Virus record (IMG/VR): IMGVR_UViG_3300028920_000026 | Coordinates: 64,001-128,000 of that record | Source of the DNA: a virus | Length of the DNA stretch: 64,000 nucleotides | Reading direction: 5' to 3' (one strand) | In this document: piece after piece, positions 1 through 64,000 of the stretch | Position numbering within the stretch: the stretch's first letter is position 1 | Layout of the letters: the number at the start of each line of letters is the position of its first letter | Position numbers and translations under genes: made by a program | Notes under the pieces: generated by a model | Database searches by the model: none | Told to the model about the DNA's origin: nothing | The model's input: only the letters and a program-made list of their open reading frames with translations

Positions 1-314
1 ATGACGCGCTTCGGCGCGCCGCTATCAGGCTTGGAACATTCGTTGAAAATTCCGGCAAACACTGAGGTCGCGAACATGTTGGGTGTCATCGCTGGCGTCC
101 TGAGCTTTCTCGTTGCAGCTGATACATCATCTACAGACATGTGATAGAGGTCTGCGAACGGGTTCAATCCCTGCGTGAAGAACTAAACAAGTTGACGCCT
201 TCGCAGTTTCCTAAGCTACATGGGCAGACATCAGACCATGGCCCGAAGCTGCACATACCGACCCATGCTGACCTTCCAAGAATTCCGAATGTACACCGTA
301 GGTAAGTTAACAGC

Positions 315-1379
315 TTAGACGCGGAATAATCCTACGTCTGCTACGACCAGGTCACCTGTTCCTGGTCGCATTAGTACGTTCTCGTGGTGAACGTCGTTCC
401 AGCTCATGACGCCTCGCCTGTCGAGCCACTTGAGCGCCAGATATAGGCTGCGAAGCTTTGGGTTCTCGAGTCGTTCCTTCGTATCGGACAAGTCCATGTC
501 TGTGCTTTCAGGGAACGCCTGTCCCTTTTCGTCGAGGCCTGCAACGTCCGCAAGCCTGCGAGCAACGTTCTTCACGATGAATGTCCAGTTGTTGGCGCCC
601 TTCAGGTTCTTGAGCTCATCAAACTCCTCGTCAGAGATCCTATTGTCCTGCATCGCGTTGTTCAATGCGCTCAGAATCGGGTCTCCGATCGTCATCCTGA
701 ACCCGTAGTGTTGACGTGTTGGATCGTACGTCAGTGCCTCCTTGAGGAATTCGTGTGTCTTCAAGCGTGCCCAGTCCCGCTTTGAAACAACGATTCCGTG
801 GAACTTGTTGATCAGTGACCTCCTTGATCCGTTCCCGTAGCGCATGAGCTCACGCCAAAGCGCCTGGTCAACGTGCGGGATGATCTTTGATGCGATCTCG
901 TTCGCCCAGACACCGAGTTCCTGGTCGTTGCCTTGACGCCAGCCTTCGATGTTCGTCCCGCTTGGCATCGGAACAAGGAACTCCATGAGGATGGCGTAGA
1001 ACTCGATGCCTTTGTCGTCCTCGAGTGTCGCAAACGAGTCGATACGCGGCAGGTGCTTCGCTATGATCGGAGGTAGCTCGTTCCTGACCTCGTGTACTTT
1101 TTTGTACGTGTCAGCCTCGTCGGGATCGTCTGACAGCTTCAGCGCAAGGCGTTTACCGTCCTGTGTGACCTCCCACACGGTTCCGTACCCGCCGGCTCCT
1201 ACGAAGCCCGACTGGTCGCTGCCGCTCGGAACGATGTCAAGTCCGAGTTCGTCGATCGCGATCTGTAGGCGCTTCTTGTCCTCGAGCATCTCAGTCTTCT
1301 CAGAACTTCTGAACTCGTCGGGGGTGACTAGGCCTGCCTCTCGCAACAGATGCCTTAACTCTCCAAGGGCAATCCTCAT
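315..1379 (-). CDS. atypical protein kinase-like protein
   Basis: 354-aa ORF. Gly-rich loop GAGGYGTVW followed by ALK lysine. C-terminal WNDVHHENVLM...ADVGLF resembles the kinase catalytic loop (HRDxxxxN) and DFG, but the ORF ends right after the DFG-equivalent and has a ~250-aa insert between the G-loop and the catalytic loop. Confidence 0.45.
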   Translation of the reverse strand: MRIALGELRHLLREAGLVTPDEFRSSEKTEMLEDKKRLQIAIDELGLDIVPSGSDQSGFVGAGGYGTVWEVTQDGKRLALKLSDDPDEADTYKKVHEVRNELPPIIAKHLPRIDSFATLEDDKGIEFYAILMEFLVPMPSGTNIEGWRQGNDQELGVWANEIASKIIPHVDQALWRELMRYGNGSRRSLINKFHGIVVSKRDWARLKTHEFLKEALTYDPTRQHYGFRMTIGDPILSALNNAMQDNRISDEEFDELKNLKGANNWTFIVKNVARRLADVAGLDEKGQAFPESTDMDLSDTKERLENPKLRSLYLALKWLDRRGVMSWNDVHHENVLMRPGTGDLVVADVGLFRV

Positions 1380-1405
1380 GGCGTCATTTTAAGTACCCAC
1401 GCTCC

Positions 1406-2599
1406 GTGCATCGATGGTCACAATACTTAAATTGTGACGATCGGAGTGCCATGTCAAAAAAGAGGATCTTGCTGCTTCCCACAGGAAGCAGGACACTTCA
1501 GGTTGAACTCATCTACCGTCACACGGCGATGGAAAACAATGTGTTCGTACCCAGGCAGGGGACAATCCTTCCCAACGTAAAGAAGAAACTCGACTGGTCT
1601 GGCATATCTGTGTGGCCTACGCTCCTTTCCTCATCACCAGAAACGGACGAACTGAATATTGATGGTCCCGCAAGGGACTATCGCGTCAAGCACGGAGAGG
1701 ATAGCTTCGTGTCTCGCCAAAGAGCGCAGTTCGGGACACACAGGCCCGAGATGAAGGTGACAATTGTTGATGCTACAGAAATCATCAACATGGAGTTTGA
1801 CCTTTGCCACGTGTTTCGTGGGACGGGTAAGGGGACGAGCATCGACATGGCCAGGCGTCACATCTTCGATAAAGGAAACGTCCGGCGCTGGATCACGAGT
1901 GAGATGCGACCTTACAAGTATGCTGACCTCGGAAGCGACATCCATGATGACTGTCTGATTACGCAACCGTCTCCTGACGATATCGGAGCAAAGTTCAAGC
2001 GTCGGTGGAACCTATTTCCTTCTCGCGCGCAGCTGGTGGCATTGAACCTTCCGGACGATGTTCTGAGAGCATCCCAGAGGACAGGACTTGCTGGTTTCAA
2101 CCACAATTACCAGCGCAGGTATCCCAAAGAGTCAAAGATGTTTCACAACGCTGCTTCAATGTTGAAGCAGCAAAAGCTCGGCAAACTCGTCAATTATGGG
2201 GCGAACAAGCCCGGCGTCGGTTCTGACATCAGGACATCAAGGCCAAATGAAGGTAAACCAACTATCTCGTGCCGAGAGGCACTCGACATGAAGCGATCGC
2301 TGCGGTGTGTCGTTCACCTGAAGGGTGGCGATGTTGGGGGCGGCGTTGTGTGGTACACGATGCTTGTCGGAACACCGATGATTGTCCTGAGACACTACTA
2401 TAAGTTTACGGGCATGTACCGCTACTTTGAGGACGGGAAACACTGCATCGTCATAGATGACGCAGCAGGAGTCGTCAAGGCGGCTAGGGAGCTCAACAAC
2501 GACGCGGTGCTTGATACTTTCATCGGAAATATCATTGATCTTCGCGATCGGCTATGTGGAGCCGGAGACCTAGAGAGGTTCGTCGATGGATGTGTATGA
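1406..2599 (+). CDS. hypothetical protein
   Basis: 397-aa ORF, divergent from the kinase-like gene. No motif recognised. True start may be an internal ATG (~1452). Confidence 0.45.
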   Translation: MHRWSQYLNCDDRSAMSKKRILLLPTGSRTLQVELIYRHTAMENNVFVPRQGTILPNVKKKLDWSGISVWPTLLSSSPETDELNIDGPARDYRVKHGEDSFVSRQRAQFGTHRPEMKVTIVDATEIINMEFDLCHVFRGTGKGTSIDMARRHIFDKGNVRRWITSEMRPYKYADLGSDIHDDCLITQPSPDDIGAKFKRRWNLFPSRAQLVALNLPDDVLRASQRTGLAGFNHNYQRRYPKESKMFHNAASMLKQQKLGKLVNYGANKPGVGSDIRTSRPNEGKPTISCREALDMKRSLRCVVHLKGGDVGGGVVWYTMLVGTPMIVLRHYYKFTGMYRYFEDGKHCIVIDDAAGVVKAARELNNDAVLDTFIGNIIDLRDRLCGAGDLERFVDGCV

Positions 2600-3164
2600 A
2601 CAAATGAAGGTGTTTGGCATCGGATTGAGCAAAACGGCAACGAAAAGCCTCAGCGAGGGACTCGGGATGCTTGGACTCAATTCAGTCCACTGCCCATTCG
2701 ATGACAATGCGTATGCTCAGATCCTTAAAGGAAACTTCGACCTTGATGTCTTCAAACGTTTTGATGCCGTTGCCGACATCCCATGCGCACTGTGCTTTGC
2801 GCAGCTTGATGTGCTGTACCCAAACGCAAAGTTTGTCCTTACTCAGCGCGAACGTAAAAGCTGGCTGGATTCGTGTGAAGAACACTTCACAAAGCGAAAC
2901 CCAAACAAGAGGTCTGAGCTCCTCCGCGTCGCCGTCTATGGATGCGGGAAGTTCAATAGAGACCGTTTCGATTGGGTGTACGACAACTACGTTGCTTCGG
3001 TCAGGCGGCACTTCGATGGCAGACAAGACAAGCTACTCGAACTCAATATAATCGCTGGAGAAGGTTGGGCCAAGCTGTGTAGATTCCTCGACAGTCCAGA
3101 GCCAAAGAGAGGATTTCCGAGGATCAAGAACCCGCGTCAGTTTACACAGGCAAGGAAGAAGTAA
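2586..3164 (+). CDS. sulfotransferase-family protein
   Basis: N-terminal KVFGIGLSKTATKSL resembles the PAPS-binding P-loop of Sulfotransfer-type enzymes. First gene of a tightly packed, overlapping sugar-modification operon. Confidence 0.5.
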   Translation: MDVYEQMKVFGIGLSKTATKSLSEGLGMLGLNSVHCPFDDNAYAQILKGNFDLDVFKRFDAVADIPCALCFAQLDVLYPNAKFVLTQRERKSWLDSCEEHFTKRNPNKRSELLRVAVYGCGKFNRDRFDWVYDNYVASVRRHFDGRQDKLLELNIIAGEGWAKLCRFLDSPEPKRGFPRIKNPRQFTQARKK

Positions 3165-4462
3165 TGTTTGAGGCAGATGACATCATCAATGCGATCAACG
3201 ACTGTCGCGTCAAGGTCGGTGTTGTGGGACTTGGATACGTTGGTCTTCCGCTTGCACTCGCGTTTGTAAAGTCGGGTATCCGTGTGTTTGGGTTCGATAC
3301 AAACAGCGAGAGGGCCTGGAAGATCGGCGCGGGTGAGTCACCGATGAGTCACATTAGCCATGACAGCGTCATGAATGCGCTGTCGAGCGGGCTTCTGAGG
3401 ATTTCGAACAAGGCAAATACGCTTGAAGAATGTGATGTCATCCTTGTTTGTGTGCCGACACCGCTTGGCAAGAAGGGCGATCCAAACCTCGAAAGCGTGA
3501 CTGATGTGGCAAGGACGATCGCCAGGTTGCCAATGAAACCACGTTTGATTGTCCTTGAATCGACGGTCTATCCAGGCGCAACAGAAGGCTCGTTCAAGGA
3601 CGCTCTTGAGGAGGGCGGCGCGCGATGCGGAGAAGACTTTCTACTTGCGTTCTCTCCTGAACGTGAGGATCCGGGAAATCCTGACTTCGGCACAACATCG
3701 ATCCCAAAGATCGTTGGTGGATTCGATGATGTGGCAACGAAGGTTGCAACAGCGTTCTATGATGTTGCGTTCAATATAGTTGTTCCAGTCGAATCGCCCA
3801 AGGTCGCTGAGGCTGCGAAGCTCCTCGAGAACACGTTTAGGATGGTCAACATCGCGCTAGTAAACGAGGTGAAGGTCGCGTTCTACAGGATGGGAATCGA
3901 TCCACTCAGCGTGATCGATGCAGCATCAACGAAACCCTTTGGGTTCATGCGGTTCGATCCTGGCCCAGGCGTCGGAGGACACTGCATTCCGATCGATCCG
4001 CACTACCTGAACTGGTCTGCTGATAGCTACGGTAGACGCATCAAGATGATCGATGTTGCAGCTCGTGTAAATGGAATGATGCCTGCATACGTCATTGACA
4101 GGATCCGTGTCGGGCTTGCGTCTCGTGGTGAGGCAATCAGAGGTTCTCGTATCCTCATCGTTGGTGTTGCATACAAGCGCGGCGTGGATGATGTTCGCGA
4201 GTCCCCCGCGCTGGCGCTTATCGAGGTGCTTCGCGGGTTCGGTGCAGAGGTTGAATACCACGATCCATTGGTAAAGAACCTCGAACTGGGGGAGCTCGAG
4301 TTTTCTAGCGTCCCGCTGAGCGACGTGTCAAAGTTTTCGGCTGCTGTTGTGGCTACAGATCAGGAGCGTGTTGATTGGAACGTCCTCATAGAGAACGCGA
4401 AGCTCGTCATCGACGCCAGAGGTGTCTACAGAGGCGACCATCAGAACCTGGTGAGAGCATGA
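3164..4462 (+). CDS. UDP-sugar 6-dehydrogenase (UDP-GlcNAc/ManNAc dehydrogenase family, WbpA/WecC-like)
   Basis: N-terminal Rossmann VGVVGLGYVGLPLA. Catalytic GGHCIPIDP cysteine motif. ESTVYPG motif. 432 aa, typical of UDP-glucose/GDP-mannose dehydrogenase family. Confidence 0.85.
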   Translation: MFEADDIINAINDCRVKVGVVGLGYVGLPLALAFVKSGIRVFGFDTNSERAWKIGAGESPMSHISHDSVMNALSSGLLRISNKANTLEECDVILVCVPTPLGKKGDPNLESVTDVARTIARLPMKPRLIVLESTVYPGATEGSFKDALEEGGARCGEDFLLAFSPEREDPGNPDFGTTSIPKIVGGFDDVATKVATAFYDVAFNIVVPVESPKVAEAAKLLENTFRMVNIALVNEVKVAFYRMGIDPLSVIDAASTKPFGFMRFDPGPGVGGHCIPIDPHYLNWSADSYGRRIKMIDVAARVNGMMPAYVIDRIRVGLASRGEAIRGSRILIVGVAYKRGVDDVRESPALALIEVLRGFGAEVEYHDPLVKNLELGELEFSSVPLSDVSKFSAAVVATDQERVDWNVLIENAKLVIDARGVYRGDHQNLVRA

Positions 4463-5550
4463 AAGTTCCGTACAACGACCTATCACGTGTCAATGGTGAG
4501 TTTGTCGAAGAATTTCTTGAAGATGTTGTAGACATCATCGAAGGATCTTCGATCATCGGTGGAAGACACGTCGAAGAATTTGAAACAAGGTTTGGAGAGA
4601 TGGTTGGTAGGCCTGCTGCGGGGGTTTCGAACGGCACAGACGCGTTGGCCGTCATACTTCGTGCCCTAGAACTCGAACCCAAGGATGACAGGTACATCTA
4701 CTATCCAGCGAACACGTTTATTGGGTCGATCCTGAGCGGGATCAATATGGGCTTCAAATTCAAGCCGTTCGATGTGGAATTAACAACGTTAAACGCTCCC
4801 AGATCGTTCAGGCCTCCAGACGACGCACAGGCCGTGGTGCTTGTTCACCTCTATGGGTATGGAGTCAAGGGAGCGGGAACGCTTGCGACGAGGTGTCGAA
4901 GCGCAGGAATTCCACTCATCGAAGACTGCTCACAATCACACTTTCAGAAGGTTTTGGGTAGGGACGTCGGTACGTTCGGAGACGCAGGCTTCTTTTCATG
5001 CTATCCTGGTAAGAACTTGGGTGCTCTTGGGGACGCTGGCGTCATCATTGGTAGCGACAGCCTTGTTGCAAAGGCAAAGGCGCTGCGAAGCTATGGGTGC
5101 GTCAAGAAGCACGGCTACGAGTATGTTGGGTTCAACCATAGACTCGATGCGATTCAAGCTGCGTTCTTGACGCACAAGCTGAAGTACTCGACGCTTGATA
5201 TCAGCATGCGCAGAGACGTCGTAGCCGATCTGCTTCGTGCATGTTCCGGCAACGATGACATCCTCTCACTCGACGTTGGAATAGACGAGAGCGTCTGGCA
5301 CGTGTTTCCGGTGCTCGTTGAAGACAGGAACGCGTTCATTGAACACATGGAAGCGCACGAAGTACAGTGCGTCATTCACTATCCGACGGTCATCCACAAG
5401 GAACATACGTTCTCTCGGTGGGTTGTAGACGTAGAGTGCCCGATCGCTGAATACGCTGCGAAGCATGTCGTTAGCATTCCGTGTCATGGGCGGATGAGGG
5501 ATGAGGAGGTAAAGGTTGTCTGCAAAGCTATCGATTCCTTTAGGAACTAA
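4459..5550 (+). CDS. DegT/DnrJ/EryC1/StrS-family sugar aminotransferase (WbpE-like)
   Basis: ATGA overlap with upstream gene. Motifs NDLSRVN, GTDAL, and NHRLDAIQAA (PLP-dependent sugar aminotransferase signatures). Length ~363 aa. Confidence 0.85.
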   Translation: MKVPYNDLSRVNGEFVEEFLEDVVDIIEGSSIIGGRHVEEFETRFGEMVGRPAAGVSNGTDALAVILRALELEPKDDRYIYYPANTFIGSILSGINMGFKFKPFDVELTTLNAPRSFRPPDDAQAVVLVHLYGYGVKGAGTLATRCRSAGIPLIEDCSQSHFQKVLGRDVGTFGDAGFFSCYPGKNLGALGDAGVIIGSDSLVAKAKALRSYGCVKKHGYEYVGFNHRLDAIQAAFLTHKLKYSTLDISMRRDVVADLLRACSGNDDILSLDVGIDESVWHVFPVLVEDRNAFIEHMEAHEVQCVIHYPTVIHKEHTFSRWVVDVECPIAEYAAKHVVSIPCHGRMRDEEVKVVCKAIDSFRN

Positions 5551-6343
5551 GGTCGGAATCGTCGGCCTCGGCTATTGGGGGTCTATTGTTCGTCGTGTCG
5601 TTGGCAAGGAAAACGTCCACATGACGTACGACGTGAAGTACGACCCTACGGAACGCTATGAGAAGCTGCTTGTTGATTGTACACATGTCATCGTCGCATC
5701 TCCGGCGACGACACACGTAAGCATCGTAAATGATGCGATCAAACATGGGTGCCATGTGTTCTGTGAGAAGCCCTTGGGTGTTCATTCTTACATCGCGGAA
5801 CAGGCGTTCGATCTTGCGTTAAAGCGAGGAACAAAGCTTCACGTTGATTGGGTGTTTCGATACAACGAACAGGTGAAGAAGATCGTTGAACTCGACTGGT
5901 CGCTGCGTCGAGCAGACATGCTGCGCTTGAACAACGGTCCAGCGCGCCAAGACGTTGATGCAAAGCACGACCTCATGTGCCACGATCTCTCGATCATCCA
6001 CGCGCTCATGGAGCCAGAACGCTTTGTCGGGATGCAGATCGAAAAAACACAGAACGTTGAACACACTGCATCGTGTAGGATGTACGACGGGATATCGGAC
6101 GTTCGCATGCATGCAAGCTGGAACTTTCCTGCGAAGGTAAGGACGTGCGTCTTTACGTTTGATGAGGGGATAGTCGTGTGGGATGATTCGACGGGAATAC
6201 TACGAGTCAACGGTGATGATGTACGGTGCGATGGAAATCCTCCACTTACAAACAGCCTAGAATCGTTCTTCAACCATGATACTACGAGGGCATCGTATGA
6301 CGTGACGGCATCAGTCCTCAGAACGCTAGAGCGCGTCAAATGA
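5516..6343 (+). CDS. Gfo/Idh/MocA-family NAD(P)-dependent sugar oxidoreductase (WbpB-like)
   Basis: N-terminal VGIVGLGYWG Rossmann. EKPL motif. 275 aa. Positioned between dehydrogenase, aminotransferase and transferase genes. Confidence 0.7.
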   Translation: MSAKLSIPLGTKVGIVGLGYWGSIVRRVVGKENVHMTYDVKYDPTERYEKLLVDCTHVIVASPATTHVSIVNDAIKHGCHVFCEKPLGVHSYIAEQAFDLALKRGTKLHVDWVFRYNEQVKKIVELDWSLRRADMLRLNNGPARQDVDAKHDLMCHDLSIIHALMEPERFVGMQIEKTQNVEHTASCRMYDGISDVRMHASWNFPAKVRTCVFTFDEGIVVWDDSTGILRVNGDDVRCDGNPPLTNSLESFFNHDTTRASYDVTASVLRTLERVK

Positions 6344-7218
6344 TAGACGGGTACAAGGTCTTCGTCTGCTCGTTCGTCAGCAACTCAGTGACGACCGGAT
6401 ACGGGCCGATGATCGCTCCCGCGGTGAACTCGTGGTGTGATGTTTCGTACGTCGATAGGGTCGTTCTAGTCGACGGGATGTCAGATGACGACACGCGCTT
6501 GCTCGTGCCCGCTGATAGAAAGGTATCGATCGTCGACGGTCCAAGGTGGCCTGTAGATTCATGGTCGTGGAGGAACGTTATTGATGCAGAAAATACATTC
6601 GTCCAGGCTGTGCTCGACGATCCCCACCCGCGCAAGGTGTTTGCATACATGTCTATTGACAACGTCCTCTACCGTGATCACGCTGACCTCGCTGCGATGA
6701 GTAGGAGGATGATCAAAGATGATTTTGACTTTGTGATGATGCGTTTCGACAAGGCGTTCACACCTGCATACATCACGACTGATTATCCAGTCATGCCATC
6801 GAAGAACTGGTACATCTGCACGGCGACGCGTGTTGACGAGCGTTTCAAACCCACCAAGATCATCAATGAATGTGCCATTGATTACGAAAAGGCGGGTAAG
6901 ATCAGGGGAACGACGCACAGATTCAAGAGCGCACCGGTGTCATACGACATGTTCTTCTTCACGCGAGAACACGTTGAAGCAAAGGCGCAGCGCCACGTAG
7001 GGTTCCAGAACATGAAGCGCAAACCAACAATCAGCGAGCTCGTCGACAAACAGATGTCGAAGCTCAGGAAGCGCGGGATCAAGCTTCGCAAGGTATTGAT
7101 CGAACAACATCCAGAACGTATGCACGATGTTCTACAAAATACCCTAAGTGCTGAACACTACGGTTACAGTATGTTTGGATTGGTTGAGGGGGCAACTAAT
7201 GGCCTGAAGATCGTATGA
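6340..7218 (+). CDS. putative glycosyltransferase (GT2-like nucleotide-diphospho-sugar transferase fold)
   Basis: VVLVDGMSDDDT segment resembles the GT2 DxD/DDGSTD region. Weak call. Overlapping start and stop with neighbours. Confidence 0.35.
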   Translation: MIDGYKVFVCSFVSNSVTTGYGPMIAPAVNSWCDVSYVDRVVLVDGMSDDDTRLLVPADRKVSIVDGPRWPVDSWSWRNVIDAENTFVQAVLDDPHPRKVFAYMSIDNVLYRDHADLAAMSRRMIKDDFDFVMMRFDKAFTPAYITTDYPVMPSKNWYICTATRVDERFKPTKIINECAIDYEKAGKIRGTTHRFKSAPVSYDMFFFTREHVEAKAQRHVGFQNMKRKPTISELVDKQMSKLRKRGIKLRKVLIEQHPERMHDVLQNTLSAEHYGYSMFGLVEGATNGLKIV

Positions 7219-7835
7219 AGAAAGATGTAGTCGTTCTTGGAAAAGGAAACCTTGCTGTCCATGTAGCAAAGTACTTCCACGAAAAGTCTGATGATTATCG
7301 CCTTGTCTGTGTTGTACCGAACGATGATGAACCTGCGTGGGCTGGTGCCAAGCTTGCGGACTACGCCTACTTCAGGGATATCCCATGTGTCACCGTAAAC
7401 GATATCACAAACATTGACATTGCGTTCTCTATCTACCACGACAGGATCCTTAAGAAGGACTTCATCGACAGATGTGGAAGGATCTTCAACTTACACAATG
7501 GACCGCTTCCAAGATACCGCGGCGTCAGACCAGTGAACTGGGCCTTGAAGAACGGCGAAAACGAACACGGCGTGACCATCCATGAGATCAGTCCAGGTAT
7601 CGACGACGGTCCCATCATTGCTCAGGTGAAGTTTTCAATTTACCCTGAGATCGATGAGGTTTGGGATGTCTACCTGCGGTGCCTCGCGTTTGGAAAGCAG
7701 CTATTCGATTCAACGATTGAACGTCTAAACGACATAATTCCTCGTCCTCAGGACCACGGTCAAGCGACGATCTACTACTCAAAGCAGAATCATCTGCTTG
7801 GTGATCGCACCGACTGGCGGCGATGGGTGCAGTAG
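7215..7835 (+). CDS. formyltransferase (Fmt/ArnA N-domain-like sugar N-formyltransferase)
   Basis: NLHNGPLPRYRGVRPVNWAL ... HGVTIHEI..GIDDGPIIAQ matches the formyl_trans_N catalytic core (HxSLLPxxRG ... D.G.I). Confidence 0.7.
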   Translation: MKKDVVVLGKGNLAVHVAKYFHEKSDDYRLVCVVPNDDEPAWAGAKLADYAYFRDIPCVTVNDITNIDIAFSIYHDRILKKDFIDRCGRIFNLHNGPLPRYRGVRPVNWALKNGENEHGVTIHEISPGIDDGPIIAQVKFSIYPEIDEVWDVYLRCLAFGKQLFDSTIERLNDIIPRPQDHGQATIYYSKQNHLLGDRTDWRRWVQ

Positions 7836-7861
7836 CATTGAACTGATGGTACTGTACAATT

Positions 7862-8110
7862 ATGAAACGCGAAACGAGCGTCAAGTACAGGCTAAATTAT
7901 GAAGACATCGTAGCGCTCATCAGGACGAATGTTGCCGCCGAGGAGGGCGTCGGTGTTGAGCGCGTCGAGGTAACGCTTGATGCCAAGTCGCTTGGAATGG
8001 GACCATTCACGAGCACGAAACCCTTTGTTGCCGCTGAGGCAACCATCCTCACCGAAGGCGAAGCCGCTGAAAAAACAAAGCGAGCGTTGTTGCCACTACA
8101 AGGGCGCTAA
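7862..8110 (+). CDS. hypothetical protein
   Basis: 82-aa ORF after the sugar operon. Confidence 0.35.
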   Translation: MKRETSVKYRLNYEDIVALIRTNVAAEEGVGVERVEVTLDAKSLGMGPFTSTKPFVAAEATILTEGEAAEKTKRALLPLQGR

Positions 8111-8276
8111 CGTTAATATTATTGACATTTGCCCCCATCGCAGTGACACACTATAAGGGATTGTGATCAACGACAATACACGGTGTGTCGCGGTGATCAA
8201 ATTATATGTGTTGCTAGGGTGTCACTAGCGACGTAACTAACATGGTGGTTCATCAAGCCATAACTCATAGGGTTTA

Positions 8277-8843
8277 ATGACATACATGTCAAACGAAGAT
8301 TTCGAAAAACTTACGCCGTTCATCAAAGAAGGGTTGGGCCCAATAACAGAAGATGAATCCGTGTTGCACATCCGCGTGCAGGTCATCGACCCTTCAACGA
8401 GGCGCTTCGTTGACGTTGAAAAGGAAGTTGCAATGCGTAACGCGAAGGAGTGGTTTGAATTCTTCGCGTTAGGTCTTAGCTACGTTTTCCAGAACAAGAC
8501 GATCGCGTGGCGCGGGACCATCAAGCTACACGGCAAGAAGATCGTGGCGATCAAGGTCCTACGAGAGATCAGCGGTTTTTCGCCAGTGAGGACGCCGAAT
8601 GTGCAGTCGAACGTTAGCCTCACCCTGAAGGAGGCAAAGGAGAGCATCGAGGGTGCTTTGTTCCATGTCTTTGTTGTCGGTGAGCGAGCAAAGGCCGCCG
8701 TCGAAGTGGTCGTACTCGGTGCAAATCTGAGCATTGACTTCGAACGAGGCGCTCCACCAAAGTCGTCTCCCGAGGTACGGAACTACACAATCCCAGTCAT
8801 CTTTGACGTGGGAATACAATCTCAGGTAAATCTGTTCACATAG
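8277..8843 (+). CDS. hypothetical protein
   Basis: 188-aa ORF preceded by a repeat-rich intergenic region. Confidence 0.5.
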   Translation: MTYMSNEDFEKLTPFIKEGLGPITEDESVLHIRVQVIDPSTRRFVDVEKEVAMRNAKEWFEFFALGLSYVFQNKTIAWRGTIKLHGKKIVAIKVLREISGFSPVRTPNVQSNVSLTLKEAKESIEGALFHVFVVGERAKAAVEVVVLGANLSIDFERGAPPKSSPEVRNYTIPVIFDVGIQSQVNLFT

Positions 8844-8863
8844 GCAAGAGGGAAACAAAGGGA

Positions 8864-8989
8864 ATGAAGAAGCTAGCAACACTGGTAGTGCTAACGCTGT
8901 TGGCGCTGTTCATCGTCCCGGGTTGCAACCTGGGCACTAAGAAGTACGACAATCTCGTAGACCTCGACGAGGAATGCGAAGAGAAGTGA
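8864..8989 (+). CDS. small putative lipoprotein (41 aa)
   Basis: RBS-like GGGAA then ATG. MKKLATLVVLTLLALFIVPGC has a signal peptide with lipobox-like VPGC. Ends at TGA with the same frame continuing open. Confidence 0.25.
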   Translation: MKKLATLVVLTLLALFIVPGCNLGTKKYDNLVDLDEECEEK

Positions 8990-9070
8990 TCGAACATCGA
9001 CACGAACCTGCAGTGCCGCAAGGACATCGAAGGCGACCTCACAGATGATGAATGCAGCGACATCGTCAAC

Positions 9071-9280
9071 AAGGTGTTGAAGCCCTTTGTCAAGAAGGGT
9101 AACTTTTACGAAGGCCTCGACAAGGCAACGGGCGTGATTGCTCACGAGCCCACACCCACAGATGAAACAACGTTCATGGGGCTAGAGGCTGATGACGCCT
9201 CGCCGGACGGTGAAGGCACACCGTCGTGGTTGATTATCATGATCGTTATCATTGTTGTTGTCGTGATTTTGTCTTCGTGA
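9071..9280 (+). CDS. small membrane-anchored protein (C-terminal TM WLIIMIVIIVVVVILSS)
   Basis: ORF in the same frame as the upstream lipoprotein-like ORF, separated only by an in-frame TGA. GTG/TTG start. Confidence 0.25.
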   Translation, partial: KVLKPFVKKGNFYEGLDKATGVIAHEPTPTDETTFMGLEADDASPDGEGTPSWLIIMIVIIVVVVILSS

Positions 9281-9428
9281 TCAACAGCGGCAGCGGTGGA
9301 ACATTCATAGGAGGAGAAGGTTCTGGTGGCAAGTTGGAGCTCCGGTGGAGGTTTTAGCGGAGGCGGCTTTGGAAGGGGTGGCTCGGACGACAGTTGGTAG
9401 TGTTTAGAGACCTCGAAAATAATCCAAA

Positions 9429-9710
9429 GTGCGTCAACCGGATGTCTATTGGCACCGGTTTGATATTTTGAAAGTGATAGGTATGCAATTTCAGGTTTTC
9501 AGCTTCGAAATTGAAACATTCATGACGCTTGATGCCGCAGCGCGAGCGCTGAGAAACAAGTTCGTCCCAACGCGGCTCGGCAACGTGGTGATCGACAAGG
9601 GAGAACGTCGAAACATCACAATAGAAGAACGCAATATAGTTTTCAATCGAAGCGACGAGATATCGTGTGTGCAGAACCCACCGTTCGGTGGTATATTGCC
9701 GATTAGGTGA
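9429..9710 (+). CDS. hypothetical protein
   Basis: 93-aa ORF. Competes with a minus-strand ORF. Confidence 0.3.
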   Translation: MRQPDVYWHRFDILKVIGMQFQVFSFEIETFMTLDAAARALRNKFVPTRLGNVVIDKGERRNITIEERNIVFNRSDEISCVQNPPFGGILPIR

Positions 9711-9728
9711 CGAGTGGTGTAGTATGAT

Positions 9729-9968
9729 TTGGGCATGGTGCTCAAATTTGGCGAATCTGAAGTCCCTGTTCTTGATGTTGATGCAAGGAAGTTCATCCTA
9801 CTTGGAGGCCTCATTGAGATCGACATCCTTCCGGATGACATGATCGACGGGAACACCGTAAAGGTCAACATCGTACCGCTGCCCGACGGGACACTGGTGC
9901 TTCGGGTATCTGACAGGACAATTGAGCTTGACCTGGACAAACAAAAACGACTGTTGTCAATGATTTGA
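9729..9968 (+). CDS. hypothetical protein
   Basis: 79-aa ORF ending immediately before the next gene start. Confidence 0.4.
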   Translation: MGMVLKFGESEVPVLDVDARKFILLGGLIEIDILPDDMIDGNTVKVNIVPLPDGTLVLRVSDRTIELDLDKQKRLLSMI

Positions 9969-9969
9969 G

Positions 9970-10818
9970 ATGCAGACAAAGAAGCCTGCCCCCGCGCCCA
10001 GCGACGTCTACGAAAACGTCAAATCAATCCTCGACAAGGAACCGCGGCGGCGGCCGGCGTTTCGCATATTCAAGCAGACAACTAAGGAAAGTAACGTTGT
10101 TCCAGCAAACTCAGTGAGTGACGGTATTGACCTACACAAGTGGGATGCATCATCGTTCGAAGCGGCGAGCATGTTCAATGATTGTATTTGTTCAGGTGAA
10201 CGATACTGGGGTGATGTCTATCGTAGGAACTCAATTGCGTCTAAGACAACGCGATCGTTTTCTGACAAGCGAACTTTGTCGTACGTCGCAAATGGAGTCT
10301 GGCCTCCGAGGCTTGAGGAGTGGAGGTCCGTAGAGCGTAGTTACGTTCGCGCAAAGATCATCTTTGACTGGAAGGTCAGAGCGCTCGAAGCGTACAAGCG
10401 AGCGCTCTTCGACGCTCACCTGCCGATGTCAGACTACATGGGTCTGTACGTGCTCCTCGATTCAAAGGACGACTGGATGGTGTTCGATCATATCACGATG
10501 TGTGATGACGAGTCGATGTCAGTCTCATCAGCGTCGCAGGACGACATAGACGTGACAAATCCTGTAACCCAGATTGCAACGCAGAAAGAGGCTGACGAAT
10601 ACGTTAGGCTCAAGAACTCATACAATGATGGAGCGCAGCGGGTCTCGATCCTCGCTGCAACGCTGAAGAACTGGAACTTTGAGTCGATGGCTCCAAAGAG
10701 GAATGCAGGATCGTGTTACTATGTTTACGGTGACATCATCTCAATCACGATTGAGGGAGACGGTGACCTACCGACGTTTTGGCCCTGGGGACGCATTGCG
10801 TTCGTGCAAGAAAAATAA
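9970..10818 (+). CDS. hypothetical protein
   Basis: 282-aa ORF. Confidence 0.55.
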   Translation: MQTKKPAPAPSDVYENVKSILDKEPRRRPAFRIFKQTTKESNVVPANSVSDGIDLHKWDASSFEAASMFNDCICSGERYWGDVYRRNSIASKTTRSFSDKRTLSYVANGVWPPRLEEWRSVERSYVRAKIIFDWKVRALEAYKRALFDAHLPMSDYMGLYVLLDSKDDWMVFDHITMCDDESMSVSSASQDDIDVTNPVTQIATQKEADEYVRLKNSYNDGAQRVSILAATLKNWNFESMAPKRNAGSCYYVYGDIISITIEGDGDLPTFWPWGRIAFVQEK

Positions 10819-10826
10819 GAGAGATC

Positions 10827-11120
10827 ATGAGTAAAAACAAGGATGAGTCAACACTTGAAAGGGTAGAACGCGCACGCTCAATCGGAGGGTGCCCTCCGAG
10901 CTTGGGAATTCGACCACAGCGCGATCCAAACATCGTCTTGTGGAACCTCAGACCATCGAAGCACGCAAAGGTCGCCGTCTATAGGCGAGTAACGCGTTGG
11001 GATGGCTGGGAGGACGTCATCAAGCTCTTTAGGGGTTCGCCCCTTGCGTTCAGGATCTGGCGAAAGAACCACGCAATCCCTCCTGACGCAGAGATCATCA
11101 ACGAGTCCGTTCAGCGGTGA
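10827..11120 (+). CDS. hypothetical protein
   Basis: ATG at 10827 just after the upstream stop. 97 aa. Confidence 0.45.
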   Translation: MSKNKDESTLERVERARSIGGCPPSLGIRPQRDPNIVLWNLRPSKHAKVAVYRRVTRWDGWEDVIKLFRGSPLAFRIWRKNHAIPPDAEIINESVQR

Positions 11121-11135
11121 CTGATACTTAGCTGC

Positions 11136-11591
11136 ATGGGTTCATTGAACGCAAATGACGCCGCTCGGCGTGTCTCTGCGACGTGGTACAAGGACAGGCT
11201 CTTTCTGCTGTACATCCTTGTTACCTTTGGATTTGCTACGCTTTTGTTTGTGTCTGTGTTCTTCAACATGGGAATTGTTGCTCTGTTGACGTCTTTCGTG
11301 GGGGCCGCTCACTACGTGGTGTTGGCACTTGCACGTTCGCGTAGGGTGATACAGGAACTCATCCAGGGCGAACTCGCGGTGCCTGAAGACAGTTTGCTAT
11401 CGCAATCGGGTGCAGCTCACAAACAAAAGCGCGTACTAATTTCACAGTCGAATATCCCAGTGCAGGATAAACCCGTGCCGTCTACAATGTACAGGTTCGG
11501 AGGATCTCAGTGCCCTCCTCCACCGACTCCAGAAGAGTTGGATGATAGGTGGGACACGCAGGATCGTGACTCCGGGATATTCAACATCTAG
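11136..11591 (+). CDS. membrane protein
   Basis: Two hydrophobic helices near the N-terminus (LFLLYILVTFGFATLLFVSVFF, VALLTSFVGAAHYVVLAL). Confidence 0.5.
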   Translation: MGSLNANDAARRVSATWYKDRLFLLYILVTFGFATLLFVSVFFNMGIVALLTSFVGAAHYVVLALARSRRVIQELIQGELAVPEDSLLSQSGAAHKQKRVLISQSNIPVQDKPVPSTMYRFGGSQCPPPPTPEELDDRWDTQDRDSGIFNI

Positions 11592-11873
11592 ACAGGAATT
11601 GTTCCTGTAAAAGGAAGGCAGATGCAGTTGCCTTTTATGTCGTCTGACGATGACGACAGGTTTTCGTTCGTCTGGTTCAGCAGGATCTTCATCGGATGTA
11701 CGATTATCATTGGAGTTTCGTGGCTTTTTGTTCCCGACTTCGTCAACTTTGGATTAGTCGCGTTGTCCAGCGGATCGCTCTACGAGGGTATCTCACGAGT
11801 CTGACCGCTGTTCGTCTACGCAGCAATAGCATGGGTCGCTGTTACTTGCGTCAATTACGCTCGTCGCCAACAG

Positions 11874-12368
11874 ATGAACGAATGTTACAAAGGTCCTGAA
11901 ATCGATTCGCTCATGACGCTATTCAACGGTACATTCGTTTCAGTAAGAGCAGGTGTACTCGAAGAGCTGTGCTTCAGATACTTCTTCTTCCTTGCGCTAG
12001 CACCACTGATCGTCATCTCAGACTTCATTTTGGGCGGGTTTGCGTTTGAGTGGGGGCTTTTACATATCATCCATTACTACATCTTTGCTCCCATCGCCGA
12101 CTTCATGACGTTTGGCATGCTCACGCAGCAAATCTACGGATCACACCATTGGGCACTCGGTGCAGCGCTGCTCAGCTCAAACGCGACGTTCCGTGACGGG
12201 CACAAGTACCAAGGAGTTTTGGGTTGGATCAACTCATGGTTCCTTGGGATGGTCTTCTTCTGGATAATGTTCAACTATGGCCTGTGGGCGGCGATTGTCG
12301 TACATTTTCTGTACGACATGGAGCTATTCATAATCTCGGCGTTTGCAAAGTTCGTCTCTGGAAAGTGA
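11874..12368 (+). CDS. CPBP-family intramembrane metalloprotease (CAAX/Abi-like)
   Basis: EELCFRYFFF (EExxxR motif), multiple TM helices, and HFLYDME (HxxxD/N motif) typical of CPBP/Abi proteases. Confidence 0.55.
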   Translation: MNECYKGPEIDSLMTLFNGTFVSVRAGVLEELCFRYFFFLALAPLIVISDFILGGFAFEWGLLHIIHYYIFAPIADFMTFGMLTQQIYGSHHWALGAALLSSNATFRDGHKYQGVLGWINSWFLGMVFFWIMFNYGLWAAIVVHFLYDMELFIISAFAKFVSGK

Positions 12369-12912
12369 GTGCAGCTCGAAGGTCTGAGTTTTGCACACGA
12401 AACGTTGGTTCACAATTCAAACGCCCGTTATGTTCACGATGGGATGCGTCTCTGGGCGGGTTCAAGGACGTGTGTCAAGCGGTACGATGAAAACAATCTC
12501 TGGTAGAGGGTTGTCGATGAGCTCGCCCTCAACGATCGCCTCTCACGTGTGCCGCACAGAGTGTTCTTCGGTGAGGTGTTTGGTCAGGTACGACCATGAG
12601 AGGCACCACGTTGCGAGCCTTAGGGTGTTCGATGTGTTCAATGTCGTCGAAGGTCGATACCTCGATTACGATAAGGCTCGTGAGTTCGCGGACTTTGTTG
12701 GGCTCGACTGGGTGCCTGAACTGTTTAGAAGTCGCTGGTGTATCGCTCAGGAGAGCGATCTCTTATCCTTCTGCGAAGGACGGTCGATGATTGCATCAAA
12801 TGTTCGTGAGGGCTTTATCGTTAAGCCGCTGCGCGAGAGATACGATGATGAACTCGGGCGAGTTATCCTGAAGATGCGCGGTGAGGGCTTCCTCACCCGC
12901 AAGGGTGGTTGA
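12369..12912 (+). pseudogene. Rnl2-family RNA ligase remnant split over three reading frames
   Basis: Motif III-like VFFGEVFG (frame ending at the TGA ~12597). Motif IV EGFIVKP and motif V VILKMRGEGF in the 12391 ORF frame. The N-terminal frame ends at TAG ~12504. No intact KxDG lysine motif found. Confidence 0.5.
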
Positions 12913-12983
12913 TGGTGTCGAGAACTATACCATGCTAGCGGTAGGAGCGAAGTAGCCGAGAGCAACGAAGCATAAGGGTAAAG

Positions 12984-13226
12984 ATGCATCAAGAAGATCA
13001 ACAAGGAATGCAAGCGGCACGTATGCGTCAGGCCCTCCAGATCCTAAGCGGGCCAAGAGAGTATGCAATAACGGTCATTCAGTTCAACAATTCGTCGACA
13101 GAGATTAGACTCGACGAACCGATGAAGGGACCCGACAACTCTGGCGACTGGACTGTCCTTGATTGGAAGGCTTTCGAAACCGGTGCTGTCATCATGTGGC
13201 ACCGTCCTAAGTTCAGGAAGCCCTGA
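12984..13226 (+). CDS. hypothetical protein
   Basis: 80-aa ORF followed by a strong terminator. Confidence 0.4.
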   Translation: MHQEDQQGMQAARMRQALQILSGPREYAITVIQFNNSSTEIRLDEPMKGPDNSGDWTVLDWKAFETGAVIMWHRPKFRKP

Positions 13227-13246
13227 TACATACGCGCGAGTAGGCT

Positions 13247-13279
13247 GAGAGGGCCCACCAGGGCCCTCTCATTTTTCTT
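13247..13279 (+). terminator. rho-independent terminator
   Basis: GAGAGGGCCC-ACCA-GGGCCCTCTC perfect 10-bp GC-rich stem followed by ATTTTTCTT. Confidence 0.75.
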
Positions 13280-13530
13280 GTACACGAGGCATAATGCCCT
13301 CCTAATACAGGACGAGGGAATATGTCGTATGATCTATGAGACTTTTCAAGAATCGAAATCGAATGTGTAACTGATGTTATCTACTGAACCTCAGTATAGC
13401 GCACACAGTGCAACTCTGAAAAGGGCATCAGGCACGATCCGGTCTACAAGAAGAGCACTCGTGCTCGTGAGGTCATCGACAACATGCTTGTCAGGAGACG
13501 TGAACGCTGGATCGCAGATACTTAAACGGC

Positions 13531-14112
13531 ATGAAGATCGATCTGGCAACACTCAAGAAGATCGTTCGCGAAGAGGTCAAGAAGGCTGCTGACAGCAAGT
13601 CGCCAGGCATCGACGCAAAGACGAAGGAAGTCTCCTGGGAGAATGGCAAGCGCAAGAGGACACGCAAGCGAAAGCACACAGTGCAGGAAGGCGTGCTAAA
13701 GGAGACAGCAGACATGCTGAACGAAGCACACGGTGGTAGGAACTCTCAAATGTTCGCGCTTGGTGGAGATCGTAATGCATACGGTCCTTACACCAGTGAT
13801 CCTCGTGATCCTCGGTACGTAGGAGCAACGCTGTACGACTACAAAGCAAAGGTTGTTGTGTGTGGAGATAGGTCGTTCCTCAACGTCGTCTTTGACATGG
13901 AGGAAGACGAACCACACGTTAACATTGAGGCAACCAACGCGCTCGGAGCCCTTGAGGAGGACGAAGACGCGAATACGACACCGATTGACGCCCAGGAGGT
14001 CGCTTCGTGCTTTGAGGCTGATCCTGCCGCAAAGGATAACATCAGGGTCGAGATGATGGACAAGATTCGCGTTGAAGAAGAAGCAACGGCAGAAGATCGT
14101 TGGGGTGTCTGA
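13531..14112 (+). CDS. hypothetical protein
   Basis: 193-aa ORF with Lys/Arg-rich N-terminal part and acidic C-terminus. Confidence 0.5.
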   Translation: MKIDLATLKKIVREEVKKAADSKSPGIDAKTKEVSWENGKRKRTRKRKHTVQEGVLKETADMLNEAHGGRNSQMFALGGDRNAYGPYTSDPRDPRYVGATLYDYKAKVVVCGDRSFLNVVFDMEEDEPHVNIEATNALGALEEDEDANTTPIDAQEVASCFEADPAAKDNIRVEMMDKIRVEEEATAEDRWGV

Positions 14113-14489
14113 TGTTTATCACCGTTGGACAGCTTCGTACAATCATCCGTGGGCGCCTCGAGGAGTTCGTCGCAAACAAGCGCAAGACGGGCGGTGGCGC
14201 GCGTGCGAACTGGCGCCCACAGGGCGATTGGTTCGGCATGAACATGGGAGGTGGAGGTGGTGGCTTCTACGGAGGAATGGGGTGGGGCGATGGTTACGGC
14301 GGGTGGTGGCCTGACTGGGCAGAATCGTGGGGACGAGATGCAAGCGATGATGCCGCTGAATTTGCTGACATGCCAGGATTCATGGCACCCGGTAGTCCAG
14401 ACGCTGCGGCAAACGCCTCAATGGGAGTGCACGGGTATTCGTTTGATGCGGGTATGGATGGTGGCGATGGTGGTGATGGCGGCGAATAA
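14112..14489 (+). CDS. glycine/aromatic-rich secreted or structural protein
   Basis: ATG overlapping the upstream stop (TGATG). GGGGGGFYGGMGWGDGYGGWW low-complexity Gly/Trp/Tyr segment. Confidence 0.45.
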   Translation: MFITVGQLRTIIRGRLEEFVANKRKTGGGARANWRPQGDWFGMNMGGGGGGFYGGMGWGDGYGGWWPDWAESWGRDASDDAAEFADMPGFMAPGSPDAAANASMGVHGYSFDAGMDGGDGGDGGE

Positions 14490-14528
14490 TGCCGTGTCGC
14501 TGCGATATGTGTAGCTTACAATCTTCCA

Positions 14529-14777
14529 ATGGCAAGAAAAGTTGAGGTTGAAGACAGCGAGCCAAAGGACGTCGAAGAACGCATCAAGATGTATCTGAAT
14601 GGCGTCGTTGACGCAGTGTCCCAGCGAGCTGGGCGCATCTACGAGCCGAGCCTCGAACAATATAGGTACCAGAACGACTACGATGCTGGGTACGAACGTG
14701 GCAAAGAAGTGAGGTTATCTGAGGTCGATTACGCCCGAATCGTGTGCTCGCGAGAAGAAGCTAAAAGCATCCCATAA
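14529..14777 (+). CDS. hypothetical protein
   Basis: 82-aa ORF. Last gene before the first tRNA array. Confidence 0.45.
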   Translation: MARKVEVEDSEPKDVEERIKMYLNGVVDAVSQRAGRIYEPSLEQYRYQNDYDAGYERGKEVRLSEVDYARIVCSREEAKSIP

Positions 14778-14785
14778 GAAAAACC

Positions 14786-14821
14786 TGTGTACATGGGCCC
14801 TGAAGTGTGATACTGTATACT
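14786..14821 (+). promoter_or_regulatory. conserved promoter-like element with extended -10 (TGTATACT)
   Basis: TGTGTACATGGGCCCTGAAGTGTGATACTGTATACT. A near-identical copy is at 30451-30486. Both sit just 3' of a CDS stop and about 300 nt upstream of a tRNA array. Confidence 0.45.
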
Positions 14822-15082
14822 TGTGTGGCGCTCATCTCGCTTCACTTCATTCGGAACAATGACTACCGTAACGCAAAAGAAGATCGCTTGGCGCAAAGAG
14901 CGTCAGGTCGAGATCTATGTTGCGGATAATCGCAAGCAGGAGGAAAAGGTCATCTAGATTCCGAGTTACACACAGACTTTGTCAAGGCTCGGAAGAAGAT
15001 TCCGAGCCTTGATGCGTTTTGGGTAGTTGAATGATAATGCATTCGTATTGGTTCGTTACCAAACTATCGCACCAATAAAGAA

Positions 15083-15104
15083 ATTTTTTCTTTGTTCCTT
15101 GACA
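15083..15104 (+). promoter_or_regulatory. conserved TTTGTTCCTTGACAAC motif 15 nt upstream of the first tRNA of array 1
   Basis: Same 16-mer recurs at 30750-30770, again 14-15 nt upstream of the first tRNA (tRNA-Pro) of array 2. Confidence 0.4.
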
Positions 15105-15118
15105 ACTTGTTCGTACTT

Positions 15119-15205
15119 TGGTGCAGTAGACTCGTATGGAGCGAGACCTGACTGTAAATCAGACATCATTGTGATCATCGATCGGTTCAATTCCGACCTG
15201 CACCA
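15119..15205 (+). tRNA. tRNA-Tyr (GTA), long variable arm
   Basis: Acceptor GGTGCAG/CTGCACC, anticodon loop CTGTAAA, long variable arm, T-loop GGTTCAATTCC. Confidence 0.6.
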
Positions 15206-15213
15206 CACCACAT

Positions 15214-15286
15214 TCCTCGGTAGCTCAACTGGTAGAGCGCCCGGCTGTTAACCAGGTGGTTGCAGGTTCGACTCCTGCCTGGGGAG
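15214..15286 (+). tRNA. tRNA-Asn (GTT)
   Basis: Acceptor TCCTCGG/CTGGGGA (2 GU), D-arm GCTCAACTGGTAGAGC, anticodon loop CTGTTAA, T-arm GCAGGTTCGACTCCTGC. Confidence 0.65.
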
Positions 15287-15368
15287 CTGAGAAATCACTC
15301 GTCAGTAACGTACGACGTAAAGGTCATTCTGAATGACTGAGAACGTGAAAAATGAGTGTAAATTCTCT

Positions 15369-15439
15369 TGGGGTTTAGTTTAATGGTAAAATGTCAGGCT
15401 CTGAACCTGAAGATCTGTGTTCGATTCACAGCACTCCAA
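15369..15439 (+). tRNA. tRNA-Gln (CTG)
   Basis: Anticodon stem TCAGG/CCTGA with loop CTCTGAA. T-arm CTGTGTTCGATTCACAG. One acceptor mismatch. Confidence 0.5.
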
Positions 15440-15486
15440 CAAAGCTAAAATGTCCACATTGTGATCATACGTTTACAAAACATGAC

Positions 15487-15559
15487 GGGCTAGTCGGTTA
15501 ATTGGTTAAACCACCAGACTCTTAATCTGGGACTGTGGGTTCGAGTCCCACCTGGCCTA
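15487..15559 (+). tRNA. tRNA-Lys (CTT)
   Basis: Acceptor GGGCTAG/CTGGCCT, D-stem GGTT/AACC, anticodon stem CCAGA/TCTGG loop CTCTTAA, T-arm GTGGGTTCGAGTCCCAC. Confidence 0.6.
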
Positions 15560-15638
15560 CAACGTTGAAATTTCTTTGACACTCGTGTGTAAAACTTGTA
15601 CACCAGTGGTACACTGAATGTAGGAGAAGCACAATACG

Positions 15639-15956
15639 TTGGTATCAATCACCAAACGGATTGGCATTATCGGTGAATTAGCGATTGCTCAAGATCTTGT
15701 TGTACGAGGTTTTGATGTCTTTACTTCGATAGGCGACAATTCAAAGGTAGATTTGGTTGCTTTACGTAAAACGCAAACGTTTCGCATTCAAGTAAAGACG
15801 GTCAAAAGGGTAACGAGCGTTGTTCCTGTTGTTGGATTGAAATACGTAGCAAGAAAACATGTCTTGTATAATACTGCAGATGTTGACGTAATTGCAATTT
15901 ATGTTATCGAACAACGCATTATCGCATACGTACCGATGCATGAGTTGATGACTTAG
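15639..15956 (+). CDS. YraN/UPF0102-like small PD-(D/E)xK nuclease
   Basis: IGELAIAQDLVVRGFDVF...SKVDLVAL matches the GxxxExxA...G....GE(I/V)DL(I/V)A core of YraN-family endonucleases. AT-rich island inside the tRNA array. RBS AGGAGA upstream. TTG start. Confidence 0.5.
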   Translation: MVSITKRIGIIGELAIAQDLVVRGFDVFTSIGDNSKVDLVALRKTQTFRIQVKTVKRVTSVVPVVGLKYVARKHVLYNTADVDVIAIYVIEQRIIAYVPMHELMT

Positions 15957-16045
15957 AACAAAACAGGTCAATGTCATTAAGGATAACTCAATCAAAAATT
16001 GTCAAATTAAGAGAATGAAGTATCTAAAAGATTATGTAGAATTTC

Positions 16046-16118
16046 CCCCACGTAGCGTAACGGATAGCACACCTGACTACGAATCAGGAGAGTGAAGGTT
16101 CGAATCCTTTCGTGGGGT
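16046..16118 (+). tRNA. tRNA-Arg (ACG)
   Basis: Acceptor CCCCACG/CGTGGGG, anticodon stem CCTGA/TCAGG loop CTACGAA (A34 would require deamination to I), T-arm GAAGGTTCGAATCCTTT. Confidence 0.7.
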
Positions 16119-16120
16119 CT

Positions 16121-16193
16121 GCGGAGGAGTGAAATGGTTTACACACTGGGCTCATAACCCAGGAACAGCGAGGTTCGACTCCCGTCTCCGCTA
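16121..16193 (+). tRNA. tRNA-like, anticodon CAT, defective T-stem (possible pseudo-tRNA)
   Basis: Acceptor GCGGAGG/TCTCCGC, anticodon stem CTGGG/CCCAG loop CTCATAA. The T-loop TTCGACT is present but flanking bases form only 2-3 bp. D-stem also poor. Confidence 0.35.
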
Positions 16194-16195
16194 CG

Positions 16196-16396
16196 ATGGC
16201 ATTTATAAGGAAAAAGAAGCTGCAGGATGATGAAGGCTCAAAGAGAGAGGAGGTTCCGTTCGATATCGTAGAAAAGGAGGTTACGATGTCAGATGGTTCT
16301 GTCATCAGCTTTCCGGTGAAGGTCTACAACACTCTTGATCCACACCGGAATGTGCAGGGAGCTGCACAGCCGACGAATGCGTGGACTCATGAGTAG
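16196..16396 (+). CDS. hypothetical small protein
   Basis: 66-aa ORF starting at ATG immediately after a tRNA-like gene. Could be spurious. Confidence 0.2.
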   Translation: MAFIRKKKLQDDEGSKREEVPFDIVEKEVTMSDGSVISFPVKVYNTLDPHRNVQGAAQPTNAWTHE

Positions 16397-16399
16397 TAT

Positions 16400-16473
16400 T
16401 GGCACATGGTGTAGGTGGTTTCGCACGCCTGCCTGATAAGCAGGAAGATAGGGTTCAACTCCCTGTGTGCCAA
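16400..16473 (+). tRNA. tRNA-Ile (GAT)
   Basis: Acceptor TGGCACA/TGTGCCA, anticodon stem CCTGC/GCAGG loop CTGATAA, T-arm TAGGGTTCAACTCCCTG. Confidence 0.65.
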
Positions 16474-16728
16474 CTCTGCGAAGTAACCGAGCTCTTAGCG
16501 AGCAGTAGAACTACATGGTGTAATGTTTGCATACCAGGCGGAAACCTGGCGGTGTGGGATTCGAACTCCGCTGCAAGAAGGTGAACAGGCAGACACTCTA
16601 CAACGTAGAAGTGTTTAGATAGATCGGTGCTGTGTCATCCGCGTCGAGCGGGATCCCGCAGGTGTAGCAAACCTGCTCTTTGTCGGCGTAATAGCGTGGT
16701 TCAAGTACAGGCCACGTCACGTAAAATT

Positions 16729-16803
16729 GGTCCTATCGTCTAGTCCGGTCAGGACGCCAGACTCTCACTCTGGAAACGGCGGGTTCAAATCCCCCTAGGG
16801 TCA
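16729..16803 (+). tRNA. tRNA-Glu (CTC)
   Basis: Layout parallels E. coli tRNA-Glu (GGTCCTA TC GTCT ... GGAC). Anticodon stem CCAGA/TCTGG loop CTCTCAC. T-loop TTCAAAT. Confidence 0.6.
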
Positions 16804-16963
16804 CGGGTGGTTGGCTTCGAAAAAACGACAAGAAGGACGGGTCCAGCGCGTCTAACTCTTCTAGATGCAACGGGAACGGGTTGTTTTTCGGTGGGTTCGA
16901 TTCCCACTCGCCCAGCCATTTGGCTCCGTTTAATTCCCCTCGGAACTACGACAAGTAACCGTC

Positions 16964-17036
16964 AAATCGTTTAGTGTAGTGGACGCACCGTTGGCTCATA
17001 CCCAACAAGGTCAGGTTCGATTCCTGTAACAGTAGT
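16964..17036 (+). tRNA. tRNA-like with anticodon CAT (Met/Ile2-type), imperfect acceptor
   Basis: D-arm GTGTAGTGGACGCAC, anticodon stem GTTGG/CCAAC loop CTCATAC, T-loop GGTTCGATTCC. Acceptor pairing weak. Confidence 0.4.
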
Positions 17037-17049
17037 GAAAGTCAGCTAT

Positions 17050-17122
17050 GGGTCGTTGGTGTAACGGTTTAGCATTTCGGTTTCCAAGTCCGAAGATCAA
17101 GGTTCAAATCCTTGGCGACCTG
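17050..17122 (+). tRNA. tRNA-Trp (CCA)
   Basis: Acceptor GGGTCGT/GCGACCT, anticodon loop TTCCAAG between TCGGT/TCCGA, T-arm CAAGGTTCAAATCCTTG. Confidence 0.65.
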
Positions 17123-17283
17123 CGATTATATCGACGATGTAACAAGTGTTTCTACATGGAAGTAGCTTCTGGGTGTGAAAGGAGACCAACCCTTGCGACC
17201 TTCAATCGCGGAATCTTGGTCATCAGCGTGGAGCGTTCAGATGTTGTACATTAGCGGTTGTCTCGGTCTTTTTCTCCCTGAAT

Positions 17284-17354
17284 GGGTCACTGGTGCAACG
17301 GCAGCATAGCTGGCTCTTACCCAGTCGATCTCGGTTCGAATCCGAGGTGACCCA
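17284..17354 (+). tRNA. tRNA-Lys (CTT), second copy
   Basis: Acceptor GGGTCAC/GTGACCC, anticodon stem GCTGG/CCAGT loop CTCTTAC, T-arm CTCGGTTCGAATCCGAG. Confidence 0.55.
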
Positions 17355-17355
17355 C

Positions 17356-17427
17356 TGCGCGATGGAGCAGCCCGGTATTGCCAGTCTCATAAGCTGGAGG
17401 TCGCAGGTTCGAATCCTGCTCGCGCAA
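17356..17427 (+). tRNA. tRNA-Met (CAT), fMet-like D-arm
   Basis: Acceptor TGCGCGA/TCGCGCA, GAGCAGCCCGGTA D-region like initiator tRNA, anticodon stem CCAGT/GCTGG loop CTCATAA, T-arm GCAGGTTCGAATCCTGC. Confidence 0.55.
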
Positions 17428-17431
17428 CAAT

Positions 17432-17507
17432 GCCGATGTAGTTCAGCTACGAGAGAGCGACGGGCGTCCTGGCCCGTGAGTCCCTGGTGCAACCTCAGGC
17501 CTCGGCG
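17432..17507 (+). tRNA. atypical tRNA-like gene with 8-nt anticodon loop and variant T-loop
   Basis: Acceptor GCCGATG/CCTCGGC (6/7 bp), D-arm GTTCAGCTACGAGAGAGC, anticodon stem ACGGG/CCCGT enclosing CGTCCTGG (8 nt), T-arm CCTGG-TGCAACC-TCAGG (G55 instead of T55). Confidence 0.35.
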
Positions 17508-17586
17508 CGGCGATCTAGCGAAATGACATCACACTGGTATGCATAGGACCAGGTTCCTAGTTTGAGCCTGGGGATCGCCACAATGT

Positions 17587-17659
17587 GTCTCCGTAACTCA
17601 GTGGACAGAGTGCCACGCTTCGAACGTGGTGGACGTGGGTTCGAATCCTACCGGGGATG
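17587..17659 (+). tRNA. tRNA-Arg (TCG)
   Basis: Acceptor GTCTCCG/CGGGGAT, D-arm ACTCAGTGGACAGAGT, anticodon stem CCACG/CGTGG loop CTTCGAA, T-arm GTGGGTTCGAATCCTAC. Confidence 0.7.
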
Positions 17660-17801
17660 CGGTTATAACGAAGTAACAGTACCCTCTCACGTTAAGAGAG
17701 GGCATACCCAAGGTGAAAGGTCTCCGGCTATGATTATTTGGGTCCTTGTCCGGTTCGACAGAGGCGCAAGCAGGGGTGTTGAGACCTCTGGCCCAGCAGT
17801 A

Positions 17802-17874
17802 TGGGGCTGTAACTCAATTGGGAGAGTGCCAGCTTTGCAAGCTGGAAGTTGCGGGTTCGAACCCCGCCTGCTCC
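17802..17874 (+). tRNA. tRNA-Ala (TGC)
   Basis: Acceptor GGGGCTG with the G3:U70 Ala identity pair. Anticodon stem CCAGC/GCTGG loop TTTGCAA. T-arm GCGGGTTCGAACCCCGC. Confidence 0.7.
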
Positions 17875-18043
17875 ACTGGTGATGAGTAACTCTCGGATCG
17901 CTGGAACGTCCGGACCTAACGCAAGAGGTCGAATGTGAAAGTCACCAATAATCTCAAGTGTCTGTGGATGACAGGAGGATCTGTTAGTGCTGCAGATACG
18001 ACAAGTAACCTAACAAACGGGCCCGGCGGAGGATGCCGGTGGA

Positions 18044-18067
18044 CTGCACTTCGGTGCAGCGTGTTTT
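18044..18067 (+). terminator. terminator-like hairpin with TTCG tetraloop and T-run
   Basis: CTGCAC-TTCG-GTGCAG followed by CGTGTTTT, located inside the tRNA array just upstream of tRNA-Asp. Confidence 0.4.
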
Positions 18068-18082
18068 GGAGGTGAAAGTGTT

Positions 18083-18154
18083 GGTTCCGTCGTTTAGTGG
18101 TTAGGACATCTCCCTGTCACGGAGAAGACGAGGGTTCGATTCCCTTCGGGACCG
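18083..18154 (+). tRNA. tRNA-Asp (GTC), CCA encoded
   Basis: Acceptor GGTTCCG/CGGGACC, anticodon stem TCTCC/GGAGA loop CTGTCAC, T-arm GAGGGTTCGATTCCCTT, then GCCA. Confidence 0.7.
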
Positions 18155-18197
18155 CCAAGCCTTTTTAGAGGGAGCTCTGTACGAACAAGTTGTTGGC

Positions 18198-18408
18198 AAT
18201 CGAGCAGACCGGGTGATCGCCTGATTCGTCAGGAGGAAAGTCCGGGCACCGTAGAGTAGGACGCCAGATAACGCCTGGGTACAGTGATGTACATCGACGC
18301 AACAGAAAGTAAACCGCCTTCGGGTAGCTGCTTGAACCTATCTGTGAGGATCGGCCTAGATGAATGATCACCCTCGACAGAATCCGGCTTACAGGTCGGC
18401 TCGAAGCC
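18198..18408 (+). ncRNA. rnpB: RNase P RNA, bacterial type A catalytic domain only (no specificity domain), ~205 nt
   Basis: AGGAGGAAAGTCCGGGCACC (CR-I/P4 5' strand), GGACGCCAGATAACGCCTGGG (P15), CAACAGAAAGTAAACCGCC (cf. E. coli CAACAGAGAGCAAACCGCC), GGCCTAGATGAATGA (CR-IV/P4 3' strand), CGACAGAATCCGGCTTACAGGTCGGCTCGA (CR-V plus P1 3' strand). P1 TCGAGCAGACC/GGTCGGCTCGA. P2 GGGTGATC/GATCACCC. P3 CCTGA-TTCG-TCAGG. AAACCGCC is joined to GGTAGCTGCTTGAACC by a TTCG tetraloop where E. coli has the ~150-nt P9-P14 region. Confidence 0.8.
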
Positions 18409-18409
18409 T

Positions 18410-19204
18410 TCACGCCGCCCGCTGCAACCTGCGTCGCCGCCTATTTGCAGAACGTACGATCCTGTCGACCTCATCTGGCTCAAGCTGTGCAAGCTGGGTT
18501 GCAAGGTCCTCTGGTTCCTTCGTTGCAGGAACCTCGGTGGATGTTACTGCTTCCTGTGATGTTGGTTCCTGCGCAGCATCCTGTGCTGCCGCGAGGTCTT
18601 TGTTGATTTGTCCGCCGATCTCACGTAGTTCTTCAGAGATCTGTTCGAGCTGTTCAAAGTTGAGTTTCAACGCGCCACGCGCGACGGAGTCCAACGCGCC
18701 GTTCCATTCTGCATTTGAGAACTCAAATGCATTGATGATAAGGTTTGCGGCGTCCTTTTCTGACATCCTACGTACGGCTTGGTCGCGTATAGACGCATTG
18801 CTCTTTTCGTCGATGGCTGCTGAGAGGTACTGTTGAACGTTTTCAAAGCCAAACTTGAGCTCTTCGAGAAATGTTGCAAACTGCTTCAGTACTCCTCCCT
18901 TGTAGAGCCCGCCAAGCCAGTTACGCATCCTGTTCCTGATTGTCTTCCCGTCGCGGAAGTTTGTTGCCTGCTTGAGGTCCGCTCGCAGCTCGTCAACGAG
19001 TCCTTGAGAGACCTTTTCCATTTCATCCATGTGTGCTGCACCCATGAGTCGCGACACGCGCTCGGCCTTCTTGATCGCGTCGCTGTAGCGTTCTAAGAGG
19101 TCCTTGTTGATGGCCTCGGCGATCAACTGTTCTTCGTGAGTGATACGCTTTACGCCTTCGTTGACGCGGCGCTCGAGTCGTCTAACCTTCAAGCTCGTTG
19201 ACAT
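18410..19204 (-). CDS. hypothetical protein (coiled-coil/alpha-helical)
   Basis: 264-aa minus-strand ORF converging on the RNase P RNA 3' end. Arg-rich C-terminus. Confidence 0.6.
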   Translation of the reverse strand: MSTSLKVRRLERRVNEGVKRITHEEQLIAEAINKDLLERYSDAIKKAERVSRLMGAAHMDEMEKVSQGLVDELRADLKQATNFRDGKTIRNRMRNWLGGLYKGGVLKQFATFLEELKFGFENVQQYLSAAIDEKSNASIRDQAVRRMSEKDAANLIINAFEFSNAEWNGALDSVARGALKLNFEQLEQISEELREIGGQINKDLAAAQDAAQEPTSQEAVTSTEVPATKEPEDLATQLAQLEPDEVDRIVRSANRRRRRLQRAA

Positions 19205-19415
19205 GGCAATGATATCTATTCGATCCCAGGTACAACTTGCACTAGAGGGTTACCTTGAGCATTGTATGAAGGGAGAGTACGTACGCTGGTCCGGGCAGCT
19301 TGCAAAGGTCATAAACGAATGCTATGGTATTGTTGATGTTGTTGTCCTGCGGACAAGACGCGTTTATACATTGTTTGCGTCTGAGCTGGTATGGTTGAAC
19401 GTTAGGAGCGTATGA
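19140..19415 (+). CDS. hypothetical protein
   Basis: 91-aa ORF. Overlaps the 5' end of the minus-strand gene, so uncertain. Confidence 0.3.
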   Translation: MIRFTPSLTRRSSRLTFKLVDMAMISIRSQVQLALEGYLEHCMKGEYVRWSGQLAKVINECYGIVDVVVLRTRRVYTLFASELVWLNVRSV

Positions 19416-19804
19416 CTGTAACGATTTTCATCCTCTTTGTTGTTGTAATCGTTGCTGGAATCACGACGCAGTTCGTCGCGAAGAGCATGAACCTACATCG
19501 TAGGAAGAAGGTCATCGCTGCCGAGCCGCGCTTTCAACAAGTAGATGTCGGAAGGACGACCGTTAGGGTCATAATGTTCGATGATACTACGCACGACCTT
19601 GTCATCCAAGGTAGGGCGATATACGTTGACGACAAGGTCGGTATAATCGTCGAAGACTCGAAAAAAACGTTCTCTCGATGGCGCGAAACAGCGCAGACAG
19701 GGCTTCTACGCATCGAAGGAGACCGTTGGATCGGGTCACACCTCGTCAAGGAAGTTTACTGTGTCAACGAAATTGAACATTTCGTCGATGTCAGGATAGG
19801 GTAA
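19412..19804 (+). CDS. hypothetical membrane protein
   Basis: N-terminal TM helix VTIFILFVVVIVAGITT. 130 aa. Confidence 0.45.
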   Translation: MTVTIFILFVVVIVAGITTQFVAKSMNLHRRKKVIAAEPRFQQVDVGRTTVRVIMFDDTTHDLVIQGRAIYVDDKVGIIVEDSKKTFSRWRETAQTGLLRIEGDRWIGSHLVKEVYCVNEIEHFVDVRIG

Positions 19805-19811
19805 GCGACAC

Positions 19812-20048
19812 ATGGGCGACTTAATTGACCTTACAGAGTACAGGAAGGGTACGTGGGAAGACATCTGGGGTGCTGGTACTGGTGATGTTGCTATCCTGTT
19901 TCAGCACAACAGCAAGACGAACGAAGTCCGCCTCGAGACGAGGAAGAAGGGCAAACCCGTCAATGTGTTGACAGTCGTTCCAGCAAAGGCGATAGGTCTC
20001 ATGATGGTCCTCGAAGAGATCTTTGACAACAAAAATTGTGGTGCTTAA
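19812..20048 (+). CDS. hypothetical protein
   Basis: 78-aa ORF. Confidence 0.4.
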   Translation: MGDLIDLTEYRKGTWEDIWGAGTGDVAILFQHNSKTNEVRLETRKKGKPVNVLTVVPAKAIGLMMVLEEIFDNKNCGA

Positions 20049-20124
20049 AGTGTACACCGACGTAATTAGGAATACATTTTTGTCTATTGTAGACACTCTT
20101 GCGCTCGTCATAGGAACACTGTAA

Positions 20125-20472
20125 ATGGCGAAAAAGAACGCTAGCTACGCAAAATCGAATAGGTCATCTCGTAGGCGCTCGACAACAGTACAGAGATCCA
20201 TGCTCTTTACCATCGACCAGTTAGGTGAGCTGCCGGATGACGATCTCGTCAGACGAGCGGTACAGCTTCGAGCTGACATCGAAAATGTTAGAAGGGATAG
20301 GTGTAGCTCAACACCGTGGGAGATCGAGCTATGCTACGTGCAGCGTGAACTCGACTTGAGAAACAGTCGTAAGGGACGCTTTGGACCTTCTGATGATGAA
20401 GACGGCGATTTCTACCGCGAAGAAAACCTTCCATCCGCAGACCTGGACAACTCATCGTTCACGGATCTGTAA
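20125..20472 (+). CDS. hypothetical protein
   Basis: 115-aa ORF. Basic N-terminus, acidic C-terminus. Confidence 0.45.
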   Translation: MAKKNASYAKSNRSSRRRSTTVQRSMLFTIDQLGELPDDDLVRRAVQLRADIENVRRDRCSSTPWEIELCYVQRELDLRNSRKGRFGPSDDEDGDFYREENLPSADLDNSSFTDL

Positions 20473-20504
20473 ACACTCACAAACCGCGAGGGGATCGGAG
20501 AGAG

Positions 20505-21356
20505 ATGAACCAAGCATCTAACTCGATGCAGGCGTATCTGCAGTCGCTCTACAAATTTCCACGTCTGACCCATAAGGAGTTGTGTGAAGCGTATACGAAC
20601 ATGCACGCTACCACAACAACAGAAGGCGAAAAAGAACGTCTTCGTAACATGATCACCCAGTGCAATCTCAGGCTGGTTGTGAGCGTCGCGAAGACGTACA
20701 ACCACGGGCAGTTCCCGATGTTGGATCTCGTACAGGAAGGCAACATCGGCCTAATGAAGGCAGTTGAGCGCTTCGACCATACGCGTGGCTACCAATTCAG
20801 TACGTTCGCAACGTGGTGGATCCGTCAGGCAATTGGACAGTACGTTCAGAAACACAAACGCACGATCCGCATGCCCTCTCACGCGTTGACCGCCCAGAAG
20901 CGCCTATTACAGGCTACACAGGAGTTTCGCGAGGAGTTTGGAGTTGAGCCGACAGAAGCTGAGGTCTTTGACAGGGTCTCTGAGATTTCAGAGACTGTCA
21001 AGAAGGCAACGATGTTTGCAGGAAGAGGAACGGTCTCGCTTGAGGCACCAGCATACATCGCAGGAAAGTCGAGCAGCAATGGTCCCCATGGTGAGACGAC
21101 GATTGGATCGACCATCGAGGATCACACCCCAGGTTCCGACCCGTTCCTGAACTGTTCAGATGCCGAAATCATCAAGATCGTAAGGGAGGTGATGCATCAC
21201 CTCCCTCCAAAGGAAGCCGCAATCATCCGCCTGCGTTTTGGCCTCGTTGAAGAAAAGACGAACCATGAAAAGTATCCTGTGACGCAGGAAGAGGTCGATG
21301 GCATCTCTAACGGAGTAGGATTAGAGGATGCTAGCGACAATGATAACACTGCTTGA
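20505..21356 (+). CDS. sigma-70 family RNA polymerase sigma factor
   Basis: Region 2 LRLVVSVAKTY...LDLVQEGNIGLMKAVERFD..GYQFSTFATWWIRQAI. Region 4-like AAIIRLRFGL. 283 aa. Confidence 0.85.
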   Translation: MNQASNSMQAYLQSLYKFPRLTHKELCEAYTNMHATTTTEGEKERLRNMITQCNLRLVVSVAKTYNHGQFPMLDLVQEGNIGLMKAVERFDHTRGYQFSTFATWWIRQAIGQYVQKHKRTIRMPSHALTAQKRLLQATQEFREEFGVEPTEAEVFDRVSEISETVKKATMFAGRGTVSLEAPAYIAGKSSSNGPHGETTIGSTIEDHTPGSDPFLNCSDAEIIKIVREVMHHLPPKEAAIIRLRFGLVEEKTNHEKYPVTQEEVDGISNGVGLEDASDNDNTA

Positions 21357-21487
21357 ATTCATTATAGTCATCATCCTACCGTGCTACGTCCTGTACGGTG
21401 TTCTTGAAGGCGTGTCATGGGTTTGGTACAACTACGATTTTCTACCAAGGCTTGAACGACGGCTTCAAGAGATGAAGGGCGAAGACG

Positions 21488-21900
21488 ATGGATAACCTGT
21501 TGATTGTGTTGATCATCGCAGCTGTGTTTGTACCCACCCTGGCGAGCTTGGCTTCCAACTCGCATAGGGTGTTGATCGTGTTGATCATCGCGAGCGTGTT
21601 TGTACCTGTAATTGTCTACTTTGCGATTGACAACGCTCGGAACAAGAAGAAGCCTGCAAAAAAAAAGACAGAACAGCCAAAGCCTTCTGTTGACAAGCCA
21701 AAGCCTTCTGTTGACAAGGATCCAGTACGGCGAAAGGTTGAAGACATGTTCAACATGCTCGATCAATTGAAGCTAGGAGAATTTTCGCGGCAGGGAAAGC
21801 AGGACGTCAAAAGACAACCTCCTATTTCTGCCATATCAATTGCCGCAAAGCGCAAGGCGATAATCGACAATATAAGGCGCAATGAGGGTGACGATGGGAC
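21488..21900 (+). CDS. membrane protein with Lys/Pro-rich tandem-repeat linker (3' end uncertain)
   Basis: Two N-terminal TM helices, then KPSVDKPKPSVDK encoded by a perfect 21-bp tandem duplication. The downstream part of this frame overlaps the next gene and is probably not translated. Confidence 0.4.
21677..21718 (+). repeat. perfect 2 x 21-bp tandem repeat CCAAAGCCTTCTGTTGACAAG
   Basis: Direct duplication inside the 21488 ORF. Confidence 0.8.
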
Positions 21901-22205
21901 AGCAAGGGAAGACGTTCGACGCGGGCTACGCAACGATCAAAGGAGTAAACGACGGGACGAACTACAGGGAGATCGCAGAGCTCATGACGATAATCGGGTT
22001 TCCAATGAACCACTCATCGGCTCGGAACTACGTCGTGAGGGCGATGCAAAAGTTTGCGATCAGGATATGCAACGAGAACGGAATGAACCTGACGGAAGAT
22101 GAATCGCTCCGCATAGCAAGAGATCCTAGGTTTCAGGACGCCATGAGCGAGCTACTCCAGTACGTCGAGGTAGAGCGTCGTTCCGGCAGCGCTATACTTA
22201 CCTAG
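21894..22205 (+). CDS. putative helix-turn-helix DNA-binding protein
   Basis: NYREIAELMTIIGFPMNHSSARNYVVRAMQK resembles a sigma region 4/HTH segment. Start at ATG 21882 or 21894. Confidence 0.4.
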   Translation: MGQQGKTFDAGYATIKGVNDGTNYREIAELMTIIGFPMNHSSARNYVVRAMQKFAIRICNENGMNLTEDESLRIARDPRFQDAMSELLQYVEVERRSGSAILT

Positions 22206-22227
22206 ACGGACCGAGAGGTAACGACAC

Positions 22228-22719
22228 ATGAAGGTTCACATTAAAAGCAGTTCAAGCTTAACGCTGTTGAAGCTACTCAAGCGTCGTAGGATGTCTTTGA
22301 AGCAGTTCCTCGACGAACAGGCCATCACGACGTATGAGGGCCTGAAAAACCGCTGTCGAAACCTTGGTGTCGTTCCTCCTACTGAGTCTGAATACGGTCA
22401 CACGTCTCCTTCAACTGTGACAAACCAAGCAGAGGGATTGATTGTGCTCGATCCGATCCCTGCGAAGAGCGAAAAGTCGGGTAAGGAGCTCGAGGAGGTT
22501 TCACCGCGGCCCGCGTTGGTCGACCTCAGCGGTATCAACGTTGAAGAAGAAAAGCCGCGACGCCGCAGGCACAAGCGAAAGCCAGAGTCTGTCGTAGAAG
22601 AAGAACCTGTCGTGTTTAAGCCTGCGCCTAAGCTGAAACCAGAGGTCGTCGACATGCTAGTGCCAGAGGCGATTGACAGCGTTAAAGAGTTCGATCATCT
22701 GTTTTCAGGTAACAACTGA
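22228..22719 (+). CDS. hypothetical protein
   Basis: 163-aa ORF with basic RRRRHKRK stretch. Confidence 0.45.
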   Translation: MKVHIKSSSSLTLLKLLKRRRMSLKQFLDEQAITTYEGLKNRCRNLGVVPPTESEYGHTSPSTVTNQAEGLIVLDPIPAKSEKSGKELEEVSPRPALVDLSGINVEEEKPRRRRHKRKPESVVEEEPVVFKPAPKLKPEVVDMLVPEAIDSVKEFDHLFSGNN

Positions 22720-22761
22720 TCGTCGAGTGTAGTTCATACACCGACGAGGTAGGATCGGTGT

Positions 22762-24162
22762 ATGAACGATGCAGCAAGCGTGGATATCCTGACGGTCTGT
22801 GACATCTTGGAGAAACTCGAGGGAACCTCGAAGCGTACCGAAAAGGAGACAATACTCTTCGAACACAAAGAAAATGAGCTGCTGCGTGAGGTCTTCCGTG
22901 CGGCTCTGGATCCGTACACTAACTACGGCGTCGTGAAGTTCAAGAAGAACCCTGCGATGTTAACACCGACAGACGTTTTGTTTGAAAAACATTCGTTTGG
23001 AACATCACAGGACATGGAAGATCGCATCTTAGCGGATTTTCTGTTGGATTTGTTGCCCCAACTCGCAACACGAGCCCTTTCGGGAAACGCAGCGAAGTCC
23101 GCCGTAGAAAATGCATTTGCATACATGAATGGCATGCTTCGTAAGTGGTGTGAACGCATCTTAATTCACAAGCTTCGCAACGGCGTTCAAGCAAAGACTG
23201 TTAATAAGATCTGGCCGAAGACGATCTGCCCGTTCGAGGTCCAGCTGGCAAGCGTACTCGAGGCCGTTGCAACCGAGGACGGTGAGGGATTTGTGATCAA
23301 TGATCACGTTTCGTATCCAACGCAGGTCGAACCCAAGCTTGACGGCCTGCGTCTTATTGCGATCAAGCACCTTGGCATTGTCACGTTGTACACACGAAAT
23401 GGAACGGAATTAGAAACACTTCCTAGCTTGATCAAAGCACTCGAAGAGTGTGAACTCGACAACTTCGTCCTTGACGGTGAGGCAATGGGAGACGACTGGA
23501 ATGAATCGGCGTCGATCATCATGTCTCGTTCGCGTATGAAGGACGATGTAAACATCACATACCACGTTTTCGATATCATGTCGTATGACGAGTGGAGGCA
23601 ACGGAAGTGCAACGATCCGCTCGAAAAACGCCGCGAGCGTTTGATCCAGGTCGCGGCGCTTTTTCTTTCGAAGACACCTGTGCGACCGACCGACATCCGC
23701 ATTTGCAGTTCTGACGATGACATCAAGGAGTTTTACTTGAAGTGCCTTGACGAGGGATACGAGGGCGTCATGGTCAAGGACATTTCAAGTGTTTATGCGT
23801 TCAAGCGCAACCTCTCGTGGCGCAAACTCAAGCCTGAAGCAACTTACGAAGGCGTCGTCGTCGGAACATACGACGGAAACAAGGGCTCAAAGCGCGAAGG
23901 AAAGTTCGGAGGTTACAGTGTCTTGCTGCCGAACGGTATTGTGACGAAGGTTGGATCGGGCTTTTCGGACGCCCATAAGGCAGAGATTGATACCGATCGT
24001 AATTCGTGGGTCGGAAAAATCGTCGAGCTCGCCGGTCAACCTCCCCTTACGAAGGACGGGAAGATTCGCTTTCCGCGCCTCAAGCGCTACCGCGATGAGA
24101 GCGACGTGGATCCAAAGGTCATAGAGGCGTACGAAGCGTACATTCCGGAGGACGACGAATGA
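22762..24162 (+). CDS. ATP-dependent DNA ligase
   Basis: Motif I EPKLDGLRLIAI (KxDG), motif III FVLDGEAM, motif IV EGVMVKD, motif V WRKLKP. 466 aa. Confidence 0.85.
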   Translation: MNDAASVDILTVCDILEKLEGTSKRTEKETILFEHKENELLREVFRAALDPYTNYGVVKFKKNPAMLTPTDVLFEKHSFGTSQDMEDRILADFLLDLLPQLATRALSGNAAKSAVENAFAYMNGMLRKWCERILIHKLRNGVQAKTVNKIWPKTICPFEVQLASVLEAVATEDGEGFVINDHVSYPTQVEPKLDGLRLIAIKHLGIVTLYTRNGTELETLPSLIKALEECELDNFVLDGEAMGDDWNESASIIMSRSRMKDDVNITYHVFDIMSYDEWRQRKCNDPLEKRRERLIQVAALFLSKTPVRPTDIRICSSDDDIKEFYLKCLDEGYEGVMVKDISSVYAFKRNLSWRKLKPEATYEGVVVGTYDGNKGSKREGKFGGYSVLLPNGIVTKVGSGFSDAHKAEIDTDRNSWVGKIVELAGQPPLTKDGKIRFPRLKRYRDESDVDPKVIEAYEAYIPEDDE

Positions 24163-24455
24163 ATGTGATCAAGAGGGGCGTAAAGCCCAAAGACGCGTGG
24201 AAGCTTCGCTGCAGGTGTGGAAGCTGTGGTTCTGAACTTGAGGTTGTTTTCGAGGACATCTTCAAGAATAAGGCTGACATCTTTAAGAATGATGCTCCCG
24301 ACCAACGTGATTACTGCTGGTGCCACTACAAGTACGCATGCGGGTTTTGTGGTGTTCACAATATTATCTCAAACCAGGTACCAGACGATCTAAAAAGGCT
24401 CGTAATGCGGTCGAAACCTCCAAGGTACACGAGCTTGCAACCCACTGAAACGTGA
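24159..24455 (+). CDS. Cys-rich zinc-ribbon protein
   Basis: CRCGSCGS ... CWCHYKYACGFCG Cys clusters. ATGA overlap with ligase stop. Confidence 0.45.
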   Translation: MNVIKRGVKPKDAWKLRCRCGSCGSELEVVFEDIFKNKADIFKNDAPDQRDYCWCHYKYACGFCGVHNIISNQVPDDLKRLVMRSKPPRYTSLQPTET

Positions 24456-24467
24456 TCTACATCAGCG

Positions 24468-26093
24468 ATGGGTACGAGATACGAAGGAAAGACCATGGCA
24501 AGTAAAAGGAAGAAGAAACTTTCGCCTGAGGAACTTCGCAAGGCCGAAGAACGCCGAAAGGCAGGAGACGAGTTCGAACTCTCTCCACACCTGCTGGCGT
24601 TCCTTTCGGAGAGTCCGTTCTACGCCGAGATCTCACGACGTATTCACAAGCGTCGTACACGATCGATCCCAACACTCGCTGTGATGTGGAACCGCGAGCT
24701 AGACACGCTTGAACTCATCTACAACCAAGACTTTTTGGCTCCCCTCTCCCCACAGGAGATCAGGGGTTGCCTGATGCATGAGTACTTACACCTCATCTTC
24801 GGTCATCTCGCCGCTCGTCGGCGGGAACCTCCGCGGATGTGGAACATTGCGACGGACCTTGCAATCAATTCGCTGATCTACAAACAGAACGGCGCTGCAA
24901 GCTGGAGCAAAACGAACAAGCCGCTTCCACGATGTGGCCTTGTCCCTGGGCAGCCCGTCTGGCTGGACGATGAGGGCCGTACGATGACCTCGGATGAGAA
25001 GGCAGCACGGCCGTTGGCTGCTCTCATCGAGAGCATGAAGCCTGAGCTTGCGTCAGAGAACTACTTTAATCAGCTGATGGCTGAGGCCGAGAAACACAAG
25101 AAGGAGCAGTGTCCGATGTGTGGTGGCTCTGGCATCGTCTCGCCAGCAGACAAGCCCGGAGATGATGAGGACGACGATGACGGTGAAGGTTCCAAGGAGA
25201 GCCAGCAGGGTGACGAGGCGGAGTCGAGCGAGAGCAAAGGCGAAACGAGTGACGAAGGCCAGGACGAGGACGATGGGAACGGAAGCAGTGGTCATCAGCA
25301 CTCCGACGATGGGTTGCCCTGCCCGTGTTGTGGGGGACAAGGAAAAACGCCTGGTGGCGGAAGCGACATCGATTCGTTCGATGATCATTCCTTTTGGGAC
25401 GCAGTCACTGAGGACGTGCGTGACTACGTTGAGGCTCGCGTCAGAGACGTCATCGAGGGTGCCGTCAACGTTGCCGACCAGCAGCAGAACGGGTGGGGCA
25501 GCATTCCCGCAGAGATGCAGGCCGCGATTCGCAAGTCGATCTCACGCATCATCCCATGGCGCACTGTGCTACGGCAGTTCGTCGGAACTCTCCTCCCAGG
25601 TGATCGCGCAACGAGCATCAAGCGGATTAATCGTCGCTATCCATACGTTCATCCGGGCGTCAAGCGCGGCCGCACCGTAAAGCTCCTCGTCGCGATCGAC
25701 CAGTCTGGATCGGTTAACGATGAGATGCTTGCAATCTTCTTTGCGGAACTGGCGAGTCTCACTCGGCACACGGAAATCGACGTGCTACCGTTCGACTTCA
25801 GCGCTTCTCATGAGAGCATCTACAAGTGGCGCAAGAATCAGCCTCCTCCCAAGGGACGTGTATGCTGCGGTGGTACGAACTTCGATGCAGTAACCGAGGT
25901 TGTGAACGATCCACGGAATCGCGGCCGGTGGGACGGCGTCCTCATCGCGACGGACGGTGAGTGTGGCAAGCCAGGCGATACGCGCATCAAGCGCGGTTGG
26001 GTCATTGCGCAGGATCACAAGCTGTACTTCGACACCAACGAACTCCAGGTCTTCGTTAGCAAGGAGAGGCCGATGAAGGGGGCATGGCGATGA
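24468..26093 (+). CDS. DUF2201-type protein: N-terminal HExxH metallopeptidase-like domain plus C-terminal VWA domain
   Basis: MHEYLHLIFGH (HExxH). CPMCGGSG and CPCCGGQG zinc-ribbon pairs flanking a highly acidic linker. VAIDQSGSV MIDAS-like DxSxS with downstream VWA-like segment. Confidence 0.7.
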   Translation: MGTRYEGKTMASKRKKKLSPEELRKAEERRKAGDEFELSPHLLAFLSESPFYAEISRRIHKRRTRSIPTLAVMWNRELDTLELIYNQDFLAPLSPQEIRGCLMHEYLHLIFGHLAARRREPPRMWNIATDLAINSLIYKQNGAASWSKTNKPLPRCGLVPGQPVWLDDEGRTMTSDEKAARPLAALIESMKPELASENYFNQLMAEAEKHKKEQCPMCGGSGIVSPADKPGDDEDDDDGEGSKESQQGDEAESSESKGETSDEGQDEDDGNGSSGHQHSDDGLPCPCCGGQGKTPGGGSDIDSFDDHSFWDAVTEDVRDYVEARVRDVIEGAVNVADQQQNGWGSIPAEMQAAIRKSISRIIPWRTVLRQFVGTLLPGDRATSIKRINRRYPYVHPGVKRGRTVKLLVAIDQSGSVNDEMLAIFFAELASLTRHTEIDVLPFDFSASHESIYKWRKNQPPPKGRVCCGGTNFDAVTEVVNDPRNRGRWDGVLIATDGECGKPGDTRIKRGWVIAQDHKLYFDTNELQVFVSKERPMKGAWR

Positions 26094-26362
26094 TCGAGCT
26101 GCTCGTCTTCATCCTTGTTGTGGGAACGATTATCGCATTCGTTGCACGGGGTGGAGCCGCTGGAAGCATCGTCCTGACGCTCATCAGCATCGTCGTCGGC
26201 GTAGTACTTGGAACATGCGCGTTCGTACCATTCGCCCTCGCACTCTACCACGCGGGTTTCGGGCCGGCGTACATGTACATCATCCTGTGGGCGATCATCG
26301 TAGGAATAACGTCCTTGGGAACGTACGTACTCGGCTTGCTTACGATGCCAAGAGACGGTTAG
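26084..26362 (+). CDS. small integral membrane protein
   Basis: 92 aa, three hydrophobic helices. Confidence 0.45.
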   Translation: MAMIELLVFILVVGTIIAFVARGGAAGSIVLTLISIVVGVVLGTCAFVPFALALYHAGFGPAYMYIILWAIIVGITSLGTYVLGLLTMPRDG

Positions 26363-26374
26363 ATATGTTCCAAG

Positions 26375-26629
26375 ATGATCTTGGTTCCAGGAGACGCTGT
26401 CACGCTCATTGAGATGTGGGAGAATCGTCCACTCTATAAGAACATAGGCGACTATGACGACACCGTGGGTCAGATAAACTCTGGCGACCACGGTGTCGTC
26501 ATATGCACTCATGGGTCTAGCAGGCTCATGACGCTGGTTCTAGCGAACAATAGCTACGGTTGGATACCCACGTCCTGGCTCAGGAAAATCCCTCAGCAAG
26601 TGGGCGATGGACAACCAATACACAATTAG
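26375..26629 (+). CDS. hypothetical protein
   Basis: 84-aa ORF. Confidence 0.4.
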   Translation: MILVPGDAVTLIEMWENRPLYKNIGDYDDTVGQINSGDHGVVICTHGSSRLMTLVLANNSYGWIPTSWLRKIPQQVGDGQPIHN

Positions 26630-27142
26630 GACACTCACGTGATGTTCGAGTGTATCCTGCACGCTTCGTCATCATGAGGGTGAACCGGTGTACGTGAAGT
26701 ATAAGTATCCTTACGAAACATGTCACTTAAGATCTACGGACGTGACCAGCATCGCCAACGCAAGGTCTACTCACAGTACAGAAACCCAGTAAACGTACAG
26801 GAGCGAGCACGTAGGGTCTACAGCCACGCGCGCCGCAAGCCAAGATTCCTCATTGCAAAGGTCGTTGATGACGATTGATCAAAGTAGCATGCCTGTCTTT
26901 ACAAGAGGAGGTAGATCAGAGTACCCAGCACTTTGATATGACAGCTTGACGACAACTAACGCAAATGTTGCAAGCATCCGCTATTGGAACGGTACGGCGT
27001 ACACAACATTTGCGTTCACAGAGTTTGTCATCTACAGGAACTACATGAACCGCGAACAAAGGGACCTCATTGAGAGAAGCTGAAAGCAGCGATACCAGTG
27101 ATGGTCGTCGAGCACTGTGAGAACTACTTAGGATGAGGAGGA

Positions 27143-28264
27143 ATGCCCCAAACATACGACAAGCAGCGGTTTCGAAAGACGTACTCGTTCTTTCGTGCCA
27201 GGCCACAGGCGTTGGTCACGAGCGTGTCGGGATCCGGAGGAGATGTGGACATTGACGCTGTGATCTTTGACGACGACGGCGTCAAGGACGTTCAGAACAT
27301 TCGAGCCGACAGGAGCCCGTACCAGTCACCGATCGACAACACGTTGAACGGCATCGTAAACCTCAGTTCTGAACTCGTCGGTGGACCAACTGCTGGTGTC
27401 CGTGCTCACTACGCCGCGTGCGGAGGGGGCGAAGGCAACACGATCCTCGCAGGTTCTGACTATGCGTGCATCCCAGGTGGCCGCAGAAACCAGTGCGGCG
27501 CGAACTATGCGTTTGCCGTCGGAAACCAATGTATCTCAGCAGGAACGGGCTCGTTCTCTGCTGGAAACTCATCCGAGGCGCAGGCGGACTATTCGTTCGC
27601 AGTAGGACAAGGATGCATCGCGAGTTCGAACGGTTCCGTTGCATTGGGCACAACGTGCTCAGCAAACGCGATCTACGCGATTGCGCTTGGACTGAACTCT
27701 ACTGCATCCGGCGCGTATTCTACAGCGATCGGCTGGAACGCTGAAGCTTCAGCTTTATCATCGTTTGCATTCGGTAGGAACGCAAGCTCTTCAGGAAAGG
27801 ATTCATTCGCGTTCGGTAGGTACGCTAACGCTCCAAATATCGGACAGTTCTCATTTTCATCGTTTGTGTTCTCGAACAGTCCAGGGACGGCTCAGCGTAA
27901 CTTCCTGATGCTCGGCAACTCGAGCAACAATGGGTCTATCGTTGCGTTGCAGGACAATGATGGTGGAACATTCACGTTGATCGACGACAAGACATACGAG
28001 ATCCAGGCACGGGTGCTTGCTGGATCGGGTGGTGCCATCGATAAGCGTGCGTCGTGGACTCGTCAGCTTCTCGTCCATACGTCTGGTTCTGTTGTCATCA
28101 TTGACGGCATCAATGAAACGTGGAACAACCCGAACTCGACAGAATGGAGCTTCAATTTCATCGAATCTGGACTAGAACTACAAACGTACTTCACAGGTTC
28201 GGTCGACGACGGCAACGTACGAGCACTCGTCCTGTTTGACGTACTGGAGCTTGAGAACCCATGA
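27143..28264 (+). CDS. fibre-like structural protein with short Gly/Ser/Ala repeats
   Basis: Repeated NYAFAVG / YSFAVG / SFAFG / SFAFG beta-strand-like motifs. Low complexity typical of tail or head fibres. Confidence 0.55.
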   Translation: MPQTYDKQRFRKTYSFFRARPQALVTSVSGSGGDVDIDAVIFDDDGVKDVQNIRADRSPYQSPIDNTLNGIVNLSSELVGGPTAGVRAHYAACGGGEGNTILAGSDYACIPGGRRNQCGANYAFAVGNQCISAGTGSFSAGNSSEAQADYSFAVGQGCIASSNGSVALGTTCSANAIYAIALGLNSTASGAYSTAIGWNAEASALSSFAFGRNASSSGKDSFAFGRYANAPNIGQFSFSSFVFSNSPGTAQRNFLMLGNSSNNGSIVALQDNDGGTFTLIDDKTYEIQARVLAGSGGAIDKRASWTRQLLVHTSGSVVIIDGINETWNNPNSTEWSFNFIESGLELQTYFTGSVDDGNVRALVLFDVLELENP

Positions 28265-29082
28265 TCAACTTTGTGACAGTCGTACTCTCAGGCAGCAGGT
28301 CCGATGATATTCCGTCGGGCTATGTTCCAGTCTCGGGACCGAGTGGAACGTTCTTCGTCCAGGCGCTCACTGATTCTATCAGCGATACGTTGATTCCGTT
28401 CCTGACGGGTGCAACGTTTTCCGGTGCCATCACAGCGTCCGTGCTGCTCGGGCCAGGAACGACTGGACAGTTCACGGGAAGCATTGACAGCGCTATCAGC
28501 GCATCGTATGCCGATTTTGCGACATCAGCATCGTACGCTGATGTCGCCTTGACGGCATCAATTGCGATCGATACCGAGCTTCTACTCGATACATCACCAT
28601 TCGTGTTGTTTACGGGTTCACAGCGGCTCTCATCTTCAAGTGTCCTTCAGTCATCTGATGGGACGATCAATGTCGATGCCTCTGTTCCCGGAGAGGTAAA
28701 CCTCTCTGTGACAACACCTTTCTTTATTCCGTTGTTCAATGGTTTTACGTCACTGACGGATGTAGATGTAACATCATCGATATTTGGAGGCGGATACATT
28801 GATACGACGGAATTCGCAGGATTCGTCTCAGGTACGTTTGACGTACTGATAAATCCGCTGACGAGCTCACTAACGGGTGTGTTCCAACTCTACGATGAAG
28901 CGGTTACAGGTAGCCTTGCTGTGCTTACAGCATCGTCAGATGTTACAGGAACGTTCCAGCTATTCTCTACATCAGTTGTCGTACCGACAGGTTCAAGAGC
29001 GTACTCGGTGTTTGCAAGGGTGGAAGATTTTGGTTCTGGGAGCCTTCAAATCTCGATGTCAAGGGTTAAATTGACATCGTGA
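28261..29082 (+). CDS. fibre-like structural protein
   Basis: Ser/Thr/Gly-rich 273-aa ORF. ATGA overlap with upstream gene. Confidence 0.5.
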   Translation: MINFVTVVLSGSRSDDIPSGYVPVSGPSGTFFVQALTDSISDTLIPFLTGATFSGAITASVLLGPGTTGQFTGSIDSAISASYADFATSASYADVALTASIAIDTELLLDTSPFVLFTGSQRLSSSSVLQSSDGTINVDASVPGEVNLSVTTPFFIPLFNGFTSLTDVDVTSSIFGGGYIDTTEFAGFVSGTFDVLINPLTSSLTGVFQLYDEAVTGSLAVLTASSDVTGTFQLFSTSVVVPTGSRAYSVFARVEDFGSGSLQISMSRVKLTS

Positions 29083-29651
29083 GCGATGAACTGACGTTGA
29101 GGAGACACTTGGCCTCTGCACTATCGAGCGACGATGATCGTTCGAAGCTTCGTGCAGGAGAGCTTCATGCGCTTCTTGGTGAATTCACAGACGCATATAA
29201 GATGTTCACACAGGCAACGCAGTCAAAGATCGAAGAGGTCAGGTGGGTGGCGTTGGTGAAGTTGGCAACGGCGATGAAGTTCATTGGTTGTTTCTCTCTT
29301 GAAAAGATGCTTGAGCCTCTCATGGATGCGTACGAGCTACGTCCACGGTTTGCAGATCCCCTCATCGTCGCGTCACAGTTCTGTAGAGAGGCAGGAAAGG
29401 TTCATACCGCGTTGCTGTTCTCGACTACGGCGATCGGTATCCCGATGCCAGACGATACGCGAGATCCTGATGTCTATGCGTGGAAGACGGTCTACGAATA
29501 CGCTCTGTGTGCAGCGCAGGTCCCTATATACTACGAGAACGCGCTGGGTGCGTTCAATGAGATACTTTCTCGTAACGACATCCGCCTCCCAGACGCTGTA
29601 CGAGCATCGTGCGTTGCCGAGCGACAGAAGCTTTTGGAGGATTTACCATGA
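29079..29651 (+). CDS. hypothetical protein
   Basis: 190-aa ORF, overlapping start and stop. Confidence 0.5.
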   Translation: MSDELTLRRHLASALSSDDDRSKLRAGELHALLGEFTDAYKMFTQATQSKIEEVRWVALVKLATAMKFIGCFSLEKMLEPLMDAYELRPRFADPLIVASQFCREAGKVHTALLFSTTAIGIPMPDDTRDPDVYAWKTVYEYALCAAQVPIYYENALGAFNEILSRNDIRLPDAVRASCVAERQKLLEDLP

Positions 29652-30442
29652 AGAACGTTGTTGAACGTGTTAAGAACGGTGAAGCGTTGTGGTCGTGGCG
29701 AAAGATCACGATCAAACCACACAACCCACCTGACGAGCTCGAGAGCGCTGTGCTCGAGGTGAACGTTATGCGCGATGCGATGCGTCTCAAGAATGACAAA
29801 GGGCAGTGGATCAGGTTTCCTGTCACCGCGATCGAACAACAGCAGATCGCTGATGTTGTTGGTGGAATCTTTCATACAGAACGTACACAGGACGAACGGC
29901 ACTTGGCTGCAACTGCGCTGTTTGATCCGATCATTCAGGTTCCACCAGGCAGCGGTAGGATCGTCGCAACATCACACGAGGATGACTACAACAGGTATGT
30001 AGACCAAGCGATCGAGAAGACAGGAGACGATGGTATCGTGAGCTCTGTAGGCAAGCCTTGGACGCTTACAAACAACATGGTAAAGCAGCAACGTCATGGG
30101 CTTCAGACAGCGTACAACTACGGATGGCACTCACACAGTGCCATTTATACGGGTCCGGGTGGAATGCGCGTTTGGCAACCTGTGATCAATCCGATGTCAA
30201 AATACATCCATAACAACGTACACAAGGATCCATCACAGGTGTGCGAATTCCTGTCGCGCAGTGCAACAATCATTGATGGTCAGGGGTCACAGACGTTTGT
30301 TGATCTTATAGACGTCTATCAACACGACATTTGGTGCCACTTTGTAACGTACGACGGTAAGTCTCTGAAGCACGTTCGACAGCCTGCTGTACCTGAAATC
30401 AAAGGTACGATCGTACTTCCACCAATCGAGATAACGTCCTAA
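29648..30442 (+). CDS. hypothetical protein
   Basis: ATG at 29648 (ATGA overlap). 264 aa. Confidence 0.5.
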   Translation: MKNVVERVKNGEALWSWRKITIKPHNPPDELESAVLEVNVMRDAMRLKNDKGQWIRFPVTAIEQQQIADVVGGIFHTERTQDERHLAATALFDPIIQVPPGSGRIVATSHEDDYNRYVDQAIEKTGDDGIVSSVGKPWTLTNNMVKQQRHGLQTAYNYGWHSHSAIYTGPGGMRVWQPVINPMSKYIHNNVHKDPSQVCEFLSRSATIIDGQGSQTFVDLIDVYQHDIWCHFVTYDGKSLKHVRQPAVPEIKGTIVLPPIEITS

Positions 30443-30450
30443 GAAAAAGT

Positions 30451-30486
30451 TGTGTACAAGGGTACTTGAGTGTGATACTGTATGAT
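30451..30486 (+). promoter_or_regulatory. second copy of the conserved promoter-like element (extended -10 TGTATGAT)
   Basis: TGTGTACAAGGGTACTTGAGTGTGATACTGTATGAT. Paralogous to 14786-14821. Confidence 0.45.
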
Positions 30487-30680
30487 CGTGACCGCAGTTG
30501 GCGGTTTGGACGGTTTCATCAATGCTACGTCTCACCACATCAACAGGACCGACATCGAGTGTAAGAACCTCGATAAGGCTCGGTTTGTGTGTGGTCATGC
30601 CGTCCGTCAGTCCATCGACGCTCCCCCATACGGGGACGTTTAAAAGCTGACATAGGCCCCATATTTCGGGCTAGAAAAGA

Positions 30681-30735
30681 CAGGGCGTAGCGTAAATTGG
30701 GGACGTGTCTGTAGGTTCGATTCCTGCCGCCTTGG
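30681..30735 (+). tRNA. anticodon-arm-less tRNA-like minihelix (~55 nt)
   Basis: Acceptor CAGGGCG/CGCCTTG (7 bp), TA, D-arm GCGT-AAATTGGGG-ACGT, then directly T-arm GTAGG-TTCGATT-CCTGC. No anticodon stem-loop. Confidence 0.35.
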
Positions 30736-30749
30736 CTGATAAAGGAAGA

Positions 30750-30770
30750 AAATTCCTTTGTTCCTTGACA
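30750..30770 (+). promoter_or_regulatory. conserved TTTGTTCCTTGACAAC motif upstream of tRNA array 2
   Basis: Identical 16-mer to 15089-15104. tRNA-Pro starts 14 nt downstream. Confidence 0.4.
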
Positions 30771-30784
30771 ACCTACATTCTCTT

Positions 30785-30858
30785 CGGGGCGTAGCTCAGT
30801 CTGGTAGAGCACGTGCTTTGGGAGCACGGAGTCGCACGTTCGATTCGTGTCGCCCCGA
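30785..30858 (+). tRNA. tRNA-Pro (TGG)
   Basis: Acceptor CGGGGCG/CGCCCCG, D-arm GCTCAGTCTGGTAGAGC, anticodon stem CGTGC/GCACG loop TTTGGGA, T-arm GCACGTTCGATTCGTGT. Confidence 0.7.
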
Positions 30859-31022
30859 CATAAGCCTATGTTTTGAGCATTTTTCTGTACCAACAGATTG
30901 TTGAATCCTATTCACTGCACCATCGAGAATCTACTCATGCCTACCCTGTCATGTCACTCCGATCAAGGCGCAATAGTGATGCGCTTTCCAATTCTGCCGA
31001 TGGCTCATGACTCGTTTTCGGC

Positions 31023-31268
31023 GTGAATAAGGAGAGTTTTGACTTGTCGGCCAGCCAAACTGCAGTGCGTATTTTGAACAGTCTGTCTGGGGTCTTCGTT
31101 GACAAGGTTTTACAGGCTGAAGATGCACACCAGGTGTTCGTTCGTGCTCGATTCGAGCCCACCAGCCTGCGCAGAATCCAAGCGAGGTTTCAAGCAGAGT
31201 TGGGACTCAACGACGCGCACGTGGTGCGCGTGCCCCCAACGCTTCAAAGGAATCCTCGCCTGATTTGA
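31023..31268 (+). CDS. hypothetical small protein
   Basis: 81-aa ORF between tRNA genes. Weak. Confidence 0.3.
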   Translation: MNKESFDLSASQTAVRILNSLSGVFVDKVLQAEDAHQVFVRARFEPTSLRRIQARFQAELGLNDAHVVRVPPTLQRNPRLI

Positions 31269-31330
31269 TGTGATGATATGGTATCGGTGGGCCTGTAGAG
31301 CATCAGCACTGTTCCGGGACGCACACACAT

Positions 31331-31403
31331 TAGGGTGTAATGTCAGCGGCAGACGGCCTCCCTTGGAAGGAGGAGGACGTGGGTTCGAGTCCCACCTCCC
31401 TGA
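31331..31403 (+). tRNA. tRNA-Pro (TGG)-like, imperfect acceptor
   Basis: Anticodon stem CCTCC/GGAGG loop CTTGGAA, D-stem TGTC/GACG, T-arm GTGGGTTCGAGTCCCAC. Acceptor TAGGGTG/CTCCCTG has a mismatch. Confidence 0.5.
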
Positions 31404-31405
31404 CG

Positions 31406-31942
31406 ATGTTGAATGATCTAAAATGGGTACGAGTCATTGAACCACACAGGACGATCGCAAGGCAGTTTGCGCACATGCAGGGTCTTTCGATGAAACATCA
31501 CGGAAAGGACTATGACGATTGGAGGAACGTTCAGGGTATGCTCGGTGAGGTCGTCCTTGCACAGATGCTCGGTTGTCTAAAGACGTGGCGCGAACACAAG
31601 GTTGAAACGCTCGCTTTGGACGCAGCATGGGACGGTGGGTACGACATGGCCTTCAACAATGTTCGTATCGATTGTAAGACGATCGCGTTCAGAAACCCGA
31701 ACAAGGTCGCCGACCTTCACCTTTACAGGGGCGACCACGAAGGCTGCGATGTGTATGCAGCGATGCTGATCAACGAGGCTGAACTCATGAGAGAGAAGGA
31801 CCTCCATAGCATCGATTGGATCGACAAGGTCTGGTGTGCAGGGTGGATAAACAGAAACTCGTTCACACAGCGTCACATGGGAAGGCTGCGTTTTCCATTT
31901 AAGGGTCTTCAACGCATAGATGAAATGGTTTTGTCGCGGTAG
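31406..31942 (+). CDS. hypothetical protein
   Basis: ATG right after the tRNA. 178 aa. Stop overlaps the tRNA-Phe 5' end. Confidence 0.5.
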   Translation: MLNDLKWVRVIEPHRTIARQFAHMQGLSMKHHGKDYDDWRNVQGMLGEVVLAQMLGCLKTWREHKVETLALDAAWDGGYDMAFNNVRIDCKTIAFRNPNKVADLHLYRGDHEGCDVYAAMLINEAELMREKDLHSIDWIDKVWCAGWINRNSFTQRHMGRLRFPFKGLQRIDEMVLSR

Positions 31943-32005
31943 CTCAGTTGGTAGAGCGCCTGCCTGAAGAGCAGGGCGTCGGGGGTTCGAACCCCTCCCG
32001 CGGCA
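31933..32005 (+). tRNA. tRNA-Phe (GAA)
   Basis: Acceptor GTCGCGG/CCGCGGC, D-arm GCTCAGTTGGTAGAGC, anticodon stem CCTGC/GCAGG loop CTGAAGA, T-arm GGGGGTTCGAACCCCTC. Confidence 0.7.
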
Positions 32006-32028
32006 CAGAATGGATACTTATCGTCAGA

Positions 32029-32562
32029 ATGGCAAAGAAGGACGACAAGGAGGTTGTGCCTGTCAACTTGATCAGCCCAAGCGAATCGAACTGGCCAAAA
32101 AAGAGCGTGACAAGTGCAAGCGACTGGCTGAAGAACTGGGCTGGGTTGCTGACTGCCGTCGCCGCGCTGCTGGCATCAGGCGGAACATACCTGCGTCCTT
32201 CGGAGGATCCAAAGTACAAGGAGTCGTATGAAGTTCTAAAGGAAAGGTACGACGATCAAGTCGAGGATATCGAAAGGCTCGAATCAAACGTCAAGTACCT
32301 CTATAGGCTTCGAGAGGAAGAGGACAGGACAAGACGAGTTGCGGCTACGCTTGAAACGTCAGCGTATGAGATCGAGGACAACATCCTCCGGCGGGAGCTC
32401 GAAACAAGGTACGGTAAGAAGTTCGCTGATGAGTACATGGACAAACGAGCAAAGAATAGGCGAGAGATCAGACAGGAATATGTAGGGAAGCTCAATAGGA
32501 AGCCACCGAGGGTACATGACACAATAGGCAAGAAGCTTCCACCCTATGGGCAGAAGGAATGA
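32029..32562 (+). CDS. membrane-anchored coiled-coil protein
   Basis: ATG 32029. TM segment WAGLLTAVAALLASGG followed by charged helical region. Confidence 0.5.
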   Translation: MAKKDDKEVVPVNLISPSESNWPKKSVTSASDWLKNWAGLLTAVAALLASGGTYLRPSEDPKYKESYEVLKERYDDQVEDIERLESNVKYLYRLREEEDRTRRVAATLETSAYEIEDNILRRELETRYGKKFADEYMDKRAKNRREIRQEYVGKLNRKPPRVHDTIGKKLPPYGQKE

Positions 32563-32631
32563 CGACGTGGCCGAGAGGCAAGGCACCTGGCTGCAACCCA
32601 GGCAACGCTGGTTCGAATCCGGCCGTCGTCT
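32561..32631 (+). tRNA. tRNA-Cys (GCA)
   Basis: Acceptor GACGACG/CGTCGTC, anticodon stem CCTGG/CCAGG loop CTGCAAC, T-arm GCTGGTTCGAATCCGGC. Confidence 0.65.
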
Positions 32632-32657
32632 CCGCGTAAATTAGTATTGAACTGAAT

Positions 32658-32692
32658 CCGGATGGGTTCGAGTAAGAAAGATGAAGTGGTGC
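32658..32692 (+). repeat. imperfect direct repeat copy A (GGATGGGTTCGAGTAAGAAAGATGAAGTGGTG)
   Basis: Matches 32951-32984 (GGATGGATCCGTGAAAGAAAAATGAAGTGGTG). The pair brackets a ~290-bp tRNA-containing segment. Confidence 0.6.
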
Positions 32693-32719
32693 CGAGTAAG
32701 GGCTATTGGTCCCGCGACG

Positions 32720-32808
32720 GGAAGCATAACCTATCCTTGGCGGAATTGGCATACGCGGACTGTCTAAAACAGTTTGCCTGAAAGGGCGTGCGGGTTCGAG
32801 TCTCGCAG
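32720..32808 (+). tRNA. tRNA-like element with long variable region (class II-like), boundaries unresolved
   Basis: Clear T-arm GCGGG-TTCGAGT-CTCGC, stem-loop ACTGT-CTAAAAC-ACAGT, GCC-TGAAA-GGC extra arm. No convincing 5' acceptor partner for AGGACTG. Confidence 0.3.
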
Positions 32809-32830
32809 GACTGAAGGTGAAAGGTACGTC

Positions 32831-32902
32831 GCTGGTGTGGTGATAATGGCAGCACGGTTCCCTGGTAAGGAACAAGCATGAGTTCGATTCTCGTCTCCAG
32901 CT
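32831..32902 (+). tRNA. tRNA-Thr (GGT)
   Basis: Acceptor GCTGGTG/CTCCAGC (one mismatch), anticodon stem GTTCC/GGAAC loop CTGGTAA, T-arm ATGAGTTCGATTCTCGT. Confidence 0.6.
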
Positions 32903-32950
32903 CGCGTAAGTTTTATCGAACTACATAATGATGTATGTTTAATGCAATTC

Positions 32951-32984
32951 GGATGGATCCGTGAAAGAAAAATGAAGTGGTGAA
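32951..32984 (+). repeat. imperfect direct repeat copy B
   Basis: See 32658-32692. Lies immediately upstream of the 32988 CDS start and contains its RBS-like AAGAAA. Confidence 0.6.
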
Positions 32985-32987
32985 AAC

Positions 32988-33749
32988 ATGATATTTAGAA
33001 ATATCATGACGCCTAAAGAGAAGGCAGAACACTTCCATGCGCTCAACAAGGACGGAAAGTGGAAGCCACGGGATCTCAAGAAGTTCGACGTCAAGAAACG
33101 TAACATCGAAGGACTCGGTGAGAGGTACTACGCGATCCCGGAGTCTCGAGAGGCGTACGAACGCCTGCAGTCGAGCAGAGGTATTGGTATCGCAAGCTGG
33201 GATGACATGGTCAAAAAGGTGAAGGGCCATGGGCTATCGCCGTTCCAGAAACAGCTCGTCCAGCAGGTAAACGGATACGCAAAGACGCACCCTGTCTATG
33301 ACAATGAGAAGGGATACGTTGAGGTTGGGTTCAGGTACCCTGCGATGATGGAACACTTCAAGAAGAAGTTCAAGTTTGTCAGAGGGTACGATATCGCTCC
33401 ACCTTCGATCGCAGTCGCTCAGCACCTTGGCTACGACGTCCACTTACACGACATCAGTGATGTAGGTGACCCAATCGACCTTAAGGACGTCAGGCTTCTC
33501 TGTGCACACGAGGTGTTTGAGCATACACCAAACCCCATTGACGCACTAACAAAGGTCTACAATGCTGCCGACGATGGAATGTTCATCCACCTCAGCGTTC
33601 CACTGCAGTCAGGTCGTCCGAAGATCCAGTTCGCTCACCTGTGGGAGTTCAAGAAGGGCGACATCGAAAAGATTCTTAAAAGAGTCGGTTGGAACGTTAT
33701 CAAGGTCAAGAAGGTGAATCACTCAGAGGTTGCCTTCGCAAAGAAGTGA
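32988..33749 (+). CDS. putative class I SAM-dependent methyltransferase
   Basis: YVEVGFRYP (motif I-like), DIAPPS, LLCAHEVFEHTPNP (motif resembling the FDxVxxxxVLEH block of Methyltransf_11/12). Confidence 0.5.
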   Translation: MIFRNIMTPKEKAEHFHALNKDGKWKPRDLKKFDVKKRNIEGLGERYYAIPESREAYERLQSSRGIGIASWDDMVKKVKGHGLSPFQKQLVQQVNGYAKTHPVYDNEKGYVEVGFRYPAMMEHFKKKFKFVRGYDIAPPSIAVAQHLGYDVHLHDISDVGDPIDLKDVRLLCAHEVFEHTPNPIDALTKVYNAADDGMFIHLSVPLQSGRPKIQFAHLWEFKKGDIEKILKRVGWNVIKVKKVNHSEVAFAKK

Positions 33750-34224
33750 GTGTAAAATGACAGATGATGATGACATCAAGGCTGCGCAGTTGAGGAACGC
33801 TCGCATCAAGGAATGGAGCGTCATTATCGGAATCGTTGCGTCAATCGTCCTCGGCGGGTTTTCCTATTTCAAGGAAGAGAAGGAAGACACGGCAAAGAAG
33901 GCGTACATTGAGGTCACAAAGCAGCTTGAAACAGCATCGCGAGAACGTGTGCAGCTCCAAAAAGACCTTGCATCGATCAGAGGATACCTTGCTGCGAAGT
34001 CTGAACGTCCTGTCAAGCTGCGCATCGATCCAGAGGACACAGAGAGCGCAGTGACGCAGCTCGCTGACGCAGCACGGCCAAGGGTAACGTACAGAAATGC
34101 GCCGTCTCCAGCCCCGACGATTGAAGTTGCCGCAAGCCCAGCGGAACCCGAAGAGATCCCAGAGCTCGAAGCGGCCGCAGAAGAATATTCGGCACCTCCC
34201 GTTGAGGAACTTGTTGCTGAATAA
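33730..34224 (+). CDS. membrane protein with Pro/Glu/Ala-rich C-terminal tail
   Basis: TM helix WSVIIGIVASIVLGGF then coiled region and PAPTIEVAASPAEPEEIPELE tail. Confidence 0.45.
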   Translation: MPSQRSECKMTDDDDIKAAQLRNARIKEWSVIIGIVASIVLGGFSYFKEEKEDTAKKAYIEVTKQLETASRERVQLQKDLASIRGYLAAKSERPVKLRIDPEDTESAVTQLADAARPRVTYRNAPSPAPTIEVAASPAEPEEIPELEAAAEEYSAPPVEELVAE

Positions 34225-34244
34225 GCGCAAGAGAAGTAACCTAC

Positions 34245-34316
34245 GACGCAGTAGCTCAGTTGGTAGAGCGCCGCCATGGTAGGCGGAGGTCGTCGGATCG
34301 AAGCCGACCTGCAGAA
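34245..34316 (+). tRNA. atypical tRNA-like gene (6-nt anticodon loop, A54 in T-loop)
   Basis: D-arm GCTCAGTTGGTAGAGC canonical. Stem CCGCC/GGCGG encloses ATGGTA (6 nt). T-arm GTCGG-ATCGAAG-CCGAC. Acceptor only ~4 bp. Confidence 0.3.
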
Positions 34317-34334
34317 GGTGAAACACTTGGGCGC

Positions 34335-34407
34335 GCTGGGTTAGTTTAACTGGTTAGAATCACTGCCTCGTAAGCAGTAGGTCCGGGTTCGACCCCCGGT
34401 CCCAGCT
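34335..34407 (+). tRNA. tRNA-Thr (CGT), CCA encoded
   Basis: Acceptor GCTGGGT/TCCCAGC, anticodon stem ACTGC/GCAGT loop CTCGTAA, T-arm CCGGGTTCGACCCCCGG, then TCCA. Confidence 0.65.
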
Positions 34408-34411
34408 CCAC

Positions 34412-34484
34412 GCCTCTATAGTTCAACGGCATAGAATAATCGGTTTGTACCCGATTGATTCCGGTTCGAATCCGGGTGGAGGCT
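34412..34484 (+). tRNA. tRNA-Thr (TGT)
   Basis: Acceptor GCCTCTA/TGGAGGC, anticodon stem ATCGG/CCGAT loop TTTGTAC, T-arm TCCGGTTCGAATCCGGG. Confidence 0.65.
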
Positions 34485-34512
34485 CAATTGAACTTGCATT
34501 ATACTTATTGAT

Positions 34513-35100
34513 GTGGCAAGTTCAAAACATCGAAATCAGTGGACGACCAAAGATTGGGATTCTATTGAGTTTAATGAACTTTCGTGGAGAAAAAAACGAG
34601 AACGTCTTTTTCGTGTAGCTAATTACGCATGTCCAATTTGCGGGTTTAACAAACGTAGACATGATGGTCGTCATGTTTTAGAAATTGATCATATCGATGG
34701 AGATCATTCAAACAATACAGAAGAAAATTTGCGTGTACTTTGTCCAAATTGTCATGCACTTACGCCAAATTTTCGAAATTGGGGAAGAACAAATAAGAAA
34801 ACATCAAATCGTCTTCGGCGAGAAAATAAGGGATTTGATGAAGTGCGTAAACGTAGAATTGTCGAAGAAAATGCATATGTTGAAATGTTCAAATTGACAG
34901 TTTTATCTGCACATGAAAGTGGAGAAATTAATTTTGCACGCTTTGGATGGGTACAACAATTAAGCGAAAAACTTGGAGATAGGTGCCCGCAAGCGGTCAG
35001 CAGAAGAGTGCAACGATTACTTCCACAATTTTATGTTGAACATTGCTTCATAAGAGGTAAAAAACGCCTACGACGCGAGAATAAAGATTTTAGCAAGTAA
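34513..35100 (+). CDS. HNH homing-type endonuclease
   Basis: CPICG ... HVLEIDHIDGDHSNNTEENLRVLCPNCHA HNH/zinc motif. Markedly AT-rich island embedded between tRNA genes. GTG start. Confidence 0.8.
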   Translation: MASSKHRNQWTTKDWDSIEFNELSWRKKRERLFRVANYACPICGFNKRRHDGRHVLEIDHIDGDHSNNTEENLRVLCPNCHALTPNFRNWGRTNKKTSNRLRRENKGFDEVRKRRIVEENAYVEMFKLTVLSAHESGEINFARFGWVQQLSEKLGDRCPQAVSRRVQRLLPQFYVEHCFIRGKKRLRRENKDFSK

Positions 35101-35101
35101 C

Positions 35102-35173
35102 CTTGAGGTGTTGTAAGTGGTAGCATTATTTGCGTCCAACTTGCGGTAATGGGTTCGAGTCCCATCCCAGGAG
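35102..35173 (+). tRNA. tRNA-like element (T-arm ATGGG-TTCGAGT-CCCAT), anticodon unresolved
   Basis: AGTGGTAG D-loop-like segment and canonical T-arm. No convincing acceptor or anticodon stem. Confidence 0.25.
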
Positions 35174-35965
35174 GTGAACGCAATACTTACATCTATGCTC
35201 ATGACAGTGGAAGGGCTTCGTAGCCTCGTTTACGAGGCGATCGCGGACGTTTGGACTCCCGAAAAGCTTCGCCAACGCCGTGGATTTAGTCCAGATGTTG
35301 CAAAGATGCTGATGACAGCGCATCCCAAGAAGATGGCGGAATTAGGTCTTTCGGAGGATGATATTGAGAACCTTCCGATGGTTGGTGAAGGTACGAAGGG
35401 CATCGCATTCGACCTTGGCGACAAGGTTCTAAAATTCACTGACGATGCTGAAGAGGCTGCTTCCTCGGCTGCATTGATGAACGTAAACGATCCAATCTTT
35501 GCAAAGTACTACAGTGTTTTTCGCTTCGGACAAACACCAAACTTTTTTGGTATCGTCCTTGAGAAGCTCGTCCCGTTGGAAAAAAGCGAGGCGGACGAGC
35601 TAGACAACCTGCTTCAGGAAGTGAAGTTCCACGCTTTTCTTTCGTTGGGAAACTACGATCCTGACGAGATGACAAAGATCTACATGGAAAAGGTGAAAGA
35701 CGGAGTTGGAAGGCTTGAACTCAGCGAACGAGAACGCCGCGAGATGATTCAAAGGTTTTTTGACAAGTGGGCAAAGGTGATGCGTGACTTCAGGATCTAC
35801 AGGATGATGAAGGCGCTTCAGAAGGCAGGCATTCAGTTCGGCGACTACCACGCCGGCAACATCATGAAGCGCCAATCGACAGGTGAACCCGTCATCATCG
35901 ACCTTGGGTACTCTTCGGGCGCAAAGGGTCAGATCGAAACAGTAAACGAATCTTATGGTGCCTGA
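35174..35965 (+). CDS. hypothetical protein
   Basis: 263-aa ORF. Stop TGA lies inside the acceptor stem of the following tRNA. Confidence 0.5.
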   Translation: MNAILTSMLMTVEGLRSLVYEAIADVWTPEKLRQRRGFSPDVAKMLMTAHPKKMAELGLSEDDIENLPMVGEGTKGIAFDLGDKVLKFTDDAEEAASSAALMNVNDPIFAKYYSVFRFGQTPNFFGIVLEKLVPLEKSEADELDNLLQEVKFHAFLSLGNYDPDEMTKIYMEKVKDGVGRLELSERERREMIQRFFDKWAKVMRDFRIYRMMKALQKAGIQFGDYHAGNIMKRQSTGEPVIIDLGYSSGAKGQIETVNESYGA

Positions 35966-36029
35966 GCACGATCGATTGAGTGGACTGGCTGTGACCCAGT
36001 TATAGCGGGTTCGATTCCCGTCGGGCACT
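35958..36029 (+). tRNA. tRNA-His (GTG)-like with 3-bp D-stem
   Basis: Acceptor GTGCCTG/CGGGCAC, anticodon stem ACTGG/CCAGT loop CTGTGAC, T-arm GCGGGTTCGATTCCCGT. G at -1 but U73. Confidence 0.5.
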
Positions 36030-36090
36030 CCGTGCAATCTTGTCAAAAAGTTGTTATACTTAGTGTATCTACTAACAGCCACTAGCTAGC

Positions 36091-36492
36091 TTGTTCGACC
36101 TTTCAACTAAGGAAACAACAATGTCATACGCAATTGGCCATGTAGTATTTGGTATCGCATATGATCATGACGATCACGGCGAGAAACTGAAGCAGCTTGC
36201 AGAGACAAACGAAGAATTAGCCGAGTACAATCTGGAAGATATTGAATCGCTTGGTTTCGAAACACCCTATAACGGCTCAGCAATGTGGCCTATTGGTTGG
36301 ATTGGTAAATGCTACGATACCATTAATGAATGCAGCGATTTTGAAGTTGACTCGTGGTATGAATCGTTAAACTCAAAGCGTGAACAATTTCAGAGGGACT
36401 TTCAGGAATGTTTCGATAGTCTTCCTGAGTTTATGAAAGAGATGCTTAAAGACGAGAAGCCCAAACTTTGGGTTGTGTGGGGAACATCGTGA
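36091..36492 (+). CDS. hypothetical acidic protein
   Basis: 133-aa ORF with RBS-like AAGGAAACAACAATG. Confidence 0.5.
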   Translation: MFDLSTKETTMSYAIGHVVFGIAYDHDDHGEKLKQLAETNEELAEYNLEDIESLGFETPYNGSAMWPIGWIGKCYDTINECSDFEVDSWYESLNSKREQFQRDFQECFDSLPEFMKEMLKDEKPKLWVVWGTS

Positions 36493-36530
36493 CTTTGCAA
36501 GGTATTCAATACTGAAAATAGATAAATGAT

Positions 36531-36601
36531 GTGTCAGAAAGCAAACGGTGAGCTAACTGGTTGTGGCCCAGTTGTACGTGGTTCGACTCCACGCTGACAC
36601 A
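36531..36601 (+). tRNA. tRNA-His (GTG)
   Basis: Acceptor GTGTCAG/CTGACAC perfect, anticodon stem ACTGG/CCAGT loop TTGTGGC, T-arm CGTGGTTCGACTCCACG. Confidence 0.7.
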
Positions 36602-36806
36602 CTGATCGTCGTGTCCCTTAAAAACAGGCAGCGTTGGGGGACTTCAGATTCGAATCCTGGCTAACCAAAGTATAGCTGCCGCGACGATCAACTGCTTGGC
36701 GCCTACGTGATCTAGGTAGGATCTCACGTCTGCCTCGCAGCGAGCCTTCTCGAATATCCGGTGAGACGGAAATTTTCGGATGGCTGGCGTGGGGAATAGA
36801 TCGTAA

Positions 36807-36880
36807 CCGTACGTAGCCCAACTGGCAGAGGCCGCTGCCTCAGAAGCAGTGTAGTGCAGGTTCGAATCCCGCCGTGCGGA
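36807..36880 (+). tRNA. tRNA with CAG anticodon (Leu) but class I (short variable arm) architecture
   Basis: Acceptor CCGTACG/CGTGCGG, anticodon stem GCTGC/GCAGT loop CTCAGAA, 5-nt variable region, T-arm GCAGGTTCGAATCCCGC (one mismatch), A73. Confidence 0.5.
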
Positions 36881-36913
36881 CAAATATAAGAGTGGAAAAC
36901 GTAAATGAATTTT

Positions 36914-36985
36914 GGCGACGAAACCGAATGGCTAGGTGTGCCTCTCATAAGGGTATTGTCGTGGGTTCGATTCCCACCGTCGCTA
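36914..36985 (+). tRNA. tRNA with CAT anticodon (Met or Ile2-lysidine type)
   Basis: Acceptor GGCGACG/CGTCGCT, anticodon loop CTCATAA between TGCCT/GGGTA (GU-rich stem), T-arm GTGGGTTCGATTCCCAC. Confidence 0.55.
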
Positions 36986-37095
36986 CGGGCGTTGAATGAA
37001 GGTGATCTGAGGTGTTATGTAGACGGTATCGGTATCGATCCTTGAAACGGCTCCGATCGCGTTCGAACCCAGAACGTCCACGAAGGAGTAGGAAA

Positions 37096-37765
37096 ATGAA
37101 GGAAGGTGTCATCATCGAAATCACTGCCGCAGAAGGTGGTGCAGACGCAAAGCTCCTGGTCGCCGACCAGCTTCGAGCGTATACAAACGTCGCTTTGCGG
37201 AGGCGTCTTTGACGCTACGCTCATAGACGAGCGACCAGGGTTCATCAGCGTAGCGTTTGAAGGAAAGGGCGTAAGGTCGCTCTTTGCTGACGAACCTGGT
37301 GGACATCGCTGGCAGCGTGTTCCTCCAACAGAAAAGCGTGGCCGTGTCCACACATCAACGGTTACAGTCTCCGTTGTTGATATGAACGATCGTTCTGTTG
37401 AACGACTCGATATGAACGACATCGAGGTCACGGTCGCTCGTGGAAGTGGACCAGGAGGGCAGCACAGAAACAAGACAGAATCGTGTGTGACAGTCGTTCA
37501 CAGGCCCACAGGAACAACCGCCAAGGCAGACCTAAGAAGCCAACACAGGTCCCGTGAAATGGCACTCAAGGTACTCGAAGGGCGCCTGAAAATTGCAAAA
37601 GAGCGCCAGATGATGGATAATATGGCGCGGGAAAGAAAAGCTCAGAAAGGCTCCGGGATGCGTGGCGACAAGGTCAGAACGTACAGAGTACGCGATGATG
37701 TTGTTACAGACCATCGCACCGGCAGGAAACTGAAGCTTTCGTCCTGGTTGAAGGGTGATTGGTAA
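37096..37765 (+). CDS. class I peptide chain release factor lacking domain 1, expressed through a prfB-type +1 programmed frameshift (join 37096..37209, 37211..37765)
   Basis: RBS AAGGAG then ATG 37096. Frame-1 segment IEITAAEGGADAKLLVADQLRAYTNVA matches the RF domain-2 start. It ends at CTT TGA C (37207-37213), preceded by GGAGG at the E. coli prfB SD spacing. The +1 frame continues DATLIDERPG ... GGHRWQRVPPTE (RF1-like PxT region) ... GSGPGGQHRNKTES (GGQ) ... TDHRTG. Protein homology is continuous across the shift. Confidence 0.75.
37199..37213 (+). promoter_or_regulatory. programmed +1 ribosomal frameshift site (GGAGG CGT CTT TGA C)
   Basis: Same slippery CUU U GA C heptad and internal Shine-Dalgarno spacing as the autoregulatory site of bacterial prfB. 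Confidence 0.7.
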
Positions 37766-37768
37766 AAG

Positions 37769-38179
37769 ATGAAGATCCTTGTGTGCGGTTCTCGGTTCTG
37801 GAAGGATATCGAGACGATTGCGGACGTGCTTTCGACATTCTCTCCTGACACGACTGTGGTACACGGTGCGTGTCGGGGCGCTGACTTCATAGCCGGTGAG
37901 GTCTCTAAACAGCTTGGTTTCACGGTGCGCCCGTACCCTGCAAACTGGAACAGATTCAAGGTGAAACACAAAAATCCAGCTGGCATCATCAGAAACCAGG
38001 AGATGCTCGACAAGGAACACAGGTACGACGATCCGATCATACTGTGCATCGCGTTCCATGACGACCTTGAACGATCTGCAGGAACAAAGGACATGGTCGA
38101 ACGAGCATCCCGAGCAGCAATCCCAGTTAGGAACGTGAGGTCGTCCGATGCAGAAACAAGACAAAGGGACAATCGATAG
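37769..38179 (+). CDS. SLOG-fold protein (DUF2493/YspA-like)
   Basis: ILVCGSR ... VVHGACRGADFIAGEV matches the DUF2493 Rossmann-like SLOG core (VGGxRxF ... GGAxGAD). 136 aa. Confidence 0.5.
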   Translation: MKILVCGSRFWKDIETIADVLSTFSPDTTVVHGACRGADFIAGEVSKQLGFTVRPYPANWNRFKVKHKNPAGIIRNQEMLDKEHRYDDPIILCIAFHDDLERSAGTKDMVERASRAAIPVRNVRSSDAETRQRDNR

Positions 38180-38600
38180 GTTCATAAACGATTTTGCGTT
38201 TCTTAGTAACTTCCACCCAAGCACGATCAGGTGGCGCGGGTTGAAGTGGAAGACAGTCGAACACGCCTACCAGGCTGCAAAGACGCTCGACGAGAAGCAA
38301 CAGCAGATGATCCACGAGTCAAAAACACCTGCTGAAGCAAAGAAGCTTGGTAGGGCTGTAACGATTCGTCCTGACTGGGATGATGTCAAGTTGTCAATCA
38401 TGGAGGAACTCATTCGTCTCAAATTTGAGAATCCACTACTTCGATATGCGTTACTTCAAACTGGTGAAAGGCCGCTTGTTGAAGGAAATCATTGGAATGA
38501 CACAACGTGGGGGATATGTAGAGGTAAGGGACAAAACTTACTTGGTAAGATTCTTATGAAAGTTCGTGATGAGTGTCGTGACGAAGAAATTGCTTCCTGA
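38148..38600 (+). CDS. NADAR-family protein (YbiA-like, DUF1768)
   Basis: FLSNFHP ... VEHAYQAAK ... W.DVKL..M......KF motifs typical of NADAR domain. Overlaps upstream gene by 32 nt. Confidence 0.65.
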   Translation: MQKQDKGTIDRFINDFAFLSNFHPSTIRWRGLKWKTVEHAYQAAKTLDEKQQQMIHESKTPAEAKKLGRAVTIRPDWDDVKLSIMEELIRLKFENPLLRYALLQTGERPLVEGNHWNDTTWGICRGKGQNLLGKILMKVRDECRDEEIAS

Positions 38601-38862
38601 TGGATACATCGGCTCTCCTTGACCGAGCCCATTGCGCAGTCTTTTTGTTAGACGAATGGGGACACGGATGCTAACAACAGCTTGGCTGATCCGGGGCAGC
38701 TTACGAAATGCGTGAAATCGTGGCTAAATTTGGAGAAGGCGCGCTTGCAATGTCCACCTCCGTACATCGTTCACCTCACTACGACCAATGTCGGCGCGCC
38801 GCTGTTGACCATCCGTAACACTCCCACAAATTGAAAAAGGTTTTGAAGAGCTGATTGCAAAC

Positions 38863-38946
38863 GCTGGCGTGCCGGAACTGGCATACGGGCTGCGCTGAGA
38901 ACGCAGTGGGAGAAATCCCATGTGGGTTCGAGTCCCACCGTCAGCA
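38863..38946 (+). tRNA. tRNA-Leu (GAG), class II
   Basis: Acceptor GCTGGCG/CGTCAGC, anticodon stem CTGCG/CGCAG loop CTGAGAA, variable arm TGGGA-GAAA-TCCCA, T-arm GTGGGTTCGAGTCCCAC, A73. Confidence 0.7.
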
Positions 38947-38991
38947 CCGTGCCTTGTACTACGTGCAAATGATGTGTACAATTGGTATACG

Positions 38992-39324
38992 ATGCAAGGA
39001 AACCAATCATCAGTTCCTGTCTGTTCGACTGCGTGCAAGTACACCCGAAGCGACGAGCTCCTCTTTGACGCTGAAGAGTTCGAAGTTGTCAAGTACATCC
39101 GAGATGAAGTCAGGAAGCGGTGCGGGGATATACAGCCCTGGTTGCTGCTCACGAGAATCGAGTCCTTTGACAAGACGAACTACGAGCTATCTGTAATGAA
39201 CAAGCTCGGATACCGGATGACGGGTGAACCCATCGAACGGATCCGCGCAGTTGTTGCAGAGTTGCTTGAAACGTTGACGCTGCCCGACAAGAAGGAACAG
39301 GATGGCGAAAAAGAAGTCAATTAG
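38992..39324 (+). CDS. hypothetical protein
   Basis: Internal ATG downstream of the tRNA. 110 aa. Confidence 0.4.
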   Translation: MQGNQSSVPVCSTACKYTRSDELLFDAEEFEVVKYIRDEVRKRCGDIQPWLLLTRIESFDKTNYELSVMNKLGYRMTGEPIERIRAVVAELLETLTLPDKKEQDGEKEVN

Positions 39325-39634
39325 CGGAACGTACTCGTACAAGATCCGCGATAGAATGACGGGCCTGTTTCGTGTTGGTGGCGCCGACAAGGGCTCATGG
39401 AGTTGGTCAAAGACCGGAAAGACATGGACGACATGGGCTGCGTTCAAGTCTCACCTCAGCCAGTACGCTCCCAATCCAATGCCCGCATGGTGGGAAATCA
39501 TCGTTGTTGCACCGATTCCGGGCACAAACATCAACGCCGAAGTAGCCCGCAACATGACTGAAATTGAAGTCGTAGAACTTGCGTTTGAGCACTACCTAGC
39601 ATCAAAGGCGAGTTCTGACGAAAGCTCCTCATAG
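39302..39634 (+). CDS. hypothetical protein
   Basis: 110-aa ORF, Trp-rich. Stop inside the next tRNA 5' end. Confidence 0.45.
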   Translation: MAKKKSISGTYSYKIRDRMTGLFRVGGADKGSWSWSKTGKTWTTWAAFKSHLSQYAPNPMPAWWEIIVVAPIPGTNINAEVARNMTEIEVVELAFEHYLASKASSDESSS

Positions 39635-39696
39635 TTCAACGGACAGAGCGCAAGCCTCCTAAGCTTGAAATCCTGGTTCGAATCCAGGCGGGGAGA
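39625..39696 (+). tRNA. tRNA-Arg (CCT)
   Basis: Acceptor CTCCTCA/CGGGGAG, D-arm GTTCAACGGACAGAGC, anticodon stem CAAGC/GCTTG loop CTCCTAA, T-arm CCTGGTTCGAATCCAGG. Confidence 0.65.
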
Positions 39697-39698
39697 CA

Positions 39699-39905
39699 AT
39701 GATGGCAACAGAACTCTGGATGGAAAACGACGGTCTACACGTCAAGGACGGCGTTGAGTACGTTTATGAAGATGCGTATGTCAAATCAATAACGTTCCAT
39801 ATGGAGTGTAACGACGATAGCGTCAAAATCGAAAAGTTCAATCTGAAGACATCGCCATTGAACGAGATTCCCGTCATCCCAAGGTTGTCAAACACGTCCC
39901 AGTAG
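39699..39905 (+). CDS. hypothetical small protein
   Basis: 68-aa ORF between two tRNA-Arg genes. Confidence 0.35.
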   Translation: MMATELWMENDGLHVKDGVEYVYEDAYVKSITFHMECNDDSVKIEKFNLKTSPLNEIPVIPRLSNTSQ

Positions 39906-39969
39906 CTCAATTGGATATAGCGCCGGTCTTCTAAACCGGATGTTGAGGGTTCGAATCCTTCCTGGGATG
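39896..39969 (+). tRNA. tRNA-Arg (TCT)
   Basis: Acceptor GTCCCAG/CTGGGAT, anticodon stem CCGGT/ACCGG loop CTTCTAA, T-arm GAGGGTTCGAATCCTTC. Confidence 0.65.
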
Positions 39970-39975
39970 CTGGGG

Positions 39976-40275
39976 ATGGCGGGGAAACGAAAGGCGTTTT
40001 GCATTGAGTGGTCGAACCTTTCTGATCGCGAGGTCAACGGGTGTTCGTTACACGCAAGCATGTCTGATGCAGACAACTATGAAAAGCGAGCGATAGCTCG
40101 CAACGATGGTCGATTTCCCTCTGCGAAGTTCAAGGTAAGGGTCAGCAATGACATCTGGACTGGCATCACGGCCGCAAAGGAGGCGAGATGCCCTGGAATC
40201 AGATACTTTAGATCTGATTACATCGCATTGAAACGGGCACAGCAGGATGAAGAAGGTCAACGTAACGGTCGTTAG
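39976..40275 (+). CDS. hypothetical protein
   Basis: Internal Met of the 39940 ORF downstream of the tRNA. Start uncertain. Confidence 0.3.
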   Translation: MAGKRKAFCIEWSNLSDREVNGCSLHASMSDADNYEKRAIARNDGRFPSAKFKVRVSNDIWTGITAAKEARCPGIRYFRSDYIALKRAQQDEEGQRNGR

Positions 40276-40396
40276 TGACACAAAAAATCCCAAGAAGTTT
40301 CTTGAGTCTGAGCAGCAACCCCCAAAGACACGAAGAGAGCGCCTTGCAAGAGAGGCGTTGACAACGAGCGACGTGATCCCGTTCAAAAAGAAGTGA

Positions 40397-40469
40397 GTGC
40401 GACGATACAGCTGGTGAAGTAACCTGCTCGACAAGCAGGTCCCGCAGGGTTCGATCCCCTGGTCGCATA
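40397..40469 (+). tRNA. tRNA-Val (GAC)
   Basis: Acceptor GTGCGAC/GTCGCAT, anticodon stem CCTGC/GCAGG loop TCGACAA, T-arm CAGGGTTCGATCCCCTG. Confidence 0.65.
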
Positions 40470-40474
40470 CCAAG

Positions 40475-40547
40475 CGCTCGCGAGCTTGCTGGTGAAGGCG
40501 CCTCTTTCACGAAGAGGAATTGCTGGGTTCGATCCCCAGGTGAGCGA
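40475..40547 (+). tRNA. tRNA-Val (CAC)
   Basis: Acceptor CGCTCGC/GTGAGCG, anticodon stem CCTCT/AGAGG loop TTCACGA, T-arm CTGGGTTCGATCCCCAG. Confidence 0.65.
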
Positions 40548-40580
40548 CGAAGTTGACCAATCGAGTGCTTTGTAGTACAA

Positions 40581-40654
40581 TGGGACTTAGCTCAGTAGGT
40601 AGAGCGCCTCCCTTACAAGGAGGAGGTCGTTCGGTTCGAAACCGACAGTCCCAA
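40581..40654 (+). tRNA. tRNA-Val (TAC)
   Basis: Acceptor TGGGACT/AGTCCCA perfect, D-arm GCTCAGTAGGTAGAGC, anticodon stem CCTCC/GGAGG loop CTTACAA, T-loop TTCGAAA. Confidence 0.7.
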
Positions 40655-40656
40655 CG

Positions 40657-40744
40657 GAAGCGTGGCAGAGTGGTTTATTGCACTAGTCTTGAAAACTAGC
40701 GAGGTCCGAAAGGGCCCCCGTGGGTTCGAATCCCACCGCTTCCT
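40657..40744 (+). tRNA. tRNA-Ser (TGA), class II, CCA encoded
   Basis: Acceptor GGAAGCG/CGCTTCC, anticodon stem CTAGT/ACTAG loop CTTGAAA, long variable arm, T-arm GTGGGTTCGAATCCCAC, then TCCA. Confidence 0.7.
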
Positions 40745-40746
40745 CC

Positions 40747-40977
40747 ATGCAATATGAAGCAAAGATGACAGTAACGTTGTCATTTACGCGCACCGGAGAT
40801 CATTCTGATGCGGCTACATTAATGTCTGTTGTTGGTTGCCTCAAGGGTTTACTTCACGGTGAACTAAATGTGATCAGCGGGCAGATTCAGGACGCAGAGC
40901 TTCATCCGTTTAAGTTCGACAGTATCGAAAACATCACAGTCGAGAGCATCACGTACACAAACACCAAGGAGGCATGA
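40747..40977 (+). CDS. hypothetical small protein
   Basis: ATG overlapping the tRNA CCA (CCATG). 76 aa. Confidence 0.35.
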   Translation: MQYEAKMTVTLSFTRTGDHSDAATLMSVVGCLKGLLHGELNVISGQIQDAELHPFKFDSIENITVESITYTNTKEA

Positions 40978-41171
40978 TGTCAATCAAGAGGATTGGAGAC
41001 CTAGTTGAAAAGAAACACATCGGTATAAAGTGGGACTCTCCACGCCCGTGTCACCATCCAGAACACAACGTTCCGATGCACATCAGCCTTCCCAACGGGA
41101 GGTATGAACATACGTGTCCTGCGTGTGGAAAAGTCACGCAATTTGCAATCAACAATCCAGTTCTTATGTAA
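40974..41171 (+). CDS. small zinc-ribbon protein
   Basis: CHHPEH ... CPACG Cys/His pairs. ATGA overlap. Confidence 0.4.
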   Translation: MMSIKRIGDLVEKKHIGIKWDSPRPCHHPEHNVPMHISLPNGRYEHTCPACGKVTQFAINNPVLM

Positions 41172-41199
41172 GTTCAACCTCTATGATTTGCTAATGCCC

Positions 41200-41287
41200 G
41201 GAAGCACAACCCAACAGTCGGCGATGGGACCCGATTGGAAGTCGGGCGAGTGTAAAAGCCTTGCAGGTTCGACCCCTGCTGCTTCCG
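41200..41287 (+). tRNA. tRNA-Ser (GGA), class II
   Basis: Acceptor GGAAGCA/TGCTTCC, anticodon stem CCCGA/TCGGG loop TTGGAAG, variable arm CGAGTGTAAAAGCCTTG, T-arm GCAGGTTCGACCCCTGC. Confidence 0.65.
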
Positions 41288-41676
41288 TGATGACAACTGA
41301 AGCGATTGTCGTAAATCCGTATAGAGAACACATCAAAAATATTAATGATATTAGCTTCCTCAACCTGAAACTGTTCGTGAACAGCTTTTTGAGCTTCTTG
41401 AAACTGCAAGAAGTACGTTAAGGGTACGTGGTATCATTGATGAAGAAGAAAAATTTTCTTTAGTTGCAGAAGAAAATTTGCATAGAATCGATTATAAAAC
41501 AAAACGTGCCATCAATATCCTTGATGTCGAACGCGATCGCGAACGACAGTTGCTGTTATCGCCAAGCGTTTGCGTCATAAGATTTCAATGACGCAAAATA
41601 TGGTGTTGCGACAATATTTACATGATGAATATGAGCTTCTAACTCAGATTCTAGATGAGTATCACGGGAGGACGCC

Positions 41677-41922
41677 ATGAACGATAAGGTTTATATCGTC
41701 ATCCATCTTGCATGTCTACGAAACGGTGACTTCGGTGTACACGGAGCGTACCTCGACAAGGAACGAGCTCAAACGCGGATGAAAAAAGTCGTAGATGAAC
41801 AAAGGAGGCAGCCACTGACTGGTCAGCACGAGCAGAGCTGGATCTACTGCATCAAGATGATTTCTGGTACTCAACAATTGGTGAGACGATATTCATCGAA
41901 GAGACAACGCTTGATGCGGTAG
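41677..41922 (+). CDS. hypothetical protein
   Basis: 81-aa ORF following an AT-rich island with several sub-60-aa ORFs. Confidence 0.4.
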   Translation: MNDKVYIVIHLACLRNGDFGVHGAYLDKERAQTRMKKVVDEQRRQPLTGQHEQSWIYCIKMISGTQQLVRRYSSKRQRLMR

Positions 41923-42060
41923 ATAAATCATAGGCACCCGATCAAGGTCATCTTGAATCCAATTCTACGAATGTTTGGGTTCAGTATCGTAAGCGTTTTT
42001 GACGATGATGTATTCTTGCGATTTGAGATGAGGCCCTACCCTCAGTACTGTAGGAAACTT

Positions 42061-42148
42061 GGAAGGACTACCCGACGGTTGGCGACGGGACCTCACTGCT
42101 AACGAGGCGAGTGTAAAAGCCTTGTGGGTTCGATCCCCACTCCTTCCG
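42061..42148 (+). tRNA. tRNA-Ser (GCT), class II
   Basis: Acceptor GGAAGGA/TCCTTCC, anticodon loop CTGCTAA, same GAGTGTAAAAGCCTTG variable arm as Ser(GGA), T-arm GTGGGTTCGATCCCCAC. Confidence 0.65.
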
Positions 42149-42149
42149 C

Positions 42150-42248
42150 GGAAAGACTACCGAATCAGGAGATCGGAGCCCATAGTAACTCTATGGGTGA
42201 TGACGACGATCAAATACCGTTATGCGGGTTCGACTTCCGCTCTTTCCG
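42150..42248 (+). tRNA. atypical ~99-nt tRNA-like gene with perfect acceptor and T-arm but extra internal hairpins
   Basis: Acceptor GGAAAGA/TCTTTCC perfect, T-arm GCGGG-TTCGACT-TCCGC. Internal 7-bp hairpin CCCATAG-TAACT-CTATGGG and a 25-nt region before the T-arm. Anticodon not assignable. Confidence 0.35.
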
Positions 42249-42250
42249 CT

Positions 42251-42487
42251 ATGCACTTCATAAGTGAACAGATCAATGAGCTCATTCAGGAATCTACGAG
42301 CCCATCGCACGCGCTTGGAATGATCTCTGATCTTCTTCATTTTGCAAAGTCGACTCGACAGATCGTTGAGGGGGCGATTAGAGGATCCGTTGACGACGAT
42401 GAAGGAACAATGACGTGCGAGGTGTTCTTTCGAATTTCATCTGCAACAGGATTTGTTAGAGTTTCGATAGAAGAGCAACATTGGTAG
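42251..42487 (+). CDS. hypothetical small protein
   Basis: Internal Met of the 42059 ORF located right after the tRNA-like gene. 78 aa. Confidence 0.3.
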   Translation: MHFISEQINELIQESTSPSHALGMISDLLHFAKSTRQIVEGAIRGSVDDDEGTMTCEVFFRISSATGFVRVSIEEQHW

Positions 42488-42570
42488 GTCCACCCGACGG
42501 CCGGCGACGGGCACTGTCTCGAACACAGCGGAGCGTAACAGCTTTGGGGGTTCGATCCCCTCACCTACCG
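42483..42570 (+). tRNA. tRNA-Ser (CGA), class II
   Basis: Acceptor GGTAGGT/ACCTACC, anticodon loop CTCGAAC, variable arm GAGCGTAACAGCTTTG, T-arm GGGGGTTCGATCCCCTC. Confidence 0.65.
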
Positions 42571-42714
42571 CAGCCAAGGTACGTAACGCAACAAGGATAC
42601 CAAGCAAAAGAAAGATTGGGACGTACCTCTCCACAGTAACCGATGAATCAGCTTGGGGATTTTGAAGGTGAAAGGGAACGGCAAACTCTACTTAGATCAT
42701 CCTTGCTTAGATAT

Positions 42715-42786
42715 GCACTCGTAATTCAGTGGTAGAATGTCACCTTGCCAAGGTGGACGTCGCGGGTTCGAATCCCGCCGAGTGCA
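42715..42786 (+). tRNA. tRNA-Gly (GCC)
   Basis: Acceptor GCACTCG/CGAGTGC, D-arm ATTCAGTGGTAGAAT, anticodon stem TCACC/GGTGG loop TTGCCAA, T-arm GCGGGTTCGAATCCCGC. Confidence 0.7.
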
Positions 42787-42790
42787 CTGC

Positions 42791-42864
42791 GCGCCATTGG
42801 TGTTCAACGGTTAGCATGTGAGCCTTCCAAGCTTGAGGTGAGGGTTCGAATCCCTCATGGTGCT
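42791..42864 (+). tRNA. tRNA-Gly (TCC)
   Basis: Acceptor GCGCCAT/ATGGTGC, anticodon stem TGAGC/GCTTG loop CTTCCAA, T-arm GAGGGTTCGAATCCCTC. Confidence 0.7.
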
Positions 42865-42889
42865 CTGAAGAGAATGTAGGTTGTCGCAA

Positions 42890-42974
42890 GGTCCCTTGGC
42901 GGAATTAGGCAGACGCAGTAGGCTCAAACCCTGCGGCCCTTCGGGGCGTCCCTGTTCGAATCCGGGAGGGACTA
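42890..42974 (+). tRNA. tRNA-Leu (CAA), class II
   Basis: Acceptor GGTCCCT/AGGGACT, anticodon stem GTAGG/CCTGC loop CTCAAAC, variable arm GGCCC-TTCG-GGGC, T-arm CCCTGTTCGAATCCGGG, A73. Confidence 0.65.
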
Positions 42975-43037
42975 CGATGAAAGGAAAAAGCACGTTGGCT
43001 CGCGATCCCAGGCTCTAGCTTTCAAGGAGCTAGAAGA

Positions 43038-43253
43038 ATGGAAATTTACATCGAGATTCCGCCTCCTGTCATACTATGTGGTCTTAGACCCTGGCGTAGG
43101 CACCATCTTTGCCTTGGTCAGGACAAGCGTGTCGCTCGTCGCACATGGCGACGAAACCTCAACATGATCATGAAGAGGATGACACATGATCCCGAGACGT
43201 ACTACGACGAAGGTTTCAACGTGCATACACTGACATCATGGGACGTAGACTAA
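43038..43253 (+). CDS. hypothetical small protein
   Basis: 71-aa ORF with RBS-like GGAGCTAGAAGAATG. Confidence 0.3.
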   Translation: MEIYIEIPPPVILCGLRPWRRHHLCLGQDKRVARRTWRRNLNMIMKRMTHDPETYYDEGFNVHTLTSWDVD

Positions 43254-43526
43254 TGCTCTCCTTGCTCATATCGGCGCCGGTGATCCCGGCAGATAGGCAA
43301 GGAGAGCATGAATCACAAATGCAAGCGCCCCAAGAACCGACGAGCCGGATGCCTGATGTGTAGTAAACTACACAAGGCGAACGGATGCAAGCGTTCGAAG
43401 CACAACCTGCTGCCTCGCAACAGGAAAAGCTTCATCAATAAACGTGAACAGCTCATCGAGTGTACATCTTGATCCAGTGTATTATGTCTGTAACAGGACG
43501 GTTACATACTGATCCAAGGAGTCAAG

Positions 43527-43739
43527 TTGCTACGTATCTTCGATGTTCTGTGTAAATCACATTCGAGAAACGATGCAGCCGTCGTACTGACGAGCGCTCG
43601 AATCAGGCGTGAGTTGCCTCACGTACGAAACGTTGCTGCCGACCACCGGCGGAACGTCCTGACAGTGGGATGTTCGTTAGACGATGCCGAACTCATAGCG
43701 CTGATGCGCGAAAACGTTGAGTTAACGACTGCTCGTTGA
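43527..43739 (+). CDS. hypothetical small protein
   Basis: 70-aa ORF (TTG start). Confidence 0.25.
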   Translation: MLRIFDVLCKSHSRNDAAVVLTSARIRRELPHVRNVAADHRRNVLTVGCSLDDAELIALMRENVELTTAR

Positions 43740-44035
43740 TACAGAAATGTAACAAAACCGGAATAGGTATGTTACAGAAAGGAGGTGACTCCAAATGATG
43801 GAAGTTGTCATTTGCGCAAGCATGATCCCGAGCCTTGGCGTTCTCATAGCACAGATCTATGAGGCATTCAAGAGATAGAGGCCGTGGCACTCCTGGTCGG
43901 GGTCGGGCGTCTTATACACGTCTGCGTTAAAGGGTTCAATTCCCTTGCGGTCTACAACGACTCGGCCGAGTCGTTGTCGATAGTGAAAAATCATCAAACG
44001 CAAGAAATCCGATGATTTTGCGTACAGCTCCGCGG

Positions 44036-44554
44036 TCATGACATGACAACTCTGATGATTGTAAACTTGACGTCATGTCTACGCGATGAGAGCGCCTTCA
44101 TACATCTGATCTGTCTGTCAGAGTCCTCAAAGTAGCGAACGCTTGAGATTTCCATCTCATCGATGAGCGTCTCGAGGAACGCAGCCTTTCCTCCAGGACC
44201 GTCTGCTTCGGGTCCGATTGCATAGACCTTGACGTCAGGCATGTTGTAGAGGTCAAGGAACTCCTTTGGACCCGTGGTGGAGCTGCGAGCGGTAAGGATG
44301 ATGAGGCTATTGGCACCATCATTGTTGTAGCGTTCCTTTGCGATCCTCAACACTGTCCAGTTCGTTTCGTGCGCATCGTCTAGGCGATTGAACTGTGTAA
44401 CGTCATAGTCGTACTTTTCATTGTCCGGTAAGTGTGTTCGCCACTCGGACGAGTTCATCCAAACCTCTGAACCTGTCGTCTTATCGACAGCCTTGACCAT
44501 CGAGTGTGTCCTGCAGAGGGTATCGTCGAAGTCAAATACATCGAGGTGAGTCAT
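44036..44554 (-). CDS. HAD-superfamily phosphatase (Pnkp phosphatase-domain-like)
   Basis: Start MTHLDVFDFDDTLC (DxDxT motif I), LIILTAR (motif II), YFEDSD (motif IV). Divergent from the adjacent RNA ligase gene. Confidence 0.65.
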   Translation of the reverse strand: MTHLDVFDFDDTLCRTHSMVKAVDKTTGSEVWMNSSEWRTHLPDNEKYDYDVTQFNRLDDAHETNWTVLRIAKERYNNDGANSLIILTARSSTTGPKEFLDLYNMPDVKVYAIGPEADGPGGKAAFLETLIDEMEISSVRYFEDSDRQIRCMKALSSRRHDVKFTIIRVVMS

Positions 44555-44760
44555 GATAACATCAATCTTAATATATGATGTCGCAGAGTTCAAATGCTGT
44601 GTTTATGGCTGGGCATTTTGCATCGACGAAAGCGCAAAGTCGTATGCCACAACCTCAAAGACACGACCTCGACCGAACCCAGCCGGAACAGAGATTCTTT
44701 TGGTTCCAATGAACACTGTCACAAATACACCTGATGTAACTAGGGGATAGTATCACCATC

Positions 44761-46002
44761 ATGGCTAGCCCACATGTAATCGAGTACCTGCGTACGCACA
44801 CGCTCTACGAACTGTATGAAAATCATGGCGTAAAGTTTCGTGTTGATGCGTTACGTACAAAGATCAGCCTGAACTATGATCAGCTGAAGCTTAAGGCAGG
44901 AGACATCATTGCAGAGTGTTGCCGCGGGCTCATCATTAGGCCAGACTTTGTTTGTAGGTTCGGCAGTGGAAGACTTCCTGCCGACGACGCAGCACTTGAA
45001 CACATGAAGCTCGGACAGTGCCACGTTGTTTCGCGTCCGATGGACAAGTTCTATAACTACGGTGAACATGGCACAGCAGATGTTGATCAGTCGACGATGA
45101 ATGTGCTCGAAAAGCTCGACGATACGATGTGTCACCTATACTTCGACAGGTTCTTAGGCCAGTGGTGCGTGGCAACGCGGTCGATTCCAGATGCTGATCT
45201 ACCCATCAGGCAGGGAGACATCGTCCTCAGCAACAAGACGTTCTCTGACGTCTTTTGGGAAGCGTTTGATGCAACCGTCAAGGCCCGATGTTCATCACGA
45301 GCTGACGCGTTGGATGACTTGATGGTGGGTTATACGTACGTCTTTGAGCTGACAACGCCACAGAATCGAATTGTTGTCAAGTACGACGAATCAAAGGTTA
45401 CGCTCATCGCAGTCCGGCAGACGCGAACAGGCCAGGAACTAAACATCTTCATCGATCATAGGGTGCGTCAGCTTCCATTCCCTCGACCTCGTACATGGCA
45501 CCTCAACGATCCTATTGCCATAGCGGCGCGTGCGGATTCGTTTGATCCGACGAAACTCGAAGGATTTGTTACAATTGATAACAAATTTAGACGTGTTAAG
45601 ATCAAGAACTCGCTGTGGGCCTCCTCATCAAAGATGAAGGACAGCGCAACAAACTCAAAGCGCAACGCCGTGCTCGCAGCGTTCAAAGGTACACTTGACG
45701 ATATCATGCCACTTGTGGACGATGAATCACGTGAATACCTAATGAAGGTCAAGGAAGGCATACGTGAGTACGTTGACGCAACACAGATCATGTACAACCG
45801 GTTCGCAGAACAGTGTGAGCCTGGAGACTACAAGACATTCGCGTCTCTCGTAAACGCTGCCCAACCTCCGATACACGCTGCATACTTCATGACGTTCAGG
45901 GGTCGGTGTAAGAACGTGCGTGAGTTTTTTGACCAGGCGACGGCGAACGGACGTTTGACTCGCAAGACCCTCGACGTGATTATTCAACACCTTGGGCTGT
46001 AG
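44761..46002 (+). CDS. RNA ligase 1 (RnlA)-like protein with variant motif I (KLDD)
   Basis: VLEKLDDTMCHLY at the motif I position (KxDG with G to D). EGFVTIDNKFRRVKIKN resembles nucleotidyltransferase motifs IV/V. 413 aa. Confidence 0.55.
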   Translation: MASPHVIEYLRTHTLYELYENHGVKFRVDALRTKISLNYDQLKLKAGDIIAECCRGLIIRPDFVCRFGSGRLPADDAALEHMKLGQCHVVSRPMDKFYNYGEHGTADVDQSTMNVLEKLDDTMCHLYFDRFLGQWCVATRSIPDADLPIRQGDIVLSNKTFSDVFWEAFDATVKARCSSRADALDDLMVGYTYVFELTTPQNRIVVKYDESKVTLIAVRQTRTGQELNIFIDHRVRQLPFPRPRTWHLNDPIAIAARADSFDPTKLEGFVTIDNKFRRVKIKNSLWASSSKMKDSATNSKRNAVLAAFKGTLDDIMPLVDDESREYLMKVKEGIREYVDATQIMYNRFAEQCEPGDYKTFASLVNAAQPPIHAAYFMTFRGRCKNVREFFDQATANGRLTRKTLDVIIQHLGL

Positions 46003-46004
46003 CC

Positions 46005-46454
46005 ATGGTCTACCAGAACAGGTTTATTCTAGCGGCCCTTCGAGCGGTACGAGAGACTGGTTTTGACCCTCGTCTAAAGGCACATGTGGGTGCTGTCATC
46101 ACACGTGGTGGCTCGATCATAAGCGTTGCTACGAATACGTACGGGACCGATCCCTATACGCTGGCTCGTACAGAGAACGGATACGTAGACTCTGTGCATG
46201 CCGAGGTGAACGCGATCATGCGAGTCCGCCACAAGGTTGATCTTGATGGGACCAAAATGTGGGTTGTACGCCTGACAAAACCAAATCCAGATCTTTTAAC
46301 TGACAGTATGATTGCTCTTGCAGAACCTTGCAACGTATGCAAGAACGTGATCATGCGACATGGTATCAGGCGTGTATATTACACGATTGACGAACAGACA
46401 ACAGCGTGTTGGCGAGTTCCACGAATTGACGTACCGCGCAAACATCGACCTTAA
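46005..46454 (+). CDS. CMP/dCMP-type zinc deaminase (ComEB/Cd-like; TadA-like function not excluded)
   Basis: HAEVNAI ... PCNVCKNVIMRHGIRRVYY zinc-binding H(A)E / PCxxC signature with the GIxxVxY tail typical of dCMP deaminases. Confidence 0.65.
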   Translation: MVYQNRFILAALRAVRETGFDPRLKAHVGAVITRGGSIISVATNTYGTDPYTLARTENGYVDSVHAEVNAIMRVRHKVDLDGTKMWVVRLTKPNPDLLTDSMIALAEPCNVCKNVIMRHGIRRVYYTIDEQTTACWRVPRIDVPRKHRP

Positions 46455-47320
46455 AAGGTATAATTGTACCATCCTCTAACAACATATTCACGTATTTCAG
46501 CTTCTGACAGCGCACGTGAAATGATACGTACATCTTCGATTCGTCCTTGAAAATTTCGATCTGTTCTGTCTGGTGGGCCACCGATACACCACCCCCATGT
46601 TGTTGGATTTGCCCACGATAAAGTACCAGCTGTCGCACTACGCCCTATTAACGTTCCGTTAATGAATCCATATTGGCCATTTGTGTCTGATACATGTGCA
46701 ATGTGATACCACTTATTTGCACCGTTTGTCCAATCGCTAATTGTTCCAAGTGTAGCCTGTGAGCTATTCTTTCGACAGATAAAGTTTCCTGAACTATCAA
46801 TACCACCACCAATCGTATTTGACGGATACGAATTGTTTGCGCGCCAAACAATAATTCCCCATGTTCCTTGCGACGTTGTTGTTGGATAAATCCACGCCAT
46901 CCACGTAAGTTCGTCCCAACCGGTAAGATTTGAGCTCAATGGTGCTTGTAGCTGAGCCGCTTGAAACAACATTGATTTATCAATCATTCCATCTTGAGAC
47001 GGTGTCACCGTTCCCGCATCAACCGACCATTCAGATTCGCCAGCAGAACCACGATTTGTAACAGTCGTAGATGATTCATTTAAATAAATGGCGATGACAT
47101 GATCATCATCGAGCGAAACCCTGGGCGCTGTGTCCTTTGACACAGCCTCGACGATTGTTGAATGAGCTATAATCGTTTCAGGAGCGTAGTTTCCTGCTAT
47201 ATCGGGTGAACTATGCGTCCATGTGATCTTTTGGTACGTACTTTGAGAAATAGCACGCATCTTGTACGTTGTAAGTGGAAGCATCGTGTTACGTGATCCT
47301 GAACATTTCTGCAATGACAA
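46451..47320 (-). CDS. LamG-like (concanavalin A-like lectin) domain protein, probable receptor-binding or tail-fibre tip
   Basis: WMAWIYP ... GIIVW ... FQGRIEDVRIISRALSEAEI jelly-roll LamG signature. AT-rich compared with flanks. Confidence 0.55.
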   Translation of the reverse strand: MSLQKCSGSRNTMLPLTTYKMRAISQSTYQKITWTHSSPDIAGNYAPETIIAHSTIVEAVSKDTAPRVSLDDDHVIAIYLNESSTTVTNRGSAGESEWSVDAGTVTPSQDGMIDKSMLFQAAQLQAPLSSNLTGWDELTWMAWIYPTTTSQGTWGIIVWRANNSYPSNTIGGGIDSSGNFICRKNSSQATLGTISDWTNGANKWYHIAHVSDTNGQYGFINGTLIGRSATAGTLSWANPTTWGWCIGGPPDRTDRNFQGRIEDVRIISRALSEAEIREYVVRGWYNYTF

Positions 47321-47903
47321 AGTGAGAAGAACCTGAGGGTTCCAAAGAAATCTGGCCCTCGTATATACACGATCCTGTGTTCAATAGAACGCCTGTTGAT
47401 AATAGTGTCTTTGTTTCTGACTGTGTCGTAAGGAGACACAGCTGTTCTTCTGTCGTAAAATTGAATAAACGAAACGATCCAGTATAAGAACTTGTTGACA
47501 CATGACCGATAACTTCAAACGTCTTGGAAAGTGTGGAAAGATTCGATCCGTCAACATGTATGCTGCCTACAGTAAACCATCCATCTTGTTCATATGTTGT
47601 TACACCATTGTGAAGATGTAATACGTCAAATGATCCTGAACCAGAAGACACACTCCCAGTGATTGAAGCAATATTATTTGCAAAGTTGATGGTGATATTT
47701 GGACCGGGAGTTAACACAAATGCATTTGGTAAAGAACCAGTCGTTGCAGCGACAATAAATTGAGCATTAGCGTCTCCTGTTCCGCCTCCTCCCACACCTT
47801 GAATTGAACTAGTTGGAACAAGTTGCCACTGTTTAATATCATTTAAAAAAATCCACAGATGTGGTTCAACCACATCTGGTTCACCAAGATATGGATTTCC
47901 CAT
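47289..47903 (-). CDS. tail-fibre-like structural protein
   Basis: 204-aa Gly/Ser/Thr-rich ORF in the AT-rich cassette. Confidence 0.5.
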   Translation of the reverse strand: MGNPYLGEPDVVEPHLWIFLNDIKQWQLVPTSSIQGVGGGGTGDANAQFIVAATTGSLPNAFVLTPGPNITINFANNIASITGSVSSGSGSFDVLHLHNGVTTYEQDGWFTVGSIHVDGSNLSTLSKTFEVIGHVSTSSYTGSFRLFNFTTEEQLCLLTTQSETKTLLSTGVLLNTGSCIYEGQISLEPSGSSHFVIAEMFRIT

Positions 47904-48751
47904 TAGAAATACTTTCGAGTCGTAATAAACAGTTTATGTACTTGTTTATTCGATAAAATTTTATTGTACATAAGAAACATTCCAATGTCATAATATTCTG
48001 AAATTGATGTTTCTGCGCCGTGACCAAAAAAAATTGAATCTAACGGTCTTTGCGAGAAGGTTCCAGTACCAGAACTTTGAACAGTAAGAGCTTGAGGTAC
48101 ACCGTTATGCCAGATGTAGCTATTGGTATAATCGCTGGCGATACAGATAAATTGCATAGATTCCGGCCCAAACGTCAATACTGGATTTGTGGTATAAACG
48201 ATGTGATCGTTGCCAGACATATTGAAATGCAGGTACAAACGCGCAGGGTCTGTGTCATCATCTGGATGTACTCGTAGACGAAAACCATCAACCTGAGAGA
48301 ATATTCTAACATGGTGACGATCGGCTGCGTTTGTAGGAACAGGTCGAATCCAAATGCACCATGTTTTACCGCCAGTAAACATGCGTGTTTCAAAAAAATC
48401 TTTCATCCATTGAAACGAAGGGAGCGTTGTTGTACGCAATCCATAGAACGATTCTGGACTGCTGCTACGTGTACTAATCAGCTTAACTTTTTCGTTGTTT
48501 GAATTGTTATATGTTGATACTTGCGCTGCTTTGTTTGTGATTCCTAAAAATTTTAGGAAATCTGTAATGTTTTCGTTGTTTGCAACGAGTTGTTTTCGTG
48601 CGATGTTATGCACGAAAAGACTGGATGTGCCTTCATCAACGGTTCGAGGTACGTCTGGGAGACACATATCACTGTTGGGATCAGTAAATACGCATAATCC
48701 ATCAGGATCTATACGAATCTGCCCGGTCGATTGCATCAGATGCTCCTCCAT
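47903..48751 (-). CDS. LamG-like domain protein
   Basis: WCIWIRPVP ... IVYT ... DIGMFLMYNKILSNKQVHKLF LamG-like core. Confidence 0.55.
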   Translation of the reverse strand: MEEHLMQSTGQIRIDPDGLCVFTDPNSDMCLPDVPRTVDEGTSSLFVHNIARKQLVANNENITDFLKFLGITNKAAQVSTYNNSNNEKVKLISTRSSSPESFYGLRTTTLPSFQWMKDFFETRMFTGGKTWCIWIRPVPTNAADRHHVRIFSQVDGFRLRVHPDDDTDPARLYLHFNMSGNDHIVYTTNPVLTFGPESMQFICIASDYTNSYIWHNGVPQALTVQSSGTGTFSQRPLDSIFFGHGAETSISEYYDIGMFLMYNKILSNKQVHKLFITTRKYF

Positions 48752-51564
48752 ACATTGTTTGTAAAATCTCGAATTAGCTCGATACCTGCGTTTGCAGGTA
48801 TAATTTTGTCATTTGAAAAAAGAAATCTATTTTCAATAGCAGACCCTGTGTTATTGTTTTTTAGGCTAAAACTAGCACTTGATACATTGAAAAGCGTTCT
48901 TCGTCTATCTGATGGCGTAGCATATGATGCATCAAGACCTGTGATTTCATATGTGCCCGTTGATTGTACGTTGATAAACAAAACAGTTGCGTCAATTGGC
49001 GTATATGATAAATCATTCGTTATCAATGTTGTCAATATACATGTGGCCTCGTTTGTATATACGGGCGATGAAACGCCACGTAATCCATTGACGTAAACAT
49101 TTTTCCACCACTCATGGTTACGAGCAACGTTTGATACACGAATATCGTTTAGTTTGGCATCTAAACTAGATGAACCGTCAGGAAGACCACCTACTGCCCA
49201 CCATCCACCACTCACAAAATCAATAGAACCTGTAAGCGGTTTGCTACAGATGAAGTCTCCATTTTGGTAGACGTTTATCGCGCTACCTGTAACGGTGAAT
49301 CCTACGAGGTTCCACGCGTTTAGACGAAGTGATCGGTCCGTCGATAGTTGTAGCAGGTTTTCGTTATTCGCTGTTGAGCGTATTTGAACGTACAACGAAG
49401 CAAACGCGCCAGAGAGACCCATCGCAAGAGGCGGATTAGGCTCAGGAGCACCGGTTACGGCGTTCTTTTGGACAATGATTCCTTCGGCCAATGTATATGG
49501 CCAGATCCATCCAGAAACTGTGAATCCGTCTGTACCTTCGTGTGGTTGGGCCGCGCCACTTCCTGTCGCAAAGCTCGTAGATCCAGAAAACTCTACCGCA
49601 TAGTCAAAGACTCCTGCTTTGTAGAAGTTGATGTTCGAACCCGTGATGTCAGCAAGCGATCCACTCGATCCATAGTTTGTGATCAACGTACCAGAACGCT
49701 CATTGATCCTCCAAACGATGATATCATCAGCGTCTTGAGGTTGTCTTCGTGACCCAGTCGACAGCGCGTTTGTGATGACAATCGAACCGCTTGGGCCTTC
49801 ATCAGAGATAGAGATTCCCGCCCCACCATAAATGGCGCGAGCATTCGGCAGGCTTCCGGTGTGTTGGACTACGACGTACGATGCGTTCTTGTCACCGTCT
49901 CCTGTACCTGTTCCTCCTCCGATCGCGCCTGAGATGTACAGGTGCCACTGATCACCGAACACCTCGGCAACGATCCCGTTGGATGCCGTGAAGAACGGTA
50001 CTCCTGATGAGACCTCAGTTAGTGATCCTGTAAACGTTCCAGAGACGGGCCCTGTGAACGTTGCACCTGAGATCGTTGCAACGATTCCATCGTTTATGTC
50101 AAGGTCGATCGACGAACCTGCACCGTTGTCGGTAATCGTGACACCGCTGCTTGTGAGAACATTCAGGTATCGTTCGTTCGGAAGCGACGCCGTATTTGCG
50201 CCAACAAGGATGAACGTTGCCTCACGATCGGCACCTAAATTTGGCGCTGAAATTGTGATTTGACCACTTGAAGCGCTTGTGATGCCGACATTAGCACCCG
50301 CAACGAGGTATGATGTTCCATTCGGAAGCTTTGTAATCGAACCTGACAACCCGCACCAGAAATATGCATTTGATCGAATATGCGTATTCTGATCAGACAA
50401 CACTTCAAAATATGGAAAGCCGGAAGCATCACTAATATAGAAAAGCGTGCCACTAAACGAGTCTACAAATGATGCGATTGTTCCACTTGGTCCAACATAC
50501 CTGACTTCTGAGAACTCCTGTGACGCTGTTACGAGAGGTATCCAACTTGACGTCTGAACGATCTGCGTTGTTCCATACCTGATCGACCCGGAGAAGACAG
50601 CATCACCACCAAAGACAGCAAACTGCGCCGACGTGTTGTTGATTCCACGCGTTCCGCCCACGTAGAAATACGCGTTTGCGCCGTAGCTTCCAGCAAAGTT
50701 TCCAATCGGATCGATTGAGATCGTACCTGTCGTACGCATGTTGTCGTTGCTACCGATCCACGTTGCGCGGTCACCACCGCCGTCCTCAATGATCGAGATG
50801 CGACCATCAGACTGCACAGTAAGTGATGGAAGGTGATACGTACCTGAGGCTCCTGGAATGTCTGGGAGTGATCCGTTTGATGCAGCAGTAACTCGACCAA
50901 ACGAATCTACAGTGATGTTTGCGAGCGTGTACGATCCATCTGCGTTAGTTGTATCTAATCCAAGGACAATGTTGCTGCTTGGGCCGTTGTCTATAAGCGT
51001 AAGTTGACCAGCGTTGACATCAAGTGTCCTTTGGTTTGTAAACACATTTTCTGAGTTCACTGTAATGAATGATGCGCTGAGGAGAGTTGACCCTACTCCG
51101 CTACCACCCGTAACGAGAACTTGCCATCTGTCTACGTTCCAGAAAACAGCAAGTGAATTGTAGTTTTCATCTATCGTGATTGCATATGTTTGACCTACCT
51201 GAACCGTTCCTTCCTGTGTAGTGATGATGATCGGGTTGTCAAATGCAGTTCCGGCATAATCTTTGATAAAAATGACTTGCCCATCGCGCGCCTTTGATGG
51301 AAGCCAGACTGTCGCAGTTGTTTCCGATTGGTTATCAATTTCGACTATCGTGTCATCGTTCGTAAGGCTTCCTGTCTGTGTAGCTACCGTAAGTGTTATG
51401 CGACGTGGCTTGAGCGCAAACCTACCTAGGACATGAAGTTCAGAGGGATCGTTAAGTGTACCGATTTGCGTGTTCGATGGGATAACAACGCGGCTTATCC
51501 TGTCTTTATTAACATCTTTGATAAACAGGAATGGTGATTTGTCTCTTTCAGCCTTCGTTGTCAT
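48736..51564 (-). CDS. large tail-fibre or baseplate-associated structural protein (942 aa)
   Basis: Long Gly/Ser/Thr/Asn-rich beta-structure sequence with C-terminal LamG-like segment (WWAVGGLPDGSSSLDAKLNDIRVSNVARNHEWW). Confidence 0.6.
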   Translation of the reverse strand: MTTKAERDKSPFLFIKDVNKDRISRVVIPSNTQIGTLNDPSELHVLGRFALKPRRITLTVATQTGSLTNDDTIVEIDNQSETTATVWLPSKARDGQVIFIKDYAGTAFDNPIIITTQEGTVQVGQTYAITIDENYNSLAVFWNVDRWQVLVTGGSGVGSTLLSASFITVNSENVFTNQRTLDVNAGQLTLIDNGPSSNIVLGLDTTNADGSYTLANITVDSFGRVTAASNGSLPDIPGASGTYHLPSLTVQSDGRISIIEDGGGDRATWIGSNDNMRTTGTISIDPIGNFAGSYGANAYFYVGGTRGINNTSAQFAVFGGDAVFSGSIRYGTTQIVQTSSWIPLVTASQEFSEVRYVGPSGTIASFVDSFSGTLFYISDASGFPYFEVLSDQNTHIRSNAYFWCGLSGSITKLPNGTSYLVAGANVGITSASSGQITISAPNLGADREATFILVGANTASLPNERYLNVLTSSGVTITDNGAGSSIDLDINDGIVATISGATFTGPVSGTFTGSLTEVSSGVPFFTASNGIVAEVFGDQWHLYISGAIGGGTGTGDGDKNASYVVVQHTGSLPNARAIYGGAGISISDEGPSGSIVITNALSTGSRRQPQDADDIIVWRINERSGTLITNYGSSGSLADITGSNINFYKAGVFDYAVEFSGSTSFATGSGAAQPHEGTDGFTVSGWIWPYTLAEGIIVQKNAVTGAPEPNPPLAMGLSGAFASLYVQIRSTANNENLLQLSTDRSLRLNAWNLVGFTVTGSAINVYQNGDFICSKPLTGSIDFVSGGWWAVGGLPDGSSSLDAKLNDIRVSNVARNHEWWKNVYVNGLRGVSSPVYTNEATCILTTLITNDLSYTPIDATVLFINVQSTGTYEITGLDASYATPSDRRRTLFNVSSASFSLKNNNTGSAIENRFLFSNDKIIPANAGIELIRDFTNNVWRSI

Positions 51565-51597
51565 TAGCGCACTCTATCTATGATTTCGACTCAATGA

Positions 51598-54500
51598 TCA
51601 GATGGTCAAGTTATTGTTTTCATCAGTAGAGAATGTTGTGATTGCCTGATTCAGCGCATTGACGTTGATATCAGGTCTGTTTGTTGCAATCCCGTCGATA
51701 TAAGGCATGCTCGACGTCGCAGCATAGCTAAGGTTTGATGACCACGTATTATCAGGCGATGTGAGTCGTCCGGTGATCGGATTGATGAACCTAATGTAGA
51801 CGGGTCCCGGTCGAGGTAGCTTTGTCTTTGTACCAAACCTTCGACGTAGCCTTTTGAATCTACGGCGTGTATTTTCGTTTATACCAGCACTTTGGTTGAT
51901 GCCTTGCAAAGACCCATAGTATGCAGCAAAGGGTCTTTGCTCGAGCATGTCCCTAAACTGTCCGTATTTATTTCGTCTGAACACACATGATGAATTTGTT
52001 GGAATTCCACTGAGCAGACCATACTTCCACCCTCGAATCTCTGGATGCAGGCAGAATGTATATCCTGTGCCGGGCGAATGTGGCACACGTGGGAAGGGTG
52101 AATGAGTTGTTCCAGCAACGTCCGTAGCAGTGTTAGGCGGTGAACCATCATATTCAATATCAGGACGAACGTAGCCATTTATTATCTCGTTTGCGGCACC
52201 AGTGTAGCTATTATAGTCACCGAATCCGTACATAACCATTAACGCATCATCGTCTGATAGTGGGCGAATGTTTGAAAACGAAAATACATCGCTGTACTGA
52301 TCAGAGAACCATCGTCCGAATACGCTCCACGAACTACGGTACCAGACACCACCAGCCCAAACGGTGATGCCTGCAACAGGTACAATCGAATCTAGCGTTT
52401 CGAGTTCTGTTGGCGAGAACTTGATCAGGTATCGTACCGCGTATGCAGCAATGATGTTATCAAGACGTTGGATACCTGCATAGTGAGGTTCAAATGGATA
52501 GCTCCAGGACCAACGCTTGTCTGTAACATCATTCCAGAACTTGTTGACGTCCCAAAGCCACATCGCGCCGGCATACTCGTACCCTTCACCGATTCCAAGT
52601 GCTGCTCCATTTTTTGCTGCGCATGCCCTTGGATCGGGGACAAGACTGTCCCAAAACGTTTCATCATCAGAGACATGTCGAACATTTCTTAGGAGTCCTG
52701 CAACCTCGTACTGCTTTGTAAGTCTAATCGATTTGTAACCGTCTTGGATGAAACCATTATCGTGTGACGCTTGTGTAACACTAAACGCAACTTCTTTGTT
52801 ATTTTGAGTGAAGACGTCTGTTTCGCTCGTCCTTGCGTATTTTGGTTTCAATTCAAGAAGTGAACCTGTCACAAAAGAGTCATCGAATGTACCAGAGAAT
52901 ATTCGTCTATCGACGACTTCGAACTGATCAAGGACTGGGTTGTCTTTGATGATCTCATGGATGCCGTCTGAATCGAGCGGCTGACTTAGAGTATCATGAA
53001 ATTCTTTGGAATTTTGAACATGACTACCAAATAATGTGATCTTAACAGATGAACCTGATGGGATTTTGATGTCGTGCCAATCTTCGTTGTAGAAGTAATT
53101 CTCATCAAGCGAAACGTCTGCTGTTGTATAGACACGAGGTCGAGTCTTGCTTATGGCAAGAACGATCTGCTGTCCTGGAAATACAAGGTATGGGCTGTTC
53201 CTATATTTCAATAATGAGATAGGATGTGTCAGAATAAAGTTGTCGTTCGTAGAAATAATGTTTTCGATCGCGGCAGGTGGTGATGTACCAAAAAAGAATT
53301 TGTTTTCAATCTTATTGACATTTTTTTTCGTTTCGTGCTCACGTCCGAAAATCGACTGTCCAGAACTTTCAAATCCAGTTTGACTTCTACCAAAGTTATT
53401 AACCCAACTATTCCTAAAGATCGATCCGCTTTGTGTGGTACCATTGCTTGTTACAGAGTTTTTGATCTTAATCTCAGGTTGTGCGATAAAATCTCTGACG
53501 AGTGCTCTGTTTTCAGAGGAAATTGTTAGATTTGCATCGCGGCGCAAGGTAGCGTAAATACCATTAGAGATCATTGCTGTCGTTAGCATTCTGACGCTAC
53601 CGGTAAACATCGTACCACTCGTGTTGGGTTCGACGTATGCTGCGGCACATCCTCCGATCCCATCGAACCCTTCAATGTACATTTGTGCTGTATTGGGAGA
53701 GAATGTTGAGTCTTCAAAAATGACGTTCGATCCAGAATCGCCCGTATGTGTAAATGTTGCAGAAAGAATAAGATCTCTACGACGTTCTTCGCCAAATCGT
53801 AACTGATTGAACAAGGCAACGGTGACAGCAGGGCCGCCCATGTCAACGTATGATCCATATTGCGTTGTTAACGCTCCGATCGGTTGGAATACACGCGTTT
53901 TATCTTCAAACCACTTTGGTCCTGCTTCGATCGGTAATTCAATGATTGCCTTTTCAATGAGAAAAGGCTGAACAATTGGAAGCGTAAACGTTTCAAGCTG
54001 TGACGCATCATAGTCTGCATTTATGCATATGCTTTTTCCATACTCTGTTTGAATTGCGTCAGTGTATGATCTTCCAGAGAACATGTCATTGATATTTGAA
54101 TCTGTTTGACCAGCCGCAGCCAACAAACCGCCGCTTGCAAGCGTTCCATTCGCCGAACCACTAACGATGACATTTCCGATAGGACCAAACCCACGATAGT
54201 CTTCTGGGACTGCGTGTCTGTTTGAATCGTTACGGGCAAACCTGTTGTCAAGAGCTGTAATTGAATCAACTTCGCCATTCTCATCAAATGCGTATGATAC
54301 ACCCTTCTGATAGAACTGTTTAAACTTTGCATCGTAGTACAGAATTGAGCTTGTTGTTTCAAGCATTCGAGTCGTATATTCGATTGGAAATTCGAGCTTT
54401 AACTGCGTTTTTGACCAGATCGGTTGATCAAATCCGTTTAGATCGTCTGGATTTGATCCTGTCGCAAAGAACGCATATTCTGCTTGATTGAAAACAATGC

Positions 54501-55794
54501 TATGATTGTTTGCTTCGCTAAACGGTGCAATAGGCGTAAAATTTTCGACGCTTGCGCCAAACTTGAACACATCGAATGCGCCCTGCGTTGATCCAGATGT
54601 TTCAAAGCCCCCTTCATAGATGTCGCGACGTGTTTGCGCCTCTTGCTTGTTGCCACCAAAATTACGAGGAAGTTTTGTGGGATAGTTGACAATCTGCAGC
54701 GCTCCACTCGTAATGTTTAATGATCGTCTATCATCAAATTGGCTTCTTGAAGCGCCACCGGTCCTTAAGAATTTTGGATATCTCGATAATGAGTCAAACC
54801 CACGTACAAACAAGCGTGGAAGAATTTTACGACGTTTTGTTGGAGGTTGAAAGACGAACATTGCGCCTTTTCCTCTTTGTCCAGGCCAATGTTCCCAAGG
54901 TCGAAGAGATTTAACATAAGGTGTCGGAGCACCATCACCTGCAGCATCTGTCCACGATGCATTATAGATGGATCCACCCTTGTAGTAGCGTTCTCGTTTG
55001 ACGTAGATGCCTAATTCACGTGAAAAATCTCTAAATCTATTCTTTGATAGGATATTTCCAAAAATACCGATTGTAGCGTCTTCAGTCGGTGAAATTCCTT
55101 CCTGCAATCGTAGTGAATTACGTGGTGTATACCTGAATTCGATTCTTCCATTTTCGTAGAGAACAAGTTCAAAGCGAATAATTGAAGACGCAAGTGGTGA
55201 TGAATAATTTGTTAGAGATGTCCACCTAATAATGAGTCGACGCCCAAGTGGACTGTTATTATCACGCATGTACTTAACACCTGCCTGCACAGGCCTGTAA
55301 ATTTCACGTGGTCGCCATCTTCCATACAAAAGGTTGAATACTTCTGTTGATGACATTCCTGCGCTTGTGGGATTGTCATAAACATTCTTGCTATCATCAA
55401 ACCATGGTGCAAGCATGACGTGATCGGTCGTCATGTTCATTCGAATGAATTCGTTCTGCCATTCACCACCATCAACAAAATTTGTTTGTTGCCAACCAAA
55501 TAATTCAAGTTCTGATGTTTCATCAATCGTTGCCCATCCGTGTGTGTTGATGTGAATGTTTGCGTATGTTTGTTGATCAAATGGAAAATCAAATCCGATT
55601 TCCATTTGACCCCACGCGTCGTTTGTTCCGCCTTTACCGATATCCTCAAATTCACCCACCATTTTTGGAACAGGCATCATCTGCGTGTCTGCGAAGTGAG
55701 TGAGGCCCACGTCCTCCTCTACAACGTAAAACAACGTGTAGTCTTCAATGTTTGCAACAGGAGGCTGTCGAGATGCTTTCGATGACGCTGGCAT
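51598..55794 (-). CDS. very large virion structural protein (1398 aa)
   Basis: Uninterrupted 4.2-kb ORF in the structural module. Confidence 0.6.
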   Translation of the reverse strand: MPASSKASRQPPVANIEDYTLFYVVEEDVGLTHFADTQMMPVPKMVGEFEDIGKGGTNDAWGQMEIGFDFPFDQQTYANIHINTHGWATIDETSELELFGWQQTNFVDGGEWQNEFIRMNMTTDHVMLAPWFDDSKNVYDNPTSAGMSSTEVFNLLYGRWRPREIYRPVQAGVKYMRDNNSPLGRRLIIRWTSLTNYSSPLASSIIRFELVLYENGRIEFRYTPRNSLRLQEGISPTEDATIGIFGNILSKNRFRDFSRELGIYVKRERYYKGGSIYNASWTDAAGDGAPTPYVKSLRPWEHWPGQRGKGAMFVFQPPTKRRKILPRLFVRGFDSLSRYPKFLRTGGASRSQFDDRRSLNITSGALQIVNYPTKLPRNFGGNKQEAQTRRDIYEGGFETSGSTQGAFDVFKFGASVENFTPIAPFSEANNHSIVFNQAEYAFFATGSNPDDLNGFDQPIWSKTQLKLEFPIEYTTRMLETTSSILYYDAKFKQFYQKGVSYAFDENGEVDSITALDNRFARNDSNRHAVPEDYRGFGPIGNVIVSGSANGTLASGGLLAAAGQTDSNINDMFSGRSYTDAIQTEYGKSICINADYDASQLETFTLPIVQPFLIEKAIIELPIEAGPKWFEDKTRVFQPIGALTTQYGSYVDMGGPAVTVALFNQLRFGEERRRDLILSATFTHTGDSGSNVIFEDSTFSPNTAQMYIEGFDGIGGCAAAYVEPNTSGTMFTGSVRMLTTAMISNGIYATLRRDANLTISSENRALVRDFIAQPEIKIKNSVTSNGTTQSGSIFRNSWVNNFGRSQTGFESSGQSIFGREHETKKNVNKIENKFFFGTSPPAAIENIISTNDNFILTHPISLLKYRNSPYLVFPGQQIVLAISKTRPRVYTTADVSLDENYFYNEDWHDIKIPSGSSVKITLFGSHVQNSKEFHDTLSQPLDSDGIHEIIKDNPVLDQFEVVDRRIFSGTFDDSFVTGSLLELKPKYARTSETDVFTQNNKEVAFSVTQASHDNGFIQDGYKSIRLTKQYEVAGLLRNVRHVSDDETFWDSLVPDPRACAAKNGAALGIGEGYEYAGAMWLWDVNKFWNDVTDKRWSWSYPFEPHYAGIQRLDNIIAAYAVRYLIKFSPTELETLDSIVPVAGITVWAGGVWYRSSWSVFGRWFSDQYSDVFSFSNIRPLSDDDALMVMYGFGDYNSYTGAANEIINGYVRPDIEYDGSPPNTATDVAGTTHSPFPRVPHSPGTGYTFCLHPEIRGWKYGLLSGIPTNSSCVFRRNKYGQFRDMLEQRPFAAYYGSLQGINQSAGINENTRRRFKRLRRRFGTKTKLPRPGPVYIRFINPITGRLTSPDNTWSSNLSYAATSSMPYIDGIATNRPDINVNALNQAITTFSTDENNNLTI

Positions 55795-56747
55795 TAGAAT
55801 GTAAGTCCTCCAAACGATAGCGAATCTGTACCTACGCCTTGCACTGCGTCGTACGTAAACCCAGACGTCGCCGCTATCTGATTGTACTTCACGTACGTAT
55901 CTGTCGATGCATAAGTGATGCTCTCTGACCCCGAGACGTATACAGCGCTGAGCGCTGCGCCGAGGTCGTCTTCATACGTATCAGACAGCGGATGGTCTCT
56001 TGGGAGACGCTCATCAACGAACGGCGACAGCGGACGTTGGTCGCTGTTAAAGAAGCCTTCCATCGGAACGTTTCCCAGCATGTCGATGAGGTCGAGGTAC
56101 GGAACGCTGCCTTCTGACGGGTCGAAGTAGTCGACTGTCTTGATCTGGTTCGCTGCCTTCACTGGGTTGGTGTTTCCGCCCATGAGTTCGCCGCGAATTG
56201 TATGTGTTTCAAACGGAACATCGATGCTGAAGAACGCAGCTGCGGCACGGATGACGAGCGGTTCGATCACACCGTCAAACTCGTAGTTGTCGCTTGCATT
56301 GTAGTCCTTTGTCACGATGGGCCACGTGATGGTGTACGATGACGAGTAGAACTGATCAACATCGCCTTGTGCTTTGATGAACTCGACAGGATCAAAGAGG
56401 TCGATTTCTTCGAAGAAGTCCTGATCGTGTCTGAATGATGTTCCATACCCGTACTGCCTCCTTGGAAGTACGTGTCCTGGTTCACCTGCGTGGATTTTTA
56501 CGAGCCCAGCATCATAATGCTTGATATCAGAAATTTCAACGCCTTGCCTGTAGGCATCAATGCCAGATGTATCAATCGATCCAGAATTGATGATTTGTAT
56601 CGTCAAAGAATGTGGACTGACAAGGCTCGCGTAGATGAAATGAAATGATCCAGATGGACCAATTGGAGCATACTTGACGTTTGGACCCTCATAGAAGAAT
56701 GGACGTTCAGGAGTAAAATCGGGTCTAAAGAACTTATTAACAATCAT
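55794..56747 (-). CDS. structural protein
   Basis: 317-aa ORF. ATG overlaps the downstream gene stop (module operon). Confidence 0.55.
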   Translation of the reverse strand: MIVNKFFRPDFTPERPFFYEGPNVKYAPIGPSGSFHFIYASLVSPHSLTIQIINSGSIDTSGIDAYRQGVEISDIKHYDAGLVKIHAGEPGHVLPRRQYGYGTSFRHDQDFFEEIDLFDPVEFIKAQGDVDQFYSSSYTITWPIVTKDYNASDNYEFDGVIEPLVIRAAAAFFSIDVPFETHTIRGELMGGNTNPVKAANQIKTVDYFDPSEGSVPYLDLIDMLGNVPMEGFFNSDQRPLSPFVDERLPRDHPLSDTYEDDLGAALSAVYVSGSESITYASTDTYVKYNQIAATSGFTYDAVQGVGTDSLSFGGLTF

Positions 56748-56753
56748 AATACG

Positions 56754-59700
56754 TTACCACCTCCTTAACGACCCGGCAACCTGTTGGACAAGTAGAACAT
56801 CTCTGAATCTTTGCCTATCATCCTCACCGAGGTACATTTCCTCAAACCTGTATGTTACTTTATGACGTTCAAGCATGTGAGACTCAACAAGGAAGTTTGC
56901 TCCTCTAAAGTTTGTTTTTCGTGGAATCAGCTGATTGATGAACGTTCCGATCGCTGTATCGAACCATCTGAAAAACTCGAAGAACGTTTTGAAGTCAAGC
57001 TTTCCTTCGATCCTGTTGAAGTAGATGTCACGTAGCTGTTCGAGCTCTGGGTAGTCATCCGCGAATGCAAGCTCGGGAGAGCCGATTGCGTTTCCTAACT
57101 CTTCGAGCGTTGAGAAGATCGTGATGATATCCCTGTTCAAGGAATCGATGAGTGAGAACTCGATCGCAAAGCGAACATCGTCTGTCGGTCTTTCGTATGG
57201 AGGGACCTCGTACGCAGGTCCCCAGTTCGTCCACGCATACTTGTCGACGAGTTTTAACGTTTGTGCGCCTCTGATCCTGATCTTTTCATACGAGACGCCT
57301 TCGTCGAAGTACGGTGAGAAGTAACTGTGATCGAAGAGTTCACCCACCAAGGCATTTTCATACAGCCTGAATCCTGTTCCTGTCAGGTGCATGCCATTCT
57401 GCGAGTGATCCCAGAGAAACAGCGTTCCTGTTGGGAACTCGTTGCTCGCGGTTGCAATCGGCTGCCTATCGTCCTGTGAGTAGACGGCGTGCATGCGGAG
57501 GCGTTCGAACGATCCCGAGCTCGTTGTGTTGAAGTTGAAATTCACCTTTGCGTTGTCAACACCGACGCTCTTGTAGTTTTGCGAATGTTCTTTGAACTCT
57601 GTGTCAGACAAGGCCATTGACCAGAACCTGATGTTGGATACCAGACCGACGAAATTGGTCGCTCGTGCCTCATCAGGGGCCCATAGAGTATTGTTTAGGT
57701 ACAGGTAACCAGACTCATCATAGGACGTACCGGAATTTACAGTTGCATTCTCGCCAACCTGGATGAACGCGCCCGATGCATTTGTAGAGCCTGAGTATAA
57801 CGTTGAACCTGAATAGTAGTACGTTCCGCTTACGTTGATCTGATGACCAAACGCTCGCAGAGAGTGAACCTCCATGCTTCCTGTTGGATTTGATAACTCA
57901 TAAAAGAACGATGATGTAGAGAATTCATGAATGATCTCACCGTAATTTTGACTACTTGCCTTGATGAAGTACGAACCCGTGTAGAGGCTTCCTACGTTAG
58001 TCGGTCGCCTGTGACCAAACGCAACAAGCCATTTGTCGCCATTAAAGATACCAGCGTCTCCCGTAGAAAGCGGAAGCGTGACCTCATGATAAGGCGAGTT
58101 AGGAGCAGAACCAGGACGTATGTGGAGGTTGATCCTTGAACCAGCGCTCGAGGAGATTGCCGTACAATTCACAACAATTCCACCTTCACTGTCGTTGCTT
58201 CCTGTTACAACGACTCGTCCGAGGCTCTGTGTTGCGTTGAAACCAGCTTCCGTCGTAAGCAGCTTTCTAGGCGGATAGCGATAAATTGCCTCGAATGTCC
58301 ATGATCCGCTAGTCAGCAGGCCATCCGACGGACCATTGGAGACACCGTGTGGTGGATACTGCGTTGAGCTGACGAATGTTCCAGAGATGTAGGGTTCGCC
58401 CGGTTCAACACGTGAGCCAGTTAGGAATGGAGAGACGACGAGCGAACCTGTGTTCATCTTGAGCATTACACCTGGTTCAATCTTTGTCTCGCGGGAGATC
58501 TCGATGTTGTTTGATGTGGGTCCGCCGTACTCCCTGATCCTCACACTGTTCTCTGGATCGATGCCGATCGCTCTAAGGAACGCTTGGATCGCGTAGAGCG
58601 TGCCCTTTGTCCTGATGATCTTTGGCATGTGGATGAGGACGCGCTTCATGAGTTCGTCCTGCACGATGCGGAGCGGAATGTCGTCAGTTTCAACTTCATC
58701 AGCGATATTTTCAGCTTCTATATACTGTTCGATCGACGACTCGTTGAACAGCGGAGGCATGTCAACGCCCCAGCGTCTGACAAGCCTGTAGAGGAATGTG
58801 TTTGGTGTTGTATCGTAGTCTTCAAATGCCACATGGTGAAGGTTGACAAACTGGTCGACCATCACCTTGATCTCGTCAAAGAACCTCGCGTAGATGTACA
58901 GGAATGCGAGGATCATCTGTGTCTGACCGACCTCGCCTTGGCCTGGGATGCCTTCACCACCATAAACATCGCTCATCGATCCTGCAACAGTCTCGCTGCC
59001 TTCAAAAAACTGTCCCTGCAGCAGCCAGTGTTCAGGAACAAGACGAGTGATAAGGTTTGGATTTTCGCTATCGTAAAGGGTACCGCTTTCGAGTAGTTCT
59101 TCATTGAGAGACACGACTGATGCAAACGCTGGAAACAGGACCGGACTCAGGTCGTCCTGTTCGAACTCCATGATTGATTCGGGATCATCATCGTAGCTCT
59201 TGCGGAGCGATCCGGTGAAGTTTGCCACGAGCGAGTGTAGGCTGTTGCCAGAGCTGTCAAGTACGATTGCATTGACAGCGTTGTTCTCATCCGGTACGAG
59301 CGGAGGGGCCGGTTCGTTGAACTTGAAGTACAGCTTGAGGTCATCATCAGACGTAATAGCCTTCTGGTGATATACCTGTTGCTGCTTTGTTGAACGCAGC
59401 GCGTGGAACAGTCGAAATTCATCGATGCTACCAGAGAACATTTGCATCGGTGTGATTGTGGATCCTCCCACAGTAAATGAAGAGCCCGTTCCAATGTACA
59501 ACGGTGAATCATCGATGTCAATTGCTCCGATGAGCGGCCGCCTTGTCGAGACACCGATCTGTTTTGCGTTGTTGTAGAGCAGCGCGACTGATTCTGGACG
59601 AGTCCTGTCAAGCATCGCACAGATGTGGTTGTACCTGCCACGTTCGAGCTCGCCGACGACAGATGTTGTCGTCGTACCCGACATCACAGCAAAGTGTAAG

Positions 59701-60323
59701 TCGACAGTGGGGGCGGACGACGAAGAAAGGTATAGCGACCAACCAGAATTTGAACCTGAGTCGAACTTCTGACAGAGGACCTGGACGTCATTTGACTGCG
59801 ACGGGATGAGAACATGTGCCTCGATCGAAAACGACTTATTGAGCGGATTCATCACCGCAATGCCCTGAGCGTTCGATGCGAGCTCTGGAAACAGCGCGCC
59901 CTGCTTGTCGTTTACCTGGATGTATGATGTACCATCGAACAGCAATGATCCCTTGTACTTTGGGAACCTGTCGAACACCCAGCGTTCGAATCCGGTAAGC
60001 CCGTCAAAGAACCTTTCGACCTCCTGTTTTGTGCCATCAAAGGGAAATCCATTGATGATCTGATCAAAGGCAATGTTTACGAGCGCTTCAGCACTCATGA
60101 AAAAGCAGTGGTTCTGAAACCCTGACCAATCGACGTTTAGTTGTTGGCTCGACTTCAGTGGTTCACCACGTGGATCATACTTGAACGAAGACGTGCTTTC
60201 AATGTTCGTGTTGCTCAGGACAGCCAGGCTCGCAACGATGGGTCTGTTGCCTTCGATCGACGCCTTGATGAATGACGGTAACGTAAACGTCTTTGTTGGA
60301 GTATTTTTCTTGATGTCAGCCAT
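56754..60323 (-). CDS. very large baseplate or tail structural protein (1189 aa)
   Basis: Uninterrupted 3.6-kb ORF. Confidence 0.6.
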   Translation of the reverse strand: MADIKKNTPTKTFTLPSFIKASIEGNRPIVASLAVLSNTNIESTSSFKYDPRGEPLKSSQQLNVDWSGFQNHCFFMSAEALVNIAFDQIINGFPFDGTKQEVERFFDGLTGFERWVFDRFPKYKGSLLFDGTSYIQVNDKQGALFPELASNAQGIAVMNPLNKSFSIEAHVLIPSQSNDVQVLCQKFDSGSNSGWSLYLSSSSAPTVDLHFAVMSGTTTTSVVGELERGRYNHICAMLDRTRPESVALLYNNAKQIGVSTRRPLIGAIDIDDSPLYIGTGSSFTVGGSTITPMQMFSGSIDEFRLFHALRSTKQQQVYHQKAITSDDDLKLYFKFNEPAPPLVPDENNAVNAIVLDSSGNSLHSLVANFTGSLRKSYDDDPESIMEFEQDDLSPVLFPAFASVVSLNEELLESGTLYDSENPNLITRLVPEHWLLQGQFFEGSETVAGSMSDVYGGEGIPGQGEVGQTQMILAFLYIYARFFDEIKVMVDQFVNLHHVAFEDYDTTPNTFLYRLVRRWGVDMPPLFNESSIEQYIEAENIADEVETDDIPLRIVQDELMKRVLIHMPKIIRTKGTLYAIQAFLRAIGIDPENSVRIREYGGPTSNNIEISRETKIEPGVMLKMNTGSLVVSPFLTGSRVEPGEPYISGTFVSSTQYPPHGVSNGPSDGLLTSGSWTFEAIYRYPPRKLLTTEAGFNATQSLGRVVVTGSNDSEGGIVVNCTAISSSAGSRINLHIRPGSAPNSPYHEVTLPLSTGDAGIFNGDKWLVAFGHRRPTNVGSLYTGSYFIKASSQNYGEIIHEFSTSSFFYELSNPTGSMEVHSLRAFGHQINVSGTYYYSGSTLYSGSTNASGAFIQVGENATVNSGTSYDESGYLYLNNTLWAPDEARATNFVGLVSNIRFWSMALSDTEFKEHSQNYKSVGVDNAKVNFNFNTTSSGSFERLRMHAVYSQDDRQPIATASNEFPTGTLFLWDHSQNGMHLTGTGFRLYENALVGELFDHSYFSPYFDEGVSYEKIRIRGAQTLKLVDKYAWTNWGPAYEVPPYERPTDDVRFAIEFSLIDSLNRDIITIFSTLEELGNAIGSPELAFADDYPELEQLRDIYFNRIEGKLDFKTFFEFFRWFDTAIGTFINQLIPRKTNFRGANFLVESHMLERHKVTYRFEEMYLGEDDRQRFRDVLLVQQVAGSLRRW

Positions 60324-60332
60324 GCTTTACGC

Positions 60333-61838
60333 TCAGAGCTGCAGGTCGTTGATCCTAAAAACAGGCGATACGTCCCTATAGACGAATTGGCTTCCGTACG
60401 CATCAATCATTACATCGATGACGTACGAACGTTGGTCTCGTAGGCTCGATGTGTCTAGCTCAAAGTACATTCCCGCGTTGTCTGAAGAACATCTTGTTGA
60501 CTTATACGTCGTATCGAATGGAATGACCCTCTCTGCTGTGATGGCGTCTCGAACTTGGTAGTGAACGTCTCTAATGACAATTCCTGGGAGCTCAATTGGA
60601 CGCTTGACGAACTTGATGCGTGGTGAAGTGTGATCGAAGATGTTTACCCTGACGATGAGACGTTCGTCGGTCTTGTGTGATTGCCTTAGACCTGTCGCGG
60701 TGATCGTATACTTGCTCTGTTCGAGGCGCCGCTGTGTCCTTGTCGGTGGATAGAACGTGACATTTGAACCCGTGACAAACGCGATCGTCTCATCGAGTGA
60801 AGTCCAGATCGGTGTGAAATCGACTGAACCTGTTTCGAGTAGCTTTGCTGTCACGTACTGGTCAGATGCTGGGATGTGTGCATCAGCGTAGTAGATTCCA
60901 TCGATGTGACTTACACCGCGAGCAAACTGCGAGCCTGTGAAGTAGAAGTCGTGTGTTCCTCCAGAGATAGGTGTAGTAAGCCTAAGCATGAGGCTGTTTG
61001 AACCTGTGATCTCAACGGTGCCGCTAAGAAGGTTTGCTGGATCGCCCCTCCTGTAGCTGTACATGAAGATGCTTCCAGAGCTATCAAGCTCAAGGATCTG
61101 TGAATCATCAAGGATTGAATCGTCAAACCTTACCTTGAGCTGTGGATGCTTGTCCTCATTGTAGGCGTTTCGTCCACCAAAACGCTTTACAAAGTACGAT
61201 CGTGTATCATTTTCAATCGCCTCGCTGTAAGAGACCCTAAACCCTGCGTCTGGAATCAGGCCAACGAGCGTCGCCGAAACTGCAGCTGTGACGTCTACAC
61301 AGAGGTCTTCTTCGCCTGAGACGAACGTCTGTGTAGACCTTACGCTTGTACCACTGATCTCTGTAACGTAGTCGACAGAATCGCTTGCGTCTCCGCCAAA
61401 CCCACAGCCAGATGTGATCCAAGGGACGTCTGGATACGATGCTGTCAGCCAGTTCGTTGAATCGGAGTCGGAGTATTTGACGATGTCTCGACCACCTCCT
61501 TCGTCAAACGATTGCGATAGTGGATACACATCGACATCAAAGTTTGTAGGTGTAGGTTGCCCGCCATAGACGTCGAACAGATGCATGCTTACGTTGAACG
61601 ATGGGTCTGTGATGTCGATTTGCTGCGATGTTACAAGCGCGCGAAGTGGATCGAGGTCGAACCAGACAAGAAGGCGTGTTTGTTCGGACACCGCGGAACC
61701 AGACACTTCGTTCTGACCGTACAATTTGTAGAGGTCAAGCGACGCAGCCTGGCCCACATTTGCGTTGGTCCTTCTCTCACCCTCGATGATCCTATCTGTG
61801 ATGTAGGTGTCGGATCGAGCTCGAAGCGTCTTGAACAT
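60333..61838 (-). CDS. baseplate-associated structural protein
   Basis: 501-aa ORF. Stop abuts the start of the next gene. Confidence 0.55.
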   Translation of the reverse strand: MFKTLRARSDTYITDRIIEGERRTNANVGQAASLDLYKLYGQNEVSGSAVSEQTRLLVWFDLDPLRALVTSQQIDITDPSFNVSMHLFDVYGGQPTPTNFDVDVYPLSQSFDEGGGRDIVKYSDSDSTNWLTASYPDVPWITSGCGFGGDASDSVDYVTEISGTSVRSTQTFVSGEEDLCVDVTAAVSATLVGLIPDAGFRVSYSEAIENDTRSYFVKRFGGRNAYNEDKHPQLKVRFDDSILDDSQILELDSSGSIFMYSYRRGDPANLLSGTVEITGSNSLMLRLTTPISGGTHDFYFTGSQFARGVSHIDGIYYADAHIPASDQYVTAKLLETGSVDFTPIWTSLDETIAFVTGSNVTFYPPTRTQRRLEQSKYTITATGLRQSHKTDERLIVRVNIFDHTSPRIKFVKRPIELPGIVIRDVHYQVRDAITAERVIPFDTTYKSTRCSSDNAGMYFELDTSSLRDQRSYVIDVMIDAYGSQFVYRDVSPVFRINDLQL

Positions 61839-63676
61839 TAGACAGCCCTTCCTACGATGTTGACGTTAGGGTATTTGACCTCAAAGATTCCACCCGACGG
61901 TGGGAAGACAATGTCCTTGAATGTATTCGAATCAACATCAAATGTACGATCGCTGTACGTCCTGTTGGCAACAACACCTGTCAGGTTGTTCACGTTCAAT
62001 GCGTTTAGCGAAATAACACCACGTATCGCCATGATCGAGTTCCTGATCTCAGAAAGCACAAGCGGCTGATCGATATGGAAGTTTTGAACTCTGAAGAAGC
62101 TCTTCAGCCTGATGAGGATCTGCTGCAATACAACCTGCTTGTTTACCGAAGGATCAATGACAACTTCGAAATTTACCTCGATGTTGATGATCTGGGCATC
62201 TAACACATCGATGGCGTCAGAAATCATCCTATACGGATTCAAGAACCTAACGAGGTTTACTTTCAATGTATCGGAGGCAGTTGTCAGTGTACCGTTGGGA
62301 GAGCGTGAGGCGATGAATAACTGTGATGCAAGTGGATTGCTTGAATTCGACCTAACAGCTGCTCTGTATACACGTCCGAAGTTGCTTGGAAGCGTGTATA
62401 CCCTTGCCAATAGGTCTTCTCTGCTGACAATACGTTCTTGCGATGCCTTGATGGTCGGAATCAGCTCCTTGAGGTCGCTGACTGTCGGTGGATCTTCACC
62501 GCCAGATGCCTTTTCGGCATTTGATGCCTCTGTACTCGATCGTACGCCTGCAGCAGTCACAGGTGTTGGATTGTTCGGGAAGTACATCCTGAGTGCCTCG
62601 ATTGATCGAACCTCAGTAGGACCAGCATTGTGCGAAAGTCCACCACCATACCTGTACGCGACAGTCAATTCGACGTCTGCAGCAGCAACACCAAGCGTTT
62701 TGGTCTGCAACATCTTCTTCGGGTTGAGTGGTTTTCGAGCGAACGTCCTCCTGTAAGGATATCTGATCGCAAATTCTGATGGATCTGGAATGATGTCATC
62801 ATCAAGTGTCTCTGCTGATCCGCCACCGAAGATCAGGGTTGTACGACGGTCATTCATGTTGACGTCAGAGATAAACCTATACGGTGCTGGAATTAGCTTG
62901 ATCGTTTCTGGAACTTCGCCTACATCATCCCTTACATTCGGAATGTTCTGATAAATGACGTCATCCGTGAGAGCTGACACTTCGTAATAGTCGTTGCCCA
63001 GATTGTCGTATACTGCGATGATCTGGGTTACGTTTGCGTTAGATAACGTCAATCGCCTGAATGGGACAAATGATCCTACGCTGAATGATTCGGATGTTTC
63101 TCGACCTGAGATACATTCGCCATTGGCAAACATGACAAACGTGAGAACGCTGCCGTTTGCGTTAGTTCTACCGACCCTCAACGACGCAACATACGAACCA
63201 TCATCGTTCTTCTTTCGAAAATCGATGTCTTCAAGCAATGTGAATGTCACTCCCGAGTCTGACGATACTGTTGTGCCAGCCTGAATGATTGGTATCGCAT
63301 CCCACTGTGGCACGGTGCTGTTGCCGTCCTGCGTAGCAGGAACCTGGGTGTAGAATGTCACGTTGACTAAGGATGGTGACGCTCCTGTGATCGGAACGCC
63401 TTCAGATTTGAGGTGTCGTTCGATGTTCCTGTCCTCGAACGCCGTCTCAGGATCGAGCTCCTGGTACTGGTGATCGAGGTAGAACGAGAGGTTGTCACCT
63501 ACGTACGCCGCCATGTCGACGAACAACCCGCCGAGGCCGTTTTCAGAGAAGTCCTGGATCATGTTCGGGTAATATTGGCGTGCGTATGCAACCAGTTGAG
63601 CCCTGAACGAATCAAAATCTCTGGCGATGTACCTCCTCTGGCGAGGCTCTTTGGTTATATTGCTCTTGACTGTCAT
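61838..63676 (-). CDS. baseplate wedge protein, J-like (T4 gp6 / Mu gp47 family)
   Basis: N-terminus RDFDSFRAQLVAYARQYYPNMIQDFSENGLGGLFVDMAAYVGDNLSFYLDHQYQE matches the Baseplate_J-like start (DFESIRAELIxxxxxxxPxWTDFxESDxGxxLIELxAYVxDxLSYYxDR). Confidence 0.7.
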   Translation of the reverse strand: MTVKSNITKEPRQRRYIARDFDSFRAQLVAYARQYYPNMIQDFSENGLGGLFVDMAAYVGDNLSFYLDHQYQELDPETAFEDRNIERHLKSEGVPITGASPSLVNVTFYTQVPATQDGNSTVPQWDAIPIIQAGTTVSSDSGVTFTLLEDIDFRKKNDDGSYVASLRVGRTNANGSVLTFVMFANGECISGRETSESFSVGSFVPFRRLTLSNANVTQIIAVYDNLGNDYYEVSALTDDVIYQNIPNVRDDVGEVPETIKLIPAPYRFISDVNMNDRRTTLIFGGGSAETLDDDIIPDPSEFAIRYPYRRTFARKPLNPKKMLQTKTLGVAAADVELTVAYRYGGGLSHNAGPTEVRSIEALRMYFPNNPTPVTAAGVRSSTEASNAEKASGGEDPPTVSDLKELIPTIKASQERIVSREDLLARVYTLPSNFGRVYRAAVRSNSSNPLASQLFIASRSPNGTLTTASDTLKVNLVRFLNPYRMISDAIDVLDAQIINIEVNFEVVIDPSVNKQVVLQQILIRLKSFFRVQNFHIDQPLVLSEIRNSIMAIRGVISLNALNVNNLTGVVANRTYSDRTFDVDSNTFKDIVFPPSGGIFEVKYPNVNIVGRAV

Positions 63677-64000
63677 TGCCGCTCATGGTAAGTATCGAAG
63701 TGTCCTACGGGACGAACATGGTTAGCTTGATCGATGCGTTGGTTATCTGTAGTGCTGGAACGTCATACGTGATCATGAGTGAAATCGCTGCGATCTTTCC
63801 GTTGTTCTTTGTCCTATCGACCTTGGATGTAAAGTCGTTTAGGTTGATGTATGGCATCCACTTGTCGACGGCCTTTTTGATCCTCTCGATCGCAGTTGAA
63901 TCAAAGTCATCCAGCGAAACGAACTCCGTCAGTACGGGACGTAGGTTTGCACCGTAGTCATACAGGCCGACTCGTTCGCCGTGGTTCGTCAGCAGAAGGT

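Follow-up and report, generated by a model that had tools for sequence, protein, structure and literature searches.

Positions 1451–7835 of the window (the whole stretch of viral DNA that was analysed, 64,000 nucleotides) are best explained as a single operon of seven translationally coupled genes in a jumbo T4-like phage, forming a self-contained sugar-decoration module. Its most likely product is an N-formylated amino-uronic acid, made from a sugar nucleotide of the host. Leaving the choice of acceptor aside, we put the probability of this sugar-nucleotide pathway and its transfer logic at about 0.6. The reading is built on the families and folds assigned to the proteins, on catalytic residues that are conserved, on the structure of the operon and on recurrent gene neighbourhoods. 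The seven genes are as follows.

1451–2599, + strand: g1 (382 aa), first gene of the operon; probable divergent GT-B-type glycosyltransferase
2586–3164, + strand: g2 (192 aa), Sulfotransfer_4 family; putative PAPS-dependent sulfotransferase
3164–4462, + strand: g3 (432 aa), nucleotide-sugar 6-dehydrogenase, N-acetylhexosamine subgroup (WecC/Cap5O/TviB/WbpO-like)
4459–5550, + strand: g4 (363 aa), PLP-dependent DegT-family sugar 3-aminotransferase
5516–6343, + strand: g5 (275 aa), short Gfo/Idh/MocA oxidoreductase; putative nucleotide-sugar 3-dehydrogenase
6340–7218, + strand: g6 (292 aa), GT-A-fold (GT2-like) glycosyltransferase of a small family not described before
7215–7835, + strand: g7 (206 aa), N10-formyl-THF-dependent sugar N-formyltransferase, catalytic core only

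Operon structure and phage setting

The preliminary description had reported six genes, g2 to g7, with an overlap at each boundary. All six ORFs were found on the + strand at the positions claimed, and all their junctions overlap: by 1 nt at 3164 (g2/g3), 4 nt at 4459–4462 (g3/g4), 35 nt at 5516–5550 (g4/g5), 4 nt at 6340–6343 (g5/g6) and 4 nt at 7215–7218 (g6/g7). The extent of the operon had to be revised. Since the upstream gene g1, which ends at 2599, overlaps g2 (start at 2586) by 14 nt and has a 382-aa gene call of its own in the public contig, the unit comprises seven genes. It is preceded by a divergent minus-strand gene (315–1379), and the next ORF starts 26 nt past its end. Profile searches with Pfam and NCBIfam matched the expected families for all five enzymes that had been assigned to one.

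The host contig is a metagenomic sequence of 331,213 bp from an uncultured jumbo phage. In agreement with the phage origin proposed earlier, the window contains matches to T4-type baseplate wedge, tail-fibre, RNA-ligase and DNA-ligase genes. The phage seems to be lytic and of T4 type, and the window showed no integrase.

Predicted synthesis of the nucleotide sugar

From the family assignments we infer the following substrate and order of steps. Using NAD+, the Gfo/Idh/MocA enzyme g5 would act on a UDP-N-acetylhexosamine of the host, UDP-GlcNAc being the likeliest, and oxidise its C3. The 3-keto group would be turned into a 3-amine by g4 (DegT, PLP, glutamate) and formylated by g7 with N10-formyl-tetrahydrofolate as the donor. 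Oxidation of C6 to the uronic acid by g3 could occur before or after these three steps. The predicted product is UDP-2-acetamido-3-formamido-2,3-dideoxy-hexuronic acid, which two enzymes, g6 (soluble, GT-A) and g1 (probably GT-B), would move, possibly along with a second sugar, to an acceptor. Sulfate from host PAPS would be added by g2 to the sugar or to the finished glycan.

The 3-N-formyl product, already predicted in the preliminary description, is well supported. The g7 protein matched Pfam PF00551 Formyl_trans_N (E = 1e-20), and its nearest solved relatives are sugar 3-N-formyltransferases: 7n7a (6.6e-21), WlaRD 4lxq (3.7e-20), 5uin (9.6e-19) and the TDP-3-aminoquinovose N-formyltransferase 4xd1 (5.6e-18). 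Its Asn92-His94-Asp130 triad is intact. At least 334 metagenomic relatives are 50–57% identical to g7 and usually flank Gfo and DegT genes. Where at least 3 kb was available on each side of the g7 relative (23 metagenomic loci), a Gfo gene lay within 3 kb in 18, a DegT gene in 17 and both in 16; Gfo, DegT and Fmt genes recur as a unit. In viral contig L014, Gfo, Fmt, DegT and dehydrogenase genes are contiguous. The idea that a formyltransferase stands in for the usual N-acetyltransferase gained support because related islands of uncultured phages (L002, L004/L005 and L012) hold the matching module, a g6-type GT-A gene with DegT and short Gfo genes, beside a Hexapep acetyltransferase. A g1-family gene accompanies this module in L004/L005 and L012, and was not found in L002.

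Transamination at C3 followed by formylation is shared with C. jejuni WlaRD/WlaRG, H. canadensis 7n7a/7n63, QdtF/QdtB and FdtF. Such pairs are the best solved relatives of g7 and g4, with the same Asn-His-Asp triad and PLP lysine. The g4 protein matched PF01041 DegT_DnrJ_EryC1 (E = 2.2e-58), WlaRG 5u1z (3.6e-57), 7n63 (5.5e-57) and QdtB (6.8e-47); its PLP lysine, Lys185, is conserved within YPGKNLGALGDAG, and it shares 44–48% identity with its DegT counterparts in phage islands L002, L004–7 and L012. Unlike the operon, these systems use dTDP-3-keto-6-deoxyhexoses from a 4,6-dehydratase and a 3,4-ketoisomerase. The operon has neither, so its keto sugar must come from the Gfo-type dehydrogenase. 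It also oxidises C6, which is deoxygenated in theirs, and g7 has no C-terminal extension (206 aa versus 274–417). Because g4 and g7 are nearest to enzymes acting on dTDP-6-deoxyhexoses, the nucleotide and the sugar could differ from those proposed here.

The C3 dehydrogenase g5 matched PF01408 GFO_IDH_MocA (E = 6.2e-12). Its sole near full-length NCBIfam match was the archaeal UDP-GlcNAc 3-dehydrogenase (E = 4.7e-11, residues 36–253), at 42.8 bits against an equivalog cut-off of 450. GnnA 7bvj was the top, albeit weak, PDB match (E = 9.7e-6, 28.6 bits). With the g5 family profile GnnA scored 3.5e-11 and WlbA 3q2i 1.9e-5, several uncharacterised Gfo proteins outscoring GnnA. Residues E84-K85-P86 and D152/H156 are kept throughout the family. 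The gene starts with TTG behind a GAGGAGG ribosome-binding site, and equally short relatives (273–287 aa, 34–37% identity) adjoin DegT genes in L002, L004/5, L012 and L078. Close parallels are the GnnA/GnnB pair, in which a UDP-GlcNAc 3-dehydrogenase and a transaminase supply GlcN3N for lipid A, and the UDP-GlcNAc3NAc(A) route of Methanococcus maripaludis. In both, a Gfo/Idh/MocA enzyme oxidises C3 directly on UDP-GlcNAc before transamination, and in Methanococcus C6 oxidation is the last step. Archaeal models were the top NCBIfam equivalogs of g5 and of g3 alike, both far under cut-off. The operon also differs in the length of g5 (275 aa versus ~300–320) and in a formylated amine, theirs being acetylated or acylated.

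The dehydrogenase g3 contains all three UDPG_MGDP_dh domains (Pfam: 2e-37, 3.2e-26 and 4.7e-19) and matched TIGR03026 (nucleotide-sugar dehydrogenase) with an E-value of 9.4e-111. The motif GGHCIPIDP spans residues 271–279 and includes the catalytic Cys274. Its PDB matches were 4r16 (1.5e-60), Cap5O (7e-51) and 3g79 (4.6e-48), with UDP-glucose dehydrogenases at ~1e-38 or weaker. The top equivalogs were archaeal UDP-ManNAc dehydrogenase (226 bits, cut-off 750), TviB and WecC. The gene had been called a UDP-GlcNAc 6-dehydrogenase; the family and the motif stand, and specificity for UDP-GlcNAc is not established because no equivalog cut-off was reached. That g3 is nearest to UDP-ManNAc dehydrogenases in an operon devoid of a 2-epimerase counts against the proposed pathway.

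The Wbp/Wlb pathway (P. aeruginosa WbpA-WbpB-WbpE-WbpD-WbpI; Bordetella WlbA-D) makes UDP-2,3-diacetamido-2,3-dideoxy-glucuronic/mannuronic acid from a UDP-N-acetylhexosamine by the same four reaction types as the operon enzymes: C6 oxidation, Gfo/Idh/MocA oxidation of C3, PLP-dependent transamination at C3 and N-acylation of the 3-amine. The operon may thus follow the classical order, a minority reading to which we still give appreciable weight, with g3 acting first as a WbpA-type UDP-GlcNAc 6-dehydrogenase, g5 as a WbpB-type, 2-oxoglutarate-coupled 3-dehydrogenase on UDP-GlcNAcA, and then g4 and g7. Placement of g3 in the N-acetylhexosamine dehydrogenase subgroup with TviB and WbpO-like enzymes fits this order, as does the significant match of g4 to WbpE (3e-30). 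However, g5 retrieved no WlbA/WbpB structure even at E ≤ 10 and its family profile ranked them 58th, behind GnnA, while g4 is much nearer to QdtB/WlaRG. A dehydrogenase lay within 5 kb of the g7 relative in just 4 of the 23 metagenomic loci, and related phage islands carry only short, distant ones (25–28% identity); the C3 chemistry is therefore generally independent of a uronic-acid substrate. Orthology with the WbpA/WbpB/WbpE trio, to which the preliminary description had likened these genes, was not borne out, and the Wbp order is no better supported than C3 chemistry first, as in GnnA and Methanococcus. The operon further departs from Wbp/Wlb in its Fmt-type formylation (the hexapeptide enzyme WbpD acetylates), in having no 2-epimerase, in being carried by a phage and in its sulfotransferase and two atypical glycosyltransferases.

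Glycosyltransferases and sulfotransferase

The g1 protein had no Pfam match at threshold (best Glyco_trans_1_2, E = 0.076), and an AlphaFold2 single-sequence model reached a pLDDT of 31. Its family is tiny and phage-only, with 4 proteins at E ≤ 0.01 among 5.8 billion clusters. Relatives occur in glycan islands L004/5, L006/7, L009–11 and L012, every time with a g6 relative. One hhalign match of the g1 family to GT1 proteins (probability 90.5%, E = 1.4e-6, residues 206–317) suggests that g1 is probably a divergent GT-B glycosyltransferase. The GT2-like call for g6 was confirmed at the level of the GT-A fold.

The g2 protein matched PF17784 Sulfotransfer_4 over profile positions 1–214 of 215 (E = 8.8e-34, 117.7 bits, cut-off 22.8). 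Its PDB relatives are SgdX2 8y9p (1.4e-9), sulfotransferase 5tiz and 9kf1. Residues 13-GLSKTATKS-21 align with the family GxxRTGTxS and 86-TQRERKSWLDS-96 with RD..W..S. Judging from its position, g2 probably sulfates the sugar or glycan of the operon: it is translationally coupled to glycan genes on both sides, and in the equivalent marine phage-type island L078/L089 a Sulfotransfer_1 gene (3.5e-13), unrelated to g2, lies three genes upstream of Fmt-Gfo-DegT, which ties sulfation independently to the formyl pathway. It is unlikely that g2 instead targets a host factor or a small molecule outside this pathway, serves a sulfate-then-eliminate role or is inactive. Such roles would suit a phosphosulfate loop with SKTAT for the consensus RTGT (K for R, A for G) and the small-molecule substrates of the solved family members. 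Searches returned no close homologue with informative context, with none in 50,697 GenBank phage records, IMG/VR or a metagenome scan.

Acceptor of the glycan and related phage islands

As regards the acceptor, we incline to a virion protein rather than the host envelope and consider DNA unlikely. Our best guess, held tentatively and at somewhat under even odds, is a phage structural protein made in the cytoplasm. All seven proteins are devoid of transmembrane segments. No initiating phosphoglycosyltransferase, flippase, polymerase or ligase was found in the operon or the related phage islands, unlike bacterial locus L064, a classical polysaccharide locus with Bac_transf directly upstream of its Gfo-Fmt-DegT trio and with GT2 genes. 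Island L009 directly abuts tail genes. Freeman et al. 2023 are said to describe virus-encoded glycans on mycobacteriophage capsids and tail tubes. In giant viruses, fibril glycans exemplify virus-encoded virion glycosylation with complete amino-sugar nucleotide pathways (PMC9614988). Both kinds of virus encode cytoplasmic glycosyltransferases and decorate virion proteins independently of lipid-linked export machinery; for the operon a virion acceptor is conjectural, and no relative of the g1 or g6 family was detected in GenBank phages.

The same sugar nucleotide might instead serve to remodel the host envelope, g1 and g6 acting on undecaprenyl-linked intermediates of O-antigen, capsule or S-layer glycans; we rank this second, somewhat less likely than a virion acceptor. 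The published reading of the LPS-type islands of pelagimyophages and cyanomyophages is host O-chain modification (PMC7029224), the trio of L064 sits in a polysaccharide locus, and peripheral GT-A/GT-B enzymes working on lipid-linked acceptors likewise have no transmembrane segments. The missing assembly genes argue against it, as does a seemingly lytic phage, in whose short cycle any surface change would rely on host export machinery keeping up. If it were true, the altered surface of the infected cell would block superinfection or keep released virions from being trapped. Hypermodification of DNA, with g6 and/or g1 placing the sugar on hydroxymethylated bases to evade restriction, is very improbable. 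Genes for such glycosyltransferases have a thymidylate-synthase-like hydroxymethylase or 5mYOX dioxygenase gene no more than ~10 kb away, and the Pfam annotation of the window contains neither. Moreover, g6 carries the ordinary GT2 motif DGxSxDxT rather than R...DDD...EDY/F, and its match to TarP is a generic GT-A match. Because related islands hold up to ~10 glycosyltransferase and methyltransferase genes, their content suggests a complex glycan.

Islands of this kind (the 'host recognition cluster'; PMC7029224) combine glycosyltransferases with nucleotide-sugar enzymes in lytic marine T4-like myophages. Loci L004–L012 and L078 share g1, g6, DegT and the short Gfo with the operon and adjoin tail or late-sigma genes, whereas the operon lies ~37 kb from the tail-fibre genes within the window, which counts against the reading preferred here. 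It is also more compact (seven genes versus 15–40 kb). Its dehydrogenase is full-length, a formyltransferase occupies the place of the acetyltransferase, and a Sulfotransfer_4 gene is present; its carrier, a 331-kb jumbo phage, has no close DNA relative among GenBank phages. Collectively, these features make the operon a compact version of the glycan gene islands that aquatic T4-like phages are known to carry.

A seven-gene operon in a tailed phage

The window is part of a 331,213-bp metagenomic contig (ena:ERZ27252253:k141_1101516) and is also present in Logan assemblies of SRR8554435. Its source is a tailed phage, and PHROG matches among the window proteins cover a baseplate wedge, a tail fibre, a T4-type RNA ligase and an ATP-dependent DNA ligase. 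Megablast of positions 1400-8200 against 50,697 GenBank phage records returned no close DNA relative, and the DNA ligase shares at most 31% identity with any deposited phage. The 'moraphage' jumbo-phage lineage (PMC12619734) was considered as a match and set aside, as nothing tied it to this contig. The window ORFs read normally in the standard code. The operon is an uninterrupted plus-strand run of the following ORFs:

1451-2599 (+), g1: 382-aa ORF, also a predicted gene in the public assembly; overlaps g2 by 14 nt
2586-3164 (+), g2: Sulfotransfer_4-family protein, putative sulfotransferase (Pfam, 8.8e-34)
3164-4462 (+), g3: nucleotide-sugar dehydrogenase with three domains (TIGR03026, NCBIfam, 9.4e-111)
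4459-5550 (+), g4: DegT/DnrJ/EryC1 aminotransferase (Pfam, 2.2e-58)
5516-6343 (+), g5: Gfo/Idh/MocA oxidoreductase (Pfam, 6.2e-12)
6340-7218 (+), g6: no Pfam or NCBIfam family at threshold
7215-7835 (+), g7: Formyl_trans_N formyltransferase (Pfam, 1e-20)

The preliminary description listed six genes; these ORFs are real, but g1 has to be added to give a unit of seven genes spanning 1451-7835. Five of the enzyme families and the overlapping gene boundaries that it reported were confirmed by Pfam, NCBIfam and the junctions themselves, which overlap by 1, 4, 35, 4 and 4 nt from g2 through g7. The TTG start of g5 has a GAGGAGG site directly 5'. No transmembrane-like segment was found in any of the seven proteins. 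GC content is 49-53% across the operon, and both GC and GC3 are similar to those of the remaining window, indicating that the operon is not a recent, unameliorated insertion. A promoter and terminator scan revealed nothing distinctive around it. The operon start adjoins a divergent gene, 315-1379 (-), whose product looks by eye like a protein-kinase/APH fold (GAGGYGTVWEV...ALKL, HHENVL, ADVG). Its only Pfam match is APH (E 0.035), and another APH-like ORF lies at 35174-35965 (+; E 8.7e-4).

Elsewhere, the window carries 37 tRNA genes (ARAGORN; 15214-43955, +) in several clusters covering most amino acids, a very large set even by the standard of jumbo phages. A short homologue of peptide-chain release factors (219 aa, PCRF and RF-1 domains; 37106-37765, +) precedes genes for YAcAr and NADAR domain proteins (37769-38179 and 38148-38600). 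Together with the tRNA array, these genes suggest phage manipulation of translation. Other genes encode a Sigma70_r2 protein (20505-21356, +), a dCMP deaminase (46005-46454, +) and a 541-aa protein (24468-26093, +) with conflicting annotations (HNH endonuclease in PHROGs, phrog_1314, 4e-47; DUF2201_N and DUF2201 in Pfam). Two further genes could have a bearing on nucleotide or DNA modification: a class-I methyltransferase-like ORF (32988-33749, +) and, some 0.5 kb outside the window on its upstream side (3208-3726 of the flanking locus L001), a gene of the nucleoside 2-deoxyribosyltransferase family.

Predicted synthesis of a 3-formamido uronic acid

The g3 protein has the NAD-binding, central and UDP-binding architecture of nucleotide-sugar dehydrogenases (PF03721, PF00984 and PF03720, each above cut-off) and scores 370.5 bits against TIGR03026 (cut-off 189.8). 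The catalytic cysteine, Cys274, lies in the GGxCxxxD motif GGHCIPIDP (271-279), which is paired with GGHCLPKDP of 4r16 in the alignment. The protein falls among N-acetylhexosamine dehydrogenases (P. horikoshii UDP-ManNAc dehydrogenase at 1.5e-60, Cap5O, a GalNAcA dehydrogenase) and not among UDP-glucose dehydrogenases. The best equivalogs were archaeal UDP-ManNAc dehydrogenase (226 bits, cut-off 750), TviB (207, cut-off 592) and WecC (186, cut-off 459); none reached its cut-off in a comparison set that included neither a WbpA model nor a WbpA structure.

The g5 protein has an N-terminal Rossmann domain and matches PF01408 with 46.7 bits (cut-off 24). Its GLGYWG and E84-K85-P86 and, further along, the Asp/His catalytic pair D152 and H156 are invariant in a four-member family, and the pair aligns with DLMIHDL of GnnA. 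The best solved match is GnnA, a UDP-GlcNAc 3-dehydrogenase (7bvj, 9.7e-6), and NCBIfam gave a single near full-length match, to the archaeal UDP-GlcNAc 3-dehydrogenase. No WlbA/WbpB chain was found among the 59 PDB matches of g5 at E<=10; with the four-sequence family profile, WlbA 3q2i appeared at rank 58 (1.9e-5) and GnnA 7bvj at 3.5e-11. The g4 protein scores 198.7 bits against PF01041 (cut-off 19.8), and its Schiff-base Lys185 lies within YPGKNLGALGDAG, a motif also aligned in 5u1z. The PDB matches 5u1z, 7n63 and QdtB range from 4e-57 to 7e-47, with WbpE at 3e-30; 5u1z is WlaRG, and 2oga is DesV. Among the ten best solved relatives, several are named as C3 aminotransferases (QdtB 3frk; WbpE 3nyu, 3nu7 and 3nys), others have generic names only (7n63, 7b0d, 3uwc), and 4-aminotransferases match at least 20 orders of magnitude more weakly.

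The g7 protein matches PF00551 with 74.7 bits (cut-off 26.1); its catalytic triad, N92, H94 and D130, falls on the FNxH and GIDxG motifs when aligned with WlaRD and 7n7a. Its top four solved relatives are all 3-N-formyltransferases: 7n7a, WlaRD ('a sugar 3N-formyl transferase'), 5uin and a TDP-3-aminoquinovose N-formyltransferase. A dTDP-Qui3NFo/Fuc3NFo pathway was rejected because neither a 4,6-dehydratase nor a 3,4-ketoisomerase is present. A kanosamine-type route, raised by the match of NtdA to g4 (2.3e-19), was judged less likely in view of the placement of g3 among N-acetylhexosamine dehydrogenases.

The preliminary description had read g3, g5 and g4 as a WbpA/WbpB/WbpE-like trio. Orthology to these enzymes was not supported, g3 having no equivalog at cut-off, g5 being nearer to GnnA and g4 nearer to QdtB and 5u1z. 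The reaction logic agrees with that of the Wbp pathway.

Relatives of g7 were found in at least 334 metagenomic stretches, the best 80 of which (L017-L096) are about 50-57% identical and place a Gfo-Fmt-DegT trio (oxidoreductase, formyltransferase and aminotransferase) widely across soil, freshwater and marine metagenomes. Twenty-three loci extend 3 kb or more to each side of the g7 relative. In these, Gfo and DegT genes were present within 3 kb in 18 and 17 cases, respectively, and both in 16; a dehydrogenase was found within 5 kb in 4 of the 23. Relatives of g1, g2 and g6 were absent from these loci, and a genome-contig scan with g7 gave two weak partial matches only. The viral contig IMGVR_UViG_3300030333_005321 (L014) carries a contiguous Gfo-Fmt-DegT-dehydrogenase array, along with GT1, GT2 and epimerase genes. 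Two genes upstream of the array lies an NAD_synthase-family gene (L014 5472-6266) that resembles WbpG, the amidotransferase in the 2,3-diamino-uronic acid pathway of P. aeruginosa. This gene hints at other forms of the sugar, with amidino or amide groups. The trio also occurs in L064 (5560-9966), a bacterial-type polysaccharide locus with Bac_transf directly 5' of Gfo-Fmt-DegT. We found no description of the trio or of its predicted 3-formamido product in the literature, and nothing usable on the predicted sugar. The widespread trio predicts 3-formamido sugars across many environmental bacteria.

Probable glycosyltransferases, putative sulfotransferase and related phage islands

The g6 protein has a GT-A fold, a nucleotide-binding DxGSxDxT motif and an aspartate at the DxD position. 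It scores 13.2 bits against Pfam Glycos_transf_2, under the gathering cut-off of 23.3, and 4 of the 19 members of its family match PF00535 (best E 0.0087). The g1 protein is a probable divergent GT-B glycosyltransferase by profile comparison. Alignment by hhalign of a six-member g1 profile (A3) with the profile of GT1 (GT-B) proteins from the same islands (A4) gave a probability of 90.5% (E 1.4e-6, 103 columns) across the region with VVHLKGGDVGGGV...GTPMIV. Pfam returned Glyco_trans_1_2 for g1 at E 0.076 only, and a single-sequence AlphaFold2 model had a pLDDT of 31.

The g1 family is very small. A word-indexed search of 5.8 billion protein clusters with g6 or g1 recovered only the query itself; the g6 family was found by exhaustive HMMER search. 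There was no match to g6 in the IMG/VR scan, no match to g6 or the g1-type protein P0030 in tblastn against the 50,697 phage records, and no meaningful match in PDB profile searches with either family. A 4,752-aa protein, P0011, was rejected as a g6 relative: its score adds up 21 near-identical weak matches of repeats of ~200 aa each to g6 residues 121-192 (27% identity, about 29 bits), and its E-value of 5e-18 most likely reflects this sum and is not evidence of homology. The operon defines two new, phage-restricted families of (probable) glycosyltransferases, g1 and g6.

Relatives of g6 sit in uncultured phage-type contigs, within large glycan islands. Such islands have long been seen in sequences of aquatic T4-like phages and, to our knowledge, none has been resolved biochemically. 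Three of the loci (L002, L004/L005 and L012, the last being IMGVR_UViG_3300020214_002535) combine a g6-like gene with a DegT gene (44-48% identical to g4), a short Gfo gene (34-37% identical) and an adjacent or nearby Hexapep acetyltransferase; L004/L005 and L012 also have a g1-like gene. L006/L007 carry g6, DegT and g1, and L009-L011 have g6 and g1 but neither DegT nor Gfo. These contigs also encode PhoH, sigma-factor and PDDEXK proteins, and in L009 tape-measure-like and baseplate-wedge genes directly follow the island. The islands fit published accounts of pelagimyophages and cyanomyophages, whose 'host recognition cluster' includes LPS-type genes (PMC7029224).

The shared genes, and the Hexapep gene found where the operon has its formyltransferase, indicate that the operon uses a phage-specific four-gene core in which acetyltransferase was exchanged for formyltransferase, in agreement with the replacement first proposed. 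The operon is not unique, being a variant of known phage glycan islands, from which it is distinguished by formyl chemistry, the sulfotransferase and the two new (probable) glycosyltransferase families. The preliminary description was largely right on the enzymology and is corrected on gene count, Wbp orthology and uniqueness.

The g2 protein matches Sulfotransfer_4 (PF17784) over profile positions 1-214 of 215 with 117.7 bits (cut-off 22.8). GLSKTATKS aligns with GFGRTGTAS, the 5'-phosphosulfate loop of 8y9p, with Lys for Arg and Ala for Gly, and RERKSWLDS with the 3'-phosphate motif RDPVQWHRS; these putative loops, recognisable though non-canonical, are compatible with PAPS binding. No relative of g2 was found in GenBank phages (tblastn, 50,697 records), IMG/VR or the metagenome scan, and a literature search on phage sulfotransferases returned nothing usable. 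A gene of another family, Sulfotransfer_1 (3.5e-13; L078 5767-6564, and L089), lies three genes upstream of Fmt-Gfo-DegT in two marine contigs (Ga0209434_1000187 and Ga0209756_1000698), among genes for a methyltransferase, epimerases, a short dehydrogenase and a GDP-mannose 4,6-dehydratase. Both contigs share with L004, L009 and L012 PfkB, short dehydrogenase, epimerase and short Gfo genes and a late-sigma-like gene after the island; they are phage glycan islands of the same kind. Two unrelated sulfotransferases beside the same formyl trio suggest that sulfation belongs to this formyl-sugar glycan chemistry in phages, and their independent pairing suggests recurrence in aquatic phages.

The predicted glycan and its possible acceptor

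The operon is a real and coherent feature, and its functions are all read from sequence. The comparisons establish family and fold assignments, catalytic residues and gene linkage; the substrates, the order of steps and the acceptor we infer. Host UDP-GlcNAc or a close analogue would be oxidised at C3 by g5, transaminated at C3 by g4 and N-formylated by g7; g3 would oxidise C6, before or after the C3 chemistry. The predicted product is UDP-2-acetamido-3-formamido-2,3-dideoxy-hexuronic acid, which g6 and g1 would transfer, perhaps with a second sugar, and g2 would sulfate the sugar or the glycan.

Three observations point to an acceptor in the cytoplasm, for example a virion protein: all seven proteins are soluble; unlike the bacterial locus L064, the operon and the phage islands lack an initiating transferase, a flippase and a polymerase; and some islands adjoin tail genes. 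Virion glycosylation has precedents in mycobacteriophages (as cited in PMC12619734) and giant viruses (PMC9614988). Remodelling of the host surface is a serious rival, and it is the published reading of related islands (PMC7029224). Glycosylation of DNA is unlikely: known phage DNA glycosyltransferases lie near hydroxymethylase or 5mYOX genes, neither of which is annotated within the 64-kb window, and their motifs differ. A tail-fibre/baseplate block at 46451-63676 (-) encodes very large proteins of 942, 1398 and 1189 aa; two of these and a 277-aa protein have Laminin_G_3/concanavalin-like lectin domains. They are candidates both for receptor binding and for glycosylation.

We put at roughly one in five the chance that the phage places a self-encoded sulfated, N-formylated 2,3-diamino-uronic acid on its virion (less likely on its DNA), through two glycosyltransferase families so far seen only in uncultured phages. 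If this reading is true, prokaryotic viruses would have their first example of a virus-built sulfated glycan, and virion coats a new type of chemistry. The operon is minimal and tractable, with seven soluble, translationally coupled proteins and a predictable product, and lends itself to reconstitution, either in E. coli or in vitro. It also defines a recurrent link between sulfotransferases and formyl-sugar chemistry in phages. If the virion is the target, the glycosylation known from mycobacteriophages and giant viruses would extend to aquatic T4-like myoviruses, including this jumbo phage.

Follow-up and report, generated by a model that had tools for sequence, protein, structure and literature searches.

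The window, by which we mean the whole 64,000-nucleotide stretch of viral DNA analysed here, carries two arrays of tRNA genes, A and B, each with the same two motifs at its head. The genes concerned are:

15120..18157, + strand: tRNA array A, some 16 tRNA genes (Tyr to Asp) and a few interspersed short ORFs
18201..18407, + strand: RNase P RNA gene of reduced bacterial type A, 207 nt (score 118.5 bits, threshold 100, E 5.6e-36), the distal gene of unit A
30785..42865, + strand: tRNA array B as far as it lies inside the helix described below, tRNA-Pro to tRNA-Gly, with ORFs interspersed

The first array tRNAs start at 15120 (tRNA-Tyr GTA) and 30785 (tRNA-Pro). The tRNA-Tyr scored 28.2 bits in Rfam, against a threshold of 29, and was missed by ARAGORN. 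The RNase P RNA was not found in L080, L081, L082, L083, L096, L098, L219 or L220.

The initial annotation had reported the first motif at 14786 and 30451, and both copies are real: a pattern search places them at 14786-14818 and 30451-30483. The pattern, TGTGTACA.GGG....T.AGTGTGATACTGTAT, matched with one mismatch at the former site, with none at the latter, nowhere else in the window and in none of 100 shuffles. The similarity reaches over 51 nt at 80% identity (14775-14825 versus 30440-30490). Each copy begins 9 nt past the TAA of an ORF (14529..14777 and 29609..30442), directly after a CDS stop as had been stated. The second motif, TTTGTTCCTTGACAAC, is exact at 15091-15106 and 30757-30772. 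It had been correctly assigned to both array heads, with starts (15089 and 30755) that need to be moved by 2 nt to 15091 and 30757, and its distance from the tRNA, given as 14–15 nt, is in fact 13 nt in array A and 12 nt in array B. The TTGACA in motif 2 is separated from the tRNA by 16 nt in array A and 15 nt in array B and therefore cannot be a -35 element for a start upstream of the tRNA, in agreement with the earlier statement.

By our estimate, about 0.5 exact 16-mer repeats are expected by chance per 64 kb, so that one such repeat is not rare by itself. What counts is the placement of motif 2 at both sites, 305 nt (array A) and 306 nt (array B) past motif 1 and 12–13 nt before the tRNA, and not the repeat. 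About 250 nt between the motifs cannot be aligned between the two arrays, which excludes a plain recent duplication. BLAST against deposited phages and IMG/VR for close DNA relatives gave generic tRNA hits only, exact-motif scans of IMG/VR gave chance matches with no flanking similarity, and protein-seeded scans for close relatives gave nothing. Both motifs were found again at equivalent sites in related phages whose proteins are just 47–59% identical. This conservation bears out the proposal that the motifs are signals linked to the tRNA arrays, and suggests that they are functional.

Motif 1 could be parsed as a promoter at both array heads, as follows:

14778..14821, + strand: motif 1 of array A, promoter-like (two-block PWM 21.0 and 21.4); read from the sequence, GAAAAA A-tract 14778-14783, TGTACA 14788-14793, 17-bp spacer, TG 14808-14809, TACTGT 14811-14816; overlapping -10 alternatives GATACT 14809-14814 and TATACT 14816-14821
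30443..30486, + strand: motif 1 of array B (two-block PWM 23.4 and 23.3); A-tract 30443-30448, TGTACA 30453-30458, 17-bp spacer, TG 30473-30474, TACTGT 30476-30481; -10 alternatives GATACT 30474-30479 and TATGAT 30481-30486

This parse supports the earlier description of motif 1 as promoter-like with an extended -10. Four copies share TGTACA (4/6 against the -35 consensus), a spacer of 16–17 bp and TGn followed by TACWGT (T1, A2, T6), a weak -35 match with an ambiguous -10 placement. The motif reads as a candidate sigma-70-type promoter with a UP-like A-tract, a -35-like TGTACA, a 16–17 bp spacer and a TG-extended -10, and the transcription start in array A is predicted at about 14823-14828. 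A consensus promoter scan did not list it. In the approximately 200 kb sampled, strict motif 1 was seen only at array heads, namely A and B of the window, B of L080 and A of L096. Shuffled windows gave 0–2 weak hits with the motif 1 PWM, a single weak motif 1-like site lies at 20050, and GTGTACA showed no enrichment as a general promoter word. A degenerate form (A-tract, GTGTRAAMA and -10) precedes the arrays of L082, L087, L096 B, L098, L219 and L220.

The phage sigma factor gene noted at 20505 was confirmed (20505-21356, Sigma70_r2, E 1.3e-20). Its proposed link to the motifs was not supported: a sigma-specific promoter class should precede many genes, but within the 64-kb window strict motifs 1 and 2 were found only at the array heads and were absent from the structural-gene block. 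The sampled region encodes this sigma factor and no phage polymerase was seen in it, so the host core RNA polymerase, the target of Nus factors, is the likely enzyme. Motif 1 would most likely be used by that core polymerase with a sigma-70-family factor.

The leaders between the two motifs contain the following features:

14859..14957, + strand: short ORF of 32 codons (MTTVTQKKIAWRKERQVEIYVADNRKQEEKVI), array A
14980..15020, + strand: hairpin of 15 pairs with loop AAGAAGATT, then CGTTTT, terminator- or attenuator-like, 5′ of motif 2 in array A
15011..15074, + strand: decayed tRNA-Tyr remnant; T-arm TTGGTTCGTTACCAA and ...CGCACCA retained, acceptor unpaired
30488..30680, + strand: array B leader, a candidate structured RNA, non-coding
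30681..30735, + strand: decayed tRNA-Pro remnant; acceptor, D-arm and T-arm retained, anticodon arm deleted

Short ORFs occupy the same place in the leaders of L096 (37 amino acids), L098, L219 and L220. BLASTP found no homology for the small ORF, and the leader peptides are mutually dissimilar, so that their coding status is uncertain. The segment GGCTCGGAAGAAGATTCCG(A/G)GCC of the array A hairpin is nearly identical in L096, and a comparable hairpin with a T-run occurs in L098, L219 and L220. The tRNA-Tyr remnant stands where L096 has an intact first tRNA-Tyr. For the 193-amino-acid gene upstream of site A, a homologue search returned only the gene itself.

The array B leader belongs to an intergenic stretch 82% identical to L080, while the protein encoded upstream is 56% identical. 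The ORFs that overlap it have different reading frames in this phage and in L080. Eight of its 40 predicted pairs show compensatory changes among three sequences; a four-sequence consensus fold was uninformative because MAFFT misaligned L082. It matched no Rfam family, and all seven hits of a metagenome scan with its RNA pattern were attributable to chance. The tRNA-Pro remnant aligns with the intact tRNA-Pro(TGG) of L080. A tmRNA at 30490-30740 was considered and rejected, as neither ARAGORN nor Rfam called one and the tRNA-like part aligns with that ordinary tRNA-Pro. A Y RNA in the same interval was likewise rejected: the lone YrlA hit (30.1 bits, threshold 69) combines the T-arm of the remnant with the D-arm of the next tRNA.

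Motif 2 resembles the boxA element of rRNA (rrn) operons, and a hairpin precedes it:

15074..15096, + strand: boxB-like A/U hairpin of array A, directly 5′ of boxA (-5.6 kcal/mol, z -1.3)
15091..15106, + strand: motif 2 of array A (PWM 25.1 bits), boxA-like core TGTTCCTTGACAA at 15093-15105
30738..30762, + strand: boxB-like hairpin of array B, GAUAAAGGAA / UUCCUUUGUU (-10.9 kcal/mol, z -1.8)
30757..30772, + strand: motif 2 of array B (PWM 25.5 bits), boxA-like core at 30759-30771

The window core TGTTCCTTGACAA agrees at 10 of 13 positions, and the L080 variant TGTTCTTTGACAA at 11 of 13, with the E. coli rrn boxA region, ugcucuuuaacaa (PMC2724277). The boxA-bearing RNA segment may be written as UUUGUUCCUUGACAAC, and the phage copies of motif 2 read ...TTGACAAYCTRCAT. 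In cyanobacteria, the D4 domain directly follows boxA. In cyanobacterial spacers the boxA is GAACCTTGAAAA and D4, a separate conserved domain, is CTGCATA (PMC8461337).

A GTDB scan found TGTTCYTTGACAA..CTGCA at rrn boxA positions. Among the matches listed, the 16S-23S spacer sites, past the spacer tRNAs and about 80–100 nt before 23S, were in L150, L162 and L168 (Verrucomicrobiota), L110 (Lentisphaerae) and L117 (NPL-UPA2), and the sites about 190–210 nt upstream of 16S were in L141 (Mesorhizobium) and in L122 and L157 (Aureimonas). The rrn leader and the 16S-23S spacer are the two canonical positions of boxA (PMC10250234; PMC8632103). Among the matches listed, the L080 variant agrees in every base with the sequence at the boxA position in rrn operons of Verrucomicrobiota, Lentisphaerae and Rhizobiales, and the window copies differ from it at one position. 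The signals had been called phage-specific; motif 2 is instead a copy of a host-type element, down to this identity. The scan was conditioned on the motif, and most matches listed fell in coding sequence, Rhs-like repeats of Chitinophagaceae among them; it therefore establishes this sequence as an rrn boxA in some phyla but does not establish specificity for them. Among the matches listed, rrn operons from several phyla have this core, so that the boxA core by itself does not point to one host.

In an alignment of nine phage copies and four rrn sites, eight core positions were invariant. Within the window, only the two array heads exceeded 20 bits with the motif 2 PWM (the next site, 17.1 bits, is antisense to a gene), and none of the 43 regions upstream of other tRNAs carried the motif. 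The sequence TTGACAAC has 17 copies, mostly inside genes. In L080, L082, L087, L096 (A and B), L219 and L220, the element always separates the first tRNA from the remainder of the array. The array head of L098 has lost the boxA core by deletion, so that at least one relative can do without the element. In each of the nine phage copies, a hairpin runs up to boxA or stops just short of it; its sequence differs each time and its stability is weak (z -0.6 to -2.7), and the best fold in L080 sequesters part of boxA. Hairpin followed by boxA would correspond to the rrn order boxB–boxA. In E. coli, boxB is dispensable. Motif 2 lies on the same strand as the tRNAs, downstream of promoter-like motif 1 and before arrays of 3 and 12 kb. 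We concluded that motif 2 is a putative rrn-type boxA antiterminator and no promoter.

The 3′ flank of motif 2 has a long-range complement at the far end of the array, a feature overlooked in the initial annotation:

15102..15116, + strand: leader arm of the array A helix, ACAACTTGTTCGTAC, overlapping the last 5 nt of motif 2
18179..18193, + strand: trailer arm of the array A helix, GTACGAACAAGTTGT, between the last tRNA and the RNase P RNA gene, 8 nt from the latter
30767..30790, + strand: leader arm of the array B helix, GACAACCTACATTCTCTTCGGGGC, 24 nt, 92% complementary
42862..42885, + strand: trailer arm of the array B helix, GCTCTGAAGAGAATGTAGGTTGTC, followed outside the helix by tRNA-Leu (42890-42975) and tRNA-Ile (43879-43955)

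The array A arms, 3062 nt apart, are complementary at 15/15 positions (-27 kcal/mol), and the array B arms, 12071 nt apart, at 22/24, with 18 perfect (-45.6 kcal/mol); the latter is the top-listed inverted repeat in 13.5 kb. Helices were also found in L096A (13/13) and in L219A and L220A (17/19 each), and duplex energies in the five arrays ranged from -23 to -46 kcal/mol. Random-window controls reached the observed value in 0 of 2000 cases for A, 0 of 2000 for B and 2 of 2000 in a third control. By the perfect-run measure alone, the L219 and L220 helices were not significant (60 and 265 of 2000). The arms differ among window A, window B, L096A, L219A and L220A, and each is complementary to its own trailer; that is, they covary. 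In the rrn operon of L150, the top-listed inverted repeat joins boxA and its flank (2047-2070) to 5155-5178 around 23S (2146-5090), and L162 has the same boxA-anchored helix around 23S. The phage helix is probably an RNase III processing stem. The proposal that the motifs are processing signals thus holds in part, for the 3′ edge of motif 2, which lies in a leader-trailer helix of the kind cut by RNase III in rrn operons.

Motif 2 might then be only the 5′ strand of a processing stem, for RNase III or another enzyme, or a tRNA-maturation signal, with an incidental resemblance to boxA. The position of its 3′ part in the helix would fit, as would the need of tRNA precursors for end processing and the RNase P RNA carried by the phage. 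Yet the 16 nt are identical between A and B while the arms differ, and the trailers pair with only the last 5–6 nt (with a longer, weak pairing at B); the 5′ part, TGTTCCTT, is therefore conserved for another reason, and it is exactly the boxA core common to rrn operons. We regard this explanation as improbable.

Slightly less probable still is the explanation in the initial annotation, that the phage sigma factor or another phage-specific system uses motif 2, and perhaps also motif 1, as a promoter, with a start a few bases before the first array tRNA. TTGACA is present with A/T-rich DNA before it, the motif heads both arrays and a sigma factor is encoded by the phage. Moreover, the terminator-like hairpin between motif 1 and boxA in array A, a point against the boxA reading, means that read-through or a further start is needed, and a fresh start at motif 2 would suit it. 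Against this, any -10 would fall inside the tRNA, and L080 and L096 have the element between two tRNAs, in a spacer of 44–47 nt. The conserved stretch includes TGTTC on the 5′ side of TTGACA and can be matched to rrn boxA position by position, there are just two copies in 64 kb with none before protein genes, and the pairing of the flank with a distant trailer is a feature at the RNA level.

The inverted repeats could also be read at the DNA level, as terminal inverted repeats (TIRs) of mobile tRNA cassettes or as sites for a recombinase or regulator, the motifs being kept as DNA signals. They are short, they bracket segments of 3 kb and 12 kb, genes for HNH and GIY-YIG endonucleases occur within or close to the arrays, and motif 1 holds the palindrome TGTACA. 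We consider this very unlikely: the arms differ between A and B and between phages, yet each is still the complement of its own counterpart; in every case the 5′ arm is continuous with boxA, on the strand that is sense for the tRNAs; and real rrn operons have the same arrangement around 23S. No recombinase was seen in the ORFs scanned. Transposon TIRs in particular were rejected on the difference between the arms of A and B and the lack of a transposase domain in those ORFs. Least credible of all is that one array head was duplicated as a segment and that the motifs are what remains of this event, now without function: the same order, the matching 305/306-nt spacing and a decayed first tRNA at both sites would agree with it, but the sequence between the motifs is unalignable while the motifs are 80–100% identical, and both are kept at orthologous sites in phages with 47–59% protein identity.

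We therefore return to the boxA reading. Each tRNA array is, we think, quite likely a transcription unit whose arrangement follows that of part of a bacterial rRNA operon, with promoter, leader, boxB/boxA and leader-trailer helix, and this 331-kb phage most likely borrows the anti-termination machinery of its host to transcribe and process its tRNAs. In the mechanism that we infer, the motif 1 promoter would start each unit. A leader of about 300 nt would be transcribed next (a short ORF and hairpin in A, a structured RNA in B), then the first tRNA, decayed here. In the nascent RNA, motif 2 would act as an rrn-type boxA behind a boxB-like hairpin. On the model of rrn operons and CRISPR arrays, it would bind host NusB-NusE(S10) and nucleate the assembly of Nus factors on the polymerase. 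The complex would resist Rho, and pausing, over a highly structured RNA of 3 to 12 kb, most of it untranslated. Pairing would join the trailer at the far end of the array to the 3′ end of boxA and the 12–13 nt before the tRNA, and boxA tethered to the polymerase could "deliver" the leader strand to the trailer.

A more far-reaching reading, which we hold only tentatively and consider rather doubtful, makes the arrays true mimics of rRNA operons. They might derive from a captured host "spacer tRNA – boxB – boxA – 23S – trailer – 5S" segment in which tRNAs replaced 23S, and would engage the host complex for rRNA antitermination and chaperoning in its entirety. The leader would be delivered to the trailer for excision by RNase III, Nus factors would be drawn from host rrn operons during infection, and the minimal RNase P RNA of the phage would complete an autonomous module for tRNA production.

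The tRNA arrays of huge phages are many kb long and barely translated and are, therefore, natural targets for Rho termination. In the literature searched, the coverage of which was incomplete, we found no worked-out account of their expression and no earlier description of an rrn-style boxA and helix at phage tRNA arrays. The boxA and leader-trailer helix at the array heads would provide a concrete mechanism. If it is correct, phage tRNA arrays join rRNA operons, lambdoid phages and CRISPR arrays as settings of Nus antitermination. It would also offer an annotation rule, with boxA and its distant complement marking the limits of array transcription units; a possible handle for host prediction, if phage boxA tracks host rrn boxA; and a compact design for the expression of long structured RNA arrays.

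Several known systems can be compared with these arrays. The tRNA cluster of phage T4 is transcribed as a multi-gene precursor with small stable RNAs and matured by RNase P. To our knowledge, neither a boxA nor an array-bracketing helix has been described for T4, and we know of no RNase P RNA gene in it. The nut sites of phage lambda (boxA – spacer – boxB, with N protein) are alike in that a phage carries boxA, and Nus antitermination is proposed here as well. In contrast to lambda, the hairpin precedes boxA, the sequence is nearer the rrn consensus than lambda CGCUCUUA, and the targets are stable RNA genes and not delayed-early mRNAs. A lambda-type nut site was rejected: the hairpin is 5′ of boxA, none lies between boxA and the tRNA, and none of the 20 ORFs scanned encodes an N-like or Nus-like protein.

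Upstream of CRISPR arrays, boxA was shown to keep Rho from ending transcription prematurely, by way of Nus factors (Stringer et al. 2020, PMC7665894). CRISPR and phage elements are alike in standing before a long untranslated repetitive RNA array; the former are on host chromosomes and precede another type of array, with no leader-trailer helix mentioned in the account drawn on here (PMC7665894). Motif 1 resembles sigma-70 promoters with an extended -10 and a UP element (the rrn P1 type) in its A-tract at about -46 to -41, -35-like hexamer, 16–17 bp spacer and TGn before TAnnnT, and differs from them in its -35, TGTACA inside a conserved GTGTACA, and in having three overlapping -10 candidates.

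The closest comparison is with rrn operons, where antitermination and processing involve boxB-boxA(-boxC), leader-trailer helices and a complex, rrnTAC, of NusA/B/E/G, SuhB and S4 (PMC10250234, PMC8632103). The phage units differ from these in being phage-encoded, in bracketing a tRNA array (with ORFs in B), in the distance of about 300 nt, with a leader gene in between, that separates boxA from the putative promoter, and in having no recognised boxC. They share with rrn operons the type of boxA core, the order of hairpin and boxA, the placement after a tRNA as in 16S-23S spacers, the fusion of boxA to the 5′ strand of a helix around several kb of stable RNA, and a further small RNA gene past the trailer, which is 5S in rrn operons. 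Verrucomicrobial rrn operons have an identical boxA-anchored helix, there around 23S.

Both tRNA arrays of the window are preceded by the same pair of motifs, as the initial annotation had claimed, with coordinates that needed slight correction. Motif 1, a promoter-like element after the upstream gene, is found in the window only at 14786-14818 and 30451-30483 (0 matches in shuffles). It is embedded in a 51-nt repeat, 80% identical, that starts at the stop codon of that gene. Motif 2, a boxA-like element before the first array tRNA, occurs exactly at 15091-15106 and 30757-30772. The distance between the motifs is 305 nt at array A and 306 nt at array B, and motif 2 ends 13 nt (tRNA-Tyr, 15120) and 12 nt (tRNA-Pro, 30785), respectively, before the first tRNA. 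The stretch between the motifs could not be aligned between the two arrays; therefore, the conservation of the motifs is selective and not a trace of recent duplication.

The window lies within a 331,213-bp metagenomic phage contig (ENA ERZ27252253 k141_1101516) and has a G+C content of ~50%. It carries 37 to 43 tRNA genes in two co-oriented arrays, 15120-18157 (A) and 30785-43955 (B), and also codes for a sigma-70-family factor, a DNA ligase, an RNA ligase, a release-factor-like protein and baseplate genes. Five tRNA genes were missed by ARAGORN (15120-15205, 16120-16193, 34248-34312, 35958-36029 and 36914-36985). Four of them passed the Rfam threshold, and the tRNA-Tyr, with a long variable arm, scored 28.2 bits against a threshold of 29. 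No DNA-level similarity to the window was found in the deposited-phage collection or IMG/VR, and relatives were obtained solely through protein look-ups. Phage loci L080, L082 and L087 were reached from a 277-aa gene upstream of array B, and L096, L098, L219 and L220 from homology to the sigma factor, which has more than 130 close homologues, many of them carried by contigs 200-370 kb long. The sigma factors of L219 and L220 are ~47-51% identical to that of the window. The release-factor-like gene (37106-37765, plus strand), inside array B, encodes a truncated class-I protein of 219 aa with RF-1 and PCRF domains, and L219 has a tRNA with a CUA anticodon (amber suppressor-type) at 7310-7385. 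Together they hint at stop-codon reassignment in this phage group.

The core of motif 2, TGTTCCTTGACAA, resembles the rrn antiterminator boxA, which is ugcucuuuaacaa in E. coli (PMC2724277). The window copies match this sequence at 10 of 13 positions, with 11 of 13 for the L080 variant, TGTTCTTTGACAA. In cyanobacterial spacers, boxA is GAACCTTGAAAA and a separate conserved domain, D4, is CTGCATA (PMC8461337). The phage copies of motif 2 run on into CT(G/A)CAT. D4 directly follows boxA in the cyanobacterial spacers.

A scan of GTDB, one genome per species, with the pattern TGTTCYTTGACAA, 0-2 nt, CTGCA gave at least 120 matches. Among the matches listed, many are coding sequence, and pattern matches alone are insufficient to call a boxA. 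One boxA-like string, TGTTCTTTGACAACCTGCAGGT, is found many times in a conserved, Rhs-like coding repeat ('VFFDNLQV') of Chitinophagaceae (L103, L108, L121, L169 and others); it also occurs many times in a repeated element of one Thermoguttaceae (planctomycete) genome (L107, L115, L129, L143). Also among the matches listed, one non-coding set with conserved flanks lies within rRNA operons, either after two spacer tRNAs and ~80-100 nt before 23S (three Verrucomicrobiota, one Lentisphaerae and one NPL-UPA2 genome) or ~190-210 nt upstream of 16S (Mesorhizobium, Aureimonas). It is at the 16S leader and the pre-23S spacer that rrn operons carry boxB-boxA(-boxC) (PMC10250234, PMC8632103).

When nine phage copies were aligned with four rrn sites, 8 core positions were invariant. 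Only the two array heads scored >20 bits in the window with a PWM from the phage copies. The third-best match (17.1 bits, ATTCGTCCTTGAAAATTT; 46539-46556, plus strand) lies a little beyond the last gene on the plus strand, is antisense to the first structural gene on the minus strand, and may be due to chance. L219 and L220 have a boxA-like element TGATC(T/C)TTGACAA, again after the first tRNA-Tyr. In the relatives, motif 2 lies within a 44-50 nt spacer between two tRNAs. A decayed tRNA-Tyr is seen at 15011-15074, where L096 has an intact tRNA, and the last ~55 nt of the array B leader (30681-30735) align with an intact L080 tRNA-Pro(TGG), the anticodon arm missing. These decayed first tRNAs place motif 2 between the first tRNA and the remainder of the array at both window sites. 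In the Pro remnant, the acceptor stem is predicted to contain a G3:U70 pair. Every phage copy has a hairpin on its 5′ side (for example, GTGATC-ctcacc-GATCAC in L220); their sequences are unrelated and each is weak individually.

The distal end of the array carries a sequence complementary to the nucleotides that separate boxA from the first array tRNA. We traced this complementarity from an odd minus-strand boxA-PWM match in L098.

Leader arms and complementary trailer arms of the tRNA arrays (final letter, array)
Window A: leader 15102-15116, trailer 18179-18193, 15/15 paired, arms 3062 nt apart
Window B: leader 30767-30790, trailer 42862-42885, 22/24 paired (18 perfect), arms 12071 nt apart
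L096 A: leader 4324-4336, trailer 7868-7880, 13/13 paired, arms ~3.5 kb apart
L219 A: leader 5235-5253, trailer 8452-8470, 17/19 paired, arms 3198 nt apart
L220 A: leader 4632-4650, trailer 7814-7832, 17/19 paired, arms 3163 nt apart

The window B pair tops the inverted-repeat list of its 13.5 kb region. Arm sequences vary between arrays and each complements its own partner (covariation). As a control, random 28-nt windows were compared with the same targets by perfect-run length (2000 trials per array). The observed run was reached by 0/2000 for window A, 0/2000 for window B and 2/2000 for L096 A. For L219 A and L220 A it was reached by 60/2000 and 265/2000, and because these helices contain mismatches, the measure understates them. 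Folds of leader plus trailer ranged from -23 to -46 kcal/mol. The trailer arm always follows the bulk of the tRNAs and stands just before one further RNA gene: RNase P RNA at array A, tRNA-Leu at array B and tRNA-Gln in L219 and L220. In L098, the array head (700-733) has no boxA core (TTTCTTTGTT followed by ATTCGTATTATT), and the trailer (1663-1683) keeps the complement of full CATTGACAACTTGTTCGTATT, a sequence that runs over the stop codon of an ORF on the minus strand. This loss of boxA appears to stem from a recent deletion of 13 nt between TTGTT repeats.

The RNase P RNA (18201-18407, plus strand), directly 3′ of the array A trailer arm, is of bacterial type A and only ~207 nt long (118.5 bits, threshold 100, E 5.6e-36). 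It has lost most of the specificity domain (model positions ~120-205 and ~225-277), and no counterpart was found in eight related loci. So small a phage-encoded RNase P RNA would be unusual, and a brief literature search gave no report of one.

A pure processing stem leaves unexplained the identity between the arrays of the 5′ half of motif 2, a half with which neither trailer pairs. Against transposon-like terminal repeats, the arms at array A are not those at array B of the same genome, and no transposase was found among the ORFs scanned. Functionless duplication does not fit motifs conserved across phages with ~50% protein identity. For motif 2, the initial annotation's option of a promoter for the phage sigma factor fails because of its geometry and copy number, and because its flank pairs at the RNA level.

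Motif 1 is probably a sigma-70-type promoter that is dedicated to the array units, and probably a strong one. Four strict copies (window A, window B, L080 site B, L096 site A) share the form GAAAAA(N2)TGTGTACA, 10-11 nt, (G/A)TGATAC(T/A)GTAT, and a two-block PWM found no others, either in the window or across ~140 kb of loci from relatives. The parse that fits 4/4 copies has an A-tract at about -46 to -41; the -35 is TGTACA (4/6), the spacer is 16-17 bp, and TG and one base precede the -10, TAC(T/A)GT, with T1, A2 and T6 kept. Since alternative -10s overlap it (GATACT, TAT(A/G)(C/A)T), the transcription start cannot be fixed from sequence alone. A looser form (A-tract, GTGT(A/G)AA(A/C)A and a good -10) precedes the arrays of L082, L087, L096 B, L098, L219 and L220. 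If motif 1 were the promoter class that the phage sigma factor uses in general, it would be expected before many genes, and it does not recur in this way. A weak motif-1-like site, GTGTACA-N14-AATACA (or TACATT), lies at 20050-20085 (plus strand), directly after a stop codon and two genes upstream of the sigma factor gene.

The ~300 intergenic nt before array B are 82% identical to those of L080, where the upstream protein is just 56% identical. The two phages do not share the reading frame of the small ORFs called in this region; thus what is conserved is the RNA. A consensus fold of three sequences has 40 pairs, 8 with compensatory changes. The leader RNA has a long-range helix, CACCACA/TGTGTGG, as well as hairpins that show compensatory changes, and it matched no Rfam family.

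Array B leader RNA (~200 nt, apparently structured, non-coding, between promoter and first tRNA)
Window: 30488-30680, plus strand
L080: 10838-11043
L082: 1128-1297
L096: 17690-17884

The array A leader has a 32-codon ORF (14859-14957) and, 3′ of it, a hairpin whose stem and loop (GGCTCGGAAGAAGATTCCGAGCC) are nearly unchanged in L096, then a short T-run. Array A leaders of five phages have a short ORF (16-37 codons, often K/R-W-Q/R), then a strong hairpin and a T-run.

Short ORF, hairpin and T-run in array A leaders
Window: 14859-15020
L096: 4027-4205
L098: 519-690
L219: 4922-5100
L220: 4322-4500

The arrangement is reminiscent of an attenuator with a leader peptide, here preceding a tRNA array.

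Transcription would start from motif 1 and proceed through the leader and first tRNA. A modified polymerase would then pass the untranslated, structured array without Rho-dependent loss, and the emerging trailer would pair with the leader strand to give a stem for endonucleolytic release, followed by tRNA maturation by RNase P and 3′ nucleases. The analysis shows the sequences and where they lie, their conservation and covariation, and their identity with rrn sites; every functional step is inferred. Weak points are the terminator-like hairpin upstream of boxA at array A, the weakness of the hairpins 5′ of boxA, and the loss of the boxA core from the L098 array head.

The order of hairpin and boxA in the phages is that of rrn operons (boxB then boxA), unlike that of lambda; boxB is dispensable in E. 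coli (PMC8632103). Verrucomicrobial rrn operons show the same boxA-anchored long-range pairing as the phage arrays. In one (L150), the top-listed inverted repeat joins boxA and its flank (2047-2070) to 5155-5178, enclosing 23S (2146-5090), and the same pairing was seen in a second (L162). As standard, rrn operons have leader-trailer helices, which are substrates of RNase III, and it has been proposed that the Nus complex, which keeps boxA on the polymerase, 'delivers' the leader strand to the distal sequence complementary to it (PMC10250234, PMC8632103). For the protection of untranslated arrays, boxA ahead of CRISPR arrays is a precedent (PMC7665894). Our literature search, of incomplete coverage, found no report of boxA, boxB or leader-trailer signals on phage tRNA arrays. 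The components, boxA, boxB and the leader-trailer helix, are already known; what would be new is the placement of these rrn-type signals on phage tRNA arrays.
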